A stretch of DNA of 64,000 nt, taken from the NCBI GenBank assembly GCA_025463005.1, contig JAOAPR010000248.1:2705-66704 (forward strand), written 5' to 3'. This DNA is from Bryobacterales bacterium (GTDB lineage Bacteria; Acidobacteriota; Terriglobia; Bryobacterales; Bryobacteraceae). Of the stretch, positions 1-64,000 are shown one piece after another (position 1 is the stretch's first letter; the number at the start of each line of letters is the position of its first letter). The position numbers and the translations under genes are program-made. The notes beneath the pieces are model-generated. The model had not been told where the DNA came from, searched no databases, and was given only the letters and a program-made list of their open reading frames with translations.

Positions 1-478
<478 letters not shown>

Positions 479-517
479 TTAGGTATTTTTCGGATCGATT
501 TGTAAGGGGTTTTTACC

Positions 518-547
518 TTGACAATTCAAGCTCCAGCACGTTACCAT
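518..547 (+). promoter_or_regulatory. Candidate sigma70-like promoter for the receptor gene at 672
   Basis: TTGACA (518-523), 18-nt spacer, TACCAT (542-547). Identified by eye only. Confidence 0.3.
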
Positions 548-671
548 CATGGCAAGTTTTGGAAAATTTTGCGTGCTGAGTTGCGCTCGCACACCCAACC
601 GCAAAAGAGGTTTTTAGGGGCAGAGGGTCTTGAGGTCGTTAATCATTAAGTAGTTCGTGAAAGGGATAGCT

Positions 672-3600
672 ATGCGTTCTTTTACAGTTTTTGTGTGTCT
701 GCTATTGGCAGTGTCTATAGGCTTCGGCCAGGGCGACCGCGGCACAGTGACGGGCACTGTAGCCGATCCGACTGGCGCGGCCATCGCCAACGCCCCGATC
801 GAGGCTAAGAACAAAGATACCGGAGCCGTTTACCCGACCGTGAGCACGTCCACCGGCAACTATACGTTGAGTCAATTGCCAGCGGGTAACTACGAGCTGA
901 CGGCGTCAGCTCCGGGCTTCAAGAAATTCGTCCATGAATCCGTCATCGTCCAAGTCGCGCAGGTTGTGCGTGTGGATATCGGCCTGCAATTGGGCCAAAC
1001 ATCGGACACGGTTACGGTGAGCGCCGAATCAACGCTCCTGAAAACGGAAAGCGGCGAGATGAGCCACAACGTAACCTCAGAGCGGCTTGATAACCTTCCG
1101 ATTCTTGGAATCGGCGGCGCGGCGGCAGGAAGCGCCGGTATCCGTAATCCGCTGGCCGCTACAATTCTTATCCCAGGCGTCATCTGGCAGGCGAATGCCA
1201 ACGTGAAAGTGAATGGGGCTCCGAGCAACACCGAAGTGATGCGCCTGGATGGTCAGGACGCAACCAACGGCTATTCCATCTACACTCCGATGATGACGCA
1301 GCCCAGCGTCGACTCACTCGCGGAGATTTCCATCCAGACCAGCAACTTCGCGGCAGAATACGGAACCGTCGGTGGCGGCTTGTACAACATGACCACCAAG
1401 TCGGGTTCGAATCAATTTCACGGCAGCGGCTACGATTATTTCGTCAACGAAGCGTTCAATGCCGCGCAGCCGTTTACGTCCGTGAACGGGCAGCCCAACG
1501 TCCGGGCTCGTGCTCGCCGCAATGATTATGGATTCACCTTCGGCGGCCCCGTCTGGATTCCCAAAATCTACAACGGTCACGACAAGACTTTTTTCTTTGT
1601 GAATTGGGAACAGTTCCGGGAAACTCAGCGCGCAATCTCGCCCCAGACCACCGTTCCAACCGCTGCGTTTCGCAACGGCGATTTCAGCTCGATTCTTGGA
1701 ATTCAGCGCGGCGTCGACCCACTGGGCCGCCCGATCTATGAGAATCAGATCTTTGATCCGACTACCGAAAGGCCGATCTCAGCGACCGACACCCGCCTTA
1801 TTCGCGATGCATTTCCGGGAAACAAAATTCCGTCGAGCTACTTCGATCCGGTCGCTGTAAAAATTCAGAACCTGATCCCGCTTCCAAATAACGGTGGACT
1901 GACCAACAACTTCATTCCGAACTATCCCAGCCAGCGCGTGACCACGATTCCGGCCGTCAAGGCGGACCATTCGTTCAGCTCCAAAATGAAGCTGGCCTTC
2001 TACTGGTCCAAAACCGGGACGGAAAGCGCTCTTTCGAACCAATATGGTCAGGCGGAAGGCTTCCCCGATCCCATCACTGCTGCTCGCGGAACCTACGTAA
2101 ACTCCCACACCGAGCGTTTGAATCTCGACTACACGCTCGCGCCCACGGTCCTGCTCCACATGGGAGCGGGTTTCCAGCATCTCGATTTTCAAGACCACGC
2201 AAACGTGCTGAACTATGATGCGGCCACCCAACTGGGTCTGAAGGGCGCCACCCTCAATCGCAACTTCCCGACCTTCGCCACCATGGCAACCGGCTTCGGC
2301 GGCATGGCCGCAATGGGACCGATTAACCAGAATCATTCGCGGACCATCCAGCCGACTGGAAACGCCAGCGTAAGTTGGATCCACGGCAACCACTCCTATA
2401 AGTTCGGCGGCGAGTTGCGCGTCGAAGGTGAATTGAACACCAGCTATACCAACACGAACGGTAACTACACCTTCAATGCTGCACAGACCGCACAGCCTTA
2501 TGTCGGAAGCACGACGGTTGGGGGTGGCACCATCGGCTTCCCCTATGCCAGCTTCCTGCTGGGCCGCGTGAACAACGGCAATATCGGCTCTGTATCCGAC
2601 GTGCGCCGCGGCAAGACCCAAACCGGCCTGTTCGCGCAGGATACGTGGAAAATCACGCGCAAGTTCACCTTGGATTATGGGTTGCGTTGGGACTACTCGA
2701 CCTACCTGAAGGAGCAATACGGCCGGTACTCCTCATTCGATCCGCTGCTGCCTAATCCGAGCGCCGGCAACCATCCCGGAGCCTCGATTTTTGAGGGATT
2801 CGGACCCGGGCGATGCAACTGCGACTTCGCCAAAAACTATCCGTTCGCCTTCGGGCCGCGCCTGGGCTTCGCATACCAAATGACTCCGAAAACTGTTCTT
2901 CGCGGAGGATTCGGTATCGTTTATAACGGCACGGGCAACGAGAACATGTTCAGCGTTCTGAACCCGCCCTCCCAAAACCCGTTCCAGGCGAGTAGTTTCG
3001 GCCAGCCCGGGATGCTGCTCAGCACTGGCATTCCCGTTCCCGCCAGCCAGTTGGTATGGCCCAAGTTCGATCCAGGCGTGTATCCGGCGATTAAGGGTGT
3101 GCCCAGCGCTCTGCCGCTGCCGCAGTATGACCAGAACGCGGGCCGCCCCGCTCGTCAATACCAGTGGAGCTTCGGAGTTCAGCGAGAAATCTTCCGGAAC
3201 CTGGTGGTGGAAGCCAGCTACGTGGGCAATCGCGGAGTCTGGTGGAGAGCGGATTCACTCATCAACGTCAATGCTCTGACGCCGCAGATTCTGGCTCAGT
3301 ACGGAATCGATATCAACAATGCGAGTGACCGCACCTTGTTGACGTCGCCCATCAATTCGCCAGCCGCCATTGCCAAGGGACTTAGCTTGCCGTACTCGAA
3401 TTTCCCGCCGTCCACTTTGGTGAATCAGGCGCTGCGGCCTTTCCCGCAGTTCACTACCATCAACCGGACCTTCGCGCCGCTCGGCAAGACCTGGTACGAT
3501 TCGCTGCAAGCCAAGGCGACACAGCGGCTCTCACACGGTCTGGACTTCACCTACGTCTTCACCTGGCAGAAGGAGCTCGTTTTGGGCTCTGACGCCGAGA

Positions 3601-4304
3601 TCGTAGGGCCGGGCAGTGTCGGCACCGGTTCGCAGGTCAATGATGTCTTTAACCGCGACCAGAACAAATACATATCCAGCTTCTCCCGGCCGCTCGTGAG
3701 CGTGCTCGGATTGAACTACACCGTGCCGAGGTGGAGAGGCAACAAGGTGCTGTCCTACATCGGAAGCGATTGGCAGTTCAATACCGCTTTGCAGTACGCC
3801 AGCGGTCTTCCGATCCGCGTACCTAACTCCAATAACAATCTGGCGAACCAACTCTTCCGCGGGACCTTCGCGAATCGTGTTCCCGGTGTTCCGCTGTTCC
3901 TGAAGGATCCGAACTGCGGCTGCATCGACCCGAACAAGGACTTCGTGCTCAATCCTGCTGCCTGGGTGGATCCGCCCGCGGGTCAATTCAGCTCGTCGGC
4001 TGCCTATTACAACGACTATCGGTATCAACGCCGTCCGTCCGAAGATGTGGGTGTGGCCCGCAACTTCAAGTTCGGTGAAGGCGGAAGGTATAACTTCCAG
4101 GTCCGCATGGAAATGCACAACGTCTTAAACCGGACGTACTTGAATAATCCGGTTGCGACCACGTTCAGCGGGCCGCAGACGTTCGTGACGAACACGACCA
4201 CTGGCGTCCAGACGCCCAGCGCGAACGGGTTCGGATACATCAATCCCGGCTCTACCCAAAGCCAGCCGCGCAACGGCGTGCTGGTGGGCCGATTTACGTT
4301 CTAA
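672..4304 (+). CDS. TonB-dependent receptor with N-terminal carboxypeptidase-regulatory-like domain
   Basis: ORF 657..4304, with ATG 672 preferred over GTG 657. Signal peptide MRSFTVFVCLLLAVSIGFGQ. N-terminal GTVTGTVADPTGAAIANAPIEAKN..TGNYTLSQLPAGNYEL matches the CarboxypepD_reg pattern. About 1200 aa, Gly/Asn/Tyr-rich barrel body, C-terminal ..VGRFTF with the terminal Phe typical of outer-membrane beta-barrels. Confidence 0.9.
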   Translation: MRSFTVFVCLLLAVSIGFGQGDRGTVTGTVADPTGAAIANAPIEAKNKDTGAVYPTVSTSTGNYTLSQLPAGNYELTASAPGFKKFVHESVIVQVAQVVRVDIGLQLGQTSDTVTVSAESTLLKTESGEMSHNVTSERLDNLPILGIGGAAAGSAGIRNPLAATILIPGVIWQANANVKVNGAPSNTEVMRLDGQDATNGYSIYTPMMTQPSVDSLAEISIQTSNFAAEYGTVGGGLYNMTTKSGSNQFHGSGYDYFVNEAFNAAQPFTSVNGQPNVRARARRNDYGFTFGGPVWIPKIYNGHDKTFFFVNWEQFRETQRAISPQTTVPTAAFRNGDFSSILGIQRGVDPLGRPIYENQIFDPTTERPISATDTRLIRDAFPGNKIPSSYFDPVAVKIQNLIPLPNNGGLTNNFIPNYPSQRVTTIPAVKADHSFSSKMKLAFYWSKTGTESALSNQYGQAEGFPDPITAARGTYVNSHTERLNLDYTLAPTVLLHMGAGFQHLDFQDHANVLNYDAATQLGLKGATLNRNFPTFATMATGFGGMAAMGPINQNHSRTIQPTGNASVSWIHGNHSYKFGGELRVEGELNTSYTNTNGNYTFNAAQTAQPYVGSTTVGGGTIGFPYASFLLGRVNNGNIGSVSDVRRGKTQTGLFAQDTWKITRKFTLDYGLRWDYSTYLKEQYGRYSSFDPLLPNPSAGNHPGASIFEGFGPGRCNCDFAKNYPFAFGPRLGFAYQMTPKTVLRGGFGIVYNGTGNENMFSVLNPPSQNPFQASSFGQPGMLLSTGIPVPASQLVWPKFDPGVYPAIKGVPSALPLPQYDQNAGRPARQYQWSFGVQREIFRNLVVEASYVGNRGVWWRADSLINVNALTPQILAQYGIDINNASDRTLLTSPINSPAAIAKGLSLPYSNFPPSTLVNQALRPFPQFTTINRTFAPLGKTWYDSLQAKATQRLSHGLDFTYVFTWQKELVLGSDAEIVGPGSVGTGSQVNDVFNRDQNKYISSFSRPLVSVLGLNYTVPRWRGNKVLSYIGSDWQFNTALQYASGLPIRVPNSNNNLANQLFRGTFANRVPGVPLFLKDPNCGCIDPNKDFVLNPAAWVDPPAGQFSSSAAYYNDYRYQRRPSEDVGVARNFKFGEGGRYNFQVRMEMHNVLNRTYLNNPVATTFSGPQTFVTNTTTGVQTPSANGFGYINPGSTQSQPRNGVLVGRFTF

Positions 4305-4330
4305 GTAACACGAGCAAATCGGAGGATAAG

Positions 4331-4370
4331 AGAGGCTCGCGACGCCGCAAGGCCCGCGAGCCTCTTTTTG
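4331..4370 (+). terminator. Rho-independent terminator after the receptor gene
   Basis: agaggctcgcg (4331-4341) pairs with cgcgagcctct (4355-4365) and is followed by a T5 tract, 27 nt after the stop codon. Confidence 0.7.
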
Positions 4371-4503
4371 TGAAGCGCGCAAAACGGAGCGCGGCGCCAT
4401 CGTTTGGAGCCTCATCAATGGCGGGCGCCGCGCCCTTTGCGCTCCGAATTCCTGCGGTACGATGGTTCGGGTGAATTACCCAGAACGTGGAGGACTCAAC
4501 CAA

Positions 4504-6420
4504 ATGGCAAAATCCACCAAACGCTCCGTTGGCCGCCGCGGTTTCCTGAAAGGCGCCGCCGTCGGCGCGGCCGCCCTCGCCGCGAAGCCTCAGCTCAGCC
4601 ATGCTCAAGAAAATGCCCAGCAACCCGCGGCACGCGGAGGCAGCGCCACCGCGCAGACCCCCAGCGGATCGGCCGTCGCCCGCGAAACCGGCGCGGCGCG
4701 CCCGGCAGCCAATTCGCGCGTCATCGAGAATCCCGGCTCCGATTTCATGGTGGACGTCTTCAAGACGCTCAATATCGAGTATCTCGGCGCCAACCCCGGA
4801 TCCACGTTCGAATCGCTCCACGAGTCGCTCATCAATTACGGCGACAACAAAATGCCGGAGTTCCTCACCTGCACGCACGAGGAGTGCGCGGTAGCGATGG
4901 CCCACGGGTACGCCAAGATCGAAGGCAAGCCCATGATGGCCCTGATCCACGGCGATATCGGGCTGCAGCACGCCGGCATGGCAATTTACAACGCCTATTG
5001 CGACCGCGTGCCGATTTACATGGTCGTCGGCAATCATTCCGACGGCGCTGAGCGCAATCCTGGCGTCCAGAGTTATCACAGCGCGCAGGACCTGGGCGCA
5101 CTGGTTCGCGATTACACTAAGTGGGATGATCAGCCCTATTCGCTCGGAGCGTTTGCCGAATCCGCAGTGCGCGCTTACAAAATCGCCATGACCCCGCCGA
5201 TGGGCCCGGTCCTGATCGTGGCGGGAGCCGAGATTCAATCGCATGCCATGGAGCGACCCACGCCGCGGATTCCCAAGCTGGTCATGACCTCTCCTCCGGC
5301 CGGCGATATGGCCGCGGTGAACGAAGCCGCAAAGATGCTGGTGGCGGCCGAGCGTCCCCTGATCATCCCTGAGCGCTATGCCCGCACCCCTAACGGCATC
5401 AAACTTTTGGTCGAGCTGGCGGAGCTTTTGCAAGCGCCGGTCAATAACCGCGAGCGCATGAACTTCCCGAACCGGCATCCTCTATCTGGAAACGGCGGCC
5501 AGGGGTATCAGCCCGACGTCACGCTGGCCCTGGAAGTCCAGGACATCCTGACGGAGGCCCGCACCGCGCGCACGCGCAATGCCAAGGTCATCCAGATTTC
5601 TTCCGTCTCCCTGTCGCACAAGAGCAACATCCAGGATTTCGGCCACTATGCCGACATCGATCTCGACATCGGCGCCGACGCGGAAGCGACGCTCCCCTAT
5701 CTGATCGAAGCCTGCAAGAAGCTGATGACCGCGGACCGCCAGCGCACGCTCAAGGATCGCGGCGCAAAGCTCGCGGAAGCTCATCGCAAGAACCGCGAAG
5801 CGGATGTGGAAGCGCTCTCATGGGGCTGGAACGCGAGCCCGATCAGCGTCGGGCGCATTGCCGCGGAACTGTGGCCGTTGATCAAGAACGAAGACTGGTC
5901 GTTCGTTTCGCCGCAGGGCTTTGTCGGCAACTGGCCCAATCGCATCTGGAACATGGAGAAGCATTATCAGTACATCGGCGGCCAGGGAGCCGGAGGCATG
6001 GGCTACGGGGCTCCTGCTTCGGTTGGAGCGGCGCTGGCCAATCGCAAATATGGGCGCATCTCCATCAACATTCAGACCGACGGCGATTTCAACTACTCTC
6101 CCGGCGTTTTCTGGACCGCCGCGCATCACCGCATCCCGCTGTTGAGCATCATGCACAATAACCGGGGATATCATCAGGAAGTGATGTTCGTCGAACAGAT
6201 GGCGAGCGCCCACAATCGCGGCGCGGAACGGGCGGGCATCGGCACGAAGCTGTGGGATCCGGATATTAACTACGCGTCCATCGCTAAGGGCTATGGCCTC
6301 TATGCCGAAGGTCCAATCACCGATCCCAAGGACCTCGCACCGGCGCTTGCGCGCGGCGTCGAACGGGTCAAAAAGGGCGAGCCCGTACTGATCGACGTGG
6401 TTACTCAGCCGCGCGGCTGA
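4504..6420 (+). CDS. Thiamine-diphosphate-dependent enzyme (ALS/POX superfamily) with twin-arginine signal peptide, paralog 1
   Basis: ORF 4462..6420, with ATG 4504 preferred (MAKSTKRSVGRRGFLKGAAVGAAALAAKPQLSHA|QE is a Tat motif). THEECAVAMAHGYAK carries the cofactor-activating Glu. C-terminal ThDP motif GGQGAGGMGYGAPASVGAALA..IQTDGDFNYSPG..LLSIMHNNRGY. Confidence 0.85.
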   Translation: MAKSTKRSVGRRGFLKGAAVGAAALAAKPQLSHAQENAQQPAARGGSATAQTPSGSAVARETGAARPAANSRVIENPGSDFMVDVFKTLNIEYLGANPGSTFESLHESLINYGDNKMPEFLTCTHEECAVAMAHGYAKIEGKPMMALIHGDIGLQHAGMAIYNAYCDRVPIYMVVGNHSDGAERNPGVQSYHSAQDLGALVRDYTKWDDQPYSLGAFAESAVRAYKIAMTPPMGPVLIVAGAEIQSHAMERPTPRIPKLVMTSPPAGDMAAVNEAAKMLVAAERPLIIPERYARTPNGIKLLVELAELLQAPVNNRERMNFPNRHPLSGNGGQGYQPDVTLALEVQDILTEARTARTRNAKVIQISSVSLSHKSNIQDFGHYADIDLDIGADAEATLPYLIEACKKLMTADRQRTLKDRGAKLAEAHRKNREADVEALSWGWNASPISVGRIAAELWPLIKNEDWSFVSPQGFVGNWPNRIWNMEKHYQYIGGQGAGGMGYGAPASVGAALANRKYGRISINIQTDGDFNYSPGVFWTAAHHRIPLLSIMHNNRGYHQEVMFVEQMASAHNRGAERAGIGTKLWDPDINYASIAKGYGLYAEGPITDPKDLAPALARGVERVKKGEPVLIDVVTQPRG

Positions 6421-6439
6421 GCTTGCTATCCTACAGACG

Positions 6440-6709
6440 ATGGAACTGGAACCGGCGGTCGAAAAGCGTTTCCGTCGCATCGAAGCGATCCTGCTTGAGA
6501 CTGCGGAGGGACATCGGCAGGCAAAGTTGCGCATGGATGATTTCGACAAGAAGCTCCAGGCCACCCGCAAGCTCGTCGAAGATGGCACTAAATTCGTCTC
6601 CCGCCTTTCCGTCGAAAATCGCCAACTGAGCCGCGAGGTTCGCGAAGTCAGCCAGATCCAGAAGGCTATGCTGCGCTCCAACACCAACGGCAAGAACGGC
6701 CATAGCTAG
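6440..6709 (+). CDS. Small hypothetical coiled-coil-like protein (89 aa) between the two ThDP-enzyme paralogs
   Basis: ORF with GC3-rich codon usage like its neighbours. Charged heptad-like sequence (EKRFRRIEAILLETAEGHRQAKLRMDDFDKKLQATRKLVEDG..). No clear Shine-Dalgarno sequence and no recognisable family. Confidence 0.45.
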   Translation: MELEPAVEKRFRRIEAILLETAEGHRQAKLRMDDFDKKLQATRKLVEDGTKFVSRLSVENRQLSREVREVSQIQKAMLRSNTNGKNGHS

Positions 6710-6809
6710 TCCCCGCCTCGCCCCTGACGACCCCGATTCTTTGGTCCGTATGGTGTAGAATCGATACCGGCCTGTTTTCATGGGCTGAACCGATTCAGGA
6801 GACTTCCCC

Positions 6810-8708
6810 ATGGCGAAACTCAAGAACACTTCCGTCGGTCGTCGAGGATTTTTGAAGGGGGCAGCGGCTGGAGCGGCCGTCAGCGCGGCAACGCTGGTTA
6901 CTCCCCAGCTCACTGAAGCGCAACAGCAGGGGGCAGGCCGCGGCGGACGTGGCGGCGGTCAGGGCGGCGCACCCCAACCCGACGGCTCCGCGATCGCTCG
7001 CGAAGACGGAACGGCCCGGCCCGCACCAGTCTCCCGCATCGTCGAGAACCCCGGCTCCGACTACATGTGCGACGTCATAAAGGCGCTCGGCATCGAGTAC
7101 GTCTCCTTCAATCCCGGATCGAGTTTCGAAGGTCTGCACGAATCGCTCATCAACTACACCAAGAACAATCCGGAAATCATCACCTGCACGCACGAGGAAA
7201 ATGCCGTTGCAATGGCGCACGGCTACGCCAAAGCCTGCGGGAAGCCGATGCTCGCCCTGTTGCACGGAACTATCGGCGTGCAACACGCCGCGATGGCGAT
7301 CTACAACGCTTATGGCGACCGGGTGCCGATCGTGATGATTGCCGGGGTCGGCGATACGGCCGTTCCCGCCCATACCGCCGTCGACCTTGGGGCTATGGTG
7401 CGCGATTTCGTGAAATGGGATCACCAGCCGGATACGCTGACCGGTGTCGGCCAGGCGTTGATCCGCGCGTACAAACTGGCGATGACGCCGCCTATGGCGC
7501 CCGTACTGGTCACGGTACAAGCCGAGCTGCAGATGGGTGCGATGCCGGCGAACCGTCCGCAAGTTCCCAAATTCACCATGCCCTCAGCGCCCAGCGCCGA
7601 TCTGGCATCGGTGCGGCAGATCGCCAAAGATCTGGTGAACGCGACCAATCCGCGCATTGCCGCGGGACGCGTTCGCACGCAGGAGGGAATGGACCAGTTG
7701 GTGCAACTGGCCGATCTGCTGCAATGCCCTGTTGCCGGCGGTGGCGACCGGATGACCTTCCCGAATCGCCACCCTATGGCCGGCAACGGCGCGGGCGGAG
7801 CTGCTGACGTTATATTGAGTCTCGAAGCGGGTGGCGGCGGGGGCGGCGGACGAGGCGGCGCTGCAGGAGGGAAGACTATCGTCATCAGCACCGCGGAATT
7901 GCTTGCCACGCACAACTACAACATCAACGGCAACGGCGTGAACGGCGATGTCTACATCGCAGCCGATCCGGAAGCGACTCTTCCGGCGCTGATCGAGGAA
8001 GTGCAGAAGCTCATGACTCCCGATAAGAAACGATTGTTCGAGGATCGTGGCAAGAAGCATGCCGAAGCAAACCGCGCCGCGCGCGCCACAGCCGCGGAAG
8101 CAGCATCGGTGGGCTGGAACGCCAGCCCGGTCAGCCTGGCGCGCATCGCGGCCGAACTGTGGCCGCTGATCAAGAACGAGGACTGGTCCTACGTTTCCCC
8201 GCAAAATTTCGCCGGTAACTGGGCTAACCGCTTGTGGGACATGAAGAAGATTTACCACTATCTGGGAGGGCAGGGCGCGGGCGGCATGGGTTATGGCGCT
8301 CCGGCATCGGTAGGGGCGGCGCTGGCCAACAGAAAGAATGGCCGCATCTCTATCAACATCCAGACTGACGGCGACATGAATTACTCGCCGGGCATTCTGT
8401 GGACCGCCGCGCATCACCGCATCCCGCTGCTGAGCATCATGCACAACAACCGGGGGTATCACCAGGAAGTGATGTTTATCGCGCGCGCGGCCAGCATCCG
8501 CAACCGCGGCCAGGAGAATTCGCACATCGGCACGCGCCTGATCGATCCCAACATCGACTACGCCATGATGGCCAAAGCTTACGGGATGTATAGTGAAGGA
8601 CCCATTACCGATCCCAAGGATCTGGCGCCGGCATTTAAGCGCGGCATCGAGCGGGTCAAGAAAGGCGAGCCCGTGATGATTGATGTTGTCACGCAGCCTC
8701 GCGGCTAA
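6810..8708 (+). CDS. Thiamine-diphosphate-dependent enzyme with twin-arginine signal peptide, paralog 2
   Basis: MAKLKNTSVGRRGFLKGAAAGAAVSAATLVTPQLTEA|QQ is a Tat motif. THEENAVAMAHGYAK and IQTDGDMNYSPG..LLSIMHNNRGY are present. Collinear with 4504-6420 apart from Gly/Arg-rich insertions. Confidence 0.85.
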   Translation: MAKLKNTSVGRRGFLKGAAAGAAVSAATLVTPQLTEAQQQGAGRGGRGGGQGGAPQPDGSAIAREDGTARPAPVSRIVENPGSDYMCDVIKALGIEYVSFNPGSSFEGLHESLINYTKNNPEIITCTHEENAVAMAHGYAKACGKPMLALLHGTIGVQHAAMAIYNAYGDRVPIVMIAGVGDTAVPAHTAVDLGAMVRDFVKWDHQPDTLTGVGQALIRAYKLAMTPPMAPVLVTVQAELQMGAMPANRPQVPKFTMPSAPSADLASVRQIAKDLVNATNPRIAAGRVRTQEGMDQLVQLADLLQCPVAGGGDRMTFPNRHPMAGNGAGGAADVILSLEAGGGGGGGRGGAAGGKTIVISTAELLATHNYNINGNGVNGDVYIAADPEATLPALIEEVQKLMTPDKKRLFEDRGKKHAEANRAARATAAEAASVGWNASPVSLARIAAELWPLIKNEDWSYVSPQNFAGNWANRLWDMKKIYHYLGGQGAGGMGYGAPASVGAALANRKNGRISINIQTDGDMNYSPGILWTAAHHRIPLLSIMHNNRGYHQEVMFIARAASIRNRGQENSHIGTRLIDPNIDYAMMAKAYGMYSEGPITDPKDLAPAFKRGIERVKKGEPVMIDVVTQPRG

Positions 8709-8715
8709 GGAGATT

Positions 8716-9087
8716 ATGAAGAAGCTCGTATTCGGAATTCTTGCGCCAGCCTCCGCCTTGGGCTTGCTGGCGGTTTCCGCTCTTGCACAGCAGGGTGATG
8801 CCGGCCGTGGAAAGAAGATGTTCGTCGACTACAGTTGCTACGCCTGCCACGGCTTTTCGGGTCAGAACGGCCCCGGAAGGCGGCTGGTACCGATGAAAAT
8901 GGCGAACGTCGCCTTCACAGCCTACGTCCGCAGCCCTGGCACCAACCAGATGCCGTCGTATTCGGCGAAGGTTCTTACGGATGCGCAATTGGCGGACATT
9001 TGGGCCTACATAAAGACCCTGCCGGATTCACCCGAAGCCAAGGATATCCCGCTGGTCCAGCAACTCAAGGCTGAAGCCGGAAAATAA
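8716..9087 (+). CDS. Mono-haem c-type cytochrome (class I-like), secreted
   Basis: ATG 8716 is preceded by AAGGAG and lies 7 nt after the stop of the upstream ThDP enzyme. Signal peptide MKKLVFGILAPASALGLLAVSALA. Single CYACH haem motif and a downstream ..NQMPSY.. Met ligand candidate. Confidence 0.85.
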   Translation: MKKLVFGILAPASALGLLAVSALAQQGDAGRGKKMFVDYSCYACHGFSGQNGPGRRLVPMKMANVAFTAYVRSPGTNQMPSYSAKVLTDAQLADIWAYIKTLPDSPEAKDIPLVQQLKAEAGK

Positions 9088-9099
9088 CTCTGCGACGTG

Positions 9100-9711
9100 T
9101 TAGCGAAACCAGCCGAGCATCGCCCGCGCGGTCTGCACGCTCCAGGCCGAAAGCGTGATCCCGACCTCGGTATACGCCATTAACACGATCAGCAGCAGGA
9201 ATCCGTAGCGGGCCAGCGCCGTGTAGACCTGCACCGGGACCCTCGCCGCCAGCAGCAACTTCGACCCGTCCAGCGGCGGTACCGGGATCATGTTGAACAG
9301 CGCCAGGTATAAACTCAGCCGCACTCCTTGAGCCGCGAAGTTGGCCACGGCCAGATTCGCGTGGGCGGTAGCCGCCGCTACGGCCGCCAGGACGACCGCG
9401 AACACCACATTGCTCGCCGGACCCGCCAGCGCGACCAGCGCCAAGCCGTTCAAGCCATAACGGAGCTTCGAGGGATTCGTATTGACGGGCTTGCCCCATC
9501 CCAGGAACCCCGCGCCGGCCAGCGACGTTACCGCCGGAAGCAGAACCGTACCGATCCAGTCCACGTGCGCCAGAGGGTTAAGCGTGACTCGGCCCTCACG
9601 CAGCGGCGTATCGTCACCCAACTTTGTTGCGACCCAGGCATGCGCGAATTCGTGTGGGGTCGTCAGCAGCCACAATAACGCCACATTGATGAGGGCTCCT
9701 TGCAGATCCAT
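9100..9711 (-). CDS. Site-2 protease family (peptidase M50) membrane metalloprotease
   Basis: HEFAHAW (HExxH) sits in the first TM segment. NMIPVPPLDGSKLL matches the NxxPxxxLDG motif. Multiple hydrophobic helices. Confidence 0.85.
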   Translation of the reverse strand: MDLQGALINVALLWLLTTPHEFAHAWVATKLGDDTPLREGRVTLNPLAHVDWIGTVLLPAVTSLAGAGFLGWGKPVNTNPSKLRYGLNGLALVALAGPASNVVFAVVLAAVAAATAHANLAVANFAAQGVRLSLYLALFNMIPVPPLDGSKLLLAARVPVQVYTALARYGFLLLIVLMAYTEVGITLSAWSVQTARAMLGWFR

Positions 9712-9732
9712 GGATGGGCTAGGGAGAGATGC

Positions 9733-10191
9733 CTAGAGTGGACCTTCGGCTCGTACTAGCTGCATCCGCGCAGGTACGTTATTGAGAGTGCGTAGCACGG
9801 CGACCTTCCAAACCGTGTTCTCGCGCTTGGCGATAAGCACGAAGGGCACTCTGCGCGTCATCGTCGAACCAATCTGCACATTAGCTCCATCCACCAGGGC
9901 AATGTCAGGAGTTAGGAACTGAACGGAGCGGACGACGATCGCAGGAGGGCTGACCTCGGTCCAGACTCCTTGGGTAATCATGCCCGCGCTGAGGGCCCTA
10001 ATCTGCCGATTAAACTCCACTAAGTCGATGTCGGATGACAGGAGATCGCCAATCCGGCCATTTGCCGGCACCTGAGCTTCTTTGAGGACGGCCACCAACT
10101 TATCGATTGCCGCGCGATCCGCAGATTCATCCGCGGCCCATACCCACGGGGCCACCAGAAGGAGCCACGCCGCGCATTTCATGACCACCAT
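9733..10191 (-). CDS. Secreted SnoaL-like/DUF4440-like (NTF2 fold) protein
   Basis: ORF 9733..10362. The internal Met at 10191 is preferred because it gives the signal peptide MVVMKCAAWLLLVAPWVWA and avoids overlap with the divergent gene at 10245. The C-terminal pattern ..FLTPDIALVDG....VPFVLIAKRENTVWKVAVLR is typical of DUF4440/SgcJ-like proteins. Confidence 0.6.
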   Translation of the reverse strand: MVVMKCAAWLLLVAPWVWAADESADRAAIDKLVAVLKEAQVPANGRIGDLLSSDIDLVEFNRQIRALSAGMITQGVWTEVSPPAIVVRSVQFLTPDIALVDGANVQIGSTMTRRVPFVLIAKRENTVWKVAVLRTLNNVPARMQLVRAEGPL

Positions 10192-10244
10192 GCTATCACC
10201 GTGGGGCAGGCGATCCTGCCGCCTGACAAGTATCATATAGAGCG

Positions 10245-11921
10245 ATGCGATTCCTTGCCTTCCTGTTAGCTGTGTCGGCGCTCTCCGCCCAGGACGCCGG
10301 CGTGACGCATGCCGACTGGCCGCACTACGGCGGCACGCAATTTTCCTGGCGCTATAGCGCACTTGACCAGGTCAACACTTCGAACGTCAAGAATCTCCTC
10401 CCTGCGTGGATTTTCCAAACGGGCGATTACACCGAGAACCTCGGGTCCACGCCCCTTGTGGTCGATGGCGTCATGTATCTTGTCTCCGCCGGCGCGCGCG
10501 TCTTCGCGCTCGATGCAGCTAAAGGGACACTGATCTGGCAGTATCGTTATCCCACTGCTCGCCCCGGCATCGCCGGGAGCCATTCCGATTTCATCCAGAA
10601 TCGCGGGGTCGCAGTCGGCGACGGGAAGGTCTTCTTCGGAACGAAAGATAATTTCGTGGTGGCCCTGGATCAAAAAACAGGCCATGAAGCATGGAAAGTC
10701 AGCGTCGACGATCCCAAGCAGTGCGGGTGCAACATCACAGCAGCGCCGCTTATCGTCAAGGACAAGGTCATCGTCGGCGGCAACGGAGGCGATCAGGCGC
10801 ATCGCGGCTATCTCACCGCCTTCTATACAAAAACCGGACGCGTCGCCTGGCGCTGGTACGTGGTGCCCGCGCCTGGCGAAAAGGGGAATGAAACCTGGAA
10901 AGGCGACAGTTGGCGCTACGGCGGGGGTGCACCGTGGCTCACCGGCTCCTTCGATCCTGACCTCAACTTGGTCTACTGGGGCACCGGCAACGCCGCTTCC
11001 GATTTCTATGACGCTGATCGTGTCGCTTCAGGCGCCAACAAGTCAAGGGACGTGAACCTCTATACAGCCAGCGTGGTCGCGCTCGACGCCGACACCGGTA
11101 AGCTCCGCTGGCACTTCCAGGAAGTCCCTGACGATGTGTGGGATTACGATTCCGCCTATGAAGTTCTCCTGATGGACAGGCAAATCCGCGGTCAGATGCG
11201 CAAGATTCTGGTCCACATGAACAAGAGCGGCTTGACGTTCGTGCTTGACCGCGTCACCGGCGAGTTTCTTAGCTCGTTCAATGTGCCCGAGATCTTCAAT
11301 TGGATCTCGGGTGTTACTGAAGACGGCAAGCTGGTAGGCCGCAACGAACCGGAATTGGGCAAAACCAAGAACTTCTGCCCCAGTACGGCCGGCGCCAAGA
11401 GCTGGAATTCCACGGCGTACTCGCCGCGCACGGGTTTGCTTTACGTTCCTGCCTTAGAGCTCTGCATGGATATCACTTCGAACGACAGCAAGCCCAGCGA
11501 AGGCCGCTTCTACATGAATGGCGATTTCCCCAGTCGCTTGCCGCCTAATCGCGCGACGTACAGTCACGTCGACGCCTGGGATCCGGTCACCGGGAAGCGA
11601 GTCTGGAGCGTGCCGTACAAGTACATCCTGCTTTCCTCCATGCTTGCCACTGCGGGTGACTTGGTCTTTACCGGCGATCCGGAAGGCAACTTCTTCGCGC
11701 TGGACGCGCGCAGCGGCAACAAGCTGTGGAACTTCCAGACGGGCGCCGGACACCGCGGCTCGGCGATCTCGTACGCGGTCAACGGCCGGCAATACATCGC
11801 GGCGACCACCGGATGGCAACAGACATTGGTCGGCGGCGCTATCGTCGGCGTGTTCCCCGAGGAGAGTTTTCGCGCCGGATCGACGCTGGTGGTGTTCGCG
11901 CTGCCGGAGGGATCACGATGA
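10245..11921 (+). CDS. PQQ-dependent dehydrogenase, methanol/ethanol family (8-bladed propeller quinoprotein)
   Basis: Signal peptide MRFLAFLLAVSALSAQ. DWPHYGGTQFSWRYSALDQVNTSNVKNLLPAWIF, ..WKGDSWRYGGGAPW..DPDLNLVYWGTGNA.. and ..VWDYDS.. are hallmark motifs of the family. Confidence 0.9.
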   Translation: MRFLAFLLAVSALSAQDAGVTHADWPHYGGTQFSWRYSALDQVNTSNVKNLLPAWIFQTGDYTENLGSTPLVVDGVMYLVSAGARVFALDAAKGTLIWQYRYPTARPGIAGSHSDFIQNRGVAVGDGKVFFGTKDNFVVALDQKTGHEAWKVSVDDPKQCGCNITAAPLIVKDKVIVGGNGGDQAHRGYLTAFYTKTGRVAWRWYVVPAPGEKGNETWKGDSWRYGGGAPWLTGSFDPDLNLVYWGTGNAASDFYDADRVASGANKSRDVNLYTASVVALDADTGKLRWHFQEVPDDVWDYDSAYEVLLMDRQIRGQMRKILVHMNKSGLTFVLDRVTGEFLSSFNVPEIFNWISGVTEDGKLVGRNEPELGKTKNFCPSTAGAKSWNSTAYSPRTGLLYVPALELCMDITSNDSKPSEGRFYMNGDFPSRLPPNRATYSHVDAWDPVTGKRVWSVPYKYILLSSMLATAGDLVFTGDPEGNFFALDARSGNKLWNFQTGAGHRGSAISYAVNGRQYIAATTGWQQTLVGGAIVGVFPEESFRAGSTLVVFALPEGSR

Positions 11922-12679
11922 AAGCCGGTTTGCTCTTGCTCGTGATTGCCGGAGTCATGGTTGCGCAGAACCTCCCGGACGTGCTGAAGCAAGGCGAAAG
12001 CGTGTTCAATAAAACCTGCGCCACTGGATACTGTCACGGAGCGCGCGGCGCGGCAGGCGGTGCACCGCGGATCGCCGCCCGCGGGTTCGATCAAAGTTTC
12101 ATAAACAATACGGTCCAGCGCGGCGTTCCCAGCACTGCCATGCCGGCATTCGGGACTGCGCTCTCGCGCGCGGACCTGACTGCCGTGGTGGCCTATGTGG
12201 CGTCCCTAAACGGCGTCGCGAGTCCAACCATCGTGGCGAATCGCGGCGGTCCACCCAGCCCGCCAGTTACGCGGCTCACAGGGGATGCCGCTCGCGGCCG
12301 CGATCTGTTCTCGGACGCCGTCCGCAGCTTCGGGCGCTGCTCCACGTGTCATGAAATCGGAGGCATCGGCATCCCCGTCGCGATAACGATCGCCAAAGTT
12401 CCCGCTGATCCGGCCGCCTTGAAAGCGCTCGCCACTCCTCAGGTGTCGACGGCGACGGTGGGTTCCGATTCAATGCCTGCTCTGATGCTCGGCAAGAAAT
12501 CCAATGCGGTGATCTTCTATGATCTGACCACCGCGCCCCCCGTGCTGCGGACCGAATCGCCCTCGGCGGTCCAGACCAGCGATGGCAGTAACTGGCGTCA
12601 CGCCCGCGTCATCGGCTCTTACACCGACGCCGAGCTGTCGGCGATCCTCTCTTATCTCCGTACGGTAGTAAAACCCTGA
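11918..12679 (+). CDS. Dihaem c-type cytochrome, translationally coupled to the PQQ dehydrogenase
   Basis: ATG 11918 overlaps the TGA of the upstream gene (ATGA). Signal/anchor MKAGLLLLVIAGVMVAQ. Two haem motifs: CATGYCH (CX4CH, 12017-12037) and CSTCH. The long ORF start at 11726 is rejected. Confidence 0.8.
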   Translation: MKAGLLLLVIAGVMVAQNLPDVLKQGESVFNKTCATGYCHGARGAAGGAPRIAARGFDQSFINNTVQRGVPSTAMPAFGTALSRADLTAVVAYVASLNGVASPTIVANRGGPPSPPVTRLTGDAARGRDLFSDAVRSFGRCSTCHEIGGIGIPVAITIAKVPADPAALKALATPQVSTATVGSDSMPALMLGKKSNAVIFYDLTTAPPVLRTESPSAVQTSDGSNWRHARVIGSYTDAELSAILSYLRTVVKP

Positions 12680-12729
12680 CGATCTTCACTATCGGTCACT
12701 CCACGCTTCCTATCGAGAAGTTTCTCGAA

Positions 12730-13203
12730 ATGCTCGAGGCGCACGGAATTCAGCAGCTCGTGGATGTCCGCACGATCCCCAAGTCGCGCCGCAACCCTCA
12801 ATTCGGCCAGGATCAACTCGCCGTTTCGCTGGGACAACATGGAATCCGGTACATGCATCTGCCCGGACTCGGAGGGCTGCGCCACCCCAGTAAGGATTCG
12901 ATCAATACCGGCTGGAAGAACGCCAGTTTCCGCGGCTATGCGGATTACATGCAGACTCCTGCCTTCCGTGAGAATCTGGCCAAGCTGATCGAACTTGCCG
13001 CCGCTGGTCCGACCGTCATTATGTGTGCCGAAGCAGTCCCCTGGCAGTGCCACCGCTCGCTGATCGCCGACGCCCTGACCGCGCGCGAAATCGAGGTCCA
13101 GCACATATTTACCGCCGCAAGCAGCAAATCCCACACCTACACGCCCTTTGTACGAGTCGACGGGGAATCGATTACCTACCCCGGCCTCCCACTCACCGAT
13201 TGA
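12730..13203 (+). CDS. DUF488 domain protein
   Basis: ..GIQQLVDVRTIPKSRRNPQF..L.....GIRYMHLPGLGG..and..VIMCAEAVPWQCHRSLIAD match the DUF488 pattern. The conserved N-terminal TIFTIGHS is encoded upstream of this ATG, so the true start is probably earlier (see findings). Confidence 0.8.
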   Translation: MLEAHGIQQLVDVRTIPKSRRNPQFGQDQLAVSLGQHGIRYMHLPGLGGLRHPSKDSINTGWKNASFRGYADYMQTPAFRENLAKLIELAAAGPTVIMCAEAVPWQCHRSLIADALTAREIEVQHIFTAASSKSHTYTPFVRVDGESITYPGLPLTD

Positions 13204-13222
13204 CCTGTTAGACTGGAGGGAC

Positions 13223-14221
13223 TTGTTGTTTCCACGCAATACCTGGGGCTTTGCCTCGACGAGCTTCGTCCTTTTGCTCGCCGGACTCGCCTTGGCGCAG
13301 GCCCCGCCGGCGCCGCAGGACGATCTTCCGCTTTACCGTCTGGACGCGCGTCTGGTGCTTCTTCACGCCAGCGTTGTCGACAAGAACGGAAGGCTGGTCA
13401 CCAACGTTCCCCAATCGGCTTTCAAGATATTCGAGGATGGCGTGGAGCAGCCGCTGCGGCTGTTTCGCCGCGAAGACGTACCCGTCTCGATGGGTATCAT
13501 CGTCGACAACAGCGGAAGTATGAGCAGCAAGCGGAGCCGGGTCGCCGCGGCCGCGCTGGAACTGGTGAAGCAATCCAACCCGGAGGACGAAGTCTTCATC
13601 GTCAATTTCAATGACGATGCGCATATCGATCAGCCTCTGACCAGCGACGTAAAGAAACTCGAAGGTGCGCTCGCCAGGATGGAGGCGCGCGGCGGCACAG
13701 CCATGCGCGACGCGCTGAGTAAATCTATCGAGTACGTCAAGAGAAACGGGAAGAAGGACAAGAAAGTTCTGGTGGTGGTCACCGACGGCAATGATAATTC
13801 CAGCAACATCAGCCTGGAACAGTTGCTCCGCCAGGCGCAGAGCAGCGATGTGCTGATCTATTCCATCGGCTTACTGAACGAAGAAGAGGCGCGTGAGGCG
13901 CGGTCGGCCAAGCGGGCTCTGAAGGCGCTGGCGGAAGCCTCCGGCGGCCTGGATTACTACCCTAAGAGCCTTGGCGATGTGCAGGAGATCACCCCGCGTG
14001 TGGCCCACGAGATCCGCAATCAGTATGTTCTCGGGTACACATCTTCGAATCCCGCTTTGGATGGTACGTTCCGGCAAGTCAAGGTGACCGTGACCGGCTT
14101 TGGACGACCAACCGTCCGCACCCGCAACGGCTATTACGCGACGCCTACGGCCCGGAATGTGGGGCGGCCCGAATCTACGGAAGCGTTGGCGCGTAATATC
14201 CATGCCGCGCCCGTACGCTGA
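13223..14221 (+). CDS. VWA domain protein (VWFA-related acidobacterial domain type)
   Basis: ORF 13148..14221. TTG 13223 is preferred (GGAGGG lies 4 nt upstream and the start avoids overlap with DUF488). Signal peptide ..FVLLLAGLALAQA. Typical ..LVLLHASVVDKNGRLV..L....F.I.EDG..Q is followed by the VWA MIDAS motif DNSGSMS and ..VVVTDGNDNSS. Confidence 0.8.
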   Translation: MLFPRNTWGFASTSFVLLLAGLALAQAPPAPQDDLPLYRLDARLVLLHASVVDKNGRLVTNVPQSAFKIFEDGVEQPLRLFRREDVPVSMGIIVDNSGSMSSKRSRVAAAALELVKQSNPEDEVFIVNFNDDAHIDQPLTSDVKKLEGALARMEARGGTAMRDALSKSIEYVKRNGKKDKKVLVVVTDGNDNSSNISLEQLLRQAQSSDVLIYSIGLLNEEEAREARSAKRALKALAEASGGLDYYPKSLGDVQEITPRVAHEIRNQYVLGYTSSNPALDGTFRQVKVTVTGFGRPTVRTRNGYYATPTARNVGRPESTEALARNIHAAPVR

Positions 14222-15107
14222 ACTCTTTGCGGTCCTTCACGCGAATGTCCACCGGATGGTACAGGCCATCGGTGCGTAGCGGTTCCGGCCGGTAGAACAC
14301 GTTGTACTGGTGCCGCAACTCATTGGCGATGTTCTCGAACGACTGTCCCATGTCCTCGGCTTTGAAGGGGAAGAAAGCCATTCCGCCGGTCTCTTCCGCA
14401 TAGCGCTTCAGCACCTTGTCGCCGCTGGTTTCGAGGTGCGTGATGTTGGTGGATATAGTGTAGATCACCGCATCCGCTTTGTGCGCCATCTCCAGCGCCT
14501 GTTCGCGCGTCCACCGGCTCTGATTGTCGTCGCCATCGCTCAGCACCACCAGCGCGCGGCGGAACTTGTCGCGCGGCTGATCCTTCATCAGCACGTCCCG
14601 GCAGGAAAAGAAAATCGCGTCGTACAGAGCGGTTCCTCCACCCGGCCGCAGATCGCGGATGGCCTTGGTGATTGCGACCGAGTCGTCGGTCAGATCAGCC
14701 ACCAGCTCCGGTGACGTATCGAAACTCACCACGATTGCCCGGTCCTTGCCCGGCCGCATCACGGTCGTGACGAAGTCCGTCGCGGCTTCCTGGATGAACC
14801 GGAAGCGGTCGCGAATGCTATTGCTGGTGTCGATCAGGATCGCCAGCCGCAGGGGCAAATCTGTTTCGGCCGTGAATTCCAGAATCTTCTGCGGCTTCTT
14901 GTTTTCGATAATCTCAAAATCGTCTTTGGTTAAATTGCTGACGAATCGGCCCTTTTTGTCCGTCACCGTGTATAGCAGGTTCACGCGCGTCACGTCCACA
15001 GTGATCCGGCTCTGGTCCTCGGGAGCCGCTTTCTGTTTGGAATTCTGCTTGGAATTCTGCCCAAACATGAGAGCAACGCTTACAAGGGCAATAACGGCGC
15101 GTTTCAT
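14175..15107 (-). CDS. VWA domain protein (VWFA-related acidobacterial domain type), paralog
   Basis: Signal peptide MKRAVIALVSVALMFGQ. ..VNLLYTVTDKKGRFVSNLTKDDFEIIENKKPQ.., MIDAS-like DTSNSI and ..VVLSDGDDNQS. The 3' end overlaps the convergent paralog by 47 nt. Confidence 0.85.
   Translation of the reverse strand: MKRAVIALVSVALMFGQNSKQNSKQKAAPEDQSRITVDVTRVNLLYTVTDKKGRFVSNLTKDDFEIIENKKPQKILEFTAETDLPLRLAILIDTSNSIRDRFRFIQEAATDFVTTVMRPGKDRAIVVSFDTSPELVADLTDDSVAITKAIRDLRPGGGTALYDAIFFSCRDVLMKDQPRDKFRRALVVLSDGDDNQSRWTREQALEMAHKADAVIYTISTNITHLETSGDKVLKRYAEETGGMAFFPFKAEDMGQSFENIANELRHQYNVFYRPEPLRTDGLYHPVDIRVKDRKEFSVRARHGYYAPTLP
15037..15060. repeat. Perfect 12-nt tandem duplication inside the VWA gene
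   Basis: ttggaattctgc occurs twice in tandem (15037-15048 and 15049-15060). It encodes QNSK-QNSK just after the signal peptide. Confidence 0.9.
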
Positions 15108-15119
15108 GGCTTATCTGAA

Positions 15120-15998
15120 TTATAGCCCCGCCAACCAAACGTCGAGCTCCGGGGGCAATGGAGCCTCCACCGTCACCCGCTCCCCCGTGGCAGGGCTCAG
15201 AAAACCAATCCGAGCCGCGTGTAGAAACAATCGATTCGCTGGTGGCGCTCCATATACGCGATCCCCGGCGACTGGGTGCCCGATACTTGCCAGATGCACC
15301 CGAATCTGGTGGGTTCGGCCCGTCCCGATCCGGACCTCCAGAAAGGTGAACTTTTCGAAGCGCTTCCGCACACGGTACTCGGTCAGCGCCTCGCGCCCCG
15401 ACTCGAGGCGCGCCGTCATTCGCGTCCGTCGAACCGGGTCCCGTGCGATTGGCTTCGTGATCCGTCCCGAATCCGCCCGTACTTTTCCGTTCACCAGCGC
15501 GAGATAAATCTTCTCCACGGTACGGCCCGCGAACTGCGCGGCCAGAGCGCGATGCGCTGCGTCCGTGCGGGCGACCAGGAGCACGCCGCTGGTATCTTTA
15601 TCCAGCCGGTGGACGATCCCGGGCCGCAACTCGCCGCCTAATTGGGAGAGCGCGCCGAACCGGTGCACCAGCCGGTTGACCAGCGTCCCCTCATGCAGCC
15701 CCGCTCCCGCATGCACGGCCAGGCCTGCGGGCTTATTTACAGCGATGAGTGACGCGTCTTCATACAGCACTTCCACTGGAAGATCTTCGGGGGTGGCCTT
15801 GAGCGGCGGCAGCCCGGCCGGGGAGACCTCGATCCGCTCGCCTCCGCGCAACGGGAGCGATGCTTTTGCAACTGAGCTGTTCACCAGCACATGGCCGTCC
15901 TTGATCCACGATTGAATCCGTGACCGGCTGTACTCACTCAATTTTTCTTGCAGAAAATGATCCAGCCGCTTCCCTGGCTCGCCCGTAAACGAGTGCAT
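15120..15998 (-). CDS. rluD: RluA-family 23S rRNA pseudouridine synthase (RluD-like, with S4 domain)
   Basis: ORF 15120..16091. Met at 15998 is preferred because it abuts the metW stop. S4-like RLDHFLQEKL..SRSRIQSWIKDGHVLVN, and the catalytic motif HRLDKDTSGVLLVA. Confidence 0.85.
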   Translation of the reverse strand: MHSFTGEPGKRLDHFLQEKLSEYSRSRIQSWIKDGHVLVNSSVAKASLPLRGGERIEVSPAGLPPLKATPEDLPVEVLYEDASLIAVNKPAGLAVHAGAGLHEGTLVNRLVHRFGALSQLGGELRPGIVHRLDKDTSGVLLVARTDAAHRALAAQFAGRTVEKIYLALVNGKVRADSGRITKPIARDPVRRTRMTARLESGREALTEYRVRKRFEKFTFLEVRIGTGRTHQIRVHLASIGHPVAGDRVYGAPPANRLFLHAARIGFLSPATGERVTVEAPLPPELDVWLAGL

Positions 15999-16000
15999 GC

Positions 16001-16633
16001 TTACGGAGCCGCGACAGTAATGGAATGGTTCAGCGCGGCCCCCGCTGATACCTGAAACACCGCGATTTCCGCCATCAGGTTGGGCATCCACGTTACCTGC
16101 CGCTCCCCGGCCACGAAGATGCGCCGCTCCACTTTCCAGCCCTGCTTCAGTATCAACGCCTCGAAGTCCAACACCGTTAGAAAGTGAATGTTCGGCGAAT
16201 CGTACCAGTCATACGGAAACAAGTCGGTCCGCGGCGCGCCCCCGCTCAGCAGCGTCGCCAGCCGCACCGAGTAGTGCCCGAAATTGGGGAACGCCACCAC
16301 CGCGCGTTTGCCGACGCGCAGCATGCCTCGCAGCACCCGCAGCGGATAGCGCGTCTCCTGCAGCGTTTGCGACAGGATCACGTAATCGAACGCCTGATCC
16401 GGATAATCCTCGACTGCCGACTCCAGATCGCCTTGGTAGACCGATGCGCCGCGTGCGATGGCCTTTTGGACGCGCGCGCCTTCCATCTCAACGCCGCGTC
16501 CGTCCACCTGCTTGTTCTCCTTGAGCCAGGCCAGCAGCTCGCCTTCGCCGCAGCCGAGATCGAGCACCCGCGTCCGCGGCTCGATCAGTTCTCCGATGAT
16601 GGCGAAGTCGCGCCGCCCATAAACTTTACGCAC
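16001..16633 (-). CDS. metW: Methionine biosynthesis protein MetW
   Basis: VLDLGCGEGELLAWL.., FDYVILSQTLQ, AVVAFPNFGHYSVR.. and PYDWYDSPNIHFLT are characteristic of MetW. The gene overlaps metX by 8 nt. Confidence 0.85.
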   Translation of the reverse strand: MRKVYGRRDFAIIGELIEPRTRVLDLGCGEGELLAWLKENKQVDGRGVEMEGARVQKAIARGASVYQGDLESAVEDYPDQAFDYVILSQTLQETRYPLRVLRGMLRVGKRAVVAFPNFGHYSVRLATLLSGGAPRTDLFPYDWYDSPNIHFLTVLDFEALILKQGWKVERRIFVAGERQVTWMPNLMAEIAVFQVSAGAALNHSITVAAP

Positions 16634-17696
16634 CCGCTGCTGCCTCCCGGAAGGTGCTCGCCAGGAACCCGCGGACTACTTCCGTCTGCTGCTCCACTTC
16701 CACCAGGAAGGAATCGTGCCCGTAGCGCGCGTCCAGATTGCAGTAGGCCACGTCGCAATTCCGCCCTCGCAACGCCTTGACGATCTCGAGCGATTGGTAC
16801 GGCGGATAGAGCCAGTCCGACGTGTAGCTGATCAGAAGAAAGCGCGCCTCATTCGATTCGAACAGCGTGGGCAGCGCGCCGCGCTGCGTCAGATCGAACG
16901 TGTCCATGGCGCGGGTGATGTAGATATACGAATTCGCGTCGAAGCGGTCGACGAACTTGTAGCCGCGGTACTTCAGATAGCTCTCGACTTCGAACTGGTC
17001 CGGCGTCCGCAGCTTGCGCCCGAACTTCTCGCGCATGCTTTCGTCGCTCATGTAGGTGATGTGGCCCACCATGCGCGCCACTGCCAATCCGCGTCCCGGC
17101 AGCCGTCCGCCGTAATAGTTTCCGTTGTTCCAGTCGGGATCCGCCATGATCGCCTGCCGCCCGACCTCGTTGAATGCAATCTGCTGGGCGCTGTGCCGCG
17201 CCGTCGTTGCAATCGGAATCGCCGACGCCACCCGTTCCGGATACGTCACGGCCCATTCCAGCGCCTGCATCCCGCCCATCGAGCCGCCCGATACGGTGAG
17301 AAGCCGCCCGATTCCCAGATGATCGATCAGCATTTTCTGCAGCCGCACCATATCCGCAATCGATACCTGTGGGAACGACATCGCCCACGGGCATCCGGTC
17401 TCCGGATTGATCGAGCCCGGACCGGTGGTGCCGCGGCATCCGCCCAAGACGTTTGAACAGATAACGAAGTACTGGTCGGTGTCGAAGGCCTTGCCGGGTC
17501 CGATCATGGACGACCACCAGCCGCCCTCCCCCGCCGCGTGCGCGTCGCCTGAAAAGGCGTGCACGATCAGAATGGCGTTGGACCGCGCGGCGTTCAGCTC
17601 GCCGTAGGTTTCATAGGCGACCTCTACCGGTGCCAGCGTAACGCCGGAATCCAGCTCCAGCCGGTCGAAACTACAGCTAGCAACCTCCGTGACCAT
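16626..17696 (-). CDS. metX: Homoserine O-acetyltransferase MetX
   Basis: ..AYETYGELNAARSNAILIVHAFSGDAHAAG.., the nucleophile-elbow motif GGSMGGMQALEW, and ..GHDSFL at the C-terminus. Confidence 0.9.
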   Translation of the reverse strand: MVTEVASCSFDRLELDSGVTLAPVEVAYETYGELNAARSNAILIVHAFSGDAHAAGEGGWWSSMIGPGKAFDTDQYFVICSNVLGGCRGTTGPGSINPETGCPWAMSFPQVSIADMVRLQKMLIDHLGIGRLLTVSGGSMGGMQALEWAVTYPERVASAIPIATTARHSAQQIAFNEVGRQAIMADPDWNNGNYYGGRLPGRGLAVARMVGHITYMSDESMREKFGRKLRTPDQFEVESYLKYRGYKFVDRFDANSYIYITRAMDTFDLTQRGALPTLFESNEARFLLISYTSDWLYPPYQSLEIVKALRGRNCDVAYCNLDARYGHDSFLVEVEQQTEVVRGFLASTFREAAAGA

Positions 17697-17762
17697 GGGG
17701 ATACCTTCAGTGTATCCGGTGCGGAATTACTATATCGTGGTCAGGAGGCAAACGCCCCCCTT

Positions 17763-18215
17763 ATGCGAAAAATATTGAAGAAGTTGCTTGCAACACCCGA
17801 CGACCCGACCCTCACTCTTGCCCGGATCATTCTGGCCGTCATCTTCTTTGCCCACGGATCTCAAAAGATGTTCGGGTTCTTCGGGGGCCGGGGAGTTTCG
17901 GGGACTATCGCGATCTTCCAGCAAACTATGGGTATCCCCGCGCCCTTGACGATTCTGGCGATGACCGCCGAAGTCTTCGGCGCCATCGGCCTATTCTTCG
18001 GCATGTTCAGCCGCATCGCCGCGCTAGGAGTCCTGGTGGTGATGATGGTAGCCCCATTCGCGAACCATCTCTACCCCAACTTCTTCATGAACTGGACTGG
18101 CCGCCAGGTGGGTGAAGGCTACGAATATCATCTTCTCGCGATCGCGCTGATCGTTACGATCCTGGTTCGGGGCGCCGGCGCCCTCTCGCTCGACCGCTCG
18201 ATTTCATCCAGGTAG
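17763..18215 (+). CDS. DoxX family membrane protein
   Basis: ATG 17763 lies within ORF 17559..18215. MRKILKKLL..LARIILAVIFFAHGSQKMFGFFGG.. is followed by 4 hydrophobic helices, which is the DoxX pattern. Confidence 0.8.
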   Translation: MRKILKKLLATPDDPTLTLARIILAVIFFAHGSQKMFGFFGGRGVSGTIAIFQQTMGIPAPLTILAMTAEVFGAIGLFFGMFSRIAALGVLVVMMVAPFANHLYPNFFMNWTGRQVGEGYEYHLLAIALIVTILVRGAGALSLDRSISSR

Positions 18216-18869
18216 TTAACGAGCCAGCGCCTCGCGGATCCGCTTGAGGTTGGACGCGCCTGCGTCCGTTAATGGCGCGGTTTCCCTCTTGGGACTCGCC
18301 GGACTCGCCAGCCCCACAGCCCTGATCAGCGGCATCACCACTTCGGGCGTCGGTGGATTCATTTCCAGGTAATCCATGCCTTCGACAGTGATCAGAAGAT
18401 TGCTCTTGTCATCGCTCGTAACCAGGTTTCGCTGTTTCAGGTACCACAGCGCGAAGTTCAACCCCTCCGCCGTAGTTTCGAGTACGTTTTCGACTCTTCG
18501 CATCGATAGGCCCGGCGTGAACGGATTGAGGCGGCGGCGGTCGTACAGAAGGCAAAGCACAGCAGCGCGCAAGGCGGTTTCGTGCCCCAGGGCCGCGAAA
18601 AAATCCAGTCCGCTGAAATTGAACTCGGTCTTTTCCTCTCCGCCGCTTTTTAGCTTGTCGAACTCAACCCTCAGCAGCGGGTCGGACAAAACTTCGTACG
18701 CCAGGTTGATGGCGTCAAACTTGACAGGATCTCCGGTTTCGGCATTTCGCGGATGATACTTCTGCGCCTGTTTGCTATATGCCTGATGGATCGTCTCCAG
18801 GTCTGACTTGATATCGATCTCGAGAACCTTATAGTGATCCTGAAACTTGCCGGCGAGAGGAGCTGACAT
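18216..18869 (-). CDS. J-domain protein with non-canonical HPR tripeptide and uncharacterised C-terminal domain
   Basis: DHYKVLEIDIKSDLETIHQAYSKQAQKYHPRNAETGDPVKFDAINLAYEVLSDPLLRVEFDKL has the J-domain helix II/III pattern, with HPR in place of HPD. Confidence 0.7.
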   Translation of the reverse strand: MSAPLAGKFQDHYKVLEIDIKSDLETIHQAYSKQAQKYHPRNAETGDPVKFDAINLAYEVLSDPLLRVEFDKLKSGGEEKTEFNFSGLDFFAALGHETALRAAVLCLLYDRRRLNPFTPGLSMRRVENVLETTAEGLNFALWYLKQRNLVTSDDKSNLLITVEGMDYLEMNPPTPEVVMPLIRAVGLASPASPKRETAPLTDAGASNLKRIREALAR

Positions 18870-18925
18870 AGGGGTTCAGCTTCTATCGGCAGAAGTGAGG
18901 CGGGTCTTAAGGCCCGCGAAGAAAC

Positions 18926-19000
18926 GGGGCTGCCTCCGATTTCGAAGAACGATTCTTGCGCCATCCGGGCGCGGCGAGCCGAGATCGGCTGGCTGTCCCC
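18926..19000. repeat. Palindromic ~76-nt intergenic repeat, copy a
   Basis: GGGGCTGCCTCCGATTTCGAA...GAGATCGGCTGGCTGTCCCC. The termini match copies at 21675-21750 (same orientation) and 34305-34380 (inverted). The arms are mutually complementary. Confidence 0.8.
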
Positions 19001-19007
19001 GTTTCGC

Positions 19008-20471
19008 TTAGAACGGATACTTCGCCGGCGTACCACTCACCGTAATCCACTGCCACTCGGTAAACTCATCCAGATTTGTCGTGCTCCCGAACCGCGATCC
19101 GTTCCCCGATGCTCCCATGCCGCCCATCGGAATTCCGGGATGATCCGCCACCGTCTGATCGTTGATGTGCACCATGCCGGCCTTGATCCGCCGGGCCATT
19201 CTCATCCCGCGGTCTACCGATCCGGTCTGGACCGCCGCCGCCAGGCCGTAGCCCGTCCCGTTGGCGAGCTCCACCGCTTCATCATCGTCCTCGGCGATCG
19301 TCACCGGCGCAACTGGCCCGAAAATCTCTTCGTCGTAGGCCCGCATGCCGACTTTCACGCTGCCCAGCACCGTCGGCTTGTAGAACAGACCCTCGTGAGT
19401 GCCGCCCGTCACCACTTTCGCGCCCGATTTCACTGAATCTTTGACGATCCCATCGACTCGATTCAGCTGCTTCTCGCTGATGAGCGGCCCGATCGCCACC
19501 TGCGCGCGAAATGGATCGCCCACCGGCAGCGCCGCCGCGTGTTCGGCCAGCTTTTTCATGTACTCGGCCGCGACCTTCTTATGCACGATATGACGGCTGG
19601 TGGCCATGCACACTTGCCCCTGGTGCAGGAACGATCCCCAAGCGCCGCATGAAGCCGCTGCATCCAGATCTGCGTCATCCAGGATGATCATCGGGCTGTT
19701 GCCGCCGAGCTCCAGCGAAACTTTCTTCAGCCCCTTGCCAGCCAGTTCGCCGACGCGACGCCCCACCGCGCTCGATCCCGTGAACGTGACCAGCCTCACT
19801 GCCGGCGCTGTGACCAGCGCCTCGCCCACTTCCGGTCCACCGGGAATCACGCTCAACACACCCGCCGGCAAGCCCGCCAGCTCGAACACCCGAGCCAGCA
19901 GGTACCCGCCCGTCACCGGAGTCTGATGATCCGGTTTCAGCACCACCGCATTACCCAACGCCAGCGCCGGGGCGACCGAGCGCATGGCCAGCACCAGCGG
20001 CACGTTCCATGGTGTGATCACGCTGACCACGCCGACCGGAACGCGTATCGCCATGCTCATCCGTTCCGGAGATGTGGGCGGCAGTATTTCACCGATGGGC
20101 TGGATCAAAATCGCGGCAGAATGGTATAGCTCACCCGTCGCGATCGCCACTTCGTAACCCGCCTTGGGGGCCACGCCGCCCGTCTCGCGGATGATGAAGT
20201 CCATGATCTCTTTCGAATAGCTCTCGATGATCCGAGCCGCATCGCGCATGATTCGCGCACGCTCTTCCGCCGGTTTAGCAGCCCATGCGGGCTGGGTCTT
20301 GGCAGCTCGCTCGGTCAGTTCCACTGCAAGCTCGGGCGTCCCGCCGCCTGCGGTGCCTAGCGATTCCCCGGTCGCCGGCTCACGCACAGGAATCGTCTTG
20401 GGCGCAGTTTTCCATTCGCCATCGAAATACTTGTTTTCCCAGATGGCGCTATCCAGAAGTTTGTCTGACAT
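19008..20471 (-). CDS. NAD(P)-dependent aldehyde dehydrogenase family protein
   Basis: 487 aa. ..VSLELGGNSPMII.. and ..FLHQGQVCMATSR.. (catalytic Cys region) are canonical ALDH motifs. No signal peptide. Confidence 0.9.
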   Translation of the reverse strand: MSDKLLDSAIWENKYFDGEWKTAPKTIPVREPATGESLGTAGGGTPELAVELTERAAKTQPAWAAKPAEERARIMRDAARIIESYSKEIMDFIIRETGGVAPKAGYEVAIATGELYHSAAILIQPIGEILPPTSPERMSMAIRVPVGVVSVITPWNVPLVLAMRSVAPALALGNAVVLKPDHQTPVTGGYLLARVFELAGLPAGVLSVIPGGPEVGEALVTAPAVRLVTFTGSSAVGRRVGELAGKGLKKVSLELGGNSPMIILDDADLDAAASCGAWGSFLHQGQVCMATSRHIVHKKVAAEYMKKLAEHAAALPVGDPFRAQVAIGPLISEKQLNRVDGIVKDSVKSGAKVVTGGTHEGLFYKPTVLGSVKVGMRAYDEEIFGPVAPVTIAEDDDEAVELANGTGYGLAAAVQTGSVDRGMRMARRIKAGMVHINDQTVADHPGIPMGGMGASGNGSRFGSTTNLDEFTEWQWITVSGTPAKYPF

Positions 20472-20475
20472 AAGT

Positions 20476-21258
20476 CTATTGTGCAGGTCTCACGAACAGA
20501 GTCGGATTCTTCAGCAGCTCCTCAAAGCGCTGGATATCCTGGTTGTCGGCGATGCACTCGTACTCGCGCAGCCTCTCCCCAGGCCGCAGCGAGAGGAACG
20601 AAGACGGCAGATTCCATTTCTTGGTGAATACCTTCGGATCTTCGATGAGCACATCGTAGGTGATCGTGTCGTAATCCACACGACGATACTGCTCGACCAC
20701 GTGCAGCGCATCGCTGTGAATCGACGCGCCGTTGCTCAGCCAGGTTTTGTCGTTGAACCCGACCACATCCACCACCAGCGTGTCGCCCTCCCAATGGCCT
20801 ACCGAATCTCCCATAAAAGATGGATCGATATCGTCCGGATGCCCGCGGCCATCGGTCGGAATCACGCGAAACGCGTGAAAAGTTTCGTACAGGAAGATCA
20901 CCTCATCCTTGGTCTGCACGATCTTGATCGGCAGCGGCATCGAAGTGATTCTCGGGACGCCTACCAGCAAGCACCGCCCGCTAGGGTCGTCGATGGACCT
21001 GCGGTCGCGGATCTCTTTCAGTCGCGGCTGGACCCAATCCTGATAAGGAGCAGGTTCCCGAGCCGCACCCTGAGTCGTCGCGGCATCCGGACGAGCCGCT
21101 TTCGCGTTATCGACGCCGATCGCAAACGACAATCCCGCCGCTCCGCCGCCTTGCCAGATACCCGATAAATCCGGTTTGCCGTCGGCGGTTTTCGGCACCG
21201 GCGGTTTTTGCGCCACCGCAAGAGAGACCCACAAAATCACAGGGATCAGGTGTTTCAA
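20476..21258 (-). CDS. Secreted hypothetical protein (partner 'B' of the duplicated two-gene cassette), copy 1
   Basis: TTG 21258 is preferred (AGGAGG 6 nt upstream; it overlaps the upstream stop as TTGA). Signal peptide LKHLIPVILWVSLAVAQ. Collinear with 42483-43292: DLSGIW/DLTGVW, DDPxGxC, GHPDD.DP, GxWExDTLVVDxVGFNDKxW, LHxVExY, EYxC. Confidence 0.75.
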   Translation of the reverse strand: MKHLIPVILWVSLAVAQKPPVPKTADGKPDLSGIWQGGGAAGLSFAIGVDNAKAARPDAATTQGAAREPAPYQDWVQPRLKEIRDRRSIDDPSGRCLLVGVPRITSMPLPIKIVQTKDEVIFLYETFHAFRVIPTDGRGHPDDIDPSFMGDSVGHWEGDTLVVDVVGFNDKTWLSNGASIHSDALHVVEQYRRVDYDTITYDVLIEDPKVFTKKWNLPSSFLSLRPGERLREYECIADNQDIQRFEELLKNPTLFVRPAQ

Positions 21259-21647
21259 TTGCCACCTCCTGTTCCCGCAGGAGGACCGGACAAAATCTTC
21301 TTGCCATCTGCCAGCGTTATTTCGCGCGAATGCGCCAGGTTCATGCCGTTCCGCGCGCGCCACGCGAACACCGTAACGCTGTCGCCGATCTTCAGCGTCA
21401 CATCGCGCTTCCAGCCCTGGCGAACCAGCATGTTGGGCGGGAACCCCTCGAATTTCCACTCCTCGACCTTGCCCTTTTCATCCGTCACATCCATATAAAA
21501 ATGCATGTGCGGATTCTCCCATTCGACCTTGGTAACCACACCCTTCAGCGTGATGGGTTTTTCGCCGTCGTACTCGGCTGCGAAGGAGTGGTGGGCGAAC
21601 GCCGGGGCCGCGATTACCAGAACAGCCAGGATCAAAAGGGCTCGCAT
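21255..21647 (-). CDS. Small secreted DUF6152-like protein (partner 'A' of the cassette), copy 1
   Basis: ATG 21647 lies within ORF 21255..21788. Signal peptide MRALLILAVLVIAAPAFA, so the mature N-terminus is HHSFAAEYD. ..LKGVVTKVEWENPHMHFYMDV.. Paralog of 43304-43705. Confidence 0.8.
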   Translation of the reverse strand: MRALLILAVLVIAAPAFAHHSFAAEYDGEKPITLKGVVTKVEWENPHMHFYMDVTDEKGKVEEWKFEGFPPNMLVRQGWKRDVTLKIGDSVTVFAWRARNGMNLAHSREITLADGKKILSGPPAGTGGGN

Positions 21648-21674
21648 CGAATAAACCCCCAAGCCAGTATACAA

Positions 21675-21750
21675 GGGGACTGCCTCCAATTTCGATGAAC
21701 GAACTCCACCGCTGTCCGGAGCATTCCCCGAAATTGGCTGGCTGTCCCCC
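21675..21750. repeat. Palindromic ~76-nt intergenic repeat, copy b
   Basis: GGGGACTGCCTCCAATTTCGATGAA...CCCCGAAATTGGCTGGCTGTCCCC lies between the divergent cassette and thrC starts. Confidence 0.8.
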
Positions 21751-21790
21751 CTGGTCACCCTCGACTTCTGATCTCCTATAACAAGCAACC

Positions 21791-22963
21791 ATGCCTAACG
21801 TCAGCCATCTCGAATGCAGCCTCTGCGCTACCCGATTTGAACCCAACCAGATTCACAACCTGTGCTCCTGCGGCGGAACGCTCTACGTGCGTTACGATCT
21901 CCCGGCGATCAAAGCAACCTGGACCCGTAACAGCCTGCGATCCGCCCGTCCCGATCTCTGGCGCTACCTTCCCATTCTTCCGCCCCAGCAGCCCGAATCC
22001 ATCGTATCTCTCGGCGAAGGCATGACCCCGCTGATCCGCGCCCGTCGCCTGGGCGGCACTATCGGCGCGCAACAGCTTTGGGTCAAAGACGAGGGGCTGA
22101 ATCCCACGGCGTCTTTCAAGGCCCGCGGCATGACTACCGCGATCACCATGGCGCGCGAGCTCGGCATCCGCAAGATCGCCATCCCGTCCGCTGGAAACGC
22201 CGCCAGCGCTGCGGCCGCCTATGCCGCCGCCGCGGGAATGGAAGCGCACATCTTCATGCCGGCCGACGTTCCCCAAGCCAACTACATCGAGTCCAAAACG
22301 CTCGGCGCAATCGTCACGCTGGTAGACGGGCTCATCAGCGATTGCGCCCGCATCGTCGCCGAGCGTAAGGATCGCGAAGGCTGGTTCGATATGAGCACCC
22401 TCAAAGAGCCCTACCGCGTCGAAGGCAAGAAAACGATGGGTTACGAAGTCGCCGAACAATTCGATTGGGAGCTGCCCGATGCGATCTTTTATCCCACCGG
22501 CGGCGGTGTCGGCATGATCGGCATGTGGAAAGCGTTCGACGAGATGGAACAGCTCGGCTGGATTTCCTCTAAGCGTCCTAAGATGATTGCCGTCCAAGCC
22601 GCGGGCTGCCAGCCGATTGTCCAGGCGTTCGAGCAGAGCGCATCGCGCGCCGAATTCTGGCAGAACGCCTCCACCCTTGCCGCTGGCCTGCGCGTTCCCA
22701 AGCCGCTCGGCGACGCGCTGATCTTGAATATCATCCGCGCGAGCAAGGGAACCGCCATCGCCATCAGCGACGAAGAAATTCTTGATGGCGGCCGGGAGCT
22801 CGCGTCCCTGGAAGGAATCTTCGCGGCGCCCGAGGGTGCTGCCTGTGTGACCGCTGCGCGCAAACTGATCGCGAATCAGTTTCTGGAACCTACCGATCGC
22901 ATCGTACTCTACAACACCGGCTCCGGCCTGAAATATCTCGATGCTTACTCGCCTCGTAAGTAG
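21791..22963 (+). CDS. thrC: Threonine synthase (short form with N-terminal Cys-rich ribbon)
   Basis: LECSLCATRF..NLCSCGGTLYVRYDL, the PLP-lysine motif NPTASFKARGM, and ..PSAGNAASAAAAYAA.. and ..YNTGSGLKY, typical of ThrC. Confidence 0.85.
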   Translation: MPNVSHLECSLCATRFEPNQIHNLCSCGGTLYVRYDLPAIKATWTRNSLRSARPDLWRYLPILPPQQPESIVSLGEGMTPLIRARRLGGTIGAQQLWVKDEGLNPTASFKARGMTTAITMARELGIRKIAIPSAGNAASAAAAYAAAAGMEAHIFMPADVPQANYIESKTLGAIVTLVDGLISDCARIVAERKDREGWFDMSTLKEPYRVEGKKTMGYEVAEQFDWELPDAIFYPTGGGVGMIGMWKAFDEMEQLGWISSKRPKMIAVQAAGCQPIVQAFEQSASRAEFWQNASTLAAGLRVPKPLGDALILNIIRASKGTAIAISDEEILDGGRELASLEGIFAAPEGAACVTAARKLIANQFLEPTDRIVLYNTGSGLKYLDAYSPRK

Positions 22964-22982
22964 GTTTGGCGTCCTTTACAAT

Positions 22983-24335
22983 GTGGGCGTGGGTATACCC
23001 CGCCGCGACTTCCTCCTCCTCGCCGCCGCCGCTGTCCTACGAGGCGAAGATCGTCCCAACCGCGACATGCTCACCCGCTCTGTTCGCCCCGAGGATCTTG
23101 AGATGCCGCTATCCGGTTTCTCGGACTACCTCACCCCGGCCGAGCATTTCTTCGTTCGTACGCACGTCTACGTTCCCTCCGTAAATCTCAACGAATGGCG
23201 CCTCAAGGTCGATGGCCAGGTCGCAACGCCGCTCGCTCTCACCATAGACGACCTGAAAAAACTGCCCGCCGTCGAACTCATCAGCGTTCTTGAATGCGCC
23301 GGTAACGGTCGCGCCTTCTACCAGCCTCCTGTGCCTGGCCTGCAATGGGGCAACGGCGCCGTCGGCAACGCGCGCTGGCGCGGGGTGCGCCTGGCCGACG
23401 TGCTCAAACGCGCCCGCTTGGAACCCTCAGCCCGCGAGATTCTTTTCGATGGCGCCGATGTTCCGCTCGGCACGATGCCGGATTTTCAACGTTCCATCCC
23501 GTTGAACAAAGCCCTTGACCCCGACACGCTTCTCGCATACGAAATGAACGGCGAGACGCTCCCCGTGAAACACGGGTTCCCTTTGCGGGTGATAGCTCCC
23601 GGGTGGGCGGGCGATTCCTGGGTCAAGTGGCTCACCTCCATTCGTGTTTTCGACCAGGAAAACGACGGTTTTTGGATGAAGAGCGCCTATCGCCACCCCG
23701 GACGGCCCGTAGCTCCCGGCACGCCTGTCCCCGCCGACCGTATGCAGCCGGTCACCAGCCTGCGTGTTAAGAGTGTCATCGCTGGGCCGCTCGATGGCGC
23801 GCAACTCGATCCCGGGCGTCCCACGACTATCCGTGGCGTGGCTTGGGGAGGTGAGCCAATTACTGCGGTCGAAGTCAGCGTCGACGGCGGCCGTTCGTGG
23901 AAACCGGCAGCGTTGCAATCCAACCAGCGCACACGCTTCGGCTGGCGCCAGTGGGAATTTCCCTGGACGCCGCCACAAGCCGCTTACTACACTATCCTCG
24001 CGAGGGCCCGCGACGCGTCTGGCAACACCCAACCGCTCGACCAGGAATGGAACCCGTCCGGCTATCTCTGGAACGTGGTTCCGCGAGTCCATGTGAATGT
24101 GGGGGACTCCGCCCCGGCGCCTTCCGTCACGTCACAAACTACACCCCAGGCCCCGCCTCCGCCGCCACCCGCGTTCAGCAACTGCCTGGTCTGTCACAAC
24201 GACGACGTCATCCACCAGCAGCGCCTTACGCGCACGCAGTGGAATGCCGAGATCAATAAGATGACCGGCTGGGGCGCCCGGGTCGACGATGCCAGCCGCA
24301 ATGCACTCCTCGATTACCTCGACAAGTTGCGCTGA
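22983..24335 (+). CDS. Sulfite-oxidase-family molybdopterin oxidoreductase fused to a C-terminal c-type cytochrome domain
   Basis: GTG 22983 or 22989 is preferred because ORF start 22941 overlaps thrC. Tat-like GIPRRDFLLLAAAAVL. ..HFFVRTH.., the Mo-ligand motif SVLECAGNGR, and ..GFPLRVIAPGW.G...VKWL.. The C-terminus has CLVCH followed by ..QQRLTRTQWNAEINKM. Confidence 0.8.
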   Translation: MGVGIPRRDFLLLAAAAVLRGEDRPNRDMLTRSVRPEDLEMPLSGFSDYLTPAEHFFVRTHVYVPSVNLNEWRLKVDGQVATPLALTIDDLKKLPAVELISVLECAGNGRAFYQPPVPGLQWGNGAVGNARWRGVRLADVLKRARLEPSAREILFDGADVPLGTMPDFQRSIPLNKALDPDTLLAYEMNGETLPVKHGFPLRVIAPGWAGDSWVKWLTSIRVFDQENDGFWMKSAYRHPGRPVAPGTPVPADRMQPVTSLRVKSVIAGPLDGAQLDPGRPTTIRGVAWGGEPITAVEVSVDGGRSWKPAALQSNQRTRFGWRQWEFPWTPPQAAYYTILARARDASGNTQPLDQEWNPSGYLWNVVPRVHVNVGDSAPAPSVTSQTTPQAPPPPPPAFSNCLVCHNDDVIHQQRLTRTQWNAEINKMTGWGARVDDASRNALLDYLDKLR

Positions 24336-24338
24336 GCT

Positions 24339-27275
24339 CTAGAACGTGATCTTTGCCGCGAGCTGTAAGATGCGCGGATCGAAGCTCGACGTGGGCGTCA
24401 GGAATGCGGCATTCGGCGTGAAGACCCCAGTGGCTGCCGAGAAGCTGTATTGCGACGTCGTGATGGCATTGAAGTTCACGTGATTGGGCAAGTTGAAGGC
24501 CTCGAAGATCAGCTTCAATGCTGCGCGTTCCTTGTACAAAGCGATATCGCGACTGATCCGGATATCCAATTGGGCGAATCCGGGCGCTTCGAAAGTATTG
24601 CGTCCGACTCCCGGCGGACGATCCGAACTGCTGTTGGCGTCATTGTTGGGGTCGCCGCTTCCAACCCCAGCCGTCAGCGGACGTCCGCTTTGGAGCGTAG
24701 TGATCAATGAGAACTGATAGCCACGTAGAACCGCCCGCGTGATGGGGTTCGAGAGCGAAGCTCCATAGTTGATGTTCCAGATCCCGGACAGCACGAAGCG
24801 ATGGCGAATATCCGCGTTGGCCCGTCCGCGATCGGCATTCGGGTTTAGCGTGTCCTGCACGTTCTTGCTGTCGTCCGTACCCACGACTACAGAGGTAAAA
24901 TCCGGCCTGTCATCGATCGCCTTAGAGAACGTATAGGAGGTTTGCACCTGGAAGTTCTGCGTGAAGCGCTTGGAAAGCTGGATGAATCCGCCGTGATAGA
25001 TGGAATCGGCGCCGCTGTCGAACATGCTGATCCGCCCAAATGCCGGATTTACCCGGCCGGGATGCCGATAATACGTCATAGGAGTTCCGTTGGGGAGCGT
25101 GCCCTGTAAGGCCACGGCCGGAAGCAGGTTGATATCGCGCGTCCGCGTGAGGTGTTCGCCCCGCACTCCCAAATAACCGAGCGTAACTGCGTAGTCCCGG
25201 CCGAACTGCCGTTCCAGATTGAAGCTCCACTGGTGCGTCACCGGCTGCACGTAGTCCGGCGCGAACACATAGATATCGGGCGTCCGATTCAATGCCGGCG
25301 GGGCTGAGAGGATGCTGGGATAGGTAGGGATATTGGAGAACAGCGTGAAGGTGGGGACCTGGATGCCATTCTGAGTGAAGGCTGTGCCGGTCAGAATGCT
25401 GGGCGTCCTTCCATAGAAGTTCCCGTATCCGCCGCGGATTACCATATTGCCGCGGTTCGATAGTTTGTATGCGAACCCGAAGCGCCCTGCCAGATTATTG
25501 GTATCCAGATTGATCTTGCTGGTATCGAGACCCATGGCGGCAAGACCGGGATTGGGGTTTTTAACGGGCGGAGCTGCGTAGTCGAACAGGTCGTAGCGGA
25601 CGCCGTAGTTCAGCGTCAGGCGCTCTGTCACGCGCCAGGAATCCTGTGCATAAAAACCGTATTCTCCGGCGTTGGGGCGCGAGAGAGGTCCGTCAGTGTT
25701 GGGTCCGGCGAATGCCTGCGTGAAGCTGAACGGGTTGTTATTGGCGAGATCCGCATAGCTGTTGAACGTAAACGATCCGCTGAAATTCCCGGGGAAAAAG
25801 TTGTCGATGCGCTGCCAGATCAAATCTGCGCCTGCCTTAAAGTTGTGCTTTCCACGAACTTGGGATAAACTTTCCGCCACCTGATACGTCTTCGCGTTGG
25901 TATAACGCGGGCTGAAATTATTTCTTCCGAAGCTGAGCACCGTCGTGCCGCCCTGTCGTAAAACCACTTCCGGAGCCGCAGAATTTGCTTCGCCGGGCTC
26001 GTTGTCGCGCGTGTAAGTGAAGCGCGATTCGAGAAGTGTGCTCGGTGACAGCACGAAGGTGTGCGTGCCAGAGATGTTATCCGTTGTCACTGTTGCGTTA
26101 CCGGTATGGCCCTGCGCACTGGTCTGCCCGCCGTTTTCGTAATTCACGCCGGTGAAACGATTCGCGTTGTAGCGCACGCTCAGGCGCTGGTCGCTGGAGA
26201 GATTGAAATCCACCTTCCCTAGGTAGACGTTATTGTTCAGGCTCTGAGCGTAGGGTGTCAGGTATTGCTGGATCAGCGCGAAACCCGCCTGCGAGGCGGC
26301 GTCGGCCGGAGCCTTGGCGGCCGGGATCACGGTTACAGGAGAGTTATTCCGCTGGCCATCGTAATCGAAAAAGAAAAATACTTTGTTCTTCAATACCGGT
26401 CCGCCGATGTTGCCGCCAAACTGGTTGAAGTGATAGTTTCGCTTGGGCGCGCCGATCCGGTTGTTCTCCCAACTGTTCGCGTTGAGTCCCTTATCGCGAA
26501 AGAACTCGAATACCGTCCCGTGAAATTGGTTTGTGCCGCTCTTGGTGATCGCGTTGATCACGCCGCCGCCGGCCCGCCCTATCTCGGCGGCATAACTATT
26601 AGTGGACACCTGAAATTCCTGAATCGCATCCTGGCTGAAGCTGTATGGACTTCGGCCGGTTCCCGCGCGGCCCGTCGATTGACCAAAGAATGTGTTGTTG
26701 GCATCGGAACCGTCTACCTGTAAGCTGTTCGCCGTGCCTCGCTGGCCGCCAAAAGAGAAGTCCCCCGAACGGCTCGGATCTCGGATCACGCCGGGCGCAG
26801 TCAGCGCGATGTCCAGTATGTTCCTTCCATTAACGGGGAGCTGTTCCACCGCCTGGCTGGTGATTGTCGTGGATGTGGCCGACCGCGTCGTCTCAACTAC
26901 GGGCGTTTCCGAAATGACGTCGACCGAATCGGACGTGGCGCCGATTTCCAGTTTTTGATCGAGCGTCACGTTGCCACCCACTGTGAGCGACACTTGGCTC
27001 AGCTTGGCTGTCTTGAACCCCGTCTTCTCCACCGCAACGTCATAGGCTCCCACCGGCAGTGATGCGAAACTATAGACGCCGGCGTTGCTCGTCACCGTCG
27101 TCCGCGTCAATCCGGTAGCGGTTTGAGTTGCCGTGACTTTTGCGTCGGCAATCACTGCTCCCGACGCATCTGTGATCGTTCCATTAAGCGTGGCGCTCCC
27201 GATCTGCGATTGTCCGTTCGACAATCCAGCGAGTAGGCACACCCCGAGTGCCGCGAAGGCGAGTTTTGAAAGCAT
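24339..27275 (-). CDS. TonB-dependent receptor with carboxypeptidase-regulatory-like N-terminal domain
   Basis: Signal peptide MLSKLAFAALGVCLLAGLSNGQ. ..LNGTITDASGAVIADAKVTATQ..GVYSFASLPVGAYDV.. 978 aa, ending ..AAKITF with a terminal Phe. Confidence 0.9.
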   Translation of the reverse strand: MLSKLAFAALGVCLLAGLSNGQSQIGSATLNGTITDASGAVIADAKVTATQTATGLTRTTVTSNAGVYSFASLPVGAYDVAVEKTGFKTAKLSQVSLTVGGNVTLDQKLEIGATSDSVDVISETPVVETTRSATSTTITSQAVEQLPVNGRNILDIALTAPGVIRDPSRSGDFSFGGQRGTANSLQVDGSDANNTFFGQSTGRAGTGRSPYSFSQDAIQEFQVSTNSYAAEIGRAGGGVINAITKSGTNQFHGTVFEFFRDKGLNANSWENNRIGAPKRNYHFNQFGGNIGGPVLKNKVFFFFDYDGQRNNSPVTVIPAAKAPADAASQAGFALIQQYLTPYAQSLNNNVYLGKVDFNLSSDQRLSVRYNANRFTGVNYENGGQTSAQGHTGNATVTTDNISGTHTFVLSPSTLLESRFTYTRDNEPGEANSAAPEVVLRQGGTTVLSFGRNNFSPRYTNAKTYQVAESLSQVRGKHNFKAGADLIWQRIDNFFPGNFSGSFTFNSYADLANNNPFSFTQAFAGPNTDGPLSRPNAGEYGFYAQDSWRVTERLTLNYGVRYDLFDYAAPPVKNPNPGLAAMGLDTSKINLDTNNLAGRFGFAYKLSNRGNMVIRGGYGNFYGRTPSILTGTAFTQNGIQVPTFTLFSNIPTYPSILSAPPALNRTPDIYVFAPDYVQPVTHQWSFNLERQFGRDYAVTLGYLGVRGEHLTRTRDINLLPAVALQGTLPNGTPMTYYRHPGRVNPAFGRISMFDSGADSIYHGGFIQLSKRFTQNFQVQTSYTFSKAIDDRPDFTSVVVGTDDSKNVQDTLNPNADRGRANADIRHRFVLSGIWNINYGASLSNPITRAVLRGYQFSLITTLQSGRPLTAGVGSGDPNNDANSSSDRPPGVGRNTFEAPGFAQLDIRISRDIALYKERAALKLIFEAFNLPNHVNFNAITTSQYSFSAATGVFTPNAAFLTPTSSFDPRILQLAAKITF

Positions 27276-27330
27276 GTTTCGTATAGTATCAAGAAATCGT
27301 TGCTTTTCTGTGACAGAAACGAGCTATCGA

Positions 27331-28743
27331 ATGAGTCACAATAACTCCGCAACCCGCTCACTCACCCGCCGCAGCGTCCTCGCGACCCCCATCGCGCTGG
27401 CTATAGGTACACGCGCCGCGCTGGCTGCTGATCCTCCGCCGAACATCGTCTTTATCCTCGCCGACGACCTCGGCTATGCCGACACCTCCTGCTACGGCCG
27501 CCGCGATTACTCCACTCCCCACATCGACAGCATCGCTGCCCGCGGTATGAAGTTGACACAGGCGTATGCCAACTCGGCGGTCTGCACAGCCACGCGCGTC
27601 GCGCTCGTCACTGGCCGCTATCAATACCGCGTCGCCGTCGGTCTGGAGGAGCCTCTCGGCGGCGGACCGCGCAACATCGGCCTCTCGCGATTTCACCCGA
27701 CACTTCCTTCCTTGCTGAAGAAGGTCGGCTACGGCACGACCCTCCTCGGCAAGTGGCACCTTGGCCAGTTGCCCGACTATGGCCCGCTCCAGAGCGGTTA
27801 CGATCACTTCTGGGGGTTCCGCGGCGGCGCGCTCGATTACTATACCCACAAGTCCGGCGCCGCCAATACCAATACCGGCGATCTTTGGGATGACGATGCC
27901 AAAATCGAGCAGACCGGCTATCTCACCGATCTCCTGGGTGACCGTGCGGTGAAAGTGGTTAGCGACTATGCGAGGCAAAAGCGGCCGTTCCTGCTGAGCC
28001 TGCATTTCAATGCTCCCCACTGGCCTTGGGAAGCCCCCGGAGATGAGGCCGAATCGCAGCGCATCCGCACCTTGTTTGACTTCGACGGCGGTTCGCTCAA
28101 AACCTATGCCGGCATGGTCATCCGCATGGACCAGCAGATCGGCCGCGTGCTCGAAGCGATAAACAGCGCCGGAATCGCTTCGAACACCATCGTCATCTTC
28201 ACCAGCGACAACGGCGGCGAGCGTTTCTCAGATACCTGGCCCTTCAGCGGCAAGAAATCCGAGCTGCTGGAAGGCGGTCTCCGCATCCCCGCGCTAATCC
28301 GTTGGCCAGGACACATCAAAGCTGGCAGCACAACAGCGCAGGTCGCGATCACCATGGACTGGCTGCCCACGCTGCTTGCCGTGGCCGGCGCGCAGCCCGA
28401 TCCCAATTACCCGTTGGATGGAATGAACCTCGTCCCGGCGCTTACCCAGAATGCGGCTCCAGTGTCTCGAAAGTTGTTCTGGCGATACAGGGCTAACGCG
28501 CAGCGCGCCGTCCGCGATGGCGACATGAAATGGCTCAAAATAGGCGAGAACACGTTCCTGTTTAACGTCGTCTCCGATCCGCTGGAACGCGCCAATCTCA
28601 AGGACCGCCAGCCCGATGTCTACCGCCGCCTGGTGAACGATTACGAAACCTGGAACGCTTCCATGCTGCCGCTCGACCCGTCCTCCAATACCAGCACGTT
28701 TACCGCTGATCAGCTCGCGGACCACATCGGCAACAAACGCTGA
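27331..28743 (+). CDS. Arylsulfatase-family (formylglycine-dependent) sulfatase with Tat-like signal
   Basis: ATG 27331 lies within ORF 27133..28743. SLTRRSVLATPIALAIGTRAALA, NIVFILADDLGYAD, the FGly motif variant CTATRVALVTGR (C-x-A-x-R), and ..FTSDNGG.. Confidence 0.85.
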   Translation: MSHNNSATRSLTRRSVLATPIALAIGTRAALAADPPPNIVFILADDLGYADTSCYGRRDYSTPHIDSIAARGMKLTQAYANSAVCTATRVALVTGRYQYRVAVGLEEPLGGGPRNIGLSRFHPTLPSLLKKVGYGTTLLGKWHLGQLPDYGPLQSGYDHFWGFRGGALDYYTHKSGAANTNTGDLWDDDAKIEQTGYLTDLLGDRAVKVVSDYARQKRPFLLSLHFNAPHWPWEAPGDEAESQRIRTLFDFDGGSLKTYAGMVIRMDQQIGRVLEAINSAGIASNTIVIFTSDNGGERFSDTWPFSGKKSELLEGGLRIPALIRWPGHIKAGSTTAQVAITMDWLPTLLAVAGAQPDPNYPLDGMNLVPALTQNAAPVSRKLFWRYRANAQRAVRDGDMKWLKIGENTFLFNVVSDPLERANLKDRQPDVYRRLVNDYETWNASMLPLDPSSNTSTFTADQLADHIGNKR

Positions 28744-28761
28744 CGACGATGTGTGACAGCT

Positions 28762-28956
28762 TTAGCTCTTGCTCAAGCGAATCGGTATCTTGCGATAGAC
28801 CACGCGCTGTCCGCCGGGCTCGTCCTGAAGCCGCAGCCGGATCAGTTCGGCTCTCTTAAGAATGTCGCGGCGTCTGGCCGCACTTCGACCCATGTGTACC
28901 AGAACCGCAAGTACTACCAGCGCCACTCCGAAAATAGCGAAAAGAGACAACAACAT
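28762..28956 (-). CDS. Possible small membrane protein (64 aa)
   Basis: Internal Met of ORF 28762..29106: MLLSLFAIFGVALVVLAVLVHMGRSAARRRDILKRAE.. gives one TM helix and a basic tail. No family recognised. Confidence 0.3.
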   Translation of the reverse strand: MLLSLFAIFGVALVVLAVLVHMGRSAARRRDILKRAELIRLRLQDEPGGQRVVYRKIPIRLSKS

Positions 28957-29191
28957 GGCAACTCTCTCATCCCAGGGGATCGGCCGCCCTTCAGTAGCGA
29001 ACCTGCAGGACTGACCGACCGTCCCCGGCGATAGCGGGCAGGCTCTCGGAGGAAGAAGCCCACTGCGCTTTGCAGAGAATTCTATCACGACGTCGCCTCG
29101 AGTCAAGACAGTGTATGCCGAAAGATAGTATCGTCTTGCGTGCTGCCGTTCCGTTGTGCCCTAACTCACCCTGCGCTAATCTGAAGGGGCC

Positions 29192-30496
29192 ATGAAAACG
29201 CTCCACTGGATCCTCCCCACCGGATTGCTGGTTTTGTCTGCGAGCTTAATGCTCTACGCCGCCAAAACCGACGGCATGACCGTCATGACCGGCAAGCAGG
29301 CCTTCACCAATACGGCTTCACTCAAGCCCGGTCTGGCGCGCAAGATCACGGCCAAGGATCTTCCTAAACCCGGCGACACGCCCTCTGGCCGGAGCGGCGG
29401 CGCCGGGACGCGGCCTGCGGACGTTTTCCCGCAAGCACCCGCCGGTTTCAAGGTCGAGATGTATGTGGGAGAAGGACTCACAAATCCTCGACAGATTCGC
29501 ACCGCGCCTAATGGCGATTACTTCGTCACCGACACCAGCGCAGGTCAGATAAAAATCTTTCGCGGCATTACAGCCGACGGCAAGCCCCAGGAAACTTCGG
29601 TCTTCGCAACGGGTTTGACGCAACCCTTCGGGATTAACTTCTATCCCGTCGGAGCGAATCCGCAGTGGGTCTATGTGGGAAACACCAATTCGCTGGTGCG
29701 TTTTCCCTACAAGAACGGCGACCTGAAGGCCACCGGCCCGTCCGAGACGTTGATCGCGGAACTTCCGTCAGGCGGCGGTCACCGGACGCGTGACGTGGTC
29801 TTCTCGAAAGACGGCAAGAGCATGTTCGTGGCGGTAGGCTCGGCGTCCAACAATGACGACAACCAGGCGGAATTTCATCGCGCCAACATTCTCGAATACA
29901 CACCTGATGGAAAGTTCGTTGGAATCTACGGAGCGGGCATTCGAAACCCGGTCGGTCTCGCAATCAATCCTGAAACCGGCGAGCTGTGGACCTCCATTAA
30001 CGAGCGCGACACCTACGGCGACAACCTGGTTCCCGATTACGTGACCCACGTCGAGCGCGGCGGTTTTTATGGCTGGCCCTGGTTCTACATCGGCGGCAAT
30101 TACGATCCCAAGCATGAAGGCAAGCATCCCGAGCTGAAAGACAAAGTGATCGTTCCCGACGTGCTGATCCAACCGCACAGTGCATCACTGGGAATGGCCT
30201 TTTACGACGGAAAACAATTCCCGGCTGATTATTCCGGCGATGCCTTTGTCGCCGAGCACGGCTCCTGGAACCACGCAGCGGGCTCGGGCCGCGAAGTCAT
30301 CCGGATCCCAATCGAAAAAGGGCGCGCCAGCGGAGTGTATCAGGATTTTCTCACCGGCTTCGTCACCAACGGGATCGCCTGGGGAAGACCGGTTGGGGTG
30401 GCCGTTGCGCGCGATGGCTCACTGCTTGTTACCGATGACGGCGCCCGGGCTATCTGGCGCGTAAGCTACACGGGCAATCAGGCCAAGGGCAAGTAA
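29192..30496 (+). CDS. PQQ-dependent sugar (glucose/sorbosone) dehydrogenase-family beta-propeller protein
   Basis: Signal peptide, then ..LTNPRQIRTAPNGDYFVTDTSAGQIKIF.., ..RNPVGLAINPETGELWTSINERD..GDNLVPDY.. and ..GRPVGVAVARDGSLLVTDD.. This is the soluble GDH/sorbosone dehydrogenase pattern. Confidence 0.8.
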   Translation: MKTLHWILPTGLLVLSASLMLYAAKTDGMTVMTGKQAFTNTASLKPGLARKITAKDLPKPGDTPSGRSGGAGTRPADVFPQAPAGFKVEMYVGEGLTNPRQIRTAPNGDYFVTDTSAGQIKIFRGITADGKPQETSVFATGLTQPFGINFYPVGANPQWVYVGNTNSLVRFPYKNGDLKATGPSETLIAELPSGGGHRTRDVVFSKDGKSMFVAVGSASNNDDNQAEFHRANILEYTPDGKFVGIYGAGIRNPVGLAINPETGELWTSINERDTYGDNLVPDYVTHVERGGFYGWPWFYIGGNYDPKHEGKHPELKDKVIVPDVLIQPHSASLGMAFYDGKQFPADYSGDAFVAEHGSWNHAAGSGREVIRIPIEKGRASGVYQDFLTGFVTNGIAWGRPVGVAVARDGSLLVTDDGARAIWRVSYTGNQAKGK

Positions 30497-30585
30497 GAGC
30501 CGAAACGTTCAGAGCGGTTCGGGCAAAAATACCTCTCCGGGGAATTTTGCGCGGCGCATGTGCAGCGGGACCAATGATTTAGGTC

Positions 30586-31473
30586 GTGAAACTCATTGGC
30601 AAGCCGATTGCTTCAATGTGTCCGGTTGTTATGCAAAAGCGACTCGCCGTTGGATTCGCCATGGGGGCCATTGCGGTATTCGGATCGCCTCCAGATGCCC
30701 ATGAGATCATGTCTCGCTCCGTAAAGGTTACGGAAGCGAACTGGACCGAAGCGCCGAACTATTCCTTTCTGCGCACTGACGTCAAGAGCAAGCACGGGTC
30801 GGAGCCAGCCAGAAAAACCTATGAGGTTCTGATGATCGAAGGCTCGCCGTATTTGAAGGTGGTCGCGGAAGACGGCCGAACCTTGGCGGGCGTTCCGGCG
30901 CAGGAAGAGGAGCAGAAACTCCGACGGGAGATTTCGAGGCGCGGCGCTGAGTCTCCGCGAGAACGCCAGAGACGAATCGAAAAGTATACAGCGGAACGAA
31001 ATCACGATCGCGCGATTTTGACCGAGCTATGCGACGCCTTCGACTATACCGTTAGCGGCGAGCAACGCATTGACGGTCGAGAAGTGTGGGTCCTCCACGG
31101 AACACCCAAGCCGAACTACGTCGCGAAGAGCCGCGAGGCGAAAGTTCTCGGCGGAATGGAAGTGAAGTTCTGGATCGACAAGCAAACCTATCAATGGCCG
31201 CGCGTGGAAGCCGAGGTCAAGACCCCGGTCTCCATGTACGGACTCGCGAAGGTGAATCCCGGGACCAGATTTATTCTCGAGCAGCAGGCCATTTCGTCGA
31301 ATCTCTGGTTGCCGAAACGTTTCCAGATTCAAGTCAGCGCGACCGCGCTCGGTTTCATTAATCAAGATTCCACGCGCGAGGAAACCTACAGCGATTACCG
31401 GCGCGGCGGCCAGGCGACCACTGCATCCGGTGGCAAGATCAGTAACAGCCAGGCCGCCCCTGCCGTCGAGTAG
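30586..31473 (+). CDS. Hypothetical secreted protein (LolA-like/outer-membrane lipoprotein-sorting-like fold suspected)
   Basis: 295-aa ORF with protein-like composition and an N-terminal hydrophobic segment (RLAVGFAMGAIAVFG). No catalytic motif recognised. Start uncertain (GTG 30586 or downstream Met). Confidence 0.6.
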   Translation: MKLIGKPIASMCPVVMQKRLAVGFAMGAIAVFGSPPDAHEIMSRSVKVTEANWTEAPNYSFLRTDVKSKHGSEPARKTYEVLMIEGSPYLKVVAEDGRTLAGVPAQEEEQKLRREISRRGAESPRERQRRIEKYTAERNHDRAILTELCDAFDYTVSGEQRIDGREVWVLHGTPKPNYVAKSREAKVLGGMEVKFWIDKQTYQWPRVEAEVKTPVSMYGLAKVNPGTRFILEQQAISSNLWLPKRFQIQVSATALGFINQDSTREETYSDYRRGGQATTASGGKISNSQAAPAVE

Positions 31474-31482
31474 TCTGCAGCC

Positions 31483-32205
31483 TTGGCAGAGATTAGGATC
31501 GGCACCTCCGGGTGGCATTACAAGCACTGGATCGGTACCTTTTATCCGGCGCGGTGGCCCGCTTCAAAGATGCTCGCCTGGTACCAGGCGCGGTTTGATA
31601 CCGTCGAGCTAAACAACACCTTCTACCGTCTTCCTCCCGAAAAGGCGCTCAAACAGTGGCGATCCTCCACGCCTGCGAATTTCGTCTTCGCGGTGAAGGG
31701 CAGCCGATTTCTCACGCATATGAAGAAGCTGAAGGATCCGGCTCCGGGCCTCGAGAAGTTCTTCTCTCGCGTCGACCTGCTCAAGGAGAAGCTCGGGCCG
31801 ATTCTGTTTCAACTGCCGCCTAACTTCGAGGTAAATATCCCGCGTCTGCAAGGATTTCTCGATGCTCTTCCGCGACGGCATCGCTATGCATTCGAGTTTC
31901 GCAATCCGACCTGGAATAGTCCGGAGGTTTTTCGTCTCTTGTGCCAGCGCAATGCCGCCTACTGCCCGTTTCACCTCGCGGGCTATCAATCTCCGATTGA
32001 AATCACCGCGGATTTTACGTATGTCCGCCTGCACGGCCCGGGAGGAAAATATCAGGGCAGCTATGACGACGACGCACTCAAAAGCTGGGCCCGGAGGACC
32101 AAGAAATGGCGCCGCGAGCTGAAGGCGATCTACGTGTACTTCGACAATGACGATTCGGGTTACGCGGCGCTAAATGCGCTCCGATTGCGGGAATTACTGA
32201 GCTAA
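31483..32205 (+). CDS. DUF72 (YecE-like) domain protein
   Basis: MAEIRIGTSGWHYKHWIGTFYP.., ..VELNNTFYRLP.. and ..FAVKGSRFLTH.. are the canonical DUF72 signature. Confidence 0.85.
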   Translation: MAEIRIGTSGWHYKHWIGTFYPARWPASKMLAWYQARFDTVELNNTFYRLPPEKALKQWRSSTPANFVFAVKGSRFLTHMKKLKDPAPGLEKFFSRVDLLKEKLGPILFQLPPNFEVNIPRLQGFLDALPRRHRYAFEFRNPTWNSPEVFRLLCQRNAAYCPFHLAGYQSPIEITADFTYVRLHGPGGKYQGSYDDDALKSWARRTKKWRRELKAIYVYFDNDDSGYAALNALRLRELLS

Positions 32206-32216
32206 ACTGGAGCGCA

Positions 32217-33077
32217 ATGTCCACTCTGACCATTCGACGTGCGAAGCCGGAAGACGCAGCGGTTAGCGGCAAGATCTGCTACGAAGCTTTCCACAACATC
32301 AACACCGAGCACGGATTCCCTCCTGATTTGCCTTCGCTGGAACCGGCGGTAGGCGTGCTGACCACGATGTTCGGGCATCCCGGCTTCTACTGCGTGGTGG
32401 CGGAGGATGGCGGGCGGATCGTAGGCAGCAACTGCATGGACGAACGCTCGCCTATCGCCGGGATCGGACCCATCACCATCGATCCCGGTGCGCAGAACCG
32501 CGGCATCGGTCGGAAGCTCATGCAGGCGGTGCTGGATCGTGCTCGCGAGCGGAATGCTCCCGGAGTCCGTCTGGTACAGGCGGCATTTCACGGCCGGTCC
32601 CTGTCGCTCTACACTGTGTTGGGATTCGATGCGCGGGAACCGCTTTCGGTGATGCAGGGGCCCGCGATCAAGAAAAAAATGGAGGGGTGGGCGGTGCGAC
32701 CCGCGACGGCTGCTGATTTGGACGCGTGCAATCGCGTGTGCGTGCAGGTGCATGGGCACGATCGCGGCGGGGATCTGGCGGATTCGATCGCGCAGGGGAC
32801 CGCGGCGGTGGTGGAACGGCACGGCCGTATCACGGCGTACTGCAGCAGCCTGGCGTTCTTCGGGCACGCGGTCGCGGAGAGCAATCCGGACTTGCAGGCG
32901 CTGATCGCGGCGGCAGAGGGATTCGGCGGGCCGGGCATCCTGGTGCCGACCCGTAACGCGGAGCTGTTCCGGTGGTGCCTGGCGAACGGGCTCCGAGTTG
33001 TGGAGCCGATGACGCTGATGACGCTCGGTTTGTACAACGAGCCGGCGGGGGCTTATCTGGCGTCGATTTTGTATTGA
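32217..33077 (+). CDS. GNAT family N-acetyltransferase
   Basis: IRRAKPEDAAV.. and the acetyl-CoA-binding-type motif QNRGIGRKLMQAVLDRA; two-lobed length of 286 aa. Confidence 0.75.
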   Translation: MSTLTIRRAKPEDAAVSGKICYEAFHNINTEHGFPPDLPSLEPAVGVLTTMFGHPGFYCVVAEDGGRIVGSNCMDERSPIAGIGPITIDPGAQNRGIGRKLMQAVLDRARERNAPGVRLVQAAFHGRSLSLYTVLGFDAREPLSVMQGPAIKKKMEGWAVRPATAADLDACNRVCVQVHGHDRGGDLADSIAQGTAAVVERHGRITAYCSSLAFFGHAVAESNPDLQALIAAAEGFGGPGILVPTRNAELFRWCLANGLRVVEPMTLMTLGLYNEPAGAYLASILY

Positions 33078-33161
33078 GTTTGTATTTTATGAAGCGTGAA
33101 AGCGCGCCCCAGAATGTGGTGAAATAGAGGAGACGTCCCCCGGTCTGGAGGCAACACCCCA

Positions 33162-34286
33162 TTGAACCCAGCAGTTCTCGCCCTGGAAGACGGCACGGTC
33201 TTCGAGGGACAGAGTTTTGGTGCGCCCGTAGAACGCACAGGTGAAGTGGTCTTCAATACCGCGATCACCGGATACCAGGAAGTCTTCACGGACCCTTCCT
33301 ACTCCGGGCAGATCGTGGTGCTGACGAACCCGCAAATCGGCAACTACGGAGCCAACATTAACGACTCGGAATCGGCGCGGCCTTACATCGAAGGGCTGGC
33401 TGTGCGCGAGTTTTCTCCGCTGGCCAGTAACTGGCGCTCCGATGAAACGGCTCAACAATTTTTGACCAACAGCGGCGTTCCCGTAATTTCCGGAATCGAC
33501 ACGCGTGCGCTGGTGCTGCATCTGCGGTCGCGCGGCGTCATGCGCGGGATCCTATCGTCGGTTTCGACGGACGCGAAGGAGCTGGTGGAGCGGGCCAGAA
33601 ACTCGCCTTCGATGAACGGCCTGGACCTTGCGACGCGAGTCTCGACAGCGGAGCAGTACACGTGGGATCGTGGGGCGATCGCGGCCTCGCCGTCGGAAGA
33701 TGTCGGCAATCCGGCGGAGCCGCGGTTTCACGTAGTGGCTTACGATTTCGGGATCAAGCGCAATATTCTGCGCATGCTGGTGCAATTGGGCAGCCGCGTA
33801 ACGGTGGTGCCGGCCGGCACGAAAGCCGAAGACGTGCTCGCGCTGAAACCGAGCGGCGTGTTTCTTTCGAACGGCCCTGGCGATCCGGAGCCGTTGACGT
33901 ACCAGGCGGAGCAGGTGCGCAGGCTGGTCGGACAGGTGCCGATTTTTGGGATCTGCCTGGGTCACCAGATCCTGGGGCTGGCGCTGGGCGGGAAAACGTT
34001 CAAGCTGAAGTTCGGGCACCGTGGCGCGAATCATCCAGTGCTGAATAAGGTAACCGGTCGCGTCGAGATTACCTCGCACAATCACGGGTTTGCGGTTGAC
34101 CCGGATTCGCTGAACTTAAATGACATAGAAATCACGCACATGAATCTGAATGACTCGACGCTGGAGGGATTCAGGCATCGTAATCATCCTGTGTTCTGTG
34201 TGCAGTATCATCCCGAAGCGGCGCCAGGACCGCACGATTCGCATTACTTGTTCGGGGATTTTGTGAAGCTGATGGAGGGGAAGTGA
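33162..34286 (+). CDS. carA: Carbamoyl-phosphate synthase small (glutaminase) subunit
   Basis: ..LEDGTVFEG.SFGA..GEVVFNT..TGYQE..TDPSY.GQIV.., the catalytic-Cys motif FGICLGHQ, and ..QYHPEA.PGPHD. The start codon is TTG at 33162. Confidence 0.95.
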   Translation: MNPAVLALEDGTVFEGQSFGAPVERTGEVVFNTAITGYQEVFTDPSYSGQIVVLTNPQIGNYGANINDSESARPYIEGLAVREFSPLASNWRSDETAQQFLTNSGVPVISGIDTRALVLHLRSRGVMRGILSSVSTDAKELVERARNSPSMNGLDLATRVSTAEQYTWDRGAIAASPSEDVGNPAEPRFHVVAYDFGIKRNILRMLVQLGSRVTVVPAGTKAEDVLALKPSGVFLSNGPGDPEPLTYQAEQVRRLVGQVPIFGICLGHQILGLALGGKTFKLKFGHRGANHPVLNKVTGRVEITSHNHGFAVDPDSLNLNDIEITHMNLNDSTLEGFRHRNHPVFCVQYHPEAAPGPHDSHYLFGDFVKLMEGK

Positions 34287-34304
34287 GACACGTCACGCGA
34301 CAAC

Positions 34305-34380
34305 GGGGACAGCCAGCCGATTTCGGGAAGCTTCTCCGGACAGACGATGCACTCGTTTTTCGAAATCGGAGGCAGTCCCC
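34305..34380. repeat. Palindromic ~76-nt repeat, copy c, inside the carA-carB spacer
   Basis: GGGGACAGCCAGCCGATTTCGGGAAGC...TTCGAAATCGGAGGCAGTCCCC is the reverse complement of the pattern at 18926-19000 and 21675-21750. The arms can pair over about 19 bp. Confidence 0.8.
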
Positions 34381-34384
34381 TTAA

Positions 34385-37612
<3,228 letters not shown>

Positions 37613-37614
37613 AC

Positions 37615-37827
37615 TTACCTCGCGACGTCTGGTACGGTGTCGCGGCTGCGCTTTTTGCGGTTGCGCTTGCGCGCCAGGGCCGCTTTCACGCGCTTCTTCT
37701 CGCCAGGCTTCAGGTAGAAGGAGTGGCGCTTGATCTCCTTGATGATTTCTTCGCGGAGCACCAAACGCTTGAAACGGCGCAGCGCGCTCTCCAGAGTCTC
37801 GCCGTCTTGAAGGTGAATTTCAGCCAT
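37615..37827 (-). CDS. rpsU: 30S ribosomal protein S21
   Basis: 70 aa. ..GETLESALRRFKR.....EIIKEIKRHSFYLKPGEKKR.K...ARKR.. is the S21 pattern. Confidence 0.9.
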   Translation of the reverse strand: MAEIHLQDGETLESALRRFKRLVLREEIIKEIKRHSFYLKPGEKKRVKAALARKRNRKKRSRDTVPDVAR

Positions 37828-37855
37828 TATTCTCTTCTATCTATTAGACCAGATC

Positions 37856-38062
37856 TCAGGCGCTTTTCTGCGGCTCGCGTCCGACTTCCTCATCGTACTC
37901 ATACCCTTGCAGCTCTTCCAGGATAGGATTACCCTCGGCAACTTCGGGTCCTGCTCCTGGTTCTTTGGGTTGCAGGCGTTTAGTGCGCTTTTCGTCCTGC
38001 TTCTCTTTGCGAGCCTGCTCTCTTTGCCGCTTTTTGAAAGACTGTGGGCCACGACCAGCCAT
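37856..38062 (-). CDS. Small Lys/Glu-rich hypothetical protein (68 aa) upstream of rpsU
   Basis: AGGAG lies 9 nt upstream of ATG 38062. MAGRGPQSFKKRQREQARKEKQDEKRTKRLQPKEP.. No family recognised. The stop is 28 nt before the rpsU start. Confidence 0.45.
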   Translation of the reverse strand: MAGRGPQSFKKRQREQARKEKQDEKRTKRLQPKEPGAGPEVAEGNPILEELQGYEYDEEVGREPQKSA

Positions 38063-38206
38063 ATATCATTGCTCCTGCTATAGATACGCCGCGCGCTCAC
38101 ACGGAACCGGGCGCGGGGCAGCGAAGAAGGCTATCTGCGTTTTAGCAAGAATACCACGACCGGCTGGGAGCAAGCCGCCAGCACTCTACTACTGTACCAT
38201 TAGCGC

Positions 38207-39664
38207 TCAACCCGCTTCCACCAGCCGGATCATGCTCAGATTCACCGTAAAGGTGCGGTCATCGGTGGGAACGGTCCAGGTGGGGGACGCCTGGATCTCG
38301 ACCGTGTATTCGGGGGCGTCCGGAAGATCGGTTTCGAGGATAAACAGCCCTGGACGGTCGAGTTTCCAGGACCCCGCTGGCGAGCCGTTGACGATCGCCC
38401 GGACCCCTCCGGGGATCCCCGGAGGGGACGCATGGCCGCGGATGCGCAGCCGCTGAGGCCCCGGTTTGACCCGGCCCAGGCGCACCGCGGCACGGGCTCC
38501 GATCCAGCGGTACTTGTTGCCGTGGATACCCTCGAGGTCATACCATTCGCCGAGCAGATGCTCTGCGTGGCTGGGCACGCTGAAGTCGATGATATCGTCG
38601 CGCTCGCCGGGGTAGAGCTCGCGACGTTCGGCGGAAGGGAGCAGGTTGTAGACCTGGCCTTCGAAGGGGGCGCGGTATTCGCAGGATCCGCAGAGCAGGT
38701 TGTCGCCGGCGTCATTAGAAAGTGAGGCGTGGCAGTCAGGGCAGCGCAGGAACCTTTCGAAGTTTGTTAGACCCGCCGGCCGGAGGCCGGCGCTACTGCC
38801 AGTGCTGCCTTTTTTCTTGCAAACAGCGGCGAGGGTTCCGCCGAGCCAGCGGGCGGCGCGGAGTTCCGAAGCAGCGCGTTTGACGATCCGTTCGCCCCAG
38901 CCGCGTTCCGGCACGAACACCTCGTACTCATGTTCGGCGAAGTATTTCCCCACCACAGCGTCCCAGTCGGCGAGTCCCATGGTGTGATTCTGACGGATCC
39001 CGAAGCTCTCCTCCTGATGCGCGCCGATCACGTCGCGGACTAGGTACCCGAGCAGGCCCCAGTCGTGCAGTCGACGCTCCCAGGGCTTCATGGTGTTGTA
39101 GTACGGGCAACGATAGAGCCGCAGCGAGAGCTGGCGCCGCACCGGCTCTTCGGCGAACAGAAACACGCCGCCGGGCTGCAGCACGCGGTGGACCTCGCGG
39201 AAAACCGCTTCGATATCCATGAACTGGCTCAGCATCTGGAAGGCGCAGACGAAGCGGAGCGATTGGTCCGCAAACGGAAGATTGGCCGCGTCGCCGGCCA
39301 GGCGGATCGGCGCACGGTCCAGATTCCAGGCGTCCATGAGGGCGCGGCCGTGGCGGAGCGAGTCGGCGGAGAGATCCAGGGCGAACCCCTCGGCGCCGAA
39401 TTCATTCGCGAGCATGTAGCTGGAGTGTCCCGCGTTGGCGCCGATTTCGAGGAACGGCGTCATCTCCCCAATGAAGTCCAGGTGACGGCGGATGACGGTT
39501 CTCCGGCGGATATTCTCTTCGGCGTAGATACGCAGATTGCGCTCGGGTTCGCCGAGCGAGGCGAAGTTGTGGAATTCGACCTGGGCGCGCTTAACGGAAA
39601 ATGGCTGCAAATCCCATTTTAGGTGAATGGCATGATGGTTCTTAATGCGAATTCTTGTAACCAA
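38207..39664 (-). CDS. Class I SAM-dependent methyltransferase with Trm112-like zinc-ribbon and extra C-terminal domain
   Basis: ..FLEIGANAGHSSYMLA..GFALDLS.. is SAM motif I, followed by ..LQPGGVFLFAEEP.. The Cys4 ribbon is RCPDCHASL...LLCGSCEYRA. The TTG start at 39664 is uncertain and overlaps the surE start. Confidence 0.75.
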   Translation of the reverse strand: MVTRIRIKNHHAIHLKWDLQPFSVKRAQVEFHNFASLGEPERNLRIYAEENIRRRTVIRRHLDFIGEMTPFLEIGANAGHSSYMLANEFGAEGFALDLSADSLRHGRALMDAWNLDRAPIRLAGDAANLPFADQSLRFVCAFQMLSQFMDIEAVFREVHRVLQPGGVFLFAEEPVRRQLSLRLYRCPYYNTMKPWERRLHDWGLLGYLVRDVIGAHQEESFGIRQNHTMGLADWDAVVGKYFAEHEYEVFVPERGWGERIVKRAASELRAARWLGGTLAAVCKKKGSTGSSAGLRPAGLTNFERFLRCPDCHASLSNDAGDNLLCGSCEYRAPFEGQVYNLLPSAERRELYPGERDDIIDFSVPSHAEHLLGEWYDLEGIHGNKYRWIGARAAVRLGRVKPGPQRLRIRGHASPPGIPGGVRAIVNGSPAGSWKLDRPGLFILETDLPDAPEYTVEIQASPTWTVPTDDRTFTVNLSMIRLVEAG

Positions 39665-40328
39665 TGACGACGGGTGGGATGCGCCGGGACTCGCAACGCT
39701 GAAAACTCTGGCCGGGCGATTCGGCGAGGTGTTCGTACTTGCCCCCAGGGAACCGCATTCCTACGCCGGCCATCGCGTGACCACGGACTGCCCGCTGGTT
39801 CTGACGGAAACCGGCTCGCAGGAGTTCTCGTTGACGGGGACGCCGGCAGATTGCGTGCGGCTGGCGGTGACGACGCTGTTCCCGGACATCGACTGGGTGC
39901 TGGCGGGGATCAATCGCGGGGGAAACCTGGGAGCCGATCTCTTCACCTCAGGAACTGTGGCGGCGGTGCGCGAGGCTGCGCTGCTCGGCCGGCCGGGTAT
40001 CGCCGTTTCGCAATACATCCGCAAGGGCATGGCGCTGGACTGGGAACGTTCGGGAGAGCTGGCGCTGCCGGTGATCGAGCAACTGATCGCGGAGGGATGC
40101 CCGCCCAAAGGATATTGGAACCTGAATCTTCCGCACCTCGAGAATGGCGAAAACCCTGCTGTGATCAGATGCGATCCGGACAACGAGCCGCTGGATATCC
40201 GATTCCGGCAGGACGGAGACCGCTTCCACTATGACGGCTCTTATGCGTCGCGGCGGCGAACTCAGGGAAGAGATACGGAGCTGTGTTTCGGCGGGTCAAT
40301 TACGGTGAGCTGCTTGCGATTGGGTTGA
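39645..40328 (+). CDS. surE: 5'/3'-nucleotidase SurE
   Basis: MRILVTNDDGWDAPGL.., ..GTPADCV.. and ..GINRGGNLG.D...SGTV.AA.E matches canonical SurE. Confidence 0.9.
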   Translation: MRILVTNDDGWDAPGLATLKTLAGRFGEVFVLAPREPHSYAGHRVTTDCPLVLTETGSQEFSLTGTPADCVRLAVTTLFPDIDWVLAGINRGGNLGADLFTSGTVAAVREAALLGRPGIAVSQYIRKGMALDWERSGELALPVIEQLIAEGCPPKGYWNLNLPHLENGENPAVIRCDPDNEPLDIRFRQDGDRFHYDGSYASRRRTQGRDTELCFGGSITVSCLRLG

Positions 40329-40346
40329 GACGGGCAAGCCCGACTC

Positions 40347-40700
40347 CTACTTTAGCCACTCACCGTCGTGCATGATCATTTCGGCCGAATTGGTCGCGGC
40401 ATCCCGCAGCACCAGATCGGCCGGCTGGCCGGGGGCGATCAGCGCGGTGCCAGGCGCCGGCGTAACCAGCTTGCCGCTGCCCGAGATCATTTGCGCGCCC
40501 TTGGGCACAGGCGTGGATGCCTGAGGGCCCACCGCCTGGAATTTTCCATCGCTGATCACGATCACCGAATGCTCAAGCCTGGGATTATCGTGGCCGGGGT
40601 CGAGTTGCGCACCGACGATGACCTTGACGGGAGAGGTCGTAGACGGAGAACCACAAGACACCAGCAACCAAACCAGGACTAACAGGATCGATTTGTTCAT
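40347..40700 (-). CDS. Small lipoprotein resembling the split beta-sandwich domain of amidohydrolases without the TIM barrel
   Basis: Lipobox LLVSC. ..HSVIVISDGKFQAVGPQASTPVPKGAQMISGSGKLVTP is joined directly to ..GTALIAPGQPADLVLRD..MIMHDGEWL. These correspond to the N- and C-terminal composite-domain strands of metal-dependent amidohydrolases. Confidence 0.6.
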   Translation of the reverse strand: MNKSILLVLVWLLVSCGSPSTTSPVKVIVGAQLDPGHDNPRLEHSVIVISDGKFQAVGPQASTPVPKGAQMISGSGKLVTPAPGTALIAPGQPADLVLRDAATNSAEMIMHDGEWLK

Positions 40701-41392
40701 CCGAAGAGCATCTCCAGCGAGAGTTCGCGCAGATCGGGCACCAGGACATCCGGGGAATGCGTGGCGAGTTCTTCGGCCGACACCAGACCGGTCGCGACCG
40801 CGATAGACCGCACGCGATTGGCCCGAGCCGCGCGAATGTCGTTGGGGTGATCGCCGATCAGCGCGATAGGACTGGATCGGTCAATCCATCCCTGGCGGCG
40901 GGCGTGGCGAACCGCGATGCGCACCAGACCGGCGCGATTCGGTGCGAGCTCGGCAAACGCGCCGAAGCGCAGGTACGGCTTCAATCCGGCGCGCTCCATC
41001 TTTTTCCAGCCGATGCGCGACAGGTTGCCGGTGACCAGGCCCGCCGGGATGCCTTTTCGCGACAGCCTGTAGAGCAGCATGCGGGCGCCGGGGCAGACGC
41101 GGCGGCGAAGGTCGGGGCAGGTCCGCACATAGATGCGCTGCGCGAAAGCGACCATTTCGGGCATCTGCCGCCGGATCCTCGCCCGCGAAACGCCGGCGTT
41201 GGCCAGCATCTGGGTGAGAATATCGCGATCGAGCATGCCCTGGACCGGCACGCCCTCGGTGGTGGTTTCGATGCCGGTAGCGCGGCGGATGGCGTCGATC
41301 AGGGCCTGGCGATGATGCGGTCCCGCGCGGCGCAGCAGGGTTCCATCTATGTCGAAAAGCACTAAGGCTCGTTGGCTCATTCGATATTTCAT
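40697..41392 (-). CDS. HAD-superfamily hydrolase (phosphoglycolate-phosphatase-like)
   Basis: HAD motif I LVLFDIDGTLL, with ..VTGN.. and ..IGD...D.. motifs downstream. The start may be Met at 41380. Confidence 0.8.
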   Translation of the reverse strand: MKYRMSQRALVLFDIDGTLLRRAGPHHRQALIDAIRRATGIETTTEGVPVQGMLDRDILTQMLANAGVSRARIRRQMPEMVAFAQRIYVRTCPDLRRRVCPGARMLLYRLSRKGIPAGLVTGNLSRIGWKKMERAGLKPYLRFGAFAELAPNRAGLVRIAVRHARRQGWIDRSSPIALIGDHPNDIRAARANRVRSIAVATGLVSAEELATHSPDVLVPDLRELSLEMLFG

Positions 41393-41420
41393 GATATCCG
41401 GCTGCTAGAATGGCCTTGTC

Positions 41421-41924
41421 ATGCAAGTGCTCCAAGCGGGTCGCCACAAACTGCTGCTGTTGGAACTGGACCCGGAGTTTATCGAGAACATCGCGCGGCA
41501 GGCGGGCTTCGAATTCAAGCTGGAAGATCAGGAGCGGCGCGTGCTGCTGGACCTGGCGGCGGAAGACCGGCAAGCTCCGCTGCTGCTGTTCGACGCGGCC
41601 GATCCGGCGAACCTGGGATGGTTTTCGCGCTGCCAGTTTTACGTGGACGGCGTTTCGGGAACAGTGCTGCAGACGCCGATCCAGATTGCCAACCAGCACG
41701 ATAGGGGCGGGCGGGCGCTGCCGAATGCCATCCGGCTGCAGATCAACAAAGAACTTCCGGTGACGTTCCGGCTGCCCAATAAGGCGCCGGTTACCGAGCA
41801 AACGATCTACGCTGTGCTCTACAACGTGCTGAACGCGCTATTGAACACGGGAGTCGGCGTGTGCGGTGGCAGCGTGGTGAAGCCGCTGGCTGGGCGAACG
41901 GAGCCGCCCGGTTCCAGGAACTAA
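41421..41924 (+). CDS. Hypothetical protein (167 aa)
   Basis: Of three overlapping ORFs here, this is the only frame with protein-like composition. No motif recognised and no obvious RBS. Confidence 0.5.
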   Translation: MQVLQAGRHKLLLLELDPEFIENIARQAGFEFKLEDQERRVLLDLAAEDRQAPLLLFDAADPANLGWFSRCQFYVDGVSGTVLQTPIQIANQHDRGGRALPNAIRLQINKELPVTFRLPNKAPVTEQTIYAVLYNVLNALLNTGVGVCGGSVVKPLAGRTEPPGSRN

Positions 41925-41930
41925 GGGGCC

Positions 41931-42089
41931 GTGGACGAAGAGAACGACCCTATTCGCGCGTACGCCAAGCAGAATGCGGCGCGCGATGGGGTTAAACCGA
42001 CCGGCCGCTCGTGGGTGCTTCCGTTCCTCGCTTCCGTGGTTATCACCGCGTTGATTCTGGAAGCGGCTTTTTACTTGTGGGGCAAATAG
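41931..42089 (+). CDS. Possible small tail-anchored membrane protein (52 aa)
   Basis: Below the ORF-track cutoff. GTG 41931 follows AAGGGG. VDEENDPIRAYAKQNAARDGVKPTGRSWVLPFLASVVITALILEAAFYLWGK. The stop is 1 nt before the next ATG (42091). Confidence 0.3.
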   Translation: MDEENDPIRAYAKQNAARDGVKPTGRSWVLPFLASVVITALILEAAFYLWGK

Positions 42090-42090
42090 C

Positions 42091-42486
42091 ATGGCGACCT
42101 TCGGACTAATTGAGTATGGGGACGCTTCGCCCGAGGTGCGCGCGGTGTACGACGATATCATGGCGACGCGCAAGACCGACTGGGTGAACAATTTCTGGAA
42201 GGCCCTGGCGCACGATCCTGTGGCGCTCAAGCGAACCTGGGAGACCACCAAGCAGGTGATGGGCGCCGGCGCCCTGGATCCGCTCACCAAGGAACTGATC
42301 TACCTCGCGGTGAGCATGAGCAACCAGTGTGATTACTGCGTGGCGTCGCACACTGCGGGTGCGCGCTCCAAGGGCATGACAGACGACCAGCTCAAAGAAT
42401 TGATCGCCGTCATGGGGTTCGCCAATGCGAACAATCGAATCGTCGCGGGTTATCAGGTCGAGATCGACGAGCGATTCAAGACTTAG
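42091..42486 (+). CDS. Carboxymuconolactone decarboxylase/AhpD-like family protein
   Basis: ..LTKELIYLAVSMSNQCDYCVASHT.. contains the CxxC of the AhpD core. 131 aa. Confidence 0.85.
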   Translation: MATFGLIEYGDASPEVRAVYDDIMATRKTDWVNNFWKALAHDPVALKRTWETTKQVMGAGALDPLTKELIYLAVSMSNQCDYCVASHTAGARSKGMTDDQLKELIAVMGFANANNRIVAGYQVEIDERFKT

Positions 42487-43292
42487 GGAAGCTGCGCGGG
42501 CGCGTTCACGTGCACCAGGTCGATGTTGTTCTCCTGGCAAATGTATTCCAGGAGCTCGTCGCCGGGCGGCTGCAACCGGGCGCGGCCGGTAGTGGTGAAT
42601 GGCTTGGTATAGGCGCCGGGATCGTTGATATCGACCTCAATGGTCATATTCCCCAGATCGGTTCGCATGTAGCGTTCGACGGTGTGGAGCTTCTCAGTGT
42701 GCGGGTGGCCCAGATAGTCGAACCAGAACTTGTCATTGAAGCCGACCGTATCCACTACCAGCGTGTCCTTGTCCCAGGTGCCGGTGGAGTGCCCGTACCA
42801 GATGGGATCGGGATCGTCGGGATGCTTGCCGTTCATGAAGATCTGCCGGTAGCTGTGGATGTTGCCCTCATACAGGATGAAGATGTGTGTGGCGGCCTTG
42901 TGGGTGGGCGTTTGCACCATGCGCCAGGGATAAGGAGCGCCGCGCGGGATGCCGAACGGGAGGCAATTGCCCTGCGGATCGTCCTGTGATTTCCGCGTCT
43001 TCATGAGCGCCTCCGCCCACGGCTGCATGACGACTTCACTGCCGGGTTTCAGGCCCTTGGTGATGTCGCTGGAATTACTGCCGCCGCCCATCCACACCCC
43101 GGTCAGATCGACGGTGCCGTCGGGGAGGCGAGGAGTGGGTCCTGCCGGGGTAGCGGGTCCACCGCGTCCGCCTTTGCCTTTCGGCGCGGCTTTTCCTGAT
43201 GCGGGAGCCGCAGCAGGAGCTTGCGCGATCACGATCGATGCGGCGCCAAGCGTCACGGCGATCACGTAGCAGGCAACGAGGCTTTTTCGCAC
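42483..43292 (-). CDS. Secreted hypothetical protein (cassette partner 'B'), copy 2
   Basis: GTG start with GGAG upstream. Signal peptide MRKSLVACYVIAVTLGAASIVIAQA. Collinear with 20476-21258 (DLTGVW, DDPQGNC, GKHPDDPDP, GTWDKDTLVVDTVGFNDKFW, LHTVERY, LEYICQEN). Confidence 0.75.
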   Translation of the reverse strand: MRKSLVACYVIAVTLGAASIVIAQAPAAAPASGKAAPKGKGGRGGPATPAGPTPRLPDGTVDLTGVWMGGGSNSSDITKGLKPGSEVVMQPWAEALMKTRKSQDDPQGNCLPFGIPRGAPYPWRMVQTPTHKAATHIFILYEGNIHSYRQIFMNGKHPDDPDPIWYGHSTGTWDKDTLVVDTVGFNDKFWFDYLGHPHTEKLHTVERYMRTDLGNMTIEVDINDPGAYTKPFTTTGRARLQPPGDELLEYICQENNIDLVHVNAPAQLP

Positions 43293-43303
43293 GTGGATCT
43301 CTC

Positions 43304-43705
43304 CTACTTCACGTCGGGCGGCGGGGCGGCCATGAACGTCAATTTGGTGCCGTCGGATTTCTGGATGGTTTGGGCGCTGGCGGTGTTGGTGCCGTCCTTG
43401 GCTGGGGTGGCGACGACCTCAACGTGGTCGCCTTCCTTTAGCGAATGCCGGGTCCAGCCGTTCCGTTGCATCATGTTCGGGCTGGCGAGCTCCAGGTTCC
43501 AATTCGCCACTTTACCCTTTGGGTCGGTCACATCGAGGTAGAAATGGGCGTGCGGATTGGTCCACTCGAACTTCGTGACGACGCCTCTTAATTCGACCTT
43601 TTTGCTCGAGTCGTACTCGGCTGCAAAGGAATGATGTGCGATGGCCGGGAACCCCAGGATCAGCAGTCCGGCGCCTGCCGCGAAAACGCTCAGCGTAAGT
43701 TTCAA
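43304..43705 (-). CDS. Small secreted DUF6152-like protein (cassette partner 'A'), copy 2
   Basis: TTG start. Signal peptide ..LLILGFPAIA, so the mature N-terminus is HHSFAAEYD. ..LRGVVTKFEWTNPHAHFYLDV.. 11 nt upstream of partner B. Confidence 0.8.
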   Translation of the reverse strand: MKLTLSVFAAGAGLLILGFPAIAHHSFAAEYDSSKKVELRGVVTKFEWTNPHAHFYLDVTDPKGKVANWNLELASPNMMQRNGWTRHSLKEGDHVEVVATPAKDGTNTASAQTIQKSDGTKLTFMAAPPPDVK

Positions 43706-43781
43706 CGCAACAACCCCCAGGAGGGCATTTTTTCACATCGCGGTATCGCGCGCAATGCTACGGAGAAAACGAAACCCCCGA

Positions 43782-43810
43782 TTGACTCCCTATGGATACT
43801 GACATATCAT
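43782..43810 (+). promoter_or_regulatory. Candidate sigma70-like promoter for the receptor (pseudo)gene
   Basis: TTGACT (43782-43787), 17-nt spacer, TATCAT (43805-43810). Identified by eye only. Confidence 0.3.
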
Positions 43811-43838
43811 CACGACCACGCTTTAGACAGGGGGTCTT

Positions 43839-46800
43839 ATGCGCAGGTTCACGCTCTTAGCGATACTCTCGCTCACTCTCGTCCTCTCCGCGCAAAGCGA
43901 TCGGGGCACCATCACCGGCACTGTTTCCGATCCGGCGGGAGCCGTAGTCGCCAGTGCTCCGATTCAGGCCCGGAACGTGGAAACCGGCGTGGTGTATGAG
44001 TCAGCCACATCCACCACCGGCAATTACACCATCGCGCAGCTACCGGCGGGCACGTACGAAGTCTCTGTCGGCGTGGCTGGATTCAAGAAATACACGCGGG
44101 CGGGACTGGCGGTCCAGGTGGCGCAGACCATGCGCATTGACGTAACGCTGGAAGTGGGTGCGACCACCGATTCGGTAACGATCACCGAGGCCGCGCCGCT
44201 ACTCCGGACTGAAAGCGGCGAGTTGAGCCACAACGTCAGCGTAAAGCAGATGGACGACCTTCCAATCCTGGGGATCGGAGCGGGGCAAGCGGGGAGCGCG
44301 GGCATTCGCAATCCCATGGCTATGGTGCAGTTGATCCCAGGCACGGTGTGGACTCCGAACTCGGTGGTCCGCGTCAATGGAGCTCCGGCCAATTCGCAAT
44401 CGTTCCGCGTGGAGGGTCAGGAGGCCGGCAACACCGGCCTGCCCGGAACTCCAGCGCAAACCCAGCCGAGCGTCGATGCCATTCAGGAGGTCGCGATTCA
44501 GACCAGCAACTACGCGGCGGAGTATGGTCAGGTCGGGGGTGGCGTGTTCAATGTCACCATGCGATCGGGCGTCAATCGGTTTCACGGCAGCGCTTACGAT
44601 TATTTCGTGAACGAAGTCTTTAACGCGGGGAATCCGTTCACCTTAGCCCCGGCAGGCACGGGAAATCCGCGCTCGGTGGCGCGGCGGCATGATTACGGCT
44701 TCACCCTGGGCGGTCCGGTTGCGATTCCGAAGGTGTATGACGGCCACGACAAAACTTTCTTCTTCTTCAACTTCGAGCAGTATCGCGAGAGGGTCACGTT
44801 CAACAATCAATTTCAGACCGTGCCCACAGTGCCCTATCGCGCGGGTGACTTCACGACGGCGCTTACCAATCGCACTCTGACGAATGCGGCCGGTCCCATC
44901 CTGGATCCCGCCGGGCGCACCATGATCGAGGGGATGATCTACGATCCGAGCAGCACGAAGCTCGGCCCAGACGGCCGCAGTTACCGGGATCCATTCGTGG
45001 GCAACAAAATTCCATCCGCTGCATTCGATCCCGTGGCAGCGAAAATCCAAGCTCTGTTCCCCCCCAGCCGAACGGGGTCAATGCGACTTCGCTGACCAAC
45101 AATTATCTGAATCCTTACCAGGGTTCACGGATCACTACGGTTCCCTCAGTCAAGATTGACCAGGCGTTCGGATCGAAGGGGAAGCTTTCTTTCTACTACC
45201 AGCGCACCAAAACCGCAGCCCCAAGGAGCACCACGTTCGGTGTAGCCGACGGGCTTCCTGAGCCGATTACCACCGGGATCGGCACATATGACACGGCTCC
45301 GCTGTATCGGCTGAATTATGATTACACGCTGACGCCGACGATCCTGGTGCATTTCGGCGGAGGCTATCGCGCGAACTACCTCAATGCTCCCACTGTGGAC
45401 GAGAATGGCGATCCAGTGATTTTCAATCCGGTGCAGGAACTGGGCTTGAAGGGCGGGCTTCAGAATAAGTGGTTCCCGCCCATGTCGGGATTCCTGGCGG
45501 CGAATGGCACGGGCGGGATGAAGAACATCGGGTCGGCTTCGTCGATCAATAACGTTCAGTACATCACGCAGAGCCCGTCGTTTAATGCGAACATGACCTG
45601 GGTCAAGAGCAGCCATACGTACAAGTTCGGTGCGGAATTCCGCACCGAGGGGTATCCGCCCATCGTCGAGGGGAACACCGACGGCAGTTACGTGTTCAGT
45701 GCTGCGCAAACCGGCCAGCCCTTCCAAAACACCGCCGCGAACGGGTTTAACGTCGGATTCGGATACGCCAGCTTCCTGCTGGGCCAAGTCAATTCGGTCA
45801 GCATCAACAACCCCACGCGTCCGCGGATCGGGAAAAAACAATTTGGCATCTACGCCCAGGACTCCTGGAAGGTGACGCGTAAATTCACGCTGGATTACGG
45901 AGTGCGATACGACTATTCGACGTACTTGCGGGAGCAGTATGGCCGGGCGCCCGGTTTCTCGGCGACCACATCGAATCCCACCGCAGGGAACATGCCGGGT
46001 GCCGCGATTTATGATGGTTCCGGCCCAGGCCGGTGCAACTGCAACTTTGCCCACAACTATCCGTTCGCTGGTGCGCCCCGGCTGGGAGCCGCCTATCAGA
46101 TCAACACCAAGACCGTCGTTCGCGCCGGGTTCGGCATCGTCTACGCCGGCACGGAAGCGAACGCCAACGTCTCCGCCGGGCTGGCTCCCTCTGCGACGAA
46201 CAACACCGCTTCAGTTTTCGGGTCGCCCATTACGACTCTTGCCGTAGGTATCCCGGCCGCGCTCCTGCCTCCGGCTTGGCCGAATTATAATCCGGGCCAG
46301 TTTCCGACCGGTGCGCCTACTCCGGGAGCAGGTCCGCCCCTGATGGATGCAAACGCGGGGCGGCCGGCGCGGCAATATCAGTGGAGCGTCAGCCTGGGGC
46401 GCGAGGTGTTGCGGGATCTTGTCGTCGAGGTGGCTTACGTTGCGAATCGAGGCGTGTGGTGGCAGGCGCCCGGGCTGATCAATCTTAACGCGCTCAGTTA
46501 TGACCGGCTGAAGTCATTCAACCTCGATCCGGTGAACAACGCGGCCGACCGGACGTTGCTGACCGGATTCCTCAGCGCCGTCAGTGCCGCGCAACGCGGA
46601 TTCCGGGCGCCCTATTCGACGTTCCCGCTCAGTCAGACCGTGGCACAATCGCTGCGACCATTTCCGCAGTTCACAACCATTCCGGTGTATTGGGACCCGC
46701 TGGGCAAAACCTAGTACGACGGGCTGCAGATCAAAACCACCAAGCGGTTTTCGCACGGCTTGTCCCTGGTGAGCACGTTCTCCTGGCAGAAGTCGCTCTC

Positions 46801-47512
46801 GCTCGGATCCGAGACGGGCGATCCGGGTTCCGGCACCGGCGTGGTGAACGACGTGTTCAATCGCGACACGAATAAGCATCTTTCCCAGTACGATCAACCA
46901 TACCTGTTCAACATTTCGATGAATTACACCACGCCCAAGCTCAATGGCAACAAGGTGTTGTCGTGGGCGCTGCGCGATTGGACGTACGGGGCGTTCCTGC
47001 AATACGCGAGCGGCATGCCGATTGCGGTTCCTAACTCGCAGGGCAGTCCCACCAATCTCAGCAGTCTGTTGTTCCAGGGCACATACGATAACCGGGTTCC
47101 CGGACAACCGCTTTATACAGTGCCGGATCTCAATTGCCACTGCTACGACCCGAACGCGACATTCGTACTGAATCCGAAAGCCTGGGCCGAGCCGGCTCCG
47201 GGAACGTTCGGCGGATCTGCTCCTTACTTCAACGATTACCGCACCCAGCGCCGTCCTATCGAGAACATGAATCTGGGGCGCACCTGGCGGATCACGGAAA
47301 AGGCAAGCTTCAATCTTAGAATCGAGTTCTCGAATGTGTTCAACCGCTCCTTCTGGAGCAATCCGGGCGCGGCTAACGCGACGTCGCAACAGACCCGGCT
47401 CACGAACGGAAACGCATCCGCCGGGTTCGGATTCCTGACTACGACGTTCACGAATGGTGTGGCGAACCAACTGCCGCGCAGCGGGGTGGTGGTCGGGCGG
47501 CTGACGTTCTAG
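43839..47512 (+). pseudogene. TonB-dependent receptor paralog disrupted by a frameshift and an in-frame amber codon
   Basis: Three ORFs (43839-45095, 45347-46714, 46760-47512) are collinear with the intact paralog at 672-4304, from QSDRGTITGTVSDPAG.. to ..VVVGRLTF. Break 1 is at the C7 run 45059-45065. Break 2 is TAG 46712-46714, where the paralog has Trp (LGKTWYDSLQ vs LGKT*YDGLQ). Confidence 0.8.
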
Positions 47513-47995
47513 TTAGACGAACCCAATCGCCCGGCCGCCGATTCCGACGCCGAACCACAGCGTAAGAGAGAGCAGTGCGACCAGCCAGCCCAGCAGCAGG
47601 GGACGCTTATCCTCGTCCTTGTGCGTTACCCAACGGAACAGTGTGAACTGGAAAACAATGGCCGGAAAGAGCACCGCCATTTTGAACTTGAATCCGTCAT
47701 TGACAAAACACTTCATGGCTTCCGAGGTGAACAGCAAGTAGCCGGTGGCCAGCATGGTAACCATTCCCCAGGTCATGTAGGGTTCCAGGTTCTTGGCCAG
47801 TACCGCCACAGGCTGCTTTTTCAGCCCCAAGCCCATCATTCGCAGGTCGATGATCACAATCGCGCCGAACATCATTGTCAGCGCCAGAATATGGATGGTT
47901 TCGATCACCGGGAAGGCCCAAATAGTGTCGGCAATCGCCCGGCCGATGAACATCTTGTCGTTCCACTCAAAAAATGGTTTGAAGGATTGCCACAT
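47513..47995 (-). CDS. Hypothetical 4-TM membrane protein (paralog 1 of a tandem pair)
   Basis: 160 aa. ..PVIETIHILALTMMFGAIVIIDLRMMGLGLKK.., ..ATGYLLFTSEAMKC.. and ..GGRAIGF. Shares motifs with 48019-48513. Confidence 0.7.
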   Translation of the reverse strand: MWQSFKPFFEWNDKMFIGRAIADTIWAFPVIETIHILALTMMFGAIVIIDLRMMGLGLKKQPVAVLAKNLEPYMTWGMVTMLATGYLLFTSEAMKCFVNDGFKFKMAVLFPAIVFQFTLFRWVTHKDEDKRPLLLGWLVALLSLTLWFGVGIGGRAIGFV

Positions 47996-48018
47996 AGCGG
48001 GTCAGAGACTGGAAGAGA

Positions 48019-48513
48019 TTAGAAGTTGTAAGCAGTAGTGCGGCCGGCGATGATGACGATTCCCCAACTGATCAGTGAGATCCAGCCGGCCAGTTTGGCG
48101 GCTCGCGGCGGATCGGCTGCCCACTCCCATTCGTGCATGTGACGATAAACCTTGGAAGAGTGAAAGATCAGCACGTTCAGCCCAGCCAGGAACAGGAACA
48201 GCACTTTCAGGCGGAACCAGATGCTGTTGTAGCACTTGACCGGTTCGGACCACAATAACAGGGTCCCGGTGATAATCATCATCACGAATCCGGCCGTGAT
48301 CCAGGGGATGAGCTGATGAAATACGTCGGAGGCCGACTCTTTCTTGAAGATCAGCCCCATCATGCGGAGATCGGAAATGGCGATGGTTCCGGCCGAGACG
48401 CTGATGCCCAGCAGATGGCCACCTTCGAGCAACGGAAACATCAGAATCGACTCACGGATGGACACGCTGACCGAAGTCTCCTGGACCCATTGACAGATTT
48501 CAAGAAGAGACAT
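48019..48513 (-). CDS. Hypothetical 4-TM membrane protein (paralog 2 of a tandem pair)
   Basis: ATG 48513 lies within ORF 48019..48669. ..PLLEGGHLLGISVSAGTIAISDLRMMGLIFKK.., ..ITGTLLLWSEPVKC.. and ..AGRTTAY. Confidence 0.7.
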   Translation of the reverse strand: MSLLEICQWVQETSVSVSIRESILMFPLLEGGHLLGISVSAGTIAISDLRMMGLIFKKESASDVFHQLIPWITAGFVMMIITGTLLLWSEPVKCYNSIWFRLKVLFLFLAGLNVLIFHSSKVYRHMHEWEWAADPPRAAKLAGWISLISWGIVIIAGRTTAYNF

Positions 48514-48661
48514 GGAAAGAAAAGACCTCTTTTCGCGTCGGGAGCCGCGATGCATGCGGGCACCTTGCGCCCGGTCCGGTTTCTCAGAATACACAACCGC
48601 TCTACCCATGTCAAATCTACGGACTCTTGGGACTCGGAAGGTATGATAGGAGTTTCTTAGA

Positions 48662-49693
48662 ATGTCCACAGCGAAACCGATCGGCTATCGACACTCCGGC
48701 GTGAACATCGACGAAGCGGACCGCGCCGTGGCGTCCATCCGCACCATGGCGCGCCGTACTTTTAGCCCCGCAGTATTGACGGATATCGGCAGCTTTGGCG
48801 GCGGCTATCTGCTAAAGGGCTATAAGGACCCGGTGCTGGTTTCGTCGGCTGATGGCGTCGGCACCAAGCTCAAGTTGGCATTCATGACCGGAGAGCATTC
48901 TACCGTCGGTGAAGATCTGGTCAACCACTGCGTGAACGATGTCGCGGTGCAGGGCGCGGTGCCGCTCTTTTTTCTCGATTACTTCGCGGTGGGCAAGCTG
49001 GACGCGAAGGTCGCCGCCAAGGTTGTGTCCGGGATGGCTCGCGGGTGCCGCAACAATGCCTGCGCGCTGATCGGAGGCGAAACCGCGGAAATGCCCGGCA
49101 TGTACGCGCCCGGAGAGTACGATCTGGCGGGGTTCATCGTGGGCGTCGTGGAGCGCAAGCGGATGCTTACCGGCAAAACGATTCGCGCCGGCGACGTTCT
49201 GATCGGATTGCCGTCGACCGGCTTGCACACGAACGGTTATTCGCTCGCCCGGAAACTGCTGTTCGAAGTCGCGGGCCATCAGGCGAACACGCAGATAGCC
49301 GAGCTGGGCAGCTCGATCGCGCAGGAGCTGATGAAAATCCACCGCAGCTACCTGAAGCCGTTGCGCGCGCTGCACGATGCCGGCGTCCTCAAAGGTGCGG
49401 CGCACATCACCGGCGGCGGCATCACGGACAACACGCCGCGCGTTCTTCCCAAGGGCCTGGGCGTGCGGATCGACGTCGAATCGTGGCCTGTGCTGCCGAT
49501 GTTTCAACTGCTGCGAAAGATTGGAAATATCCCGGAGGAGGACTGGCGGCGGACGTTCAACCTCGGCATAGGCATGATCCTGGTGGTGTCGAAACGCGAT
49601 CTGCCGAAAGCCGTGAAACTTCTCAAGAGCTTGCGCGAACGCTGGTACCAGATCGGAGAGGTCGTTCGCGGCAGTGGCGTGGTTTACGCATGA
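48662..49693 (+). CDS. purM: Phosphoribosylformylglycinamidine cyclo-ligase (AIR synthetase)
   Basis: ..YRHSGVNIDEADRAV..I.., ..DGVGTKLK.A.. and ..DLVNHCVNDV..QGA.PLFFLDYFA.. match canonical PurM. Confidence 0.95.
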   Translation: MSTAKPIGYRHSGVNIDEADRAVASIRTMARRTFSPAVLTDIGSFGGGYLLKGYKDPVLVSSADGVGTKLKLAFMTGEHSTVGEDLVNHCVNDVAVQGAVPLFFLDYFAVGKLDAKVAAKVVSGMARGCRNNACALIGGETAEMPGMYAPGEYDLAGFIVGVVERKRMLTGKTIRAGDVLIGLPSTGLHTNGYSLARKLLFEVAGHQANTQIAELGSSIAQELMKIHRSYLKPLRALHDAGVLKGAAHITGGGITDNTPRVLPKGLGVRIDVESWPVLPMFQLLRKIGNIPEEDWRRTFNLGIGMILVVSKRDLPKAVKLLKSLRERWYQIGEVVRGSGVVYA

Positions 49694-50307
49694 GCAAGCG
49701 CCTGGGGATCCTGATTTCCGGGCGAGGGTCCAATTTCCTGGCGATCGCGGATGCAGTCGCGCAGCATCGCCTGGACGCCGAAATTGCTGTGGTCATTTCC
49801 AATCACCCGGATGCGCCGGGAATCGCTGTGGGCCGGGAGCGCGGCTTCCAGGCGATCACACTGCCCTCAAAGGGTCTCGATCGGGAAGCATACGATTGCC
49901 AGATGATCGAGGAACTTCGAAAAAGCAATGTGGATCTGGTTTGCCTGGCGGGCTACATGCGGATCCTGAGCGGCCATTTCATCCGCGAATTTCACCAGCG
50001 GATCCTGAATATCCACCCCTCGCTGCTGCCCGCGTTCCCTGGGCTGGACGCGCAGCATCAAGCTCTGGATCATGGCGCCAAGTTTTCCGGCTGCACGGTG
50101 CATTTTGTCGAAGAAGGTCTGGATTCCGGCCCGATCATTAGCCAGGCCGTCGTCCCGGTGCTGGAAGACGACACGGCTGAATCACTTGCCGCCAGAATCC
50201 TTAAGGAAGAGCACCGCATCTATCCTGAGGCGATAGCGCTGGTACTGTCCGGTCAATACCGAATCGAAGGAAGACGGGTGATCCCATTTCGCAAGATCTT
50301 CGCCTGA
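49690..50307 (+). CDS. purN: Phosphoribosylglycinamide formyltransferase
   Basis: ATG 49690 overlaps the purM TGA (ATGA). MSKRLGILISGRGSNFLAIADA.., ..LVCLAGYMRIL.., ..ILNIHPSLLPAFPG.. and ..GCTVHFV.E.LD.GPII.Q. Confidence 0.9.
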   Translation: MSKRLGILISGRGSNFLAIADAVAQHRLDAEIAVVISNHPDAPGIAVGRERGFQAITLPSKGLDREAYDCQMIEELRKSNVDLVCLAGYMRILSGHFIREFHQRILNIHPSLLPAFPGLDAQHQALDHGAKFSGCTVHFVEEGLDSGPIISQAVVPVLEDDTAESLAARILKEEHRIYPEAIALVLSGQYRIEGRRVIPFRKIFA

Positions 50308-50394
50308 TCTTTTCGCCCTAGATCGCTGAGAATACCGCGTCGACCCCGACACTAGTTAGCAAGCACTAGAGCTCCTAGTCCTCACTCTTACGCG

Positions 50395-51405
50395 ATGGTT
50401 ACGGTCCATTACAGGCGCTGGTGTCCGCCGCAGAGCCCGTTGCGGATCGAGTTTCCGCCGGAGCTGCTGCACGATGTCCGGCTGGAAGCTATGCAGCCGG
50501 CTCGTGCGCTGCCATCGCGATGGATGCCCCGGTTTAACCGCGTAGTGAATCAGTCCAGCGGATTACTGTTCGGCGTCCGGCACGAGGACGAGGTGCGGGT
50601 GCTCGCGGCACGTGCCCATTCGGGTGACGACGGCCATGCGAATCCTGATGGCTTGGCGCGGGTCGGCACTTTTGTGTGCCGTGCTCGGGGCGAGGTGTTC
50701 CTCACCGACGACGATCTCGCCAATTTCGAGAAACACGAGGGAGTGCTGGCCTTAGTAGTTGCGGGAGGACAGGCGGGCTTCTTCGTCCGCGAGTCTGATG
50801 GAAGCGTGCAGGCGATCCGCAGTCACGAGGAGTTTCAGGTAGCCGACGCTGCTGCTCAGCCTGTCTCCCGGAAAACCGCAGTGGGGGCCGAGTTGCCGGC
50901 TCCCGCTCCACGCTGGCATGCCTGGAGACGGGTAGCGGCATGCGCGGCGTTATTAGCGATTCCCGCTGGCGCGTTTGCCTATCTGCGACCACTCATACCC
51001 CGTCTGCCCATCGCTTTGGCGATCCGGGAGGAAGCCGGGCAACTGGTGATCGGTTGGAATGCAGGCGCACTTAATGAGGGCAGCCGCCTGGAGATCACCG
51101 ATGGGAGCGAGCGAACCATCCTCATGCTGCCGGCCAATACATCCAGCGCCACTTACGGACTGCAGGGTGGCGACGTAGAGGTGCGCCTTAGCACTGACTC
51201 ACGAATGGGCGGTGCGCATTGGGAGGCGGCTCATTTCGCGACCCGTCCTGCTAGAACACCCCCGGCCTCCAACGCTCTACGAGACCGGATTGGCGCCCTG
51301 ACAATCGAAGCGCGGAAATTACGCCGTTCGCTGGCCGATGGAAATCTACGAACGGAGCAATTGGCCGCGAGGATGGATGAACTGACGACTAAACCAGAAC
51401 AGTAA
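50395..51405 (+). CDS. Hypothetical single-pass membrane protein
   Basis: 336 aa. N-terminal soluble domain, a central TM helix (WRRVAACAALLAIPAGAFAYL), then a C-terminal domain ending in a coiled-coil-like segment. No family recognised. Confidence 0.55.
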   Translation: MVTVHYRRWCPPQSPLRIEFPPELLHDVRLEAMQPARALPSRWMPRFNRVVNQSSGLLFGVRHEDEVRVLAARAHSGDDGHANPDGLARVGTFVCRARGEVFLTDDDLANFEKHEGVLALVVAGGQAGFFVRESDGSVQAIRSHEEFQVADAAAQPVSRKTAVGAELPAPAPRWHAWRRVAACAALLAIPAGAFAYLRPLIPRLPIALAIREEAGQLVIGWNAGALNEGSRLEITDGSERTILMLPANTSSATYGLQGGDVEVRLSTDSRMGGAHWEAAHFATRPARTPPASNALRDRIGALTIEARKLRRSLADGNLRTEQLAARMDELTTKPEQ

Positions 51406-52525
51406 ACGCGTTCTCGGCGCGCTGCACCGGTCGGTACAGCGTGTCGCGTTCCACAGGCTCGCGTCCGGCCTCACGGATCAGGCGCATCAGCTCGCCGCGG
51501 CGCAAGCCTTGTGTGGTGGTGGCGCCGGCGTCGTGATAAATTCGTTCTTCCACCAGCGTTCCATCCAGATCGTCCGCCCCGAAGCGCTGCGCGATTTGAG
51601 CGATCCGGGGCGTCATCATTACCCAGTAAGCCTTGATGTGCGGGATGTTGTCCAGCATCAGGCGCGACACGGCGATTTCCCGGATATCGTCGAAGCCGGT
51701 GGTCTTCGGAATGTGCTCCAGCGCCGTGTGGTCCGGATGGAACGCCAGCGGTATGAAGGTCTGGAACCCGCGCGTTTCGTCCTGGAGCTCGCGCAGCCGA
51801 AGGAGATGATCCAGGCGGTCCTCTTCGGTCTCGATGTGCCCGTAGAGCATGGTGCAGTTGGAGTGCAGGCCCATCTGGTGTGCCACCCGGGCCGTATCGA
51901 TCCACTGCTGGCCGGTCAGTTTGTGATCGCAGATGATGCGCCGCACGCGGTCGTGGAAGATTTCCGCGCCGCCGCCGGGTAGCGAATCCATACCTGCGTC
52001 CTTTAGTCGTTGCAGCACTTCGCGTTCGCTGATCTTGCCGCGCTGCGCGAAGTAGCCGATCTCGACCATGGTGAACGCCTTCAGATGCACCTGCGGAAAG
52101 CGCTCCTTCAGACCGCGCAGCATCTGGCAGTACCAGTCAAGAGTTAATTCCGGATGCAGGCCGCCCACGATGTGAAATTCAGTGACAGCTTCCGTGTAGC
52201 CGTGCCCGGCCTTTTCCCATACTTCCTCGAGCGACATGGTGTACGCCTTGGGATCCTTGGTTCGCTTGCCGAAGGCGCATAGTTTGCAGCTCGCCACGCA
52301 CACATCGGTGGGATTGATATGGCGGTTGACGTTGAAGAAAGTTGTGTTGCCGTGGAGGCGCTCGCGCACCTGGTTCGCCAGCCAGCCCACACCCAGTAGA
52401 TCTGGAGTGCGATAAATGACCATGCCGTCCTGATAGGACAGCCGCTCGCCGGCGTCGACCTTGGCGCGGAGAGCTTCGAGGCGATCGTCTTCAAACGAGG
52501 GAGTCATCGTGTGAATGGTGAACAA
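51389..52525 (-). CDS. mqnE: Radical SAM menaquinone (futalosine pathway) enzyme, aminofutalosine synthase MqnE-like
   Basis: ..FFNVNRHINPTDVCVASCKLCAFG.. contains the CxxxCxxC radical SAM cluster. ..FHIVGGLHP.., ..SLPGGGAEIF.., ..NCTMLYGHIE.. and ..LRELQDETRGFQTFIPLAF. MqnC is not excluded. Confidence 0.75.
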   Translation of the reverse strand: MFTIHTMTPSFEDDRLEALRAKVDAGERLSYQDGMVIYRTPDLLGVGWLANQVRERLHGNTTFFNVNRHINPTDVCVASCKLCAFGKRTKDPKAYTMSLEEVWEKAGHGYTEAVTEFHIVGGLHPELTLDWYCQMLRGLKERFPQVHLKAFTMVEIGYFAQRGKISEREVLQRLKDAGMDSLPGGGAEIFHDRVRRIICDHKLTGQQWIDTARVAHQMGLHSNCTMLYGHIETEEDRLDHLLRLRELQDETRGFQTFIPLAFHPDHTALEHIPKTTGFDDIREIAVSRLMLDNIPHIKAYWVMMTPRIAQIAQRFGADDLDGTLVEERIYHDAGATTTQGLRRGELMRLIREAGREPVERDTLYRPVQRAENAFTVLV

Positions 52526-52528
52526 ACA

Positions 52529-53407
52529 TCAGGTCAGAAAAATGTCTGTAGCCCAGAATACAAAGAATATCACGCTGACGTATCCGTTCACGGTGAAGAA
52601 GGCTGCGTCGATCCGGGAGAGATCGTCGGCCCGGACCAGCCTGTGCTCCCAGGCCAGAAGCCCAGCAACAGCGACGATTCCGGCGCCGGCCGTTGGCCCC
52701 AGTCCGAATGACCGGATCAGCGCGACCAGGCACGCCAGCATACCCAGGTGCAGAACGCGGGCGAACCACAGAGCCCCGGCGATGCCGAACCGCCGCGGGA
52801 TGCTGTAGAGCCCCGACTGCACATCGAAGGCGTAATCCTGGCACGCGTAGATGATGTCGAACCCGGCAGTCCACAGCGTTACGGCAGCGGTTAGCCACAG
52901 AATCCTGGGATCGAGCGAACCCTGCATGGCGATCCATGCGGCCGCCGGGGCGATTCCTAGCGAGAATCCCAGCACCAGGTGCGCCAGCGACGTGAATCGC
53001 TTGGTGAAGGAATAGAACATCACGATTCCCAGGGCCAGCGGCGCCAGTCTCAGGCACATCGAATTCAACCCGCCTGCCGCCAGGAAAAACACCGCGGCCC
53101 AGAACACAATGAACCCCCACGCAAACCTTCGCGAGAGGAGTCCGGCGGGAAGATGGCGCGCCTTGGTGCGGGGATTGCGGGAATCGATATCGGCGTCCAA
53201 GACGCGATTAAACGCCATGGCGACCGATCGCGCTGCGATCATGGCCAGGACGATCCAGGCCAGCTTAATCCACAGCAGTTGGCGCGGGAATCCGGCCTCC
53301 CGCCAGGCCAGCAACGCTCCGGTCAACGCGAATGGGAGCGCGAACACGGAGTGCTCGAACTTGATCATTTCGAGCGTCAGCCGAATTCGTTTAAGAAACT
53401 TCCGCAA
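52529..53407 (-). CDS. UbiA-family aromatic prenyltransferase (MqnP-like)
   Basis: ..IKFEHSVFALPFAL.. and NRVLDADIDSRNPRT (NxxxDxxxD), with about 8 TM helices. Located 3 nt upstream of the mqnE-like gene. Confidence 0.8.
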   Translation of the reverse strand: MRKFLKRIRLTLEMIKFEHSVFALPFALTGALLAWREAGFPRQLLWIKLAWIVLAMIAARSVAMAFNRVLDADIDSRNPRTKARHLPAGLLSRRFAWGFIVFWAAVFFLAAGGLNSMCLRLAPLALGIVMFYSFTKRFTSLAHLVLGFSLGIAPAAAWIAMQGSLDPRILWLTAAVTLWTAGFDIIYACQDYAFDVQSGLYSIPRRFGIAGALWFARVLHLGMLACLVALIRSFGLGPTAGAGIVAVAGLLAWEHRLVRADDLSRIDAAFFTVNGYVSVIFFVFWATDIFLT

Positions 53408-53424
53408 TCAGATACTATTCTAGT

Positions 53425-53880
53425 GTGGTGAAACCCTTCCACGCGGTCGCGGCGGTGTTGCTGTTACTGAGCGCCTGCGGTACTAAGCCTGCGGATGTTG
53501 GGGATCTGAACACCACCGAGGTCACCTTCCCTAACGGCCAAAAAGTGGTGGCGGAGACCATGCTGCGGGACATCGACCAGATGCGCGGCATGATGTTTCG
53601 CGATGCGTTAGCCAAGGACCGAGGCATGCTGTTCGTGCATCCAGCCGACGGAAACTATGCCTACTGGATGTATCAGGTCCGTATTCCGCTCGATATTATT
53701 TGGATGGATCACCAGCGGCGGATCGTGGAAATCTCGGCGAACACGCCCCCTTGTCCTTCGAAGGCCGCGCATGAGTGTCCGAGCTTTGGCGGGCACGAGA
53801 AGGCTCGCTATGTGCTGGAACTGGCTGGGGGCGGGGCTGCGATGTATGGCCTCAAGGTGGGCGATAACGTCAGCTTCTAG
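53425..53880 (+). CDS. DUF192 domain protein (lipoprotein-type signal)
   Basis: ..LLLSACG.., ..AETMLRDIDQMRGMMFRDAL..DRGMLFV.. and ..YWMYQVRIPLDIIWMD match the DUF192 pattern. Confidence 0.8.
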   Translation: MVKPFHAVAAVLLLLSACGTKPADVGDLNTTEVTFPNGQKVVAETMLRDIDQMRGMMFRDALAKDRGMLFVHPADGNYAYWMYQVRIPLDIIWMDHQRRIVEISANTPPCPSKAAHECPSFGGHEKARYVLELAGGGAAMYGLKVGDNVSF

Positions 53881-54776
53881 AGGTGCTGCTCGCCCGCCTT
53901 CGCGGCTGTCACTCGGGCGCTGCGGGCGTCCAGGTATTCCCGGATAGCGGCCGATAGCGACGGCATCGGCGCGATCCCCAGCGCTTCGATCCGGGCGTTG
54001 CTCAATGCCGAGTACTTTGGCCGGCGCGCCGCGGTGCGAAATTCGCGCTCGTTGGTCGGTTTGAGCGGCGGATTCAGCCCGGCCGCTTCGAAGATCTTGG
54101 CGGCCCATTTGAACCACGAGATGGGCGTGCCGCCGCCGATATGGAAAGTACCGTGCGCGCCGCGCTCCACCAGATCCGCGGTTCGGGCGGCCAACGCAGG
54201 CGCATAGGTCGGCGACGCTACATGATCCTCCACTACGCGGATGGGATTGTTCTGGGCTGCCAGCCGTAGCATCAGCTCCACGAAATTGCCGCGCGCGGTT
54301 TCCAGGCCCCCGGGTCCGAAAACCCCTGAGGTTCGGATAATCAGCGGCGTATCCAAATAAGCCCGCGCGTACAACTCGCCGGCGAGCTTCGAAACAGCGT
54401 AGGCGCCCAGGGGACGCGGAGCATCTTCTTCGCTATATGCCCGGCCGGCCTGGCCGTCGAAGACGTAATCGGTGGAGAAATGCACCAGTTGCGCGTCGGA
54501 ATTTCTGCAGGCCACCGCCAGATTGCGCACCGCCAGCGCATTCACCTGGAACGCAGCCAGCGGCTCCTTCTCGGCTACGTCGACTTGGTTATAAGCGGCG
54601 GCGTTCAGGACCACGGCGGGATCGACGCCGGCAACGGATCGCTCGACAGCAGCGGCGTCGGTAATATCGACCCTGGAACGCTCGAAGCATACGACTTCGT
54701 AACCGCGCGCGGAGAATTCTGCTTTTAGCTCGACGCCGAGCTGGCCACCGCTACCAAACAACGCAGCTCGCTTCAC
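53877..54776 (-). CDS. rfbD: dTDP-4-dehydrorhamnose reductase
   Basis: MKRAALFGSGGQLG.., ..NAAAYNQVD.AE.. and ..HFSTDYVFDG.. are RfbD motifs. Confidence 0.85.
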   Translation of the reverse strand: MKRAALFGSGGQLGVELKAEFSARGYEVVCFERSRVDITDAAAVERSVAGVDPAVVLNAAAYNQVDVAEKEPLAAFQVNALAVRNLAVACRNSDAQLVHFSTDYVFDGQAGRAYSEEDAPRPLGAYAVSKLAGELYARAYLDTPLIIRTSGVFGPGGLETARGNFVELMLRLAAQNNPIRVVEDHVASPTYAPALAARTADLVERGAHGTFHIGGGTPISWFKWAAKIFEAAGLNPPLKPTNEREFRTAARRPKYSALSNARIEALGIAPMPSLSAAIREYLDARSARVTAAKAGEQHL

Positions 54777-54777
54777 C

Positions 54778-55146
54778 CTACCGCCAATTCAAAGCTGCCC
54801 ACAGCAGCAGTCCGACGGCTCCAGGAAGCAGCAGTTCCGGCCAGTTCCGCCGCAGGAAGCGAGCCAGAGGCCGCGAGGTCTTGGGCGCCGGTGATCCGTC
54901 TTGGGTGGGAGCCATCGACGCCGCCAGCCGCGTGCGAAGCGCCGAGGGCAGGCCCTGCAGCGCGCGCAGGATTTCTTTGCGCCCGCGCCGGTCGGCGATC
55001 AAAATGGTAGCGGAATTGAAGCCGTTAGTGGATTCTTCCAACTCCTTCCGCAGGCGCTGCGGGATTTCGCTGACCGAGCGGTATACGCGCGTGCGACCGC
55101 CTTTGGCGATAAAAATAGTGGAAGTTTTGACAGTCACGCGGTGCAT
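54778..55146 (-). CDS. Hypothetical protein with C-terminal TM helix
   Basis: 122 aa. The stop is 1 nt before the rfbD start. C-terminal ..WPELLLPGAVGLLLWAALNW. No family recognised. Confidence 0.5.
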   Translation of the reverse strand: MHRVTVKTSTIFIAKGGRTRVYRSVSEIPQRLRKELEESTNGFNSATILIADRRGRKEILRALQGLPSALRTRLAASMAPTQDGSPAPKTSRPLARFLRRNWPELLLPGAVGLLLWAALNWR

Positions 55147-55165
55147 CGCCGATACTCCAGGTCGC

Positions 55166-56137
55166 TCAGCTCTCCGCTGGAATCGCCTTGGCGACCCGTT
55201 CTATGGGCCCCGCGTTTTTTACAGGTACGCGAACCATGGTGTCCACCACAGCGTTCTTGAGAGTCACTTCAATGAATCCCAGGGCGGCTTTTGAGAGAGC
55301 TTTATCCTTCCTATAGATTAACGCAAGCTGCCGCACCATGGGCTCGGGCCCCAGCGAGATCGCGGCCAATTTTCCGGACGCTACTTCGTCGCGGCAGTGC
55401 GTTCCGGCCAGGAAGCTAATCCCGAGTCCCGCCAGCACGAAACGCTTGATCATCTCGGTGGAATCCAGTTCCATCGACGAGTTGATATCGTCTTCCACGG
55501 GCTCCAGCCACACCGAAAGGCGGCGCCGCGTGGTGCCGGTCTTGGGCATCAGCAACGGAAAACCGACCAGATCCGCGGGCAGAATCTCGTGTCTACGCGC
55601 AAGCGGATGGCTGCCCGGCATCAGCGCTTTGATTTCGTCGGAGTGGATTTTGACGACTTGGAGGCGTTTTTCAGCTACCGGTAGCTGCGTGATGCCGAAA
55701 TCCGCCTGGTTATCCAGCACGGCTTCCACTACGCGGGCGCCGTACGAACGATCCACCAGGATTTGCACGTTGGGGAACTGCTTCTTGAACTCGGAGAACA
55801 CCAGCGGCAGGACGTAGATGCAGGTGGCTTCGTTAGCGGCGATGAGCAATTCTCCGCGCGGCACACGTTCCAGCTCATTGATCGAATCCTGTGCGCGGCG
55901 GCGAAGCGCGAGAATCTGCTCGGCAAAATCGGCAAAAATATGGCCGGCGGGCGTGATGGCGATCTTTGTCCCCAGGCGCTCAAAGAGAGGGGCGTTTAGT
56001 TCCTGCTCCAGTTGCCGCACTTGAGCGCTCACGGCAGGCTGCGTGCGAAAGCACGACTGCGCGGCTTTGGAAAAGCTCTTGAGCCGGACAATCTCCAAAA
56101 ACGTATGGAGTTGATCGAGGTCCATGGACAATCCCAT
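55166..56137 (-). CDS. LysR family transcriptional regulator
   Basis: The HTH region is LDQLHTFLEIVRLKSFSKAAQSCFRTQPAVSAQVRQLEQEL, followed by a substrate-binding domain of typical length. The start may be Met at 56125. Confidence 0.85.
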   Translation of the reverse strand: MGLSMDLDQLHTFLEIVRLKSFSKAAQSCFRTQPAVSAQVRQLEQELNAPLFERLGTKIAITPAGHIFADFAEQILALRRRAQDSINELERVPRGELLIAANEATCIYVLPLVFSEFKKQFPNVQILVDRSYGARVVEAVLDNQADFGITQLPVAEKRLQVVKIHSDEIKALMPGSHPLARRHEILPADLVGFPLLMPKTGTTRRRLSVWLEPVEDDINSSMELDSTEMIKRFVLAGLGISFLAGTHCRDEVASGKLAAISLGPEPMVRQLALIYRKDKALSKAALGFIEVTLKNAVVDTMVRVPVKNAGPIERVAKAIPAES

Positions 56138-56189
56138 CCTCTTGTTTCTCGGGAGATGGGTCTTATGCTTACAGTTATACTAGCATTGC

Positions 56190-57350
56190 GTGATCGCTGC
56201 GATGGGCCAGTGGAGTGGCAGGTACCGCCTACCGGCTGGAACGATGCTGCTGATCCTTCTTGCGGCCCAGCAAACCCTTGGTGCTCAGACTGTTGCGAAT
56301 GTGTTGCTGGTTGTGAATGACGCATCGCAACTGTCGCGGGACATCGGACAGTACTACACAAGCAGGCGAGGCGTGCCCCCCAGGAATATCTGCCATATCC
56401 GGACCGCAGCGACCGAGGATGTCGCGCGACCGCAATACGACCGGGAAATCGCCGGCGCGATCGGCGCGTGCCTCACTCGCAACCAGCTTGTCGAACAGGT
56501 TCTGTATATCGTGACCACGGGTGGCGTGCCGCTAAAGATTCCCGGATCCGGTAGCGCGGGAGGAGCCGCGGGAATGGAAGGGGATTACGCCGCGGTCGAC
56601 AGCGAGCTCACGCTGTTGTACTCCGACTTGAAGCAGGGAAAAGCGCACCCCATCGCGGGTCCCGCCACTAACCCCTATTTCGGCCGGCGTGAAGCGAAAT
56701 TCAGCCATCCGGAGTTTCCCATCTACCTGGTCACACGACTGGCGGCGTACGATCTGGAGGGCGTCAAGGCTATCATCGATCGCAGCCTGCACGCTGCGAA
56801 TCAGGGCAAATTCGTGATCGATATGAAATCGCCGGGTCCCCAGGAGGGCGATTCCTGGCTGCGTCAAGCGGCGAACCTGCTGCCCAAGGACCGGGTTATC
56901 TTCGACTCGTCTGAAAAAGTGATCTATGACCAGACTGCCGTAATCGGATACGCCGGCTGGGGTTCGAACGATACCAATCGGCATCGCCGGTTCTTAGGGT
57001 TCCACTGGCTTCCCGGAGCCATTGCTACGGAATTTGTCTCCACCAACGGCCGCACCTTTCAGCGTCCTCCCGATAACTGGAACATCAGCGATTGGAAGCA
57101 CCGCCAACTCTGGTTCGCCGGAGCTCCCCAAACATTGACCGCTGATTACCTGTTGGAAGGGGCCACCGCCGCCACCGGTCACGTGGACGAACCATTTCTC
57201 AGCTTGACGCCTCATCCCGAGTATCTGTTGCCGGCATATTATTCGGGCCGCAACCTGGCGGAGAGCTATTACCTGTCCATCCGCGCGCTGAGCTGGCAGA
57301 ACATCGTGGTCGGAGATCCGTTGTGCTCGCTTGGTCCGCCCGGACGTTGA
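56190..57350 (+). CDS. Secreted conserved hypothetical protein (resembles the TIGR03790 family)
   Basis: Signal ..MLLILLAAQQTLGAQ, then NVLLVVNDASQLSRDIGQYYTSRRGVPPRNICHI. I recall this as the N-terminal pattern of TIGR03790-type proteins, from memory only. Divergent from the LysR gene. Confidence 0.55.
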   Translation: MIAAMGQWSGRYRLPAGTMLLILLAAQQTLGAQTVANVLLVVNDASQLSRDIGQYYTSRRGVPPRNICHIRTAATEDVARPQYDREIAGAIGACLTRNQLVEQVLYIVTTGGVPLKIPGSGSAGGAAGMEGDYAAVDSELTLLYSDLKQGKAHPIAGPATNPYFGRREAKFSHPEFPIYLVTRLAAYDLEGVKAIIDRSLHAANQGKFVIDMKSPGPQEGDSWLRQAANLLPKDRVIFDSSEKVIYDQTAVIGYAGWGSNDTNRHRRFLGFHWLPGAIATEFVSTNGRTFQRPPDNWNISDWKHRQLWFAGAPQTLTADYLLEGATAATGHVDEPFLSLTPHPEYLLPAYYSGRNLAESYYLSIRALSWQNIVVGDPLCSLGPPGR

Positions 57351-58350
57351 AGGAGCATCTCTGAACTCCTTCCATCCGCTATTCAGGAATCCGCACCTCG
57401 CTACGATCGCGGGAAATTTCTGGAGTCGTCCCGACAGCGAGCGGCACTGGCCCGTCGAAGCGGTGATCTATCAGACCGAGCCCAACGTCCGGGTGCTGGT
57501 TCACTCGCAGCGCCCCGTCGTGAATAAAGGCGAGAAGCCCAAGGGGGAACTGATCCTGGTCCATGGTCTGGAGGGATCGAGCGCCTCGGGCTATGCCCGC
57601 AGCATGGTCCACGCCGCGCTTCAAAGGGGATGGGTGACGCACCGGTTCAACATGCGCGGATGCGGCGATGCGGATGAACTGGCCGTGACGGGCTATCACG
57701 CCGGCCAGACCAGCGATTTGCTGGCCGTCCTCCGGGAGCGCCGCCGGCTGAGCTCGCTGCCGCTATTCGTCATCGGATTCTCGCTGGGCGGAAATGTGAC
57801 ACTCAAGCTGGCGGGAGAACTGGCGGAGGCCGCCGGGGAACTGCTGATGGGGGTGTGCGCCGTGTCGACACCCATCGACTTGGCTGCGTGCGCCGCCGCG
57901 CTGGCCGAGCCGCGGAATTTCATCTACCAGGGCCGCTTCCTGAACCGGCTGAAAGATCGCATCCGGCGTAAGAATCGTGTAGCGCCGGACGTCTATACCT
58001 TGGAACACTTGCCCAAGATTCGCACCATCGAGGATTTCGACGACCACTACACCGCGCGCCTGTTCGGCTTCGGCACGGCGGCGAACTATTTTCGTACCCA
58101 ATCGTCGAATCAGTTCCTGGAGCGCATCCGGGTGCCCGCGTTGTTGGTCCAATCCAAGGACGATCCGCTGGTGCCTTTTCCCGTTTTTGAACACCCGGCG
58201 TTTGATAGTAATCCGTGCCTGACGCTCTTGGCGGTGGAGCATGGCGGCCATTTAGGGTTTCTTTCGCGTGGGAAAGACCGATTCTGGCTGGATGGGACGG
58301 TCCTGGACTGGATGGAGCGGAACCTGAACCGCCTAAACCTCGTATCCTAG
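57331..58350 (+). CDS. Alpha/beta hydrolase (YheT-like)
   Basis: ..LILVHGLEGSS.S.Y.., the nucleophile elbow GFSLGGN, and ..DDPLVPF.. and ..EHGGHLGF. Start uncertain (TTG 57331 overlaps the upstream gene). Confidence 0.8.
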   Translation: MVRPDVEGASLNSFHPLFRNPHLATIAGNFWSRPDSERHWPVEAVIYQTEPNVRVLVHSQRPVVNKGEKPKGELILVHGLEGSSASGYARSMVHAALQRGWVTHRFNMRGCGDADELAVTGYHAGQTSDLLAVLRERRRLSSLPLFVIGFSLGGNVTLKLAGELAEAAGELLMGVCAVSTPIDLAACAAALAEPRNFIYQGRFLNRLKDRIRRKNRVAPDVYTLEHLPKIRTIEDFDDHYTARLFGFGTAANYFRTQSSNQFLERIRVPALLVQSKDDPLVPFPVFEHPAFDSNPCLTLLAVEHGGHLGFLSRGKDRFWLDGTVLDWMERNLNRLNLVS

Positions 58351-58383
58351 GACTACACACGTACTTCAAAGAGGTCCGTTCAC

Positions 58384-59625
58384 GTGAAATCCCAAGCTTC
58401 CTTTTTCGAGGCCGCGGCAGTAGCGCTGGATTCCCTGCGCGGCAGCAAGCTGCGGAGTTTCCTGACGCTATTGGGCATTATTCTGTCCACCACGACGCTG
58501 ATTTCCGTGATGTCGGTGATCCACGGGATGGACGTGGTGGTGGCCAACAGCGCCTCTACCATGGGAACCGAAGGCTTCCGCGTACTGCGTTTCGCGTTCA
58601 TCAATAACTGGGATCCCAAGAAGTTCCTGGAGTACCAGCGTAAGAATCCGCAGCTTTCTCTGGAAGAATATGACTTCCTGAAGGACCGGGTCACTTTGGT
58701 TAAGGAAATGAGCCCGTCGGCCCAGCGCGGCACCAAGGTCACATATGAAGGGGACCTGGTGGATGGAGTCGCGCTGATTTCTTTCAACTCGACCGGCGCT
58801 TCTTTGAGTAATACCGAGATCGAAACGGGCCGTATGTTTACGGCCACCGAAGACCAGCGTCATGTCGAGGTCGTGGTGCTGGGTGCGGATCTGAAGCAGC
58901 GGTTCTTTCCGAACGTGGATCCGATTGGAAAGAGCGTCCAGGTCGATGGCCGCCCATTTCAAGTGATTGGAGTCGCCAAGCCCAAGGGGAGCGTATTCGG
59001 GCAGTCCCAGGATAATTTCATATCCATTCCCATCCAGACCTACGTGAAGATCTACGGGGCCAGGACCGGGCTGCAGTACAACTTCTCGGCACTGACAAAG
59101 GATCGGATGGCGGAAGCACAGGACGAAATTCGCGTGCTGCTGCGCGCTTCGCGGCACCTCCGCCCGGACCAGGACGATACGTTCATGATCCTCTCCTCCG
59201 ACACGCTGATCGCGGCTTGGAACAGCTTGACGGGCGCAATCGCCGCGGCAGCGATCGGGATTGTCAGCGTATTCATGGTGGTCGGCGGCGTAGTCATCAT
59301 GAACATTATGCTCGCGGTGGTGAGCGAGCGAACGCGTGAAATCGGGGTGCGCAAAAGCGTGGGAGCGCGCCGGCAGGACATCCTGAACCAGTTCCTGGTG
59401 GAATCATCCATGTTGTCGGGCATCGGCGGATTGATCGGCGTCACGATTTCCTGGCTGGTGGCGCTGATTGTCCGCAACACCACGCTGGTTCCGATGGAGA
59501 CGCCGATCAACGGCGTGATTATCGGGGTGACGTTGTCGGCGGCGGTAGGATTGTTTTTCGGAATTTATCCGGCGCGGCGGGCGTCTCGTCTGGATCCGAT
59601 CGTGGCCCTGCGGGCGGAAAGCTGA
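58384..59625 (+). CDS. MacB-like ABC transporter permease (MacB periplasmic domain plus FtsX domain)
   Basis: N-terminus ..ALDSLRGSKLRSFLTLLGIILS.., a large periplasmic loop, and C-terminus ..ERTREIGVRKSVGARRQDILNQFLVES.. and ..YPARRASRLDPIVALRAE. Confidence 0.85.
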   Translation: MKSQASFFEAAAVALDSLRGSKLRSFLTLLGIILSTTTLISVMSVIHGMDVVVANSASTMGTEGFRVLRFAFINNWDPKKFLEYQRKNPQLSLEEYDFLKDRVTLVKEMSPSAQRGTKVTYEGDLVDGVALISFNSTGASLSNTEIETGRMFTATEDQRHVEVVVLGADLKQRFFPNVDPIGKSVQVDGRPFQVIGVAKPKGSVFGQSQDNFISIPIQTYVKIYGARTGLQYNFSALTKDRMAEAQDEIRVLLRASRHLRPDQDDTFMILSSDTLIAAWNSLTGAIAAAAIGIVSVFMVVGGVVIMNIMLAVVSERTREIGVRKSVGARRQDILNQFLVESSMLSGIGGLIGVTISWLVALIVRNTTLVPMETPINGVIIGVTLSAAVGLFFGIYPARRASRLDPIVALRAES

Positions 59626-59641
59626 TCTCGGCGAACAACCC

Positions 59642-60871
59642 ATGAAGCTCCTGATATCGGTGATCGGGCTGGCCCTGGCGACGCTCCGCGAGAACAAAGT
59701 GCGTTCGTTCCTCACGCTGCTGGGAGTGATGATCGGTACGGGGACCATCATCGGCGTGGGATCGATCCTGACGGGCCTGGACGGCGCGGTAACGGGCGCG
59801 ATCCGCAGCCTGGGGACCAACACCGCCATCGTCATGCGAATCGGGCCGAGTTTCGGCGGGGGGCGAACGCCGGAGCAGCGCCAGCGCCGTCCGCTCACGT
59901 ATGAAAACGTCGTGGCGATCGCCGAGCGATGCCCGGCAGTGGAGCACGTGAGCCCGGTCCTGCAGCCGCCCAACGGCCTCCTACGGGCACGTTATAAGGG
60001 TAACGACGCGTTCCAACTTCAGATGTTCGGCACCTTCGAGCATTACGCCACGGCGGGCCAGGCCGACATGATGGCGGGCCGCTTCTTTACCGATTCCGAA
60101 GACCGCCATCGCATGCCCGTGACGGTGATCGGCCAGGACATCTACAAGCAGCTATTCGGCAAGGAAGACGCGATCGGGAAGATCGTTCTGGTGGCGGGAC
60201 ACGAGCTGCAAGTAATCGGTGTGATGAACCCTCCCGCCACCGCTCTGCCGGGCCAGAATGACACGCGTGTGATCGTCCCCTACTTCACCATGCGCAAGCT
60301 GTTTCCTACCGCGCAGGAACACCAGTTGATCGTGCAAGCCAAAGAAGGGCAACTGGCCGTGGCGATCGACGAGATGCGCGCAGTGCTCCGGCAGGAGCGT
60401 CGCGTCCCGTTAAACAAGCCCGATAGCTTCGATATCTCGACGGCGGACCAGCTCGTAGATCAATTTCGTTCGGTCACTTCGGTGGTGGCTCTGGTGATGG
60501 TGGTGCTCAGTTCGATCGGACTACTGGTGGGCGGTATCGGCGTGATGAATATCATGCTGGTCTCGGTGACCGAGCGGACCCGGGAAATCGGAGTGCGCAA
60601 GGCCATAGGCGCGCGCCGGGGCGACATCATCATCCAGTTCCTGACCGAGGCCGTGGTGCTCACCGGACTGGGCGGACTGATCGGCATGCTGTTTGGCTGG
60701 GCGGTTTCGCAAGTCACGCGCTTCTTCCTGCCAAATCTGCCGACGCTGGTGCCGCTATGGGCCGTCGCGCTGGGGATCGTGGTGAGCGTCGGCATCGGCG
60801 TGTTCTTTGGCATCTGGCCGGCTAGCAAGGCGGCACGCCTCGATCCGGTGGAAGCTCTCCGGTACGAATAA
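59642..60871 (+). CDS. MacB-like ABC transporter permease, second copy
   Basis: ..LATLRENKVRSFLTLLGVMIG.., ..ERTREIGVRKAIGARRGDIIIQFLTEA.. and ..WPASKAARLDPVEALRYE. Confidence 0.85.
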   Translation: MKLLISVIGLALATLRENKVRSFLTLLGVMIGTGTIIGVGSILTGLDGAVTGAIRSLGTNTAIVMRIGPSFGGGRTPEQRQRRPLTYENVVAIAERCPAVEHVSPVLQPPNGLLRARYKGNDAFQLQMFGTFEHYATAGQADMMAGRFFTDSEDRHRMPVTVIGQDIYKQLFGKEDAIGKIVLVAGHELQVIGVMNPPATALPGQNDTRVIVPYFTMRKLFPTAQEHQLIVQAKEGQLAVAIDEMRAVLRQERRVPLNKPDSFDISTADQLVDQFRSVTSVVALVMVVLSSIGLLVGGIGVMNIMLVSVTERTREIGVRKAIGARRGDIIIQFLTEAVVLTGLGGLIGMLFGWAVSQVTRFFLPNLPTLVPLWAVALGIVVSVGIGVFFGIWPASKAARLDPVEALRYE

Positions 60872-60882
60872 CTCTCCTATGC

Positions 60883-60919
60883 ATTCCCACAAGAGCGGTG
60901 GTATGCTCCCTTTGGGAAT
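60883..60919. promoter_or_regulatory. Inverted repeat upstream of the PadR gene (candidate operator)
   Basis: ATTCCCA (60883-60889), 23 nt, TGGGAAT (60913-60919), ending 11 nt before the PadR ATG. Speculative. Confidence 0.25.
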
Positions 60920-60930
60920 CCAATAGGAAC

Positions 60931-61275
60931 ATGCCCGAGAAAAGCGATGTTTGGCAGGGCACGCTGGCCCTGATGGTTTTAAAGACGCTCCACGCGCTGG
61001 GGGCGATGCACGGATACGGCATCGCGCGGCGGATCGAGCAGACCAGCGAAAACCTGTTGTCGATCAATCACGGCACACTTTACCCGGTGCTGCTGAAGCT
61101 GGAGCAAGAGGGATCCATCCAATCGGAATGGGGCGTTTCTGACAATAACCGCAAGGCCAAGTTCTACCGGATCACCAAATCGGGCAAGAAAGAATTGACC
61201 GCCGCAGAGCGCGAGTGGCAGCGCGCCAACGACATTATGGCGCGTTTCTCGGCCCTGCAAGGAGGTTCGTCATGA
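60931..61275 (+). CDS. PadR family transcriptional regulator
   Basis: ..GTLALMVLKTL...AMHGYGIARRIEQ.S......NHGTLYPVLLKLEQEGSI.SEWG.S.NNRKAKFYRITK.G is the canonical PadR winged helix. Confidence 0.85.
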   Translation: MPEKSDVWQGTLALMVLKTLHALGAMHGYGIARRIEQTSENLLSINHGTLYPVLLKLEQEGSIQSEWGVSDNNRKAKFYRITKSGKKELTAAEREWQRANDIMARFSALQGGSS

Positions 61276-63923
61276 AGGCGTTGCGCCGCGGATGGAAACG
61301 TCTGTTAGGATCCCTCTCCAGCGAAAAAGAGGATCTGTCAGATGAGATACGCTCGCACATCGAGATGCAGACCGACGACAATCTTCGCGCGGGCATGCCG
61401 CCGGAGGAAGCCCGCCGTCAAGCGAAACTCAAGTTTGGCGGGCTCGATTCCACGAAGGAGAGTTATCGCGACCAGCGAGGCCTGCCGTGGCTCGAGACCG
61501 CCTTCGCCGATTTTCGGTACGCTGCGCGAGCGCTGCGCAAAAGCCCCAGCTTTACCATCGTTGCCGTGCTGACTCTGGCGGTGGGTATTGGAGCCAATAC
61601 AGCCATCTTCAGCCTGGTGAATCAGGTTCTGCTGCATCCGCCGGGGATCTCGCAGCCCGAGCGCATTGTTGTGCTGCGCACGAAGTACGACAAGCTGAAG
61701 TTAAACTTCGAGGTTGCCGCGCCGCCGGCGCTCGATGCCATGCGGAACCGAAAGGAAGTATTCGAGCATGCCGCGGCGTTGCAGGGACGAAGCTTCAACT
61801 ACGGAGGGCAACAGGTTCCCGAGAGACTTCTGGGCGGGGCGGTCTCGGCCGAATGGTTCGACGTCTTTGGCGCACGGCCGAAACTGGGACGCGTGTTCAC
61901 TCCGGAGGAAGATCAGCCTAGCGCGAACCGGGTGGTGGTGCTCGCCCATGCCGCCTGGCTGAGGTTGTTCGGTGGGGACCCGAAAGTGATCGGGCGATCA
62001 ATCGAGCTGAACCAGCAGCCGTACCAAGTTATTGGCGTCATGAATCGCGATTTCCGCTGGCCCACCTCGGTGGATTTATGGGTGCCGCTGGCGTTGCCGC
62101 CGCGCGCATTTACGCCACAGAACTGGTTCAACGAGAACCTGTGGATTGCCGCGCGCATCCGGCCGGGTGTGCCGCCGACGCAAGCGGACGTGTTCCTGAA
62201 GACACTGACGAATCGTGTATTGGAACAGGCTCCGCCAGAGGCAAAGCGTGACATTTCGGAGGCCGGTTGGGGTCTGCTGACAATGCCGTTTCGCGACTCC
62301 CGCGCAGGCGTGGCCAAGACACCGGTGCTGATCCTGCTGGGCGCGGTGGGAATGGTGCTGTTGATCGCATGTTCTAACATCGCGGGGCTGATGCTGGCGC
62401 GCACATCGGTGCGAGCAAGGGAGCTCGCCGTGCGCGCGGCCTTGGGGGCGACGCGGGTTCGTCTGATGCGCGCAGTACTGGCCGAAAGCCTGCTGCTGTC
62501 CGTGACGGGAGGCGCGGTGGGCATAGCAATGGCGCAGGCAGCAGCTGGTTTGCTTCTGCGCTTGGCTCCGGAAAGCGCGGCCGCGGGGCTGGAGCCTCTA
62601 CTGGACGGATACGTACTGTGGTTCGCTGTTGCGGCGAGCCTGGTTTCGGCTGCCTTTTTCGGGCTCGTACCAGCGTGGCAATTATCGAAGGTGGATCCGC
62701 AGCAGAGGTTGCGGAGCGGCGCGCGGACGTTCGCGGGAGGGGTGAGGCAAAGGCTGCGGTCGGGCCTGGTAGTGGCGGAGGCGGCGCTCGCGCTGGTGTT
62801 GCTGGTGATGACTGGCCTGTTTTTGCGGAGCCTGGCGCGGCTGCAAGAAACCAATCCGGGCTTCGAGCCGCGAGGGGTGATGACGGCGTCCTTCTCGCTA
62901 CCCACACAAGCCTACGCAGACGGCAAAGCGCAGGCTGTCTTCATTCGGAGCGTGCTGGAGCGGCTGGGGCGAGTGAACGGAGTGACGGCGGCTACTGTCG
63001 GCGAGCCGATTCCATTCAGTAACGAATTCGAGGGTGGCTCATTCCAGATCGTGGCGCGGACGGTTGTGCAGGGTGAGCCTGGCCCGCATGCCGAACGGCG
63101 GTGGGTTACGCCCGACTACCTAAAGACGTTCGGAATCCCGCTTAAGGAGGGCCGCTTCTTCACCGATCTGGACCGTCTGGGCACGGAGCCCGTGGCAGTG
63201 ATCGACGAAAGACTGGCCCGGCGGTATTGGCCGAATGAGAATCCACTGGATAAGCGCGTGGAACCGACCTCGGGAGAGGGGAAACTGAGGATCGTGGGGG
63301 TAGTAGGGCACGTGATGCAGTCGGATCTGGCCAGTGACGAGGACGAAGGAGTGCTGTACGCCAGCATCTTGCAACACCCGATGCCGCTTGGGTCCATAGC
63401 AGTGAAGACCTCGGGCGACGTGGGTGCGCTGGCGGCTGTGATTCGCGATGCGGTACGGGAGACCGATGCGGGTCTACCACTGTTCAACTTGAAATCGATG
63501 GATACGATGATCGGCAACTCTCTGGCGCCCCGGCGCTTCCTTCTGCGCCTCCTGGGCTTCTTCGCAGCTGCCGCACTCTTCTTGGCGGCGCTTGGACTCT
63601 ACGGCGTCATCAGCTACTCCGTCGCGCAGCGCACTCGCGAGATAGGTATTCGTATCGCCCTGGGCGCCGAGCGGCTATCGGTGCTAAAACTCGTGGTCGG
63701 GCAAGGATTTGTGCTGGCGGCGATCGGCGTAGTCATCGGTATCGCCGCCGCAGCCTTGACCGGACGCTTCCTTGAAAGCCAGTTGTTCCAGGTGAGCGCG
63801 TTCGATCCGCTGACGATTTTCGTGACTGCGGGCGCGCTGCTCATGGCTGGACTAGTCGCGAGCTACCTGCCGGCGCGGAGAGCGGTGCGTGTCGATCCGG
63901 CAGTGACCTTGCGATGCGATTGA
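61272..63923 (+). CDS. ADOP-family duplicated permease (acidobacterial duplicated orphan permease; two MacB/FtsX-like halves)
   Basis: ATG 61272 overlaps the PadR TGA (ATGA). ..EIRSHIEMQTDDNLRAGMPPEEARRQAKLKFGG...KE..RD.RGL.WLE....D.RYA.R.LRKSP.FT.VAVLTLA.GIGANTAIFS is the characteristic N-terminus. The C-terminus ends ..RRAVRVDPAVTLRCD. Confidence 0.9.
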   Translation: MKALRRGWKRLLGSLSSEKEDLSDEIRSHIEMQTDDNLRAGMPPEEARRQAKLKFGGLDSTKESYRDQRGLPWLETAFADFRYAARALRKSPSFTIVAVLTLAVGIGANTAIFSLVNQVLLHPPGISQPERIVVLRTKYDKLKLNFEVAAPPALDAMRNRKEVFEHAAALQGRSFNYGGQQVPERLLGGAVSAEWFDVFGARPKLGRVFTPEEDQPSANRVVVLAHAAWLRLFGGDPKVIGRSIELNQQPYQVIGVMNRDFRWPTSVDLWVPLALPPRAFTPQNWFNENLWIAARIRPGVPPTQADVFLKTLTNRVLEQAPPEAKRDISEAGWGLLTMPFRDSRAGVAKTPVLILLGAVGMVLLIACSNIAGLMLARTSVRARELAVRAALGATRVRLMRAVLAESLLLSVTGGAVGIAMAQAAAGLLLRLAPESAAAGLEPLLDGYVLWFAVAASLVSAAFFGLVPAWQLSKVDPQQRLRSGARTFAGGVRQRLRSGLVVAEAALALVLLVMTGLFLRSLARLQETNPGFEPRGVMTASFSLPTQAYADGKAQAVFIRSVLERLGRVNGVTAATVGEPIPFSNEFEGGSFQIVARTVVQGEPGPHAERRWVTPDYLKTFGIPLKEGRFFTDLDRLGTEPVAVIDERLARRYWPNENPLDKRVEPTSGEGKLRIVGVVGHVMQSDLASDEDEGVLYASILQHPMPLGSIAVKTSGDVGALAAVIRDAVRETDAGLPLFNLKSMDTMIGNSLAPRRFLLRLLGFFAAAALFLAALGLYGVISYSVAQRTREIGIRIALGAERLSVLKLVVGQGFVLAAIGVVIGIAAAALTGRFLESQLFQVSAFDPLTIFVTAGALLMAGLVASYLPARRAVRVDPAVTLRCD

Positions 63924-64000
63924 GCCCGCTCCACTGTTACTGCCTTGGCTCGGAAGTCGCGTTCGCCAGTTCCAGTGCCCGCGTTCTAACACCGCGGAGA

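What the first reader, a model, noticed from the sequence alone, without database searches (positions are those of the whole stretch)
4504..9087. Two tandem Tat-signal ThDP enzymes followed by a cytochrome c: candidate periplasmic ThDP-dependent oxidoreductase module
Seen in sequence: two collinear ~630-aa paralogs each carry the ThDP-enzyme hallmarks. These are THEE(C/N)AVAMAHGYAK with the activating Glu, a central domain, and the GDG..NN motif IQTDGD(F/M)NYSPG..SIMHNNRGY. Each also has a textbook twin-arginine leader (SVGRRGFLKGAA..). Seven nt after paralog 2, behind an AAGGAG, starts a signal-peptide-bearing mono-haem cytochrome c (CYACH). Established knowledge: ALS/POX/BFD-superfamily ThDP enzymes are normally cytoplasmic, Tat exports folded cofactor-loaded proteins, and POX-type members decarboxylate 2-oxoacids oxidatively and pass the electrons to an acceptor. 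Inference: a periplasmic ThDP (possibly flavin) enzyme pair that uses cytochrome c as acceptor or donor. I know of no characterised example. The cluster follows a TonB-dependent receptor on the same strand, and a PQQ dehydrogenase/cytochrome pair lies 1.2 kb further on.
Basis: partly seen in the sequence, partly recalled or inferred. Interest (0 to 1): 0.8.

Follow-up and report, generated by a model that had tools for sequence, protein, structure and literature searches.

The report
Periplasmic thiamine enzymes with cytochrome c
Two thiamine-dependent enzymes that carry export signals sit beside a small haem protein, and this pairing recurs and co-evolves in many soil-bacterial genomes, which points to an undescribed kind of enzyme that oxidises organic acids or aldehydes outside the cytoplasm and passes the electrons into respiration.

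Summary
Window 4504-9087 encodes two intact ThDP enzymes (638 and 632 aa, 61% identical), each with a Tat leader that passes the curated model, then a Sec-exported mono-haem cytochrome c 7 nt downstream.

- The Tat leader is a clade trait: 94/101 locus homologs and all ten 50%-identity representatives have it; 0/50 cytoplasmic sister sequences do.
- A cytochrome c of one coherent family lies directly beside 60 of 98 homologs, including the deepest branches and the cultured Rhizorhabdus wittichii RW1 (cytochrome Swit_1527). A protein UniRef assigns to Solibacter usitatus Ellin6076 sits in the same arrangement on a read-set contig.
- Cytochromes co-diverge with their ThDP partners (r = 0.81; 22/24 modules).
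- Three cytoplasmic relatives have no adjacent cytochrome.

Refinements:
- The two paralogs are old, independent lineages, and each pairs alone with a cytochrome elsewhere. They are not an obligate pair.
- The canonical FAD/ADP loop is absent, so a flavin is unlikely.
- The TonB receptor and PQQ dehydrogenase are not conserved partners.

Best reading: a periplasmic ThDP-dependent (2-oxoacid or aldehyde):cytochrome c oxidoreductase. The substrate is unknown, and neighbouring genes hint at aromatics. Nine full-text literature searches found no description. Nothing has been tested biochemically.

The parts
4328..4374 (+). Terminator-like hairpin plus U-run between the TonB-dependent receptor gene (657-4304) and ThDP1. 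It marks the upstream boundary of the module.
   Evidence: RNA fold -32 kcal/mol, z = -3.9, 0/200 shuffles as stable; sequence.
4504..6420 (+). ThDP1: Tat-exported ThDP-dependent enzyme, 638 aa, DC/BFDC-ALS-POX superfamily, PRK08327-like branch.
   Evidence: Pfam TPP_enzyme_N/M/C; best NCBIfam hit NF006203 at 256 bits against a cutoff of 456; AF2 model pLDDT 90.8, pTM 0.88; Foldseek best matches are BAL, GCL, AHAS and BFDC at 17-22% identity.
4504..4605 (+). ThDP1 twin-arginine signal peptide (residues 1-34; SVGRRGFLKG at 8-17; predicted cleavage SHA|QE).
   Evidence: TIGR01409 26.4 bits against a cutoff of 16.7; conserved in 94/101 homologs; residues 1-47 are disordered in the model.
4879..4881 (+). 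ThDP1 Glu126, the cofactor-activating glutamate (equivalent to BFDC Glu47).
   Evidence: Invariant in 69/69 aligned sequences; aligned to BFDC Glu47.
6079..6186 (+). ThDP1 diphosphate/Mg-binding motif DGD...NN (Asp526 to Asn553), followed by the clade-specific active-site signature HNNRGYHQEVM (551-561).
   Evidence: D526, G527 and N553 are invariant. The NNxGYxxE[VLI]M signature occurs in 114/117 and 94/97 Tat-clade hits and 0/50 cytoplasmic relatives. His557, Gln558 and Glu559 align with BFDC Gly459, Ala460 and Leu461.
6440..6709 (+). orf89: 89-codon ORF on a ~270-nt insertion between the two ThDP genes. Probably not part of the module.
   Evidence: No Pfam hit; no tblastn hit in 78 related loci; absent from L003 and L079.
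6810..8708 (+). ThDP2: second Tat-exported ThDP enzyme, 632 aa. A deep paralog, 61% identical to ThDP1, with a Gly-rich insert in the middle domain and a 7-residue shorter loop after residue 179.
   Evidence: Pfam; BLASTP; tree places it with the L003 copy and P0128; its lineage pairs alone with a cytochrome c on contig L094, whose ThDP protein UniRef assigns to S. usitatus.
6810..6920 (+). ThDP2 twin-arginine signal peptide (residues 1-37; SVGRRGFLKG; predicted cleavage TEA|QQ).
   Evidence: TIGR01409 24.4 bits against a cutoff of 16.7.
8716..9087 (+). Dedicated mono-haem class I cytochrome c, 123 aa. Sec leader 1-24, CYACH 41-45 (nt 8836-8850), Met79 ligand in QMPSY (nt 8947-8961). The RBS AAGGAG overlaps the ThDP2 stop.
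   Evidence: Pfam Cytochrome_CBB3/Cytochrom_C; family signature conserved in 63 partner cytochromes, including RW1; co-divergence with ThDP partners.

Best explanation
The module encodes periplasmic, ThDP-dependent oxidoreductases that use a dedicated soluble cytochrome c as electron acceptor.

Proposed sequence of events:
1. Each ThDP enzyme folds and loads ThDP/Mg2+ in the cytoplasm, then is exported by Tat. The leader is shown; export is inferred.
2. The cytochrome is exported unfolded by Sec and receives its haem in the periplasm. This is inferred from its leader and CxxCH motif.
3. In the periplasm the ThDP ylide attacks a carbonyl substrate. The most likely substrate is a 2-oxoacid, which is decarboxylated. 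Alternatively it is an aldehyde, which is deprotonated. Either route gives the enamine/carbanion (Breslow) intermediate.
4. This intermediate is not protonated and released as it is in BFDC or PDC. Instead it is oxidised in two one-electron steps by ferricytochrome c, through a ThDP radical as in PFOR.
5. The resulting acyl-ThDP is hydrolysed to the carboxylic acid.
6. Reduced cytochrome c delivers the electrons to a terminal oxidase, so the oxidation is coupled to respiration without substrate uptake.

No flavin or Fe-S relay appears to be present.

ThDP1 and ThDP2 are separate enzymes with different active-site loops. They probably have different substrates and share one cytochrome in this genome.

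The substrate class is unknown. Neighbouring genes give a weak hint towards aromatic, lignin- or tannin-derived 2-oxoacids such as arylglyoxylates.
For: Shown directly:
- Both ThDP enzymes are intact, with an invariant activating Glu, the Mg-binding DG...NN motif and a confident three-domain model.
- The Tat leaders exceed the curated cutoff.
- The leader is a clade trait: 94/101, 115/117, 95/97 and 10/10 deep representatives, against 0/50 cytoplasmic sisters.
- The cytochrome c gene starts 7 nt after ThDP2, and its RBS overlaps the ThDP2 stop.
- A CxxCH ORF lies directly adjacent to 60/98 ThDP genes, in 47/78 loci.
- The three most divergent representatives (42-46% identity) also have one, with stop/start overlap in L084 and in R. 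wittichii RW1.
- So do ThDP2-lineage members, including the one on contig L094 whose protein UniRef assigns to S. usitatus.
- The partner cytochromes form one family with a shared signature.
- They co-diverge with their ThDP partner: Pearson r = 0.81 over 60 pairs, and 22/24 modules in two-module loci match by ThDP type rather than by locus.
- On the tree, adjacency is ancestral and is lost in only a few subclades.
- Negative control: three cytoplasmic relatives have no cytochrome next door.
- A second, 26%-identical Tat-tagged ThDP enzyme in L076 overlaps a tri-haem cytochrome c.
- The FAD/ADP loop is absent.
- BFDC-type His70 is conserved and Ser26 is partly conserved.
- A clade-specific polar His-Gln-Glu lining replaces BFDC Gly459, Ala460 and Leu461.

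Established knowledge, not tested here:
- ThDP enamines are readily oxidised by one-electron acceptors (ferricyanide, and the Fe-S clusters of PFOR).
- PoxB oxidises pyruvate to acetate plus CO2.
- Small class I cytochromes encoded beside periplasmic dehydrogenases (PQQ-MDH/cL, PQQ-ADH/c550, SorAB) are their electron acceptors.

Context hints for aromatic substrates:
- Tannase/feruloyl esterase lies adjacent in 13 loci.
- Intradiol dioxygenase subunits lie directly downstream in L064 and L066.
- LigB/LigXa lie near the module in L082.
- Rieske dioxygenase, CoA ligase and thiolase genes follow it in RW1.
Against: - There are no biochemical, proteomic or transcriptomic data for any member. The searches for Swit_152x/153x tags were empty.
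- 38 of 101 ThDP genes have no adjacent cytochrome, and whole subclades lack one. The cytochrome is therefore either supplied in trans or not always needed.
- Without a flavin or Fe-S relay, electrons would have to pass from a buried ThDP C2-alpha to a haem on another protein. No ThDP enzyme is known to do this with a physiological cytochrome.
- No complex model could be made, so the ThDP-to-haem distance is unknown.
- The closest solved relatives (BAL, BFDC, GCL) are non-redox lyases or decarboxylases.
- The substrate assignment rests on weak, heterogeneous neighbourhoods.
- The polar His-Gln-Glu pocket does not resemble the hydrophobic BFDC pocket.
Confidence: 0.62

Rival explanations
1. Same periplasmic oxidoreductase, but its physiological substrates are aldehydes rather than 2-oxoacids. 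Aldehydes released in the periplasm by PQQ alcohol dehydrogenases add to ThDP, are oxidised via cytochrome c and leave as acids. This would make the module a periplasmic aldehyde dehydrogenase.
For: - A PQQ methanol/ethanol-family dehydrogenase with its own cytochrome lies about 1.2 kb downstream here. The same is seen in L002 and L079-L081, and PQQ enzymes are convergent or nearby in L069-L073, L007, L016, L021 and L028.
- The fold is closest to BAL/formolase, which act on aldehydes.
- ThDP-catalysed aldehyde oxidation with artificial acceptors is established chemistry.
Against: - The PQQ gene is separated from the module by opposite-strand genes. It is absent from most loci, occurring in 8 of 78 as family F7.
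- These genomes encode many PQQ enzymes, so chance proximity is plausible.
- The BFDC His70 equivalent and a PDC-like GYxxE motif favour 2-oxoacid decarboxylation.
Confidence: 0.2
2. PoxB/POX-type flavoenzyme: the middle domain binds FAD, which accepts the two electrons from the enamine and relays them to cytochrome c.
For: - PoxB and LpPOX are the only characterised oxidative members of this superfamily, and both use FAD.
- The FAD-binding enzymes GCL and AHAS are among the top structural matches.
- Tat commonly exports flavoproteins.
Against: - The loop after middle-domain strand 1 is GGG in CDH, GKG in OXC and GRG in HACL. It is PER in ThDP1, with a 3-residue deletion, and no Tat-clade representative has GxG there.
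- Pfam TPP_enzyme_M is only marginal, at 29.9/17.7 bits.
- NCBIfam pyruvate oxidase scores 85/76 bits against a cutoff of 742.
- The nearest sequence relatives, BFDC and BAL, lack FAD.
- There is no PoxB-like C-terminal lipid-binding tail. The PP domain runs to within 6 residues of the C-terminus.
Confidence: 0.1
3. Non-redox periplasmic ThDP lyase, decarboxylase or carboligase (BAL/BFDC-like). The neighbouring cytochrome c would then serve other periplasmic dehydrogenases and be linked only by genomic habit.
For: - The closest solved structures are non-redox enzymes.
- 38/101 homologs lack an adjacent cytochrome.
- No redox cofactor other than ThDP is evident.
Against: - The RBS overlaps the upstream stop here, and stop and start overlap in L084 and L085.
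- The cytochromes form one dedicated family that co-diverges with the ThDP partner by paralog type rather than by genome.
- The linkage holds across Acidobacteriota and an alphaproteobacterium.
- An independent Tat-ThDP lineage is also coupled to a cytochrome.
- Cytoplasmic relatives lack the linkage.
Confidence: 0.12
4. ThDP1 and ThDP2 form an obligate heteromeric enzyme, with active sites built across a ThDP1/ThDP2 interface, served by one cytochrome.
For: - The genes are in tandem on one strand here and in L003 and L079-L081. Analogous tandems occur in L007, L021, L023 and L082.
- ThDP active sites lie at dimer interfaces.
Against: - ThDP1 orthologs in L001 and L002 are followed directly by the cytochrome, with no ThDP2.
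- ThDP2-lineage members stand alone with a cytochrome, for example on L094.
- Both paralogs keep every catalytic residue and their own Tat leader.
- In most two-copy loci each copy has its own cytochrome.
- An insertion carrying an unrelated ORF separates the two genes here.
Confidence: 0.07
5. The proteins are cytoplasmic. On this view the RR motif is a chance feature, or translation starts downstream of it.
For: The rest of the superfamily is cytoplasmic, and no experimental localisation exists.
Against: - The leader passes TIGR01409.
- It has the n-region, RR, h-region and AxA architecture.
- It is conserved down to 42% identity and in a 26%-identical paralog.
- It is absent from all 50 cytoplasmic sisters.
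- Good RBSs precede the annotated ATGs.
- The PYR domain begins about 75 residues downstream, and there is no alternative start with an RBS.
- NCBI's pipeline names several members as Tat-signal proteins.
Confidence: 0.03

Closest known systems
Pyruvate oxidases: E. coli PoxB (pyruvate:quinone oxidoreductase, EC 1.2.5.1) and L. plantarum POX
   Same: - Same three-domain ThDP superfamily.
- Proposed chemistry is the same: oxidative decarboxylation of a 2-oxoacid via the enamine to acyl-ThDP and then the acid.
- Electrons are passed to the respiratory chain.
   Different: - PoxB is cytoplasmic and peripherally membrane-bound, and needs FAD.
- It has a C-terminal lipid-activated tail and reduces ubiquinone.
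- The proteins here have a Tat leader, no Gly-rich FAD loop and no tail, and are paired with a soluble cytochrome c.
- They score 76-85 bits against a cutoff of 742 on the pyruvate oxidase model.
Benzoylformate decarboxylase (MdlC) and benzaldehyde lyase
   Same: - Closest solved sequences and structures.
- No flavin.
- Equivalents of BFDC Glu47, His70 and (in the window proteins) Ser26 are present.
- Some family members sit among aromatic-catabolism genes.
   Different: - BFDC and BAL are cytoplasmic, non-redox enzymes with hydrophobic pockets.
- Identity here is only about 20%.
- The His281 region does not align.
- The pocket residues are His-Gln-Glu instead of Gly-Ala-Leu.
- The NCBIfam BFDC model scores 149-170 bits against a cutoff of 493.
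Pyruvate:ferredoxin oxidoreductase (PFOR) family
   Same: The proposed mechanism is analogous: two sequential one-electron oxidations of the hydroxyalkyl-ThDP intermediate, through a radical, by a metal centre and without a flavin.
   Different: - PFOR has an unrelated domain architecture and is cytoplasmic.
- It uses three [4Fe-4S] clusters and CoA.
- No Cys-cluster motif is conserved here.
Periplasmic dehydrogenase plus dedicated class I cytochrome c modules (PQQ methanol/ethanol dehydrogenase with cytochrome cL/c550; SorAB sulfite dehydrogenase)
   Same: - Same operon logic: a periplasmic dehydrogenase gene followed by a small Sec-exported mono-haem cytochrome that carries electrons to the oxidase.
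- SorA is also exported by Tat with its cofactor already bound.
   Different: The catalytic cofactor in those systems is PQQ or molybdopterin. ThDP has not been described in this role.
NCBIfam NF006203 (PRK08327) 'thiamine pyrophosphate-requiring protein' family
   Same: - Best-scoring curated model, matched end to end.
- The leaderless relatives of 30-41% identity are the sister group.
   Different: - Scores of 256 and 202 bits are well below the 456-bit cutoff.
- The sister group lacks the Tat leader, the NNRGYHQEVM signature and the cytochrome neighbour.
- That family is itself uncharacterised.

Membership tests
ThDP-dependent DC superfamily (ALS/POX/BFDC; Pfam TPP_enzyme_N/M/C) | PYR domain with the cofactor-activating glutamate | tested here: met
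   TPP_enzyme_N scores 64.3/77.5 bits against a cutoff of 26.8. Glu126 (ThDP1) and Glu129 (ThDP2) are invariant in 69/69 sequences and align with BFDC Glu47.
ThDP-dependent DC superfamily (ALS/POX/BFDC; Pfam TPP_enzyme_N/M/C) | PP domain with the GDG-X(24-27)-NN diphosphate/Mg2+ motif | tested here: met
   TPP_enzyme_C scores 88.2/80.6 bits. The motif reads TDGD...NN. Asp526, Gly527 and Asn553 are invariant and the spacing is 27. The first Gly is replaced by Thr.
ThDP-dependent DC superfamily (ALS/POX/BFDC; Pfam TPP_enzyme_N/M/C) | Central (middle) domain between the PYR and PP domains | tested here: met
   The Pfam M domain is marginal, at 29.9/17.7 bits against a cutoff of 30.4. The AF2 model nevertheless has the full three-domain fold, with TM 0.66-0.84 to BAL, GCL, AHAS and BFDC over about 590 columns.
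Tat (twin-arginine) substrates | N-terminal S/T-R-R-x-F-L-K motif, followed by an h-region and an AxA cleavage site, recognised by a curated model | tested here: met
   Both leaders read SVGRRGFLKG. TIGR01409 scores 26.4/24.4 bits against a cutoff of 16.7. Pfam TAT_signal scores 20.6/18.9 bits, just under its 22.7 cutoff. The leader is conserved across the clade.
Tat (twin-arginine) substrates | Demonstrated Tat-dependent export of the folded, cofactor-loaded protein | not testable with these tools
   This needs fractionation or tat mutants in R. wittichii RW1 or S. usitatus.
Pyruvate oxidase / PoxB-type flavo-ThDP oxidases | FAD bound by the middle domain (Gly-rich loop after strand 1) | tested here: not met
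   This is a sequence proxy only. CDH has GGG, OXC GKG and HACL GRG at the aligned position. ThDP1 has PER with a 3-residue gap and ThDP2 has GRV. At positions 290/293 the Tat clade has E/G/D/Q and A/V.
Pyruvate oxidase / PoxB-type flavo-ThDP oxidases | Score above the curated family cutoff | tested here: not met
   NF006377 pyruvate oxidase scores 84.8/75.8 bits against a cutoff of 742.
Benzoylformate decarboxylase | Catalytic Ser26 / His70 / His281 set | tested here: inconclusive
   The His70 equivalent (His149) is present in 16/19 Tat-clade and 48/50 cytoplasmic sequences. The Ser26 equivalent (Ser100) is present in both window proteins and in 13/19 of the clade. The His281 region does not align by sequence.
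Benzoylformate decarboxylase | Score above the curated family cutoff | tested here: not met
   NF005485 scores 148.9/169.7 bits against a cutoff of 493.
NF006203 / PRK08327 ThDP-requiring protein | Score above the curated equivalog cutoff | tested here: not met
   256.3 and 202.1 bits against a cutoff of 456. This is a sister clade, not a member.
Class I c-type cytochromes | Sec signal peptide, a single CxxCH and a distal Met ligand in a ~100-aa domain | tested here: met
   Cytochrome_CBB3 scores 36.1 bits and Cytochrom_C 35.6 bits. CYACH lies at 41-45, Met79 in QMPSY and the leader ends ALA|QQ. The signature is conserved in 63 partners.
Periplasmic dehydrogenase-cytochrome c redox modules (functional class) | Conserved, co-evolving gene adjacency of enzyme and cytochrome | tested here: met
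   60/98 adjacent, r = 0.81, 22/24 matched by type, deep representatives 3/3, cytoplasmic controls 0/3.
Periplasmic dehydrogenase-cytochrome c redox modules (functional class) | Substrate-dependent electron transfer from the enzyme to the cytochrome | not testable with these tools
   This requires an enzyme assay. No complex structure could be predicted with the tools allowed.

The most novel reading that the evidence does not exclude
This would be the first ThDP-dependent enzyme family exported by the Tat pathway, adding ThDP to the list of cofactors carried across the membrane by Tat.

It would also be the first in which the ThDP-bound enamine is oxidised directly by a c-type haem protein with no flavin or Fe-S relay. 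That would define a new class of respiratory dehydrogenase, '2-oxoacid (or aldehyde):cytochrome c oxidoreductase'.

The family is widespread in soil Acidobacteriota and present in Rhizorhabdus wittichii RW1. It would let cells harvest electrons from extracytoplasmic organic acids, possibly lignin- or tannin-derived arylglyoxylates, without importing them.
Probability: 0.4. Interest if true: 0.85.

Novelty: new variant of a known kind. Interest (0 to 1): 0.72.

Why it matters
ThDP enzymology is mature, and to my knowledge every characterised member of the ALS/POX/BFDC superfamily works in the cytoplasm. Its known oxidative members need FAD, and the unrelated PFORs need Fe-S clusters.

A Tat-exported, flavin-free ThDP enzyme that hands electrons to a cytochrome c would be new in three ways:
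- a new cellular location for the cofactor;
- a new Tat cargo type;
- a new electron-transfer route out of the Breslow intermediate.

Ecologically, the family is abundant in Bryobacteraceae, Solibacteraceae and other Acidobacteriota, which dominate many soils and peatlands. It could therefore be a previously unseen entry point of organic-acid or aromatic carbon into respiration.

The hypothesis is directly testable, because R. wittichii RW1 is cultured and carries the module (ThDP enzyme ABQ67889.1, cytochrome Swit_1527). S. usitatus Ellin6076 is a second candidate, since UniRef assigns P0357 to it.

The practical value for annotation is immediate. These genes are currently labelled 'acetolactate synthase large subunit' or 'hypothetical protein'.

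Tried and rejected
1. My first scan for adjacent cytochromes required the ORF's first start codon to lie near the ThDP stop. It missed cases that tblastn had already found. I replaced it with a scan based on the CxxCH position.

2. I first equated BFDC Ser26 with the invariant Ser108. Recounting showed that the NPGS serine is Ser100, which is only partly conserved. The claim was downgraded.

3. TonB receptor as part of the module: rejected. A terminator-like hairpin intervenes. The closest relatives have a kinase and toxin-antitoxin genes upstream instead.

4. PQQ dehydrogenase as an obligate partner: not supported. It is conserved only among near relatives and is on a separate transcription unit.

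5. Recent tandem duplication of ThDP1/ThDP2: rejected by the tree.

6. FAD binding: tested through the middle-domain loop, and the loop was not found.

7. The simple promoter/terminator scan gave nothing useful.

8. Nine literature searches found nothing relevant. They covered periplasmic or Tat ThDP enzymes, Acidobacteria, RW1 locus tags and 'acetolactate synthase' as a Tat substrate.

9. Fold search found no relative closer than about 20% identity.

10. I considered predicting a ThDP-cytochrome complex by fusing paired sequences. I did not attempt it, for two reasons. A monomer-plus-linker model would also be ambiguous, because the active site lies at the homodimer interface.

11. The rest of the window (16-52 kb; ORFs from 52.5 to 64 kb were listed but not scanned) was surveyed for Tat, Ccm, oxidase or thiamine genes. 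None were found.

Full report
WHAT IS IN THE SEQUENCE

Window 4504-9087 holds three co-directional genes.
- ThDP1 spans 4504-6420 (638 aa) and has a GGAGGA RBS.
- ThDP2 spans 6810-8708 (632 aa) and has an AGGAGA RBS.
- A 123-aa cytochrome c spans 8716-9087. Its ATG lies 7 nt after the ThDP2 stop, and its AAGGAG overlaps that stop.

The two large proteins are 61% identical.
- They hit Pfam TPP_enzyme_N and TPP_enzyme_C well above threshold, and TPP_enzyme_M marginally.
- In a 69-sequence family alignment the activating Glu126 is invariant, as are Asp526-Gly527 and Asn553 of the diphosphate/Mg motif.
- The motif reads TDGD...NN with a spacing of 27, so the first Gly of the textbook GDG is not kept.

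An AlphaFold2 model of ThDP1 is confident (pLDDT 90.8, pTM 0.88).
- Only residues 1-47 are disordered.
- It superposes on BAL/formolase, GCL, AHAS, HACL and BFDC with TM 0.66-0.84, at just 17-22% identity.
- By sequence the nearest solved proteins are BFDC and BAL.
- No curated NCBIfam equivalog is reached. The best is NF006203/PRK08327 at 256/202 bits against a cutoff of 456.

The cytochrome has a Sec-type leader (ALA|QQ), CYACH, and a Met ligand in QMPSY.

The exact sequences are in a Bryobacterales MAG (JWO19_5445 to 5448). There ThDP1 is annotated 'hypothetical protein'.

THE TAT LEADER IS REAL AND DEFINES A CLADE

- Both leaders (SVGRRGFLKG, then an Ala-rich h-region and an AxA-like site) pass the curated TIGR01409 model, at 26.4 and 24.4 bits against a cutoff of 16.7.
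- They fall just short of Pfam TAT_signal.
- In 78 related genome loci, all Acidobacteriota by record title apart from one bin labelled Bordetella, 94 of 101 ThDP homologs have the motif upstream of the PYR domain. The exceptions are mostly truncated or frameshifted.
- Among database hits the leader is present in 115/117 (ThDP1 search) and 95/97 (ThDP2 search) full-length proteins.

An exhaustive scan of 1.84 billion cluster representatives gave ten full-length representatives of 42-64% identity, and all ten carry RR leaders. From 41% identity downwards the proteins begin directly at the PYR domain, and 0 of 50 have an RR motif.

The same split is marked by an active-site signature, NNxGYxxE[VLI]M. 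It is found in 114/117 and 94/97 Tat-clade hits and 0/50 cytoplasmic relatives. Export is therefore an ancestral, maintained property of a distinct branch of an otherwise cytoplasmic, uncharacterised family.

THE CYTOCHROME IS A DEDICATED PARTNER

- A mono-haem CxxCH ORF lies directly next to 60 of 98 ThDP genes that have enough flank. It is downstream in 55 cases and upstream in 5, and this covers 47 of 78 loci.
- Several of the remaining genes are the first member of a ThDP-ThDP-cytochrome tandem, as in this window.
- Many loci carry two full ThDP-cytochrome modules.

The three most divergent representatives all have the cytochrome immediately downstream.
- L083 has a 13-nt gap. L084 and L085 have overlapping stop and start codons.
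- L085 is the chromosome of Rhizorhabdus (Sphingomonas) wittichii RW1. Its ThDP enzyme is ABQ67889.1, presumably Swit_1526, and its cytochrome is Swit_1527.
- ThDP2-lineage members do the same. One is on a read-set contig (L094) whose ThDP protein UniRef assigns to Solibacter usitatus Ellin6076.

The 63 partner cytochromes share one signature: CxxCHG..GQGG...YVR.P...MP.Y...D..L.DI.AY...LP.

Pairwise identities of the cytochromes track those of their ThDP partners (r = 0.81). In loci with two modules, 22 of 24 cytochromes are closer to the cytochrome of the orthologous ThDP gene in another genome than to the other cytochrome in the same locus. That pattern is not explained by shared species history.

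On a neighbour-joining tree the adjacency is spread over the whole Tat clade and is lost in a few subclades. Three cytoplasmic relatives have no cytochrome nearby. A separate, 26%-identical Tat-tagged ThDP enzyme in L076 overlaps a tri-haem cytochrome c gene.

HOW THE TWO PARALOGS RELATE

- ThDP2 is not a recent copy. It groups with the L003 copy and representative P0128 on a deep branch.
- ThDP1's orthologs in L001 and L002 are followed directly by a cytochrome that is 80-85% identical to the window's.
- The ThDP2 lineage also occurs alone with a cytochrome.
- The two proteins differ by a 7-residue indel in the loop after residue ~179 and by a Gly-rich insert in the middle domain.
- Here they are separated by an insertion carrying an unrelated 89-codon ORF that relatives lack.

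I conclude that they are two enzymes, probably with different substrates, sharing one cytochrome. They are not subunits of one enzyme.

COFACTORS AND ACTIVE SITE

In relatives that bind FAD or ADP, the loop after the first strand of the middle domain is Gly-rich: CDH has GGG, OXC has GKG and HACL has GRG. ThDP1 aligns there with PER plus a 3-residue gap, ThDP2 has GRV, and no Tat-clade representative has GxG. No Cys cluster is conserved. A flavin or Fe-S relay is therefore unlikely. This is an inference from sequence, not a measurement.

- The BFDC His70 equivalent (His149) is conserved.
- The Ser26 equivalent (Ser100) is present in both window proteins and in 13/19 of the clade.
- The His281 region does not align.
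- The clade-specific His557, Gln558 and Glu559 fall on BFDC Gly459, Ala460 and Leu461, and Met561 falls on Trp463.
- From my own knowledge, untested here: BFDC Ala460 and Leu461 line the substrate pocket. I also recall that the NNxGYxxE spacing matches the PDC motif NN(Y/D)GYTIE, whose Glu (Zymomonas mobilis PDC 473, yeast PDC 477) is catalytic in 2-oxoacid decarboxylation.

MECHANISM PROPOSED

1. Holo-ThDP enzyme is exported by Tat.
2. The substrate, a 2-oxoacid or an aldehyde, adds to the ThDP ylide.
3. After decarboxylation or deprotonation, the enamine is oxidised in two one-electron steps by the partner ferricytochrome c.
4. Acyl-ThDP is hydrolysed to the acid.
5. The cytochrome passes the electrons to an oxidase.

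What is shown: intact ThDP catalytic machinery, the Tat and Sec leaders, and the conserved, co-evolving gene pairing.

What is inferred: export itself, electron transfer, the absence of a flavin and the nature of the substrate.

Context gives only weak substrate hints towards aromatics.
- Tannase/feruloyl esterase genes lie next to the module in 13 loci.
- Intradiol dioxygenase subunits lie directly downstream in L064 and L066.
- LigB, LigXa and amidohydrolase genes lie near the module in L082.
- Hydrolase, thiolase, CoA-ligase and Rieske dioxygenase genes follow it in RW1.
- LigAB/LigXa or UbiD genes lie beside cytoplasmic relatives.

SURROUNDINGS THAT ARE NOT PART OF IT

- The TonB-dependent receptor (657-4304) ends in a strong hairpin plus U-run. 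In the closest relatives other genes take its place.
- The PQQ methanol/ethanol-family dehydrogenase (10245-11921) and its two-haem cytochrome (11915-12679) form a separate module beyond opposite-strand genes. The proximity recurs only in close relatives and a few other loci.
- The rest of the window up to about 52.5 kb holds unrelated genes. The larger ORFs from 52.5 to 64 kb were listed but not scanned.

COMPARISON WITH WHAT IS KNOWN, AND NOVELTY

- In chemistry the module would work like PoxB/POX (oxidative decarboxylation to the acid).
- In electron-transfer style it would work like PFOR (one-electron steps to a metal centre).
- In operon logic it resembles periplasmic PQQ- or Mo-dehydrogenase/cytochrome c pairs.
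- It is not a member of the PoxB, BFDC or PRK08327 families by their curated models.
- Nine full-text searches found no description of a periplasmic or Tat-exported ThDP enzyme or of these RW1 genes.

I rate it a new variant of a known kind: a ThDP oxidoreductase with a new location, export route and acceptor.

VERDICT AND SCORES

- Observation: confirmed.
- Best explanation (periplasmic ThDP-dependent oxidoreductase with a dedicated cytochrome c acceptor): confidence 0.62.
- Novelty: new variant of a known kind.
- Interest: 0.72. It is high because the prediction is surprising to specialists, phylogenetically broad and testable in cultured strains. It is tempered because no biochemical evidence exists, about a third of members lack an adjacent cytochrome, and direct ThDP-to-haem transfer is unprecedented.
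- Most novel reading not excluded (first Tat-exported ThDP enzyme family, with direct ThDP-to-haem c electron transfer): probability 0.4, interest 0.85 if true.

Noticed in passing
window 6440-6709 (+): An 89-codon, coiled-coil-like ORF sits on a ~270-nt insertion between ThDP1 and ThDP2. It has no Pfam hit and no homolog in 78 related loci, and the closest relatives (L003, L079) have a shorter, unrelated spacer. The consecutive NCBI accessions and locus tags leave one unexamined record between ThDP1 and ThDP2, so it may be annotated as a gene (presumably JWO19_5446).
   Followed up: partly
L076 3170-5967: A second, very divergent ThDP enzyme (26% identity) carries its own Tat leader (ISRRRLL). 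Its 3' end overlaps the start of a 301-aa cytochrome with three CxxCH motifs. This is an independent ThDP/cytochrome c lineage next to a regular module.
   Followed up: partly
L085 5405-8324 (Rhizorhabdus wittichii RW1, CP000699.1 ~1.694-1.697 Mb): In RW1 a 178/198-aa multi-transmembrane ORF ends exactly where the ThDP gene starts. It could be a membrane anchor or third subunit. The module lies beside a serine recombinase and upstream of hydrolase, thiolase, CoA-ligase and Rieske dioxygenase genes, which looks like a catabolic island.
   Followed up: no
window 10245-12679 (+): The PQQ dehydrogenase passes the methanol/ethanol-family model (506 bits against a cutoff of 480). It does not reach the 'acido-empty-quinoprotein' model (403 bits against a cutoff of 650). 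It contains WDYDS, with an Asp two residues after the catalytic Asp. From memory that is the lanthanide-type (XoxF/PedH) signature. Its stop overlaps the start of a 254-aa cytochrome with two CxxCH motifs.
   Followed up: no
window 43839-46714 (+): Two consecutive ORFs (418 and 455 aa) match the N-terminal and central/C-terminal parts of one CarboxypepD_reg/OMP_b-brl_4 TonB-type receptor. This is probably a frameshifted pseudogene or an assembly error.
   Followed up: no
window 4328-4374 (+): A strong 17-bp hairpin with a GCAA-type apical loop, followed by UUUUU, lies after the receptor gene. The simple terminator scanner missed it because of its interrupted stem.
   Followed up: yes
window 21791-24335 (+): A PLP-dependent (PALP) enzyme gene overlaps by 23 nt the start of a sulfite-oxidase-like molybdoenzyme gene (Oxidored_molyb + Mo-co_dimer). 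This is an unusual pairing that I did not examine further.
   Followed up: no
L046, L049, L050 (downstream of ThDP genes that lack a cytochrome): In a subclade whose ThDP genes have no adjacent cytochrome c, a large membrane protein lies about 2 kb downstream. By eye it resembles the cytochrome c maturation protein CcmF. It was not tested with an HMM.
   Followed up: no
L018, L030, L044, L055, L095: Several ThDP or cytochrome genes in long-read (MFD) MAG assemblies appear split by frameshifts. These are likely assembly errors rather than pseudogenes, and they account for some of the 'no RR' and 'no cytochrome' calls.
   Followed up: no

What the first reader, a model, noticed from the sequence alone, without database searches (positions are those of the whole stretch)
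20476..21647. Uncharacterised secreted two-gene cassette, copy 1: DUF6152-like protein with mature His-His N-terminus plus a 260-aa partner, co-transcribed with an aldehyde dehydrogenase
Seen in sequence: gene A (130 aa) has a signal peptide ending AFA, so the predicted mature protein begins HHSFAAEYD. It also carries an invariant NPH(M/A)HFY motif. Its TGA overlaps the TTG of gene B (TTGA, with AGGAGG 6 nt upstream), which is also secreted. Gene B ends 4 nt before the ALDH start. The same A-B pair recurs at 42483-43705 with the motifs preserved. Established knowledge: a His at position 1 of a mature secreted protein is the defining feature of histidine-brace copper sites (LPMOs, CopC, PmoB-type). 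Inference: A may be a periplasmic metal (Cu?) binding module working with B. As far as I know, neither has a described function.
Basis: partly seen in the sequence, partly recalled or inferred. Interest (0 to 1): 0.7.

Follow-up and report, generated by a model that had tools for sequence, protein, structure and literature searches.

The report
Uncharacterised secreted His-His protein pair
Two adjacent genes, present twice in this soil-bacterium window, encode a small exported protein that always begins with two histidines and a barrel-shaped partner; in other bacteria the pair commonly sits with two unstudied membrane proteins, and none of the three families has a studied relative, so its job (probably binding a metal) is still a guess.

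Summary
Gene A (21255-21647, minus strand) is a DUF6152 protein. Gene B (20476-21258) starts at a TTG that overlaps A's TGA, and an ALDH gene follows 4 nt later. A paralogous pair lies at 42483-43705.

The pairing is widespread. B lies next to A for 81 of 88 A genes that could be judged, and the two genes are usually translationally coupled. The His-His directly after an A/G/S residue at -1 was present in every sample, including 37 of 37 A genes found without using A's sequence.

New findings:
- A is predicted to have an OB fold, which no known histidine-brace family has.
- B is a large family (about 12,000 clusters at 50% identity) with no Pfam model and no relative in the PDB. Its model weakly resembles a calycin-like barrel.
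- A and B commonly sit with a tandem pair of DUF6644 membrane-protein genes, most often in the order D-D-B-A. This window holds such a pair at 47513-48669.
- c-type cytochromes recur in these loci, and one is fused to B.

The ALDH link is local to a few lineages. Metal binding is plausible but untested.

My best guess is a periplasmic two-subunit metalloprotein with a redox role. The main rivals are a ligand shuttle for TonB-dependent uptake and a copper chaperone. The function is uncharacterised.

The parts
21255..21647 (-). Gene A, copy 1: DUF6152 protein, 130 aa. Sec signal peptide of 18 aa; the predicted mature N-terminus is HHSFAAEYD.
   Evidence: Pfam PF19649, E 1e-30. AlphaFold model with mean pLDDT 80, a beta-barrel whose best PDB matches are OB folds (LysRS anticodon-binding domain, SSB, PriB).
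21588..21593 (-). Codons for His19-His20, the first two residues of the predicted mature protein A1.
   Evidence: Sequence. [A/G/S] followed by HH in 238 of 240 homologues and in 37 of 37 independently found A genes.
21507..21515 (-). N45-P46-H47, the conserved NPH loop between strands 1 and 2 of the OB barrel. H47 is the third family-wide conserved His.
   Evidence: Alignments. A [WYF]x[NAST]PH motif is present in 34 of 37 A genes.
20476..21258 (-). Gene B, copy 1: 260 aa, exported, member of a large family with no Pfam model. The TTG start overlaps A's TGA; AGGAGG lies at 21270-21265.
   Evidence: No Pfam or NCBIfam hit. 12,190 clusters at 50% identity with E<=1e-3. Model with pLDDT 80 and weak calycin-like matches. 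Conserved across the family: G33xW35, C96, E125, R131, H140, W156, GDTLVV, E189, D207, C235.
19008..20471 (-). Aldehyde dehydrogenase, starting 4 nt after B1. Probably co-transcribed here, but not a conserved partner.
   Evidence: Pfam Aldedh, E 2e-151. An ALDH lies near A in about 8 of 80 loci.
21666..21695 (-). Promoter-like site (TCGAAA-18-TATACT) 19 nt upstream of the A1 ATG.
   Evidence: Consensus scan. Weak: the count is not above what shuffled sequence gives.
43304..43705 (-). Gene A, copy 2: DUF6152 protein, 133 aa. Signal peptide ...FPAIA; mature N-terminus HHSFAAEYD (His codons 43636-43631).
   Evidence: Pfam E 4e-33. 53% identical to A1.
42483..43292 (-). Gene B, copy 2: 269 aa, exported. 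GTG start 11 nt after the A2 stop.
   Evidence: 38% identical to B1, E 2e-45. Gap measured.
43839..47512 (+). TonB-dependent receptor (CarboxypepD_reg domain plus OMP barrel), divergent from A2-B2. It is split into three ORFs, so it is a pseudogene or carries assembly errors.
   Evidence: Pfam hits cover profile positions 1-133, 241-596 and 622-830 in three separate ORFs.
47513..47995 (-). DUF6644 membrane protein, first of a tandem pair.
   Evidence: Pfam PF20349, E 5e-17. Four hydrophobic segments; invariant His in the first one, plus invariant R49, K102 and R156.
48019..48669 (-). DUF6644 membrane protein, second of the tandem pair. The true start is probably near 48510.
   Evidence: Pfam E 2e-5, 25.4 bits, just below the 27-bit cut-off. 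It aligns with the DUF6644 pairs of other loci.
42091..42486 (+). CMD/AhpD-like protein, convergent with B2. A possible recurrent neighbour.
   Evidence: Pfam CMD, E 9e-21. A CMD gene also lies next to A in L092.

Best explanation
A and B are the two soluble, exported subunits of a widespread, uncharacterised cell-envelope system. Outside Acidobacteria, a common layout of that system is a four-gene cluster: two DUF6644 inner-membrane proteins, then B, then A.

Shown here:
- The two proteins are made together. B's start codon usually overlaps A's stop codon.
- Both have Sec-type signal peptides.
- The sequence rules for signal peptidase place the cut in A directly before His-His.
- His-His and a third His (in NPH) are conserved across phyla.
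- A is modelled as an OB-fold barrel with a flexible N-terminal tail.
- B is modelled as a calycin-like beta-barrel with conserved polar residues (E125, R131, H140, D164, E189, D207, E232) and a conserved Cys pair.

Inferred:
- The free N-terminal amine and the imidazoles of His1 and His2, perhaps with His47 or with residues of B, hold a transition metal. Cu(II) is the most likely candidate.
- A and B form a 1:1 complex in which B supplies the substrate or cofactor pocket.
- The complex does redox chemistry in the periplasm. It exchanges electrons with c-type cytochromes and, where present, with the DUF6644 pair. Each DUF6644 protein has one invariant His in a membrane helix, which recalls the two-subunit haem-b anchor SdhC/SdhD.

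In this window, copy 2 lies about 4 kb from a DUF6644 pair and next to a TonB-dependent receptor. Copy 1 is a stand-alone A-B pair joined to an ALDH gene, one of many stand-alone pairs in Acidobacteria.
For: - A-B adjacency in 81 of 88 A genes that could be judged (75 in the order A-B, 6 in the order B-A) across Acidobacteriota, Gammaproteobacteria and Alphaproteobacteria.
- A start codon in B's frame overlaps A's stop in 45 of 79 pairs and lies within 15 nt in 65 of 79. My estimate of the chance rate for an overlap is about 5%.
- His-His follows an A/G/S residue at -1 in 238 of 240 homologues. It does so in 37 of 37 A genes found only through DUF6644, and in divergent second copies.
- A is an OB fold, and its N-terminal tail has pLDDT below 50, consistent with a tail that becomes ordered only on binding.
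- The link to DUF6644 holds in both directions. Starting from A or B, five of six proteobacterial plasmid loci carry a tandem DUF6644 pair. Starting from DUF6644, all 33 metagenome loci of at least 5 kb have a tandem pair. Of these, 24 have A, 25 have B and 22 have both, most often as D-D-B-A.
- Redox hints: P0275 is a signal peptide plus a cytochrome c domain (PF13442, E 2e-15) fused to B. A cytochrome c with a C-terminal CxxCH lies directly next to the DUF6644 pair in L083, L105, L130 and L145, and elsewhere in the locus in L097. Peroxiredoxin, CMD/AhpD-like and HbpS-like genes recur nearby.
- DUF6644 has four hydrophobic segments and one invariant His.
Against: - No metal-binding test is possible with these tools, and no model coordinates were available. 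I could not check whether H19, H20 and H47 come together.
- In the OB model the tail starts at one end of a long first strand and NPH sits at the other end, so the three His may not form a single site within A.
- The loci hold no copper-homeostasis genes (cop, cus, cue). Adjacent regulators are of the IclR, TetR, MarR, LysR and GntR types, which usually respond to organic molecules rather than metals.
- Only one cytochrome c-B fusion was seen among 150 representatives.
- Most acidobacterial A-B pairs have no DUF6644 gene within the fetched flanks (up to 6 kb each side); only 8 of the 89 loci held at that point (the 80 plus 9 fetched by other routes) have one.
- Some A genes lack an adjacent B (7 of 88), and some B genes lack an adjacent A (15 of 97).
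- B has only one strongly conserved His.
- A single invariant His per DUF6644 subunit fits metal or proton handling as well as it fits haem.
Confidence: 0.35

Rival explanations
1. Periplasmic ligand shuttle or processing pair for TonB-dependent uptake. B would be a lipocalin-type carrier that takes an organic substrate (for example a lignin-derived aromatic or an organosulfur compound) from an outer-membrane TonB-dependent receptor. It would hand the substrate to an inner-membrane transporter (the DUF6644 pair, an SSF or an MFS protein). A would be an adaptor whose His-His tail docks onto a partner rather than holding a catalytic metal.
For: - TonB-dependent receptor genes lie inside or beside the cluster in L084, L085, L086, L087, L092, L094 and L097, and at copy 2 of this window.
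- L094 reads ECF sigma factor - FecR - receptor - B - receptor - A - B - SSF transporter - MarR.
- Catabolic neighbours include an intradiol dioxygenase directly after B (L082), Amidohydro_2 with ALDH and MFS, LigB and SnoaL, and TauD with sulfonate genes.
- Adjacent regulators are types that respond to organic molecules.
- B has a calycin-like model and a lipocalin-style GxW motif.
- The many paralogues per genome suggest diverse substrates.
Against: - In Acidobacteria, receptors near A-B are no more frequent than expected in such receptor-rich genomes. About 10 of 80 loci have one, and this window alone holds three receptors in 64 kb.
- Many D-D-B-A loci of 14 kb contain no receptor.
- Invariant charged residues on barrel strands and an invariant His-His are unusual for a simple carrier of hydrophobic ligands.
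- This model does not explain the cytochrome c fusion or the cytochrome c neighbours.
Confidence: 0.25
2. Copper (or other metal) trafficking, analogous to CopC-CopD, YcnI-YcnJ or CusF. A would be a periplasmic metallochaperone that binds Cu(II) at its N-terminal His-His and passes it to the DUF6644 pair, which would act as an inner-membrane importer. B would be an accessory protein, as YebY is in the E. coli yobA-yebZ-yebY operon.
For: - An N-terminal His created by signal-peptide cleavage is the hallmark of CopC, YcnI and PCuAC-type copper-binding sites (review PMC10952591).
- A is small, periplasmic, free of Cys, and has an OB fold like CusF. There is weak profile similarity to CusF across the whole OB domain (hhalign E 0.002, probability 13%).
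- The layout (periplasmic His protein, membrane proteins with a conserved His in a membrane helix, and a third periplasmic protein) parallels yobA-yebZ-yebY.
Against: - No detectable homology between DUF6644 and CopD/YebZ (hhalign probability 0.1%), or between A and CopC/YobA (probability 0.2%).
- No copper sensors, P-type ATPases or multicopper oxidases recur in the loci.
- Several A-B pairs per genome, with several genomes contributing two or more loci and a very large B family, fit metal homeostasis poorly.
- Regulators are not metal-sensing types.
- The residues I recall as CusF's ligands (His36, Met47, Met49, from memory) do not align with A's conserved His.
Confidence: 0.15
3. Inhibitor or regulator pair. 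A would act like TIMP or the Pseudomonas protease inhibitor Inh. Its processed N-terminus would insert into B (or into another enzyme) and cap that protein's metal site, keeping a potentially harmful periplasmic enzyme in check.
For: - TIMP's inhibitory domain is an OB fold whose free N-terminal residue chelates the target's zinc (from memory, not tested here).
- A has an OB fold with a flexible, invariant N-terminal tail.
- Tight translational coupling with B is typical of enzyme-inhibitor pairs.
Against: - B has no recognisable hydrolase or peptidase signature.
- An inhibitor would not need to be conserved together with a membrane-protein pair and cytochromes.
- Lone A genes exist.
Confidence: 0.05

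Closest known systems
Histidine-brace copper proteins (LPMOs AA9-AA17, CopC, PmoF1/PCuAC, YcnI/DUF1775, X325/Bim1)
   Same: These are exported proteins in which signal-peptide cleavage exposes a His as residue 1. That His is strictly conserved, and a further conserved His lies downstream (NPH in A). Many bacterial members work with a membrane partner.
   Different: A is predicted to be an OB fold rather than an Ig-like or cupredoxin-like beta-sandwich. It has a second invariant His at position 2. It shows no sequence similarity to CopC. No copper genes lie in the neighbourhood. Copper binding and the T-shaped three-nitrogen geometry are untested.
CusF (periplasmic Cu(I)/Ag(I) chaperone of E. 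coli)
   Same: A small periplasmic OB-fold protein. There is weak profile similarity across the whole barrel (hhalign E 0.002, probability 13%). CusF also has a His-rich mature N-terminus (NEHHHE).
   Different: CusF's Met/His/Trp site (from memory) does not align with A's conserved residues. CusF belongs to an RND efflux operon, whereas A pairs with B and DUF6644.
CopC-CopD (YobA-YebZ-YebY) and YcnI-YcnJ copper import systems
   Same: The gene layout is similar: a periplasmic protein with an N-terminal His, polytopic membrane protein(s), and an extra periplasmic protein.
   Different: No homology between DUF6644 and CopD. DUF6644 comes as two separate four-helix proteins. B is unrelated to YebY.
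YceI-cytochrome b561 (YceJ) and SdhC/SdhD-type membrane anchors
   Same: A lipocalin-like periplasmic barrel encoded next to small four-helix membrane proteins. The two small membrane subunits each have one invariant His, as in the haem-b anchor of succinate dehydrogenase. The gene order D-D-B-A recalls sdhCDAB. YceI-like genes occur in several of these loci, judged from sequence features only.
   Different: These are resemblances from memory and from layout only. No sequence similarity was found, and haem binding by DUF6644 is untested.
Calycin superfamily (lipocalins, FABP/CRABP, avidins, nitrophorins)
   Same: B's model is an antiparallel beta-barrel of about eight strands. Its best PDB matches are SAHS, CRABP-II, UnaG, streptavidin and nitrophorin. 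It has a conserved N-terminal GxW motif like lipocalin SCR1.
   Different: The matches are weak (E 0.01-0.3, TM-score 0.45-0.55 on the target). No Pfam lipocalin model hits B. B has long helical N-terminal and C-terminal additions, a conserved Cys pair and conserved charged barrel residues.

Membership tests
Pfam DUF6152 (PF19649) | Score above the family's gathering threshold (27 bits). | tested here: met
   A1 scores 106 bits (E 1e-30) and A2 scores 114 bits (E 4e-33). Homologues carry PF19649 in the precomputed annotation.
Histidine-brace copper proteins | His is residue 1 of the mature protein, with its free NH2 and side chain available. | tested here: met
   Sequence-level test only. A Sec-type signal peptide is followed by [A/G/S] then HH in 238 of 240 homologues, and position -3 is A, V, L, S or T. 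The same holds for 37 of 37 A genes in an independent sample. Cleavage has not been shown experimentally.
Histidine-brace copper proteins | A second His placed so that Cu is held by three nitrogens in a T-shape. | tested here: inconclusive
   H20 and H47 (NPH) are conserved candidates. The tools return no model coordinates, and the tail has pLDDT below 50.
Histidine-brace copper proteins | Copper is actually bound. | not testable with these tools
   This needs ICP-MS or EPR on the processed protein.
Histidine-brace copper proteins (LPMO, CopC, YcnI, PCuAC) | Homology or shared fold with a known member (beta-sandwich or cupredoxin-like). | tested here: not met
   Foldseek places A among OB folds (LysRS anticodon-binding domain, SSB, PriB). 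hhalign against E. coli CopC/YobA gives probability 0.2%.
CusF family | Periplasmic OB fold. | tested here: met
   Signal peptide plus OB-fold model.
CusF family | Detectable sequence homology and conserved metal ligands (His36, Met47, Met49, Trp44; ligand numbers from memory). | tested here: inconclusive
   hhalign E 0.002 but probability only 13%, over 69 columns. CusF's HHD aligns with A's Y51-M52-D53, not with H47. Pfam gives no CusF hit.
Calycin/lipocalin superfamily (for B) | Eight-stranded up-and-down beta-barrel resembling solved calycins. | tested here: inconclusive
   The model has pLDDT 80 and about 8 strands. The best Foldseek E-value is 0.01, and no hit reaches 0.001.
Calycin/lipocalin superfamily (for B) | Sequence match to a lipocalin, FABP or avidin family model. 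| tested here: not met
   No Pfam or NCBIfam hit for B1 or B2, and no consistent Pfam family among the 63 diverse members (five unrelated families, one member each, best E 0.0025). No PDB sequence relative. The GxW motif is present.
Pfam DUF6644 (PF20349), for the two membrane genes at 47513-48669 | Score above the gathering threshold (27 bits). | tested here: met
   The 47513-47995 product scores 63 bits. The 48019-48669 product scores 25.4 bits, just below the threshold, but aligns with annotated DUF6644 pairs.
CopD family (for DUF6644) | Sequence homology to CopD/YebZ. | tested here: not met
   hhalign of 14 DUF6644 sequences against E. coli YebZ gives probability 0.1%. No Pfam CopD hit at E<=5.

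The most novel reading that the evidence does not exclude
A-B is the soluble part of a new kind of periplasmic metallo-oxidoreductase. A histidine-brace-like (probably copper) centre sits on the processed N-terminus of an OB-fold subunit and works at the mouth of a calycin-like subunit. The centre is wired to the quinone pool through c-type cytochromes and a two-subunit, single-haem DUF6644 anchor that resembles SdhC/SdhD. In soil Acidobacteria the soluble pair has multiplied into many paralogues that oxidise different imported or lignin-derived organic compounds.
Probability: 0.15. Interest if true: 0.85.

Novelty: categorically new. Interest (0 to 1): 0.66.

Why it matters
Three protein families with no known function turn out to be frequently linked: DUF6152, DUF6644, and the B family, which has no Pfam model and about 12,000 clusters at 50% identity. 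They occur across Acidobacteriota and Proteobacteria, and in multiple copies in soil Acidobacteria, a dominant and poorly understood soil phylum.

The strictly conserved His-His at a processed N-terminus, on a fold never seen with a histidine brace, gives a concrete and cheap test: metal analysis and EPR of one small protein. If A does bind copper and the system is redox-active, it would add a new scaffold to the short list of histidine-brace proteins. It could also reveal a new route for oxidative processing of organic matter in the periplasm.

Even if A-B turns out to be a carrier or a chaperone, the result would annotate thousands of 'hypothetical proteins'. Cultured carriers exist for genetics, including Novosphingobium humi, Sphingobium sp. 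TomTYG65, Sinorhizobium mexicanum and Croceibacterium atlanticum.

Tried and rejected
- **Named families for B.** Pfam and NCBIfam scans of B1, B2 and 63 diverse members gave nothing. PDB sequence searches with three profiles gave nothing.
- **Literature.** DUF6152, PF19649, DUF6644, and the combination 'histidine brace' with OB-fold and periplasmic all returned 0 papers.
- **ALDH as a functional partner.** Rejected as a general feature. An ALDH occurs near A in about 8 of 80 loci, and the gene immediately downstream of A-B differs in nearly every locus.
- **TonB-dependent receptor as a core part.** Rejected for Acidobacteria, where there is no enrichment, and for many D-D-B-A loci. It is kept as a frequent neighbour in Proteobacteria.
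- **DUF6644 as CopD, and A as CopC.** No homology.
- **A-B fusion proteins as proof of interaction.** Only P0320 turned up. It is a 222-aa chimera with internal deletions and may be an artefact.
- **The protein upstream of B in N. humi (weak GH39 match) as a fifth conserved component.** It is not homologous to the 426-aa protein in the same position in L092, which by its sequence features looks like a membrane-bound regulator (no family scan was run on it).
- **MsrP downstream of D-D in three loci, as a sign that DUF6644 replaces MsrQ.** The evidence is weak. There is a 460-nt gap, and a short MsrQ-like ORF follows MsrP.
- **Tat export.** Only 2 of 240 A and 0 of 270 B signal peptides look Tat-like. 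One B-then-A subgroup does have RR signals.
- **Co-folding A with B.** Not attempted. The predictor returns no coordinates and accepts only unmodified sequences.
Full report
**1. What is in the window**

The genes are on the minus strand. A1 (21255-21647, 130 aa) has an 18-residue signal peptide ending AFA, followed by HHSFAAEYD. Its TGA (21257-21255) overlaps the TTG start of B1 (21258-21256), and AGGAGG lies 6 nt upstream. B1 (20476-21258, 260 aa) has its own signal peptide and ends 4 nt before the ATG of an aldehyde dehydrogenase (19008-20471). The deposited NCBI protein for B1 uses the same start and comes from a Bryobacterales (Acidobacteriota) metagenome-assembled genome.

The second pair is A2 (43304-43705) and B2 (42483-43292). 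A1 and A2 are 53% identical, and B1 and B2 are 38% identical. Both A proteins are clear DUF6152 members (E 1e-30 and 4e-33). B matches nothing in Pfam or NCBIfam. The only correction is that, of the 'NPH(M/A)HFY' motif, only NPH is conserved across the family.

**2. Is the pairing real outside this genome?**

The best 80 loci were fetched. They come mostly from Bryobacterales, Vicinamibacterales and other Acidobacteriota, with some Gammaproteobacteria and Alphaproteobacteria.
- Of 95 A genes in these loci, 75 are followed by B, 6 are preceded by B, 7 lie too close to a locus end to judge, and 7 are alone.
- In 45 of 79 A-then-B pairs, a start codon in B's frame overlaps A's stop codon by 4 or 1 nt. 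In 65 of 79 it lies within 15 nt. I estimate the chance rate for an overlap at about 5%.
- Plasmids of cultured Novosphingobium, Sphingobium and Croceibacterium also carry adjacent A and B genes.

So A and B are a conserved, translationally coupled unit. Several genomes contribute more than one locus, so the pair is often multi-copy.

**3. Is the His-His conserved and at the cleavage site?**

- Among 240 homologues from two distant branches (HHSFAAEYD in Acidobacteria, HHSFAMFD in Proteobacteria), 238 show His-His after at least 12 residues of signal peptide. Position -1 is A, G or S in all of these, and position -3 is A, V, L, S or T in nearly all. The other two are mis-started gene calls that still contain the motif.
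- Those searches can favour shared words, so I also used a sample found without A's sequence: A genes that lie next to DUF6644 genes in metagenome contigs. All 37 with an intact N-terminus have [A/G] followed by HH.
- Divergent second copies in the genome loci (HHGTGMYD, HHAVASAYD, HHSLAGMYA) also keep it.
- Mature A has essentially no Cys and about 4.7 His.

**4. Folds**

A's model (mean pLDDT 80) is a five-strand barrel with a short helix. Its best PDB matches are OB folds: the anticodon-binding domain of lysyl-tRNA synthetase, SSB and PriB (E down to 2.5e-4). The N-terminal tail that carries His-His has pLDDT below 50. This is not the fold of any known histidine-brace family listed in the review PMC10952591, and A shows no similarity to E. 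coli CopC. There is weak similarity to CusF, another periplasmic OB-fold metal chaperone (hhalign E 0.002, probability 13%), but the metal ligands of CusF as I recall them do not align.

B's model (pLDDT 80) is a beta-barrel of about eight strands with helical additions. Its best PDB matches are calycins (SAHS, CRABP-II, UnaG, streptavidin, nitrophorin), but they are weak (E 0.01 or worse).

B is a very large family. A search of 1.84 billion cluster representatives found 12,190 clusters at 50% identity with E<=1e-3. It has no Pfam model and no PDB sequence relative, even with a diverse profile. Conserved features are a GxW motif, an invariant C96 with C235 (probably a disulfide), E125, R131, H140, S152, W156, GDTLVV-D, E189, R190, D207 and E232. 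Tandem B-B fusions are common.

**5. The wider system**

The gene immediately downstream of A-B differs in almost every acidobacterial locus. The ALDH recurs in about 8 of 80 loci and in two different orders: A-B-ALDH here, and ALDH-Amidohydro_2-A(-B) elsewhere. It is not a core partner.

In annotated proteobacterial plasmids a different pattern appears. A tandem pair of DUF6644 membrane-protein genes lies beside A and B in Novosphingobium humi, Sphingobium sp. TomTYG65, Novosphingobium PP1Y, Novosphingobium KACC 22771 and Sinorhizobium mexicanum (A-B-D-D). That is five of six loci.

I then ran the reverse test by searching metagenome contigs with DUF6644 alone. All 33 loci of at least 5 kb have two tandem DUF6644 genes. 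Of these, 24 have A, 25 have B and 22 have both, most often as a tight D-D-B-A cluster. The window itself has such a pair at 47513-47995 and 48019-48669. It lies about 4 kb from A2-B2, on the far side of a TonB-dependent receptor that is split into three ORFs.

DUF6644 proteins have four hydrophobic segments and four invariant residues: one His in the first segment, plus R49, K102 and R156. They show no similarity to CopD.

**6. Hints to function**

- Redox.
  - One B-family protein (P0275) is a signal peptide plus a monohaem cytochrome c domain fused to B.
  - A cytochrome c with a C-terminal CxxCH (class-II type) lies directly next to the DUF6644 pair in four loci, including N. humi, and elsewhere in a fifth locus.
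  - Peroxiredoxin, CMD/AhpD-like and HbpS-like genes recur nearby, and YceI-like genes are seen in several loci by sequence features.
- Uptake and catabolism.
  - TonB-dependent receptors lie in or beside many proteobacterial clusters. One locus reads FecI-FecR-receptor-B-receptor-A-B-SSF transporter.
  - Catabolic genes (an intradiol dioxygenase directly after B, Amidohydro_2, LigB, TauD and sulfonate genes) and regulators that sense organic molecules are common.
  - No copper-homeostasis genes were seen.

**7. Interpretation**

Shown here: a conserved, co-translated, exported A-B pair; an invariant His-His at the predicted mature N-terminus of an OB-fold protein; a new calycin-like family; and a two-way genomic link to a DUF6644 pair, often with c-type cytochromes.

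Inferred: the N-terminal amine and imidazoles bind a transition metal, A and B form a complex, and the system does periplasmic redox chemistry linked to the membrane. I put this at about 0.35. The rivals are a ligand shuttle or processing pair for TonB-dependent uptake (0.25), a copper-trafficking system analogous to CopC-CopD or CusF (0.15), and a TIMP-like capping pair (0.05).

The tools return no model coordinates, so I could not check whether H19, H20 and H47 converge. The strand layout of the OB model suggests they may not lie in one site within A alone. That leaves open a site shared with B.

**8. Novelty**

A belongs to a catalogued family of unknown function. B belongs to no catalogued family. 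Nothing in the held literature mentions these families, and no component is homologous to a characterised protein. The layout resembles CopC-CopD-YebY, YceI-cytochrome b561 and sdhCDAB only by analogy. I therefore rate it as lying outside known kinds of system, while stressing that its function is still a hypothesis.

Noticed in passing
window 43839-47512 (+): The TonB-dependent receptor next to copy 2 is broken into three ORFs (43839-45095, 45347-46714, 46760-47512). They cover successive parts of the OMP_b-brl_4 profile, so this is a pseudogene or a set of frameshift errors in the assembly.
   Followed up: partly
window 657-9087 (+): A TonB-dependent receptor (657-4304) is followed by two thiamine-pyrophosphate enzymes with twin-arginine (RRGFLKG) export signals (4462-6420, 6810-8708) and a cytochrome c (8680-9087). 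Exported TPP enzymes are unusual. Relatives of these TPP genes also lie next to A-B in L062 and L009.
   Followed up: partly
window 22941-24335 (+): A sulfite-oxidase-type molybdenum enzyme (Oxidored_molyb plus Mo-co_dimer) has a C-terminal CxxCH cytochrome c tail. It lies between copy 1 and another TonB-dependent receptor (24339-27275) and overlaps the end of a PLP-enzyme gene (21791-22963).
   Followed up: no
window 10245-11921 (+); also 10 of 80 related loci: A PQQ-dependent dehydrogenase. Such genes recur within the fetched flanks (up to 6 kb each side) of A-B pairs in Acidobacteria. This may only reflect their abundance in these genomes.
   Followed up: no
P0275 (metagenome protein, 330 aa): A natural fusion of a cbb3-type monohaem cytochrome c domain to a full B domain behind one signal peptide. 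It is the only direct physical link between B and electron transfer that I found.
   Followed up: partly
L083 5622-6128; L097, L105, L130, L145: A small exported or lipoprotein-like cytochrome c with a C-terminal CE(S/A)CH motif (class-II type). It lies next to the DUF6644 pair in four of these loci and elsewhere in the locus in L097. It has no Pfam hit.
   Followed up: partly
L018, L025, L027 (Bryobacterales): A variant operon: a 362-aa polytopic membrane protein with no Pfam hit, then B carrying an extra N-terminal Ig-like region, then (DUF6644 x2 in L018 and L027), then A. Here A has a twin-arginine signal (SRRAFL/RRGFL) and begins HHGTGMYD.
   Followed up: partly
L002, L004, L010, L035, L037: The operon ALDH - Amidohydro_2 - A ends without a B gene and faces an anti-sigma / ECF sigma / peroxiredoxin block. 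The sister loci L068 and L069 keep B. So A can persist without an adjacent B.
   Followed up: partly
L128, L156, L157: An MsrP-type molybdenum methionine-sulfoxide reductase gene follows the DUF6644 pair after about 460 nt. Only a short MsrQ-like ORF follows it in L128.
   Followed up: partly
window 17772-18215 (+) and 42091-42486 (+): A DoxX membrane protein lies near copy 1, and a CMD/AhpD-like protein is convergent with copy 2. Both families are linked to thiol or peroxide redox chemistry. A CMD gene also lies beside A in L092.
   Followed up: no
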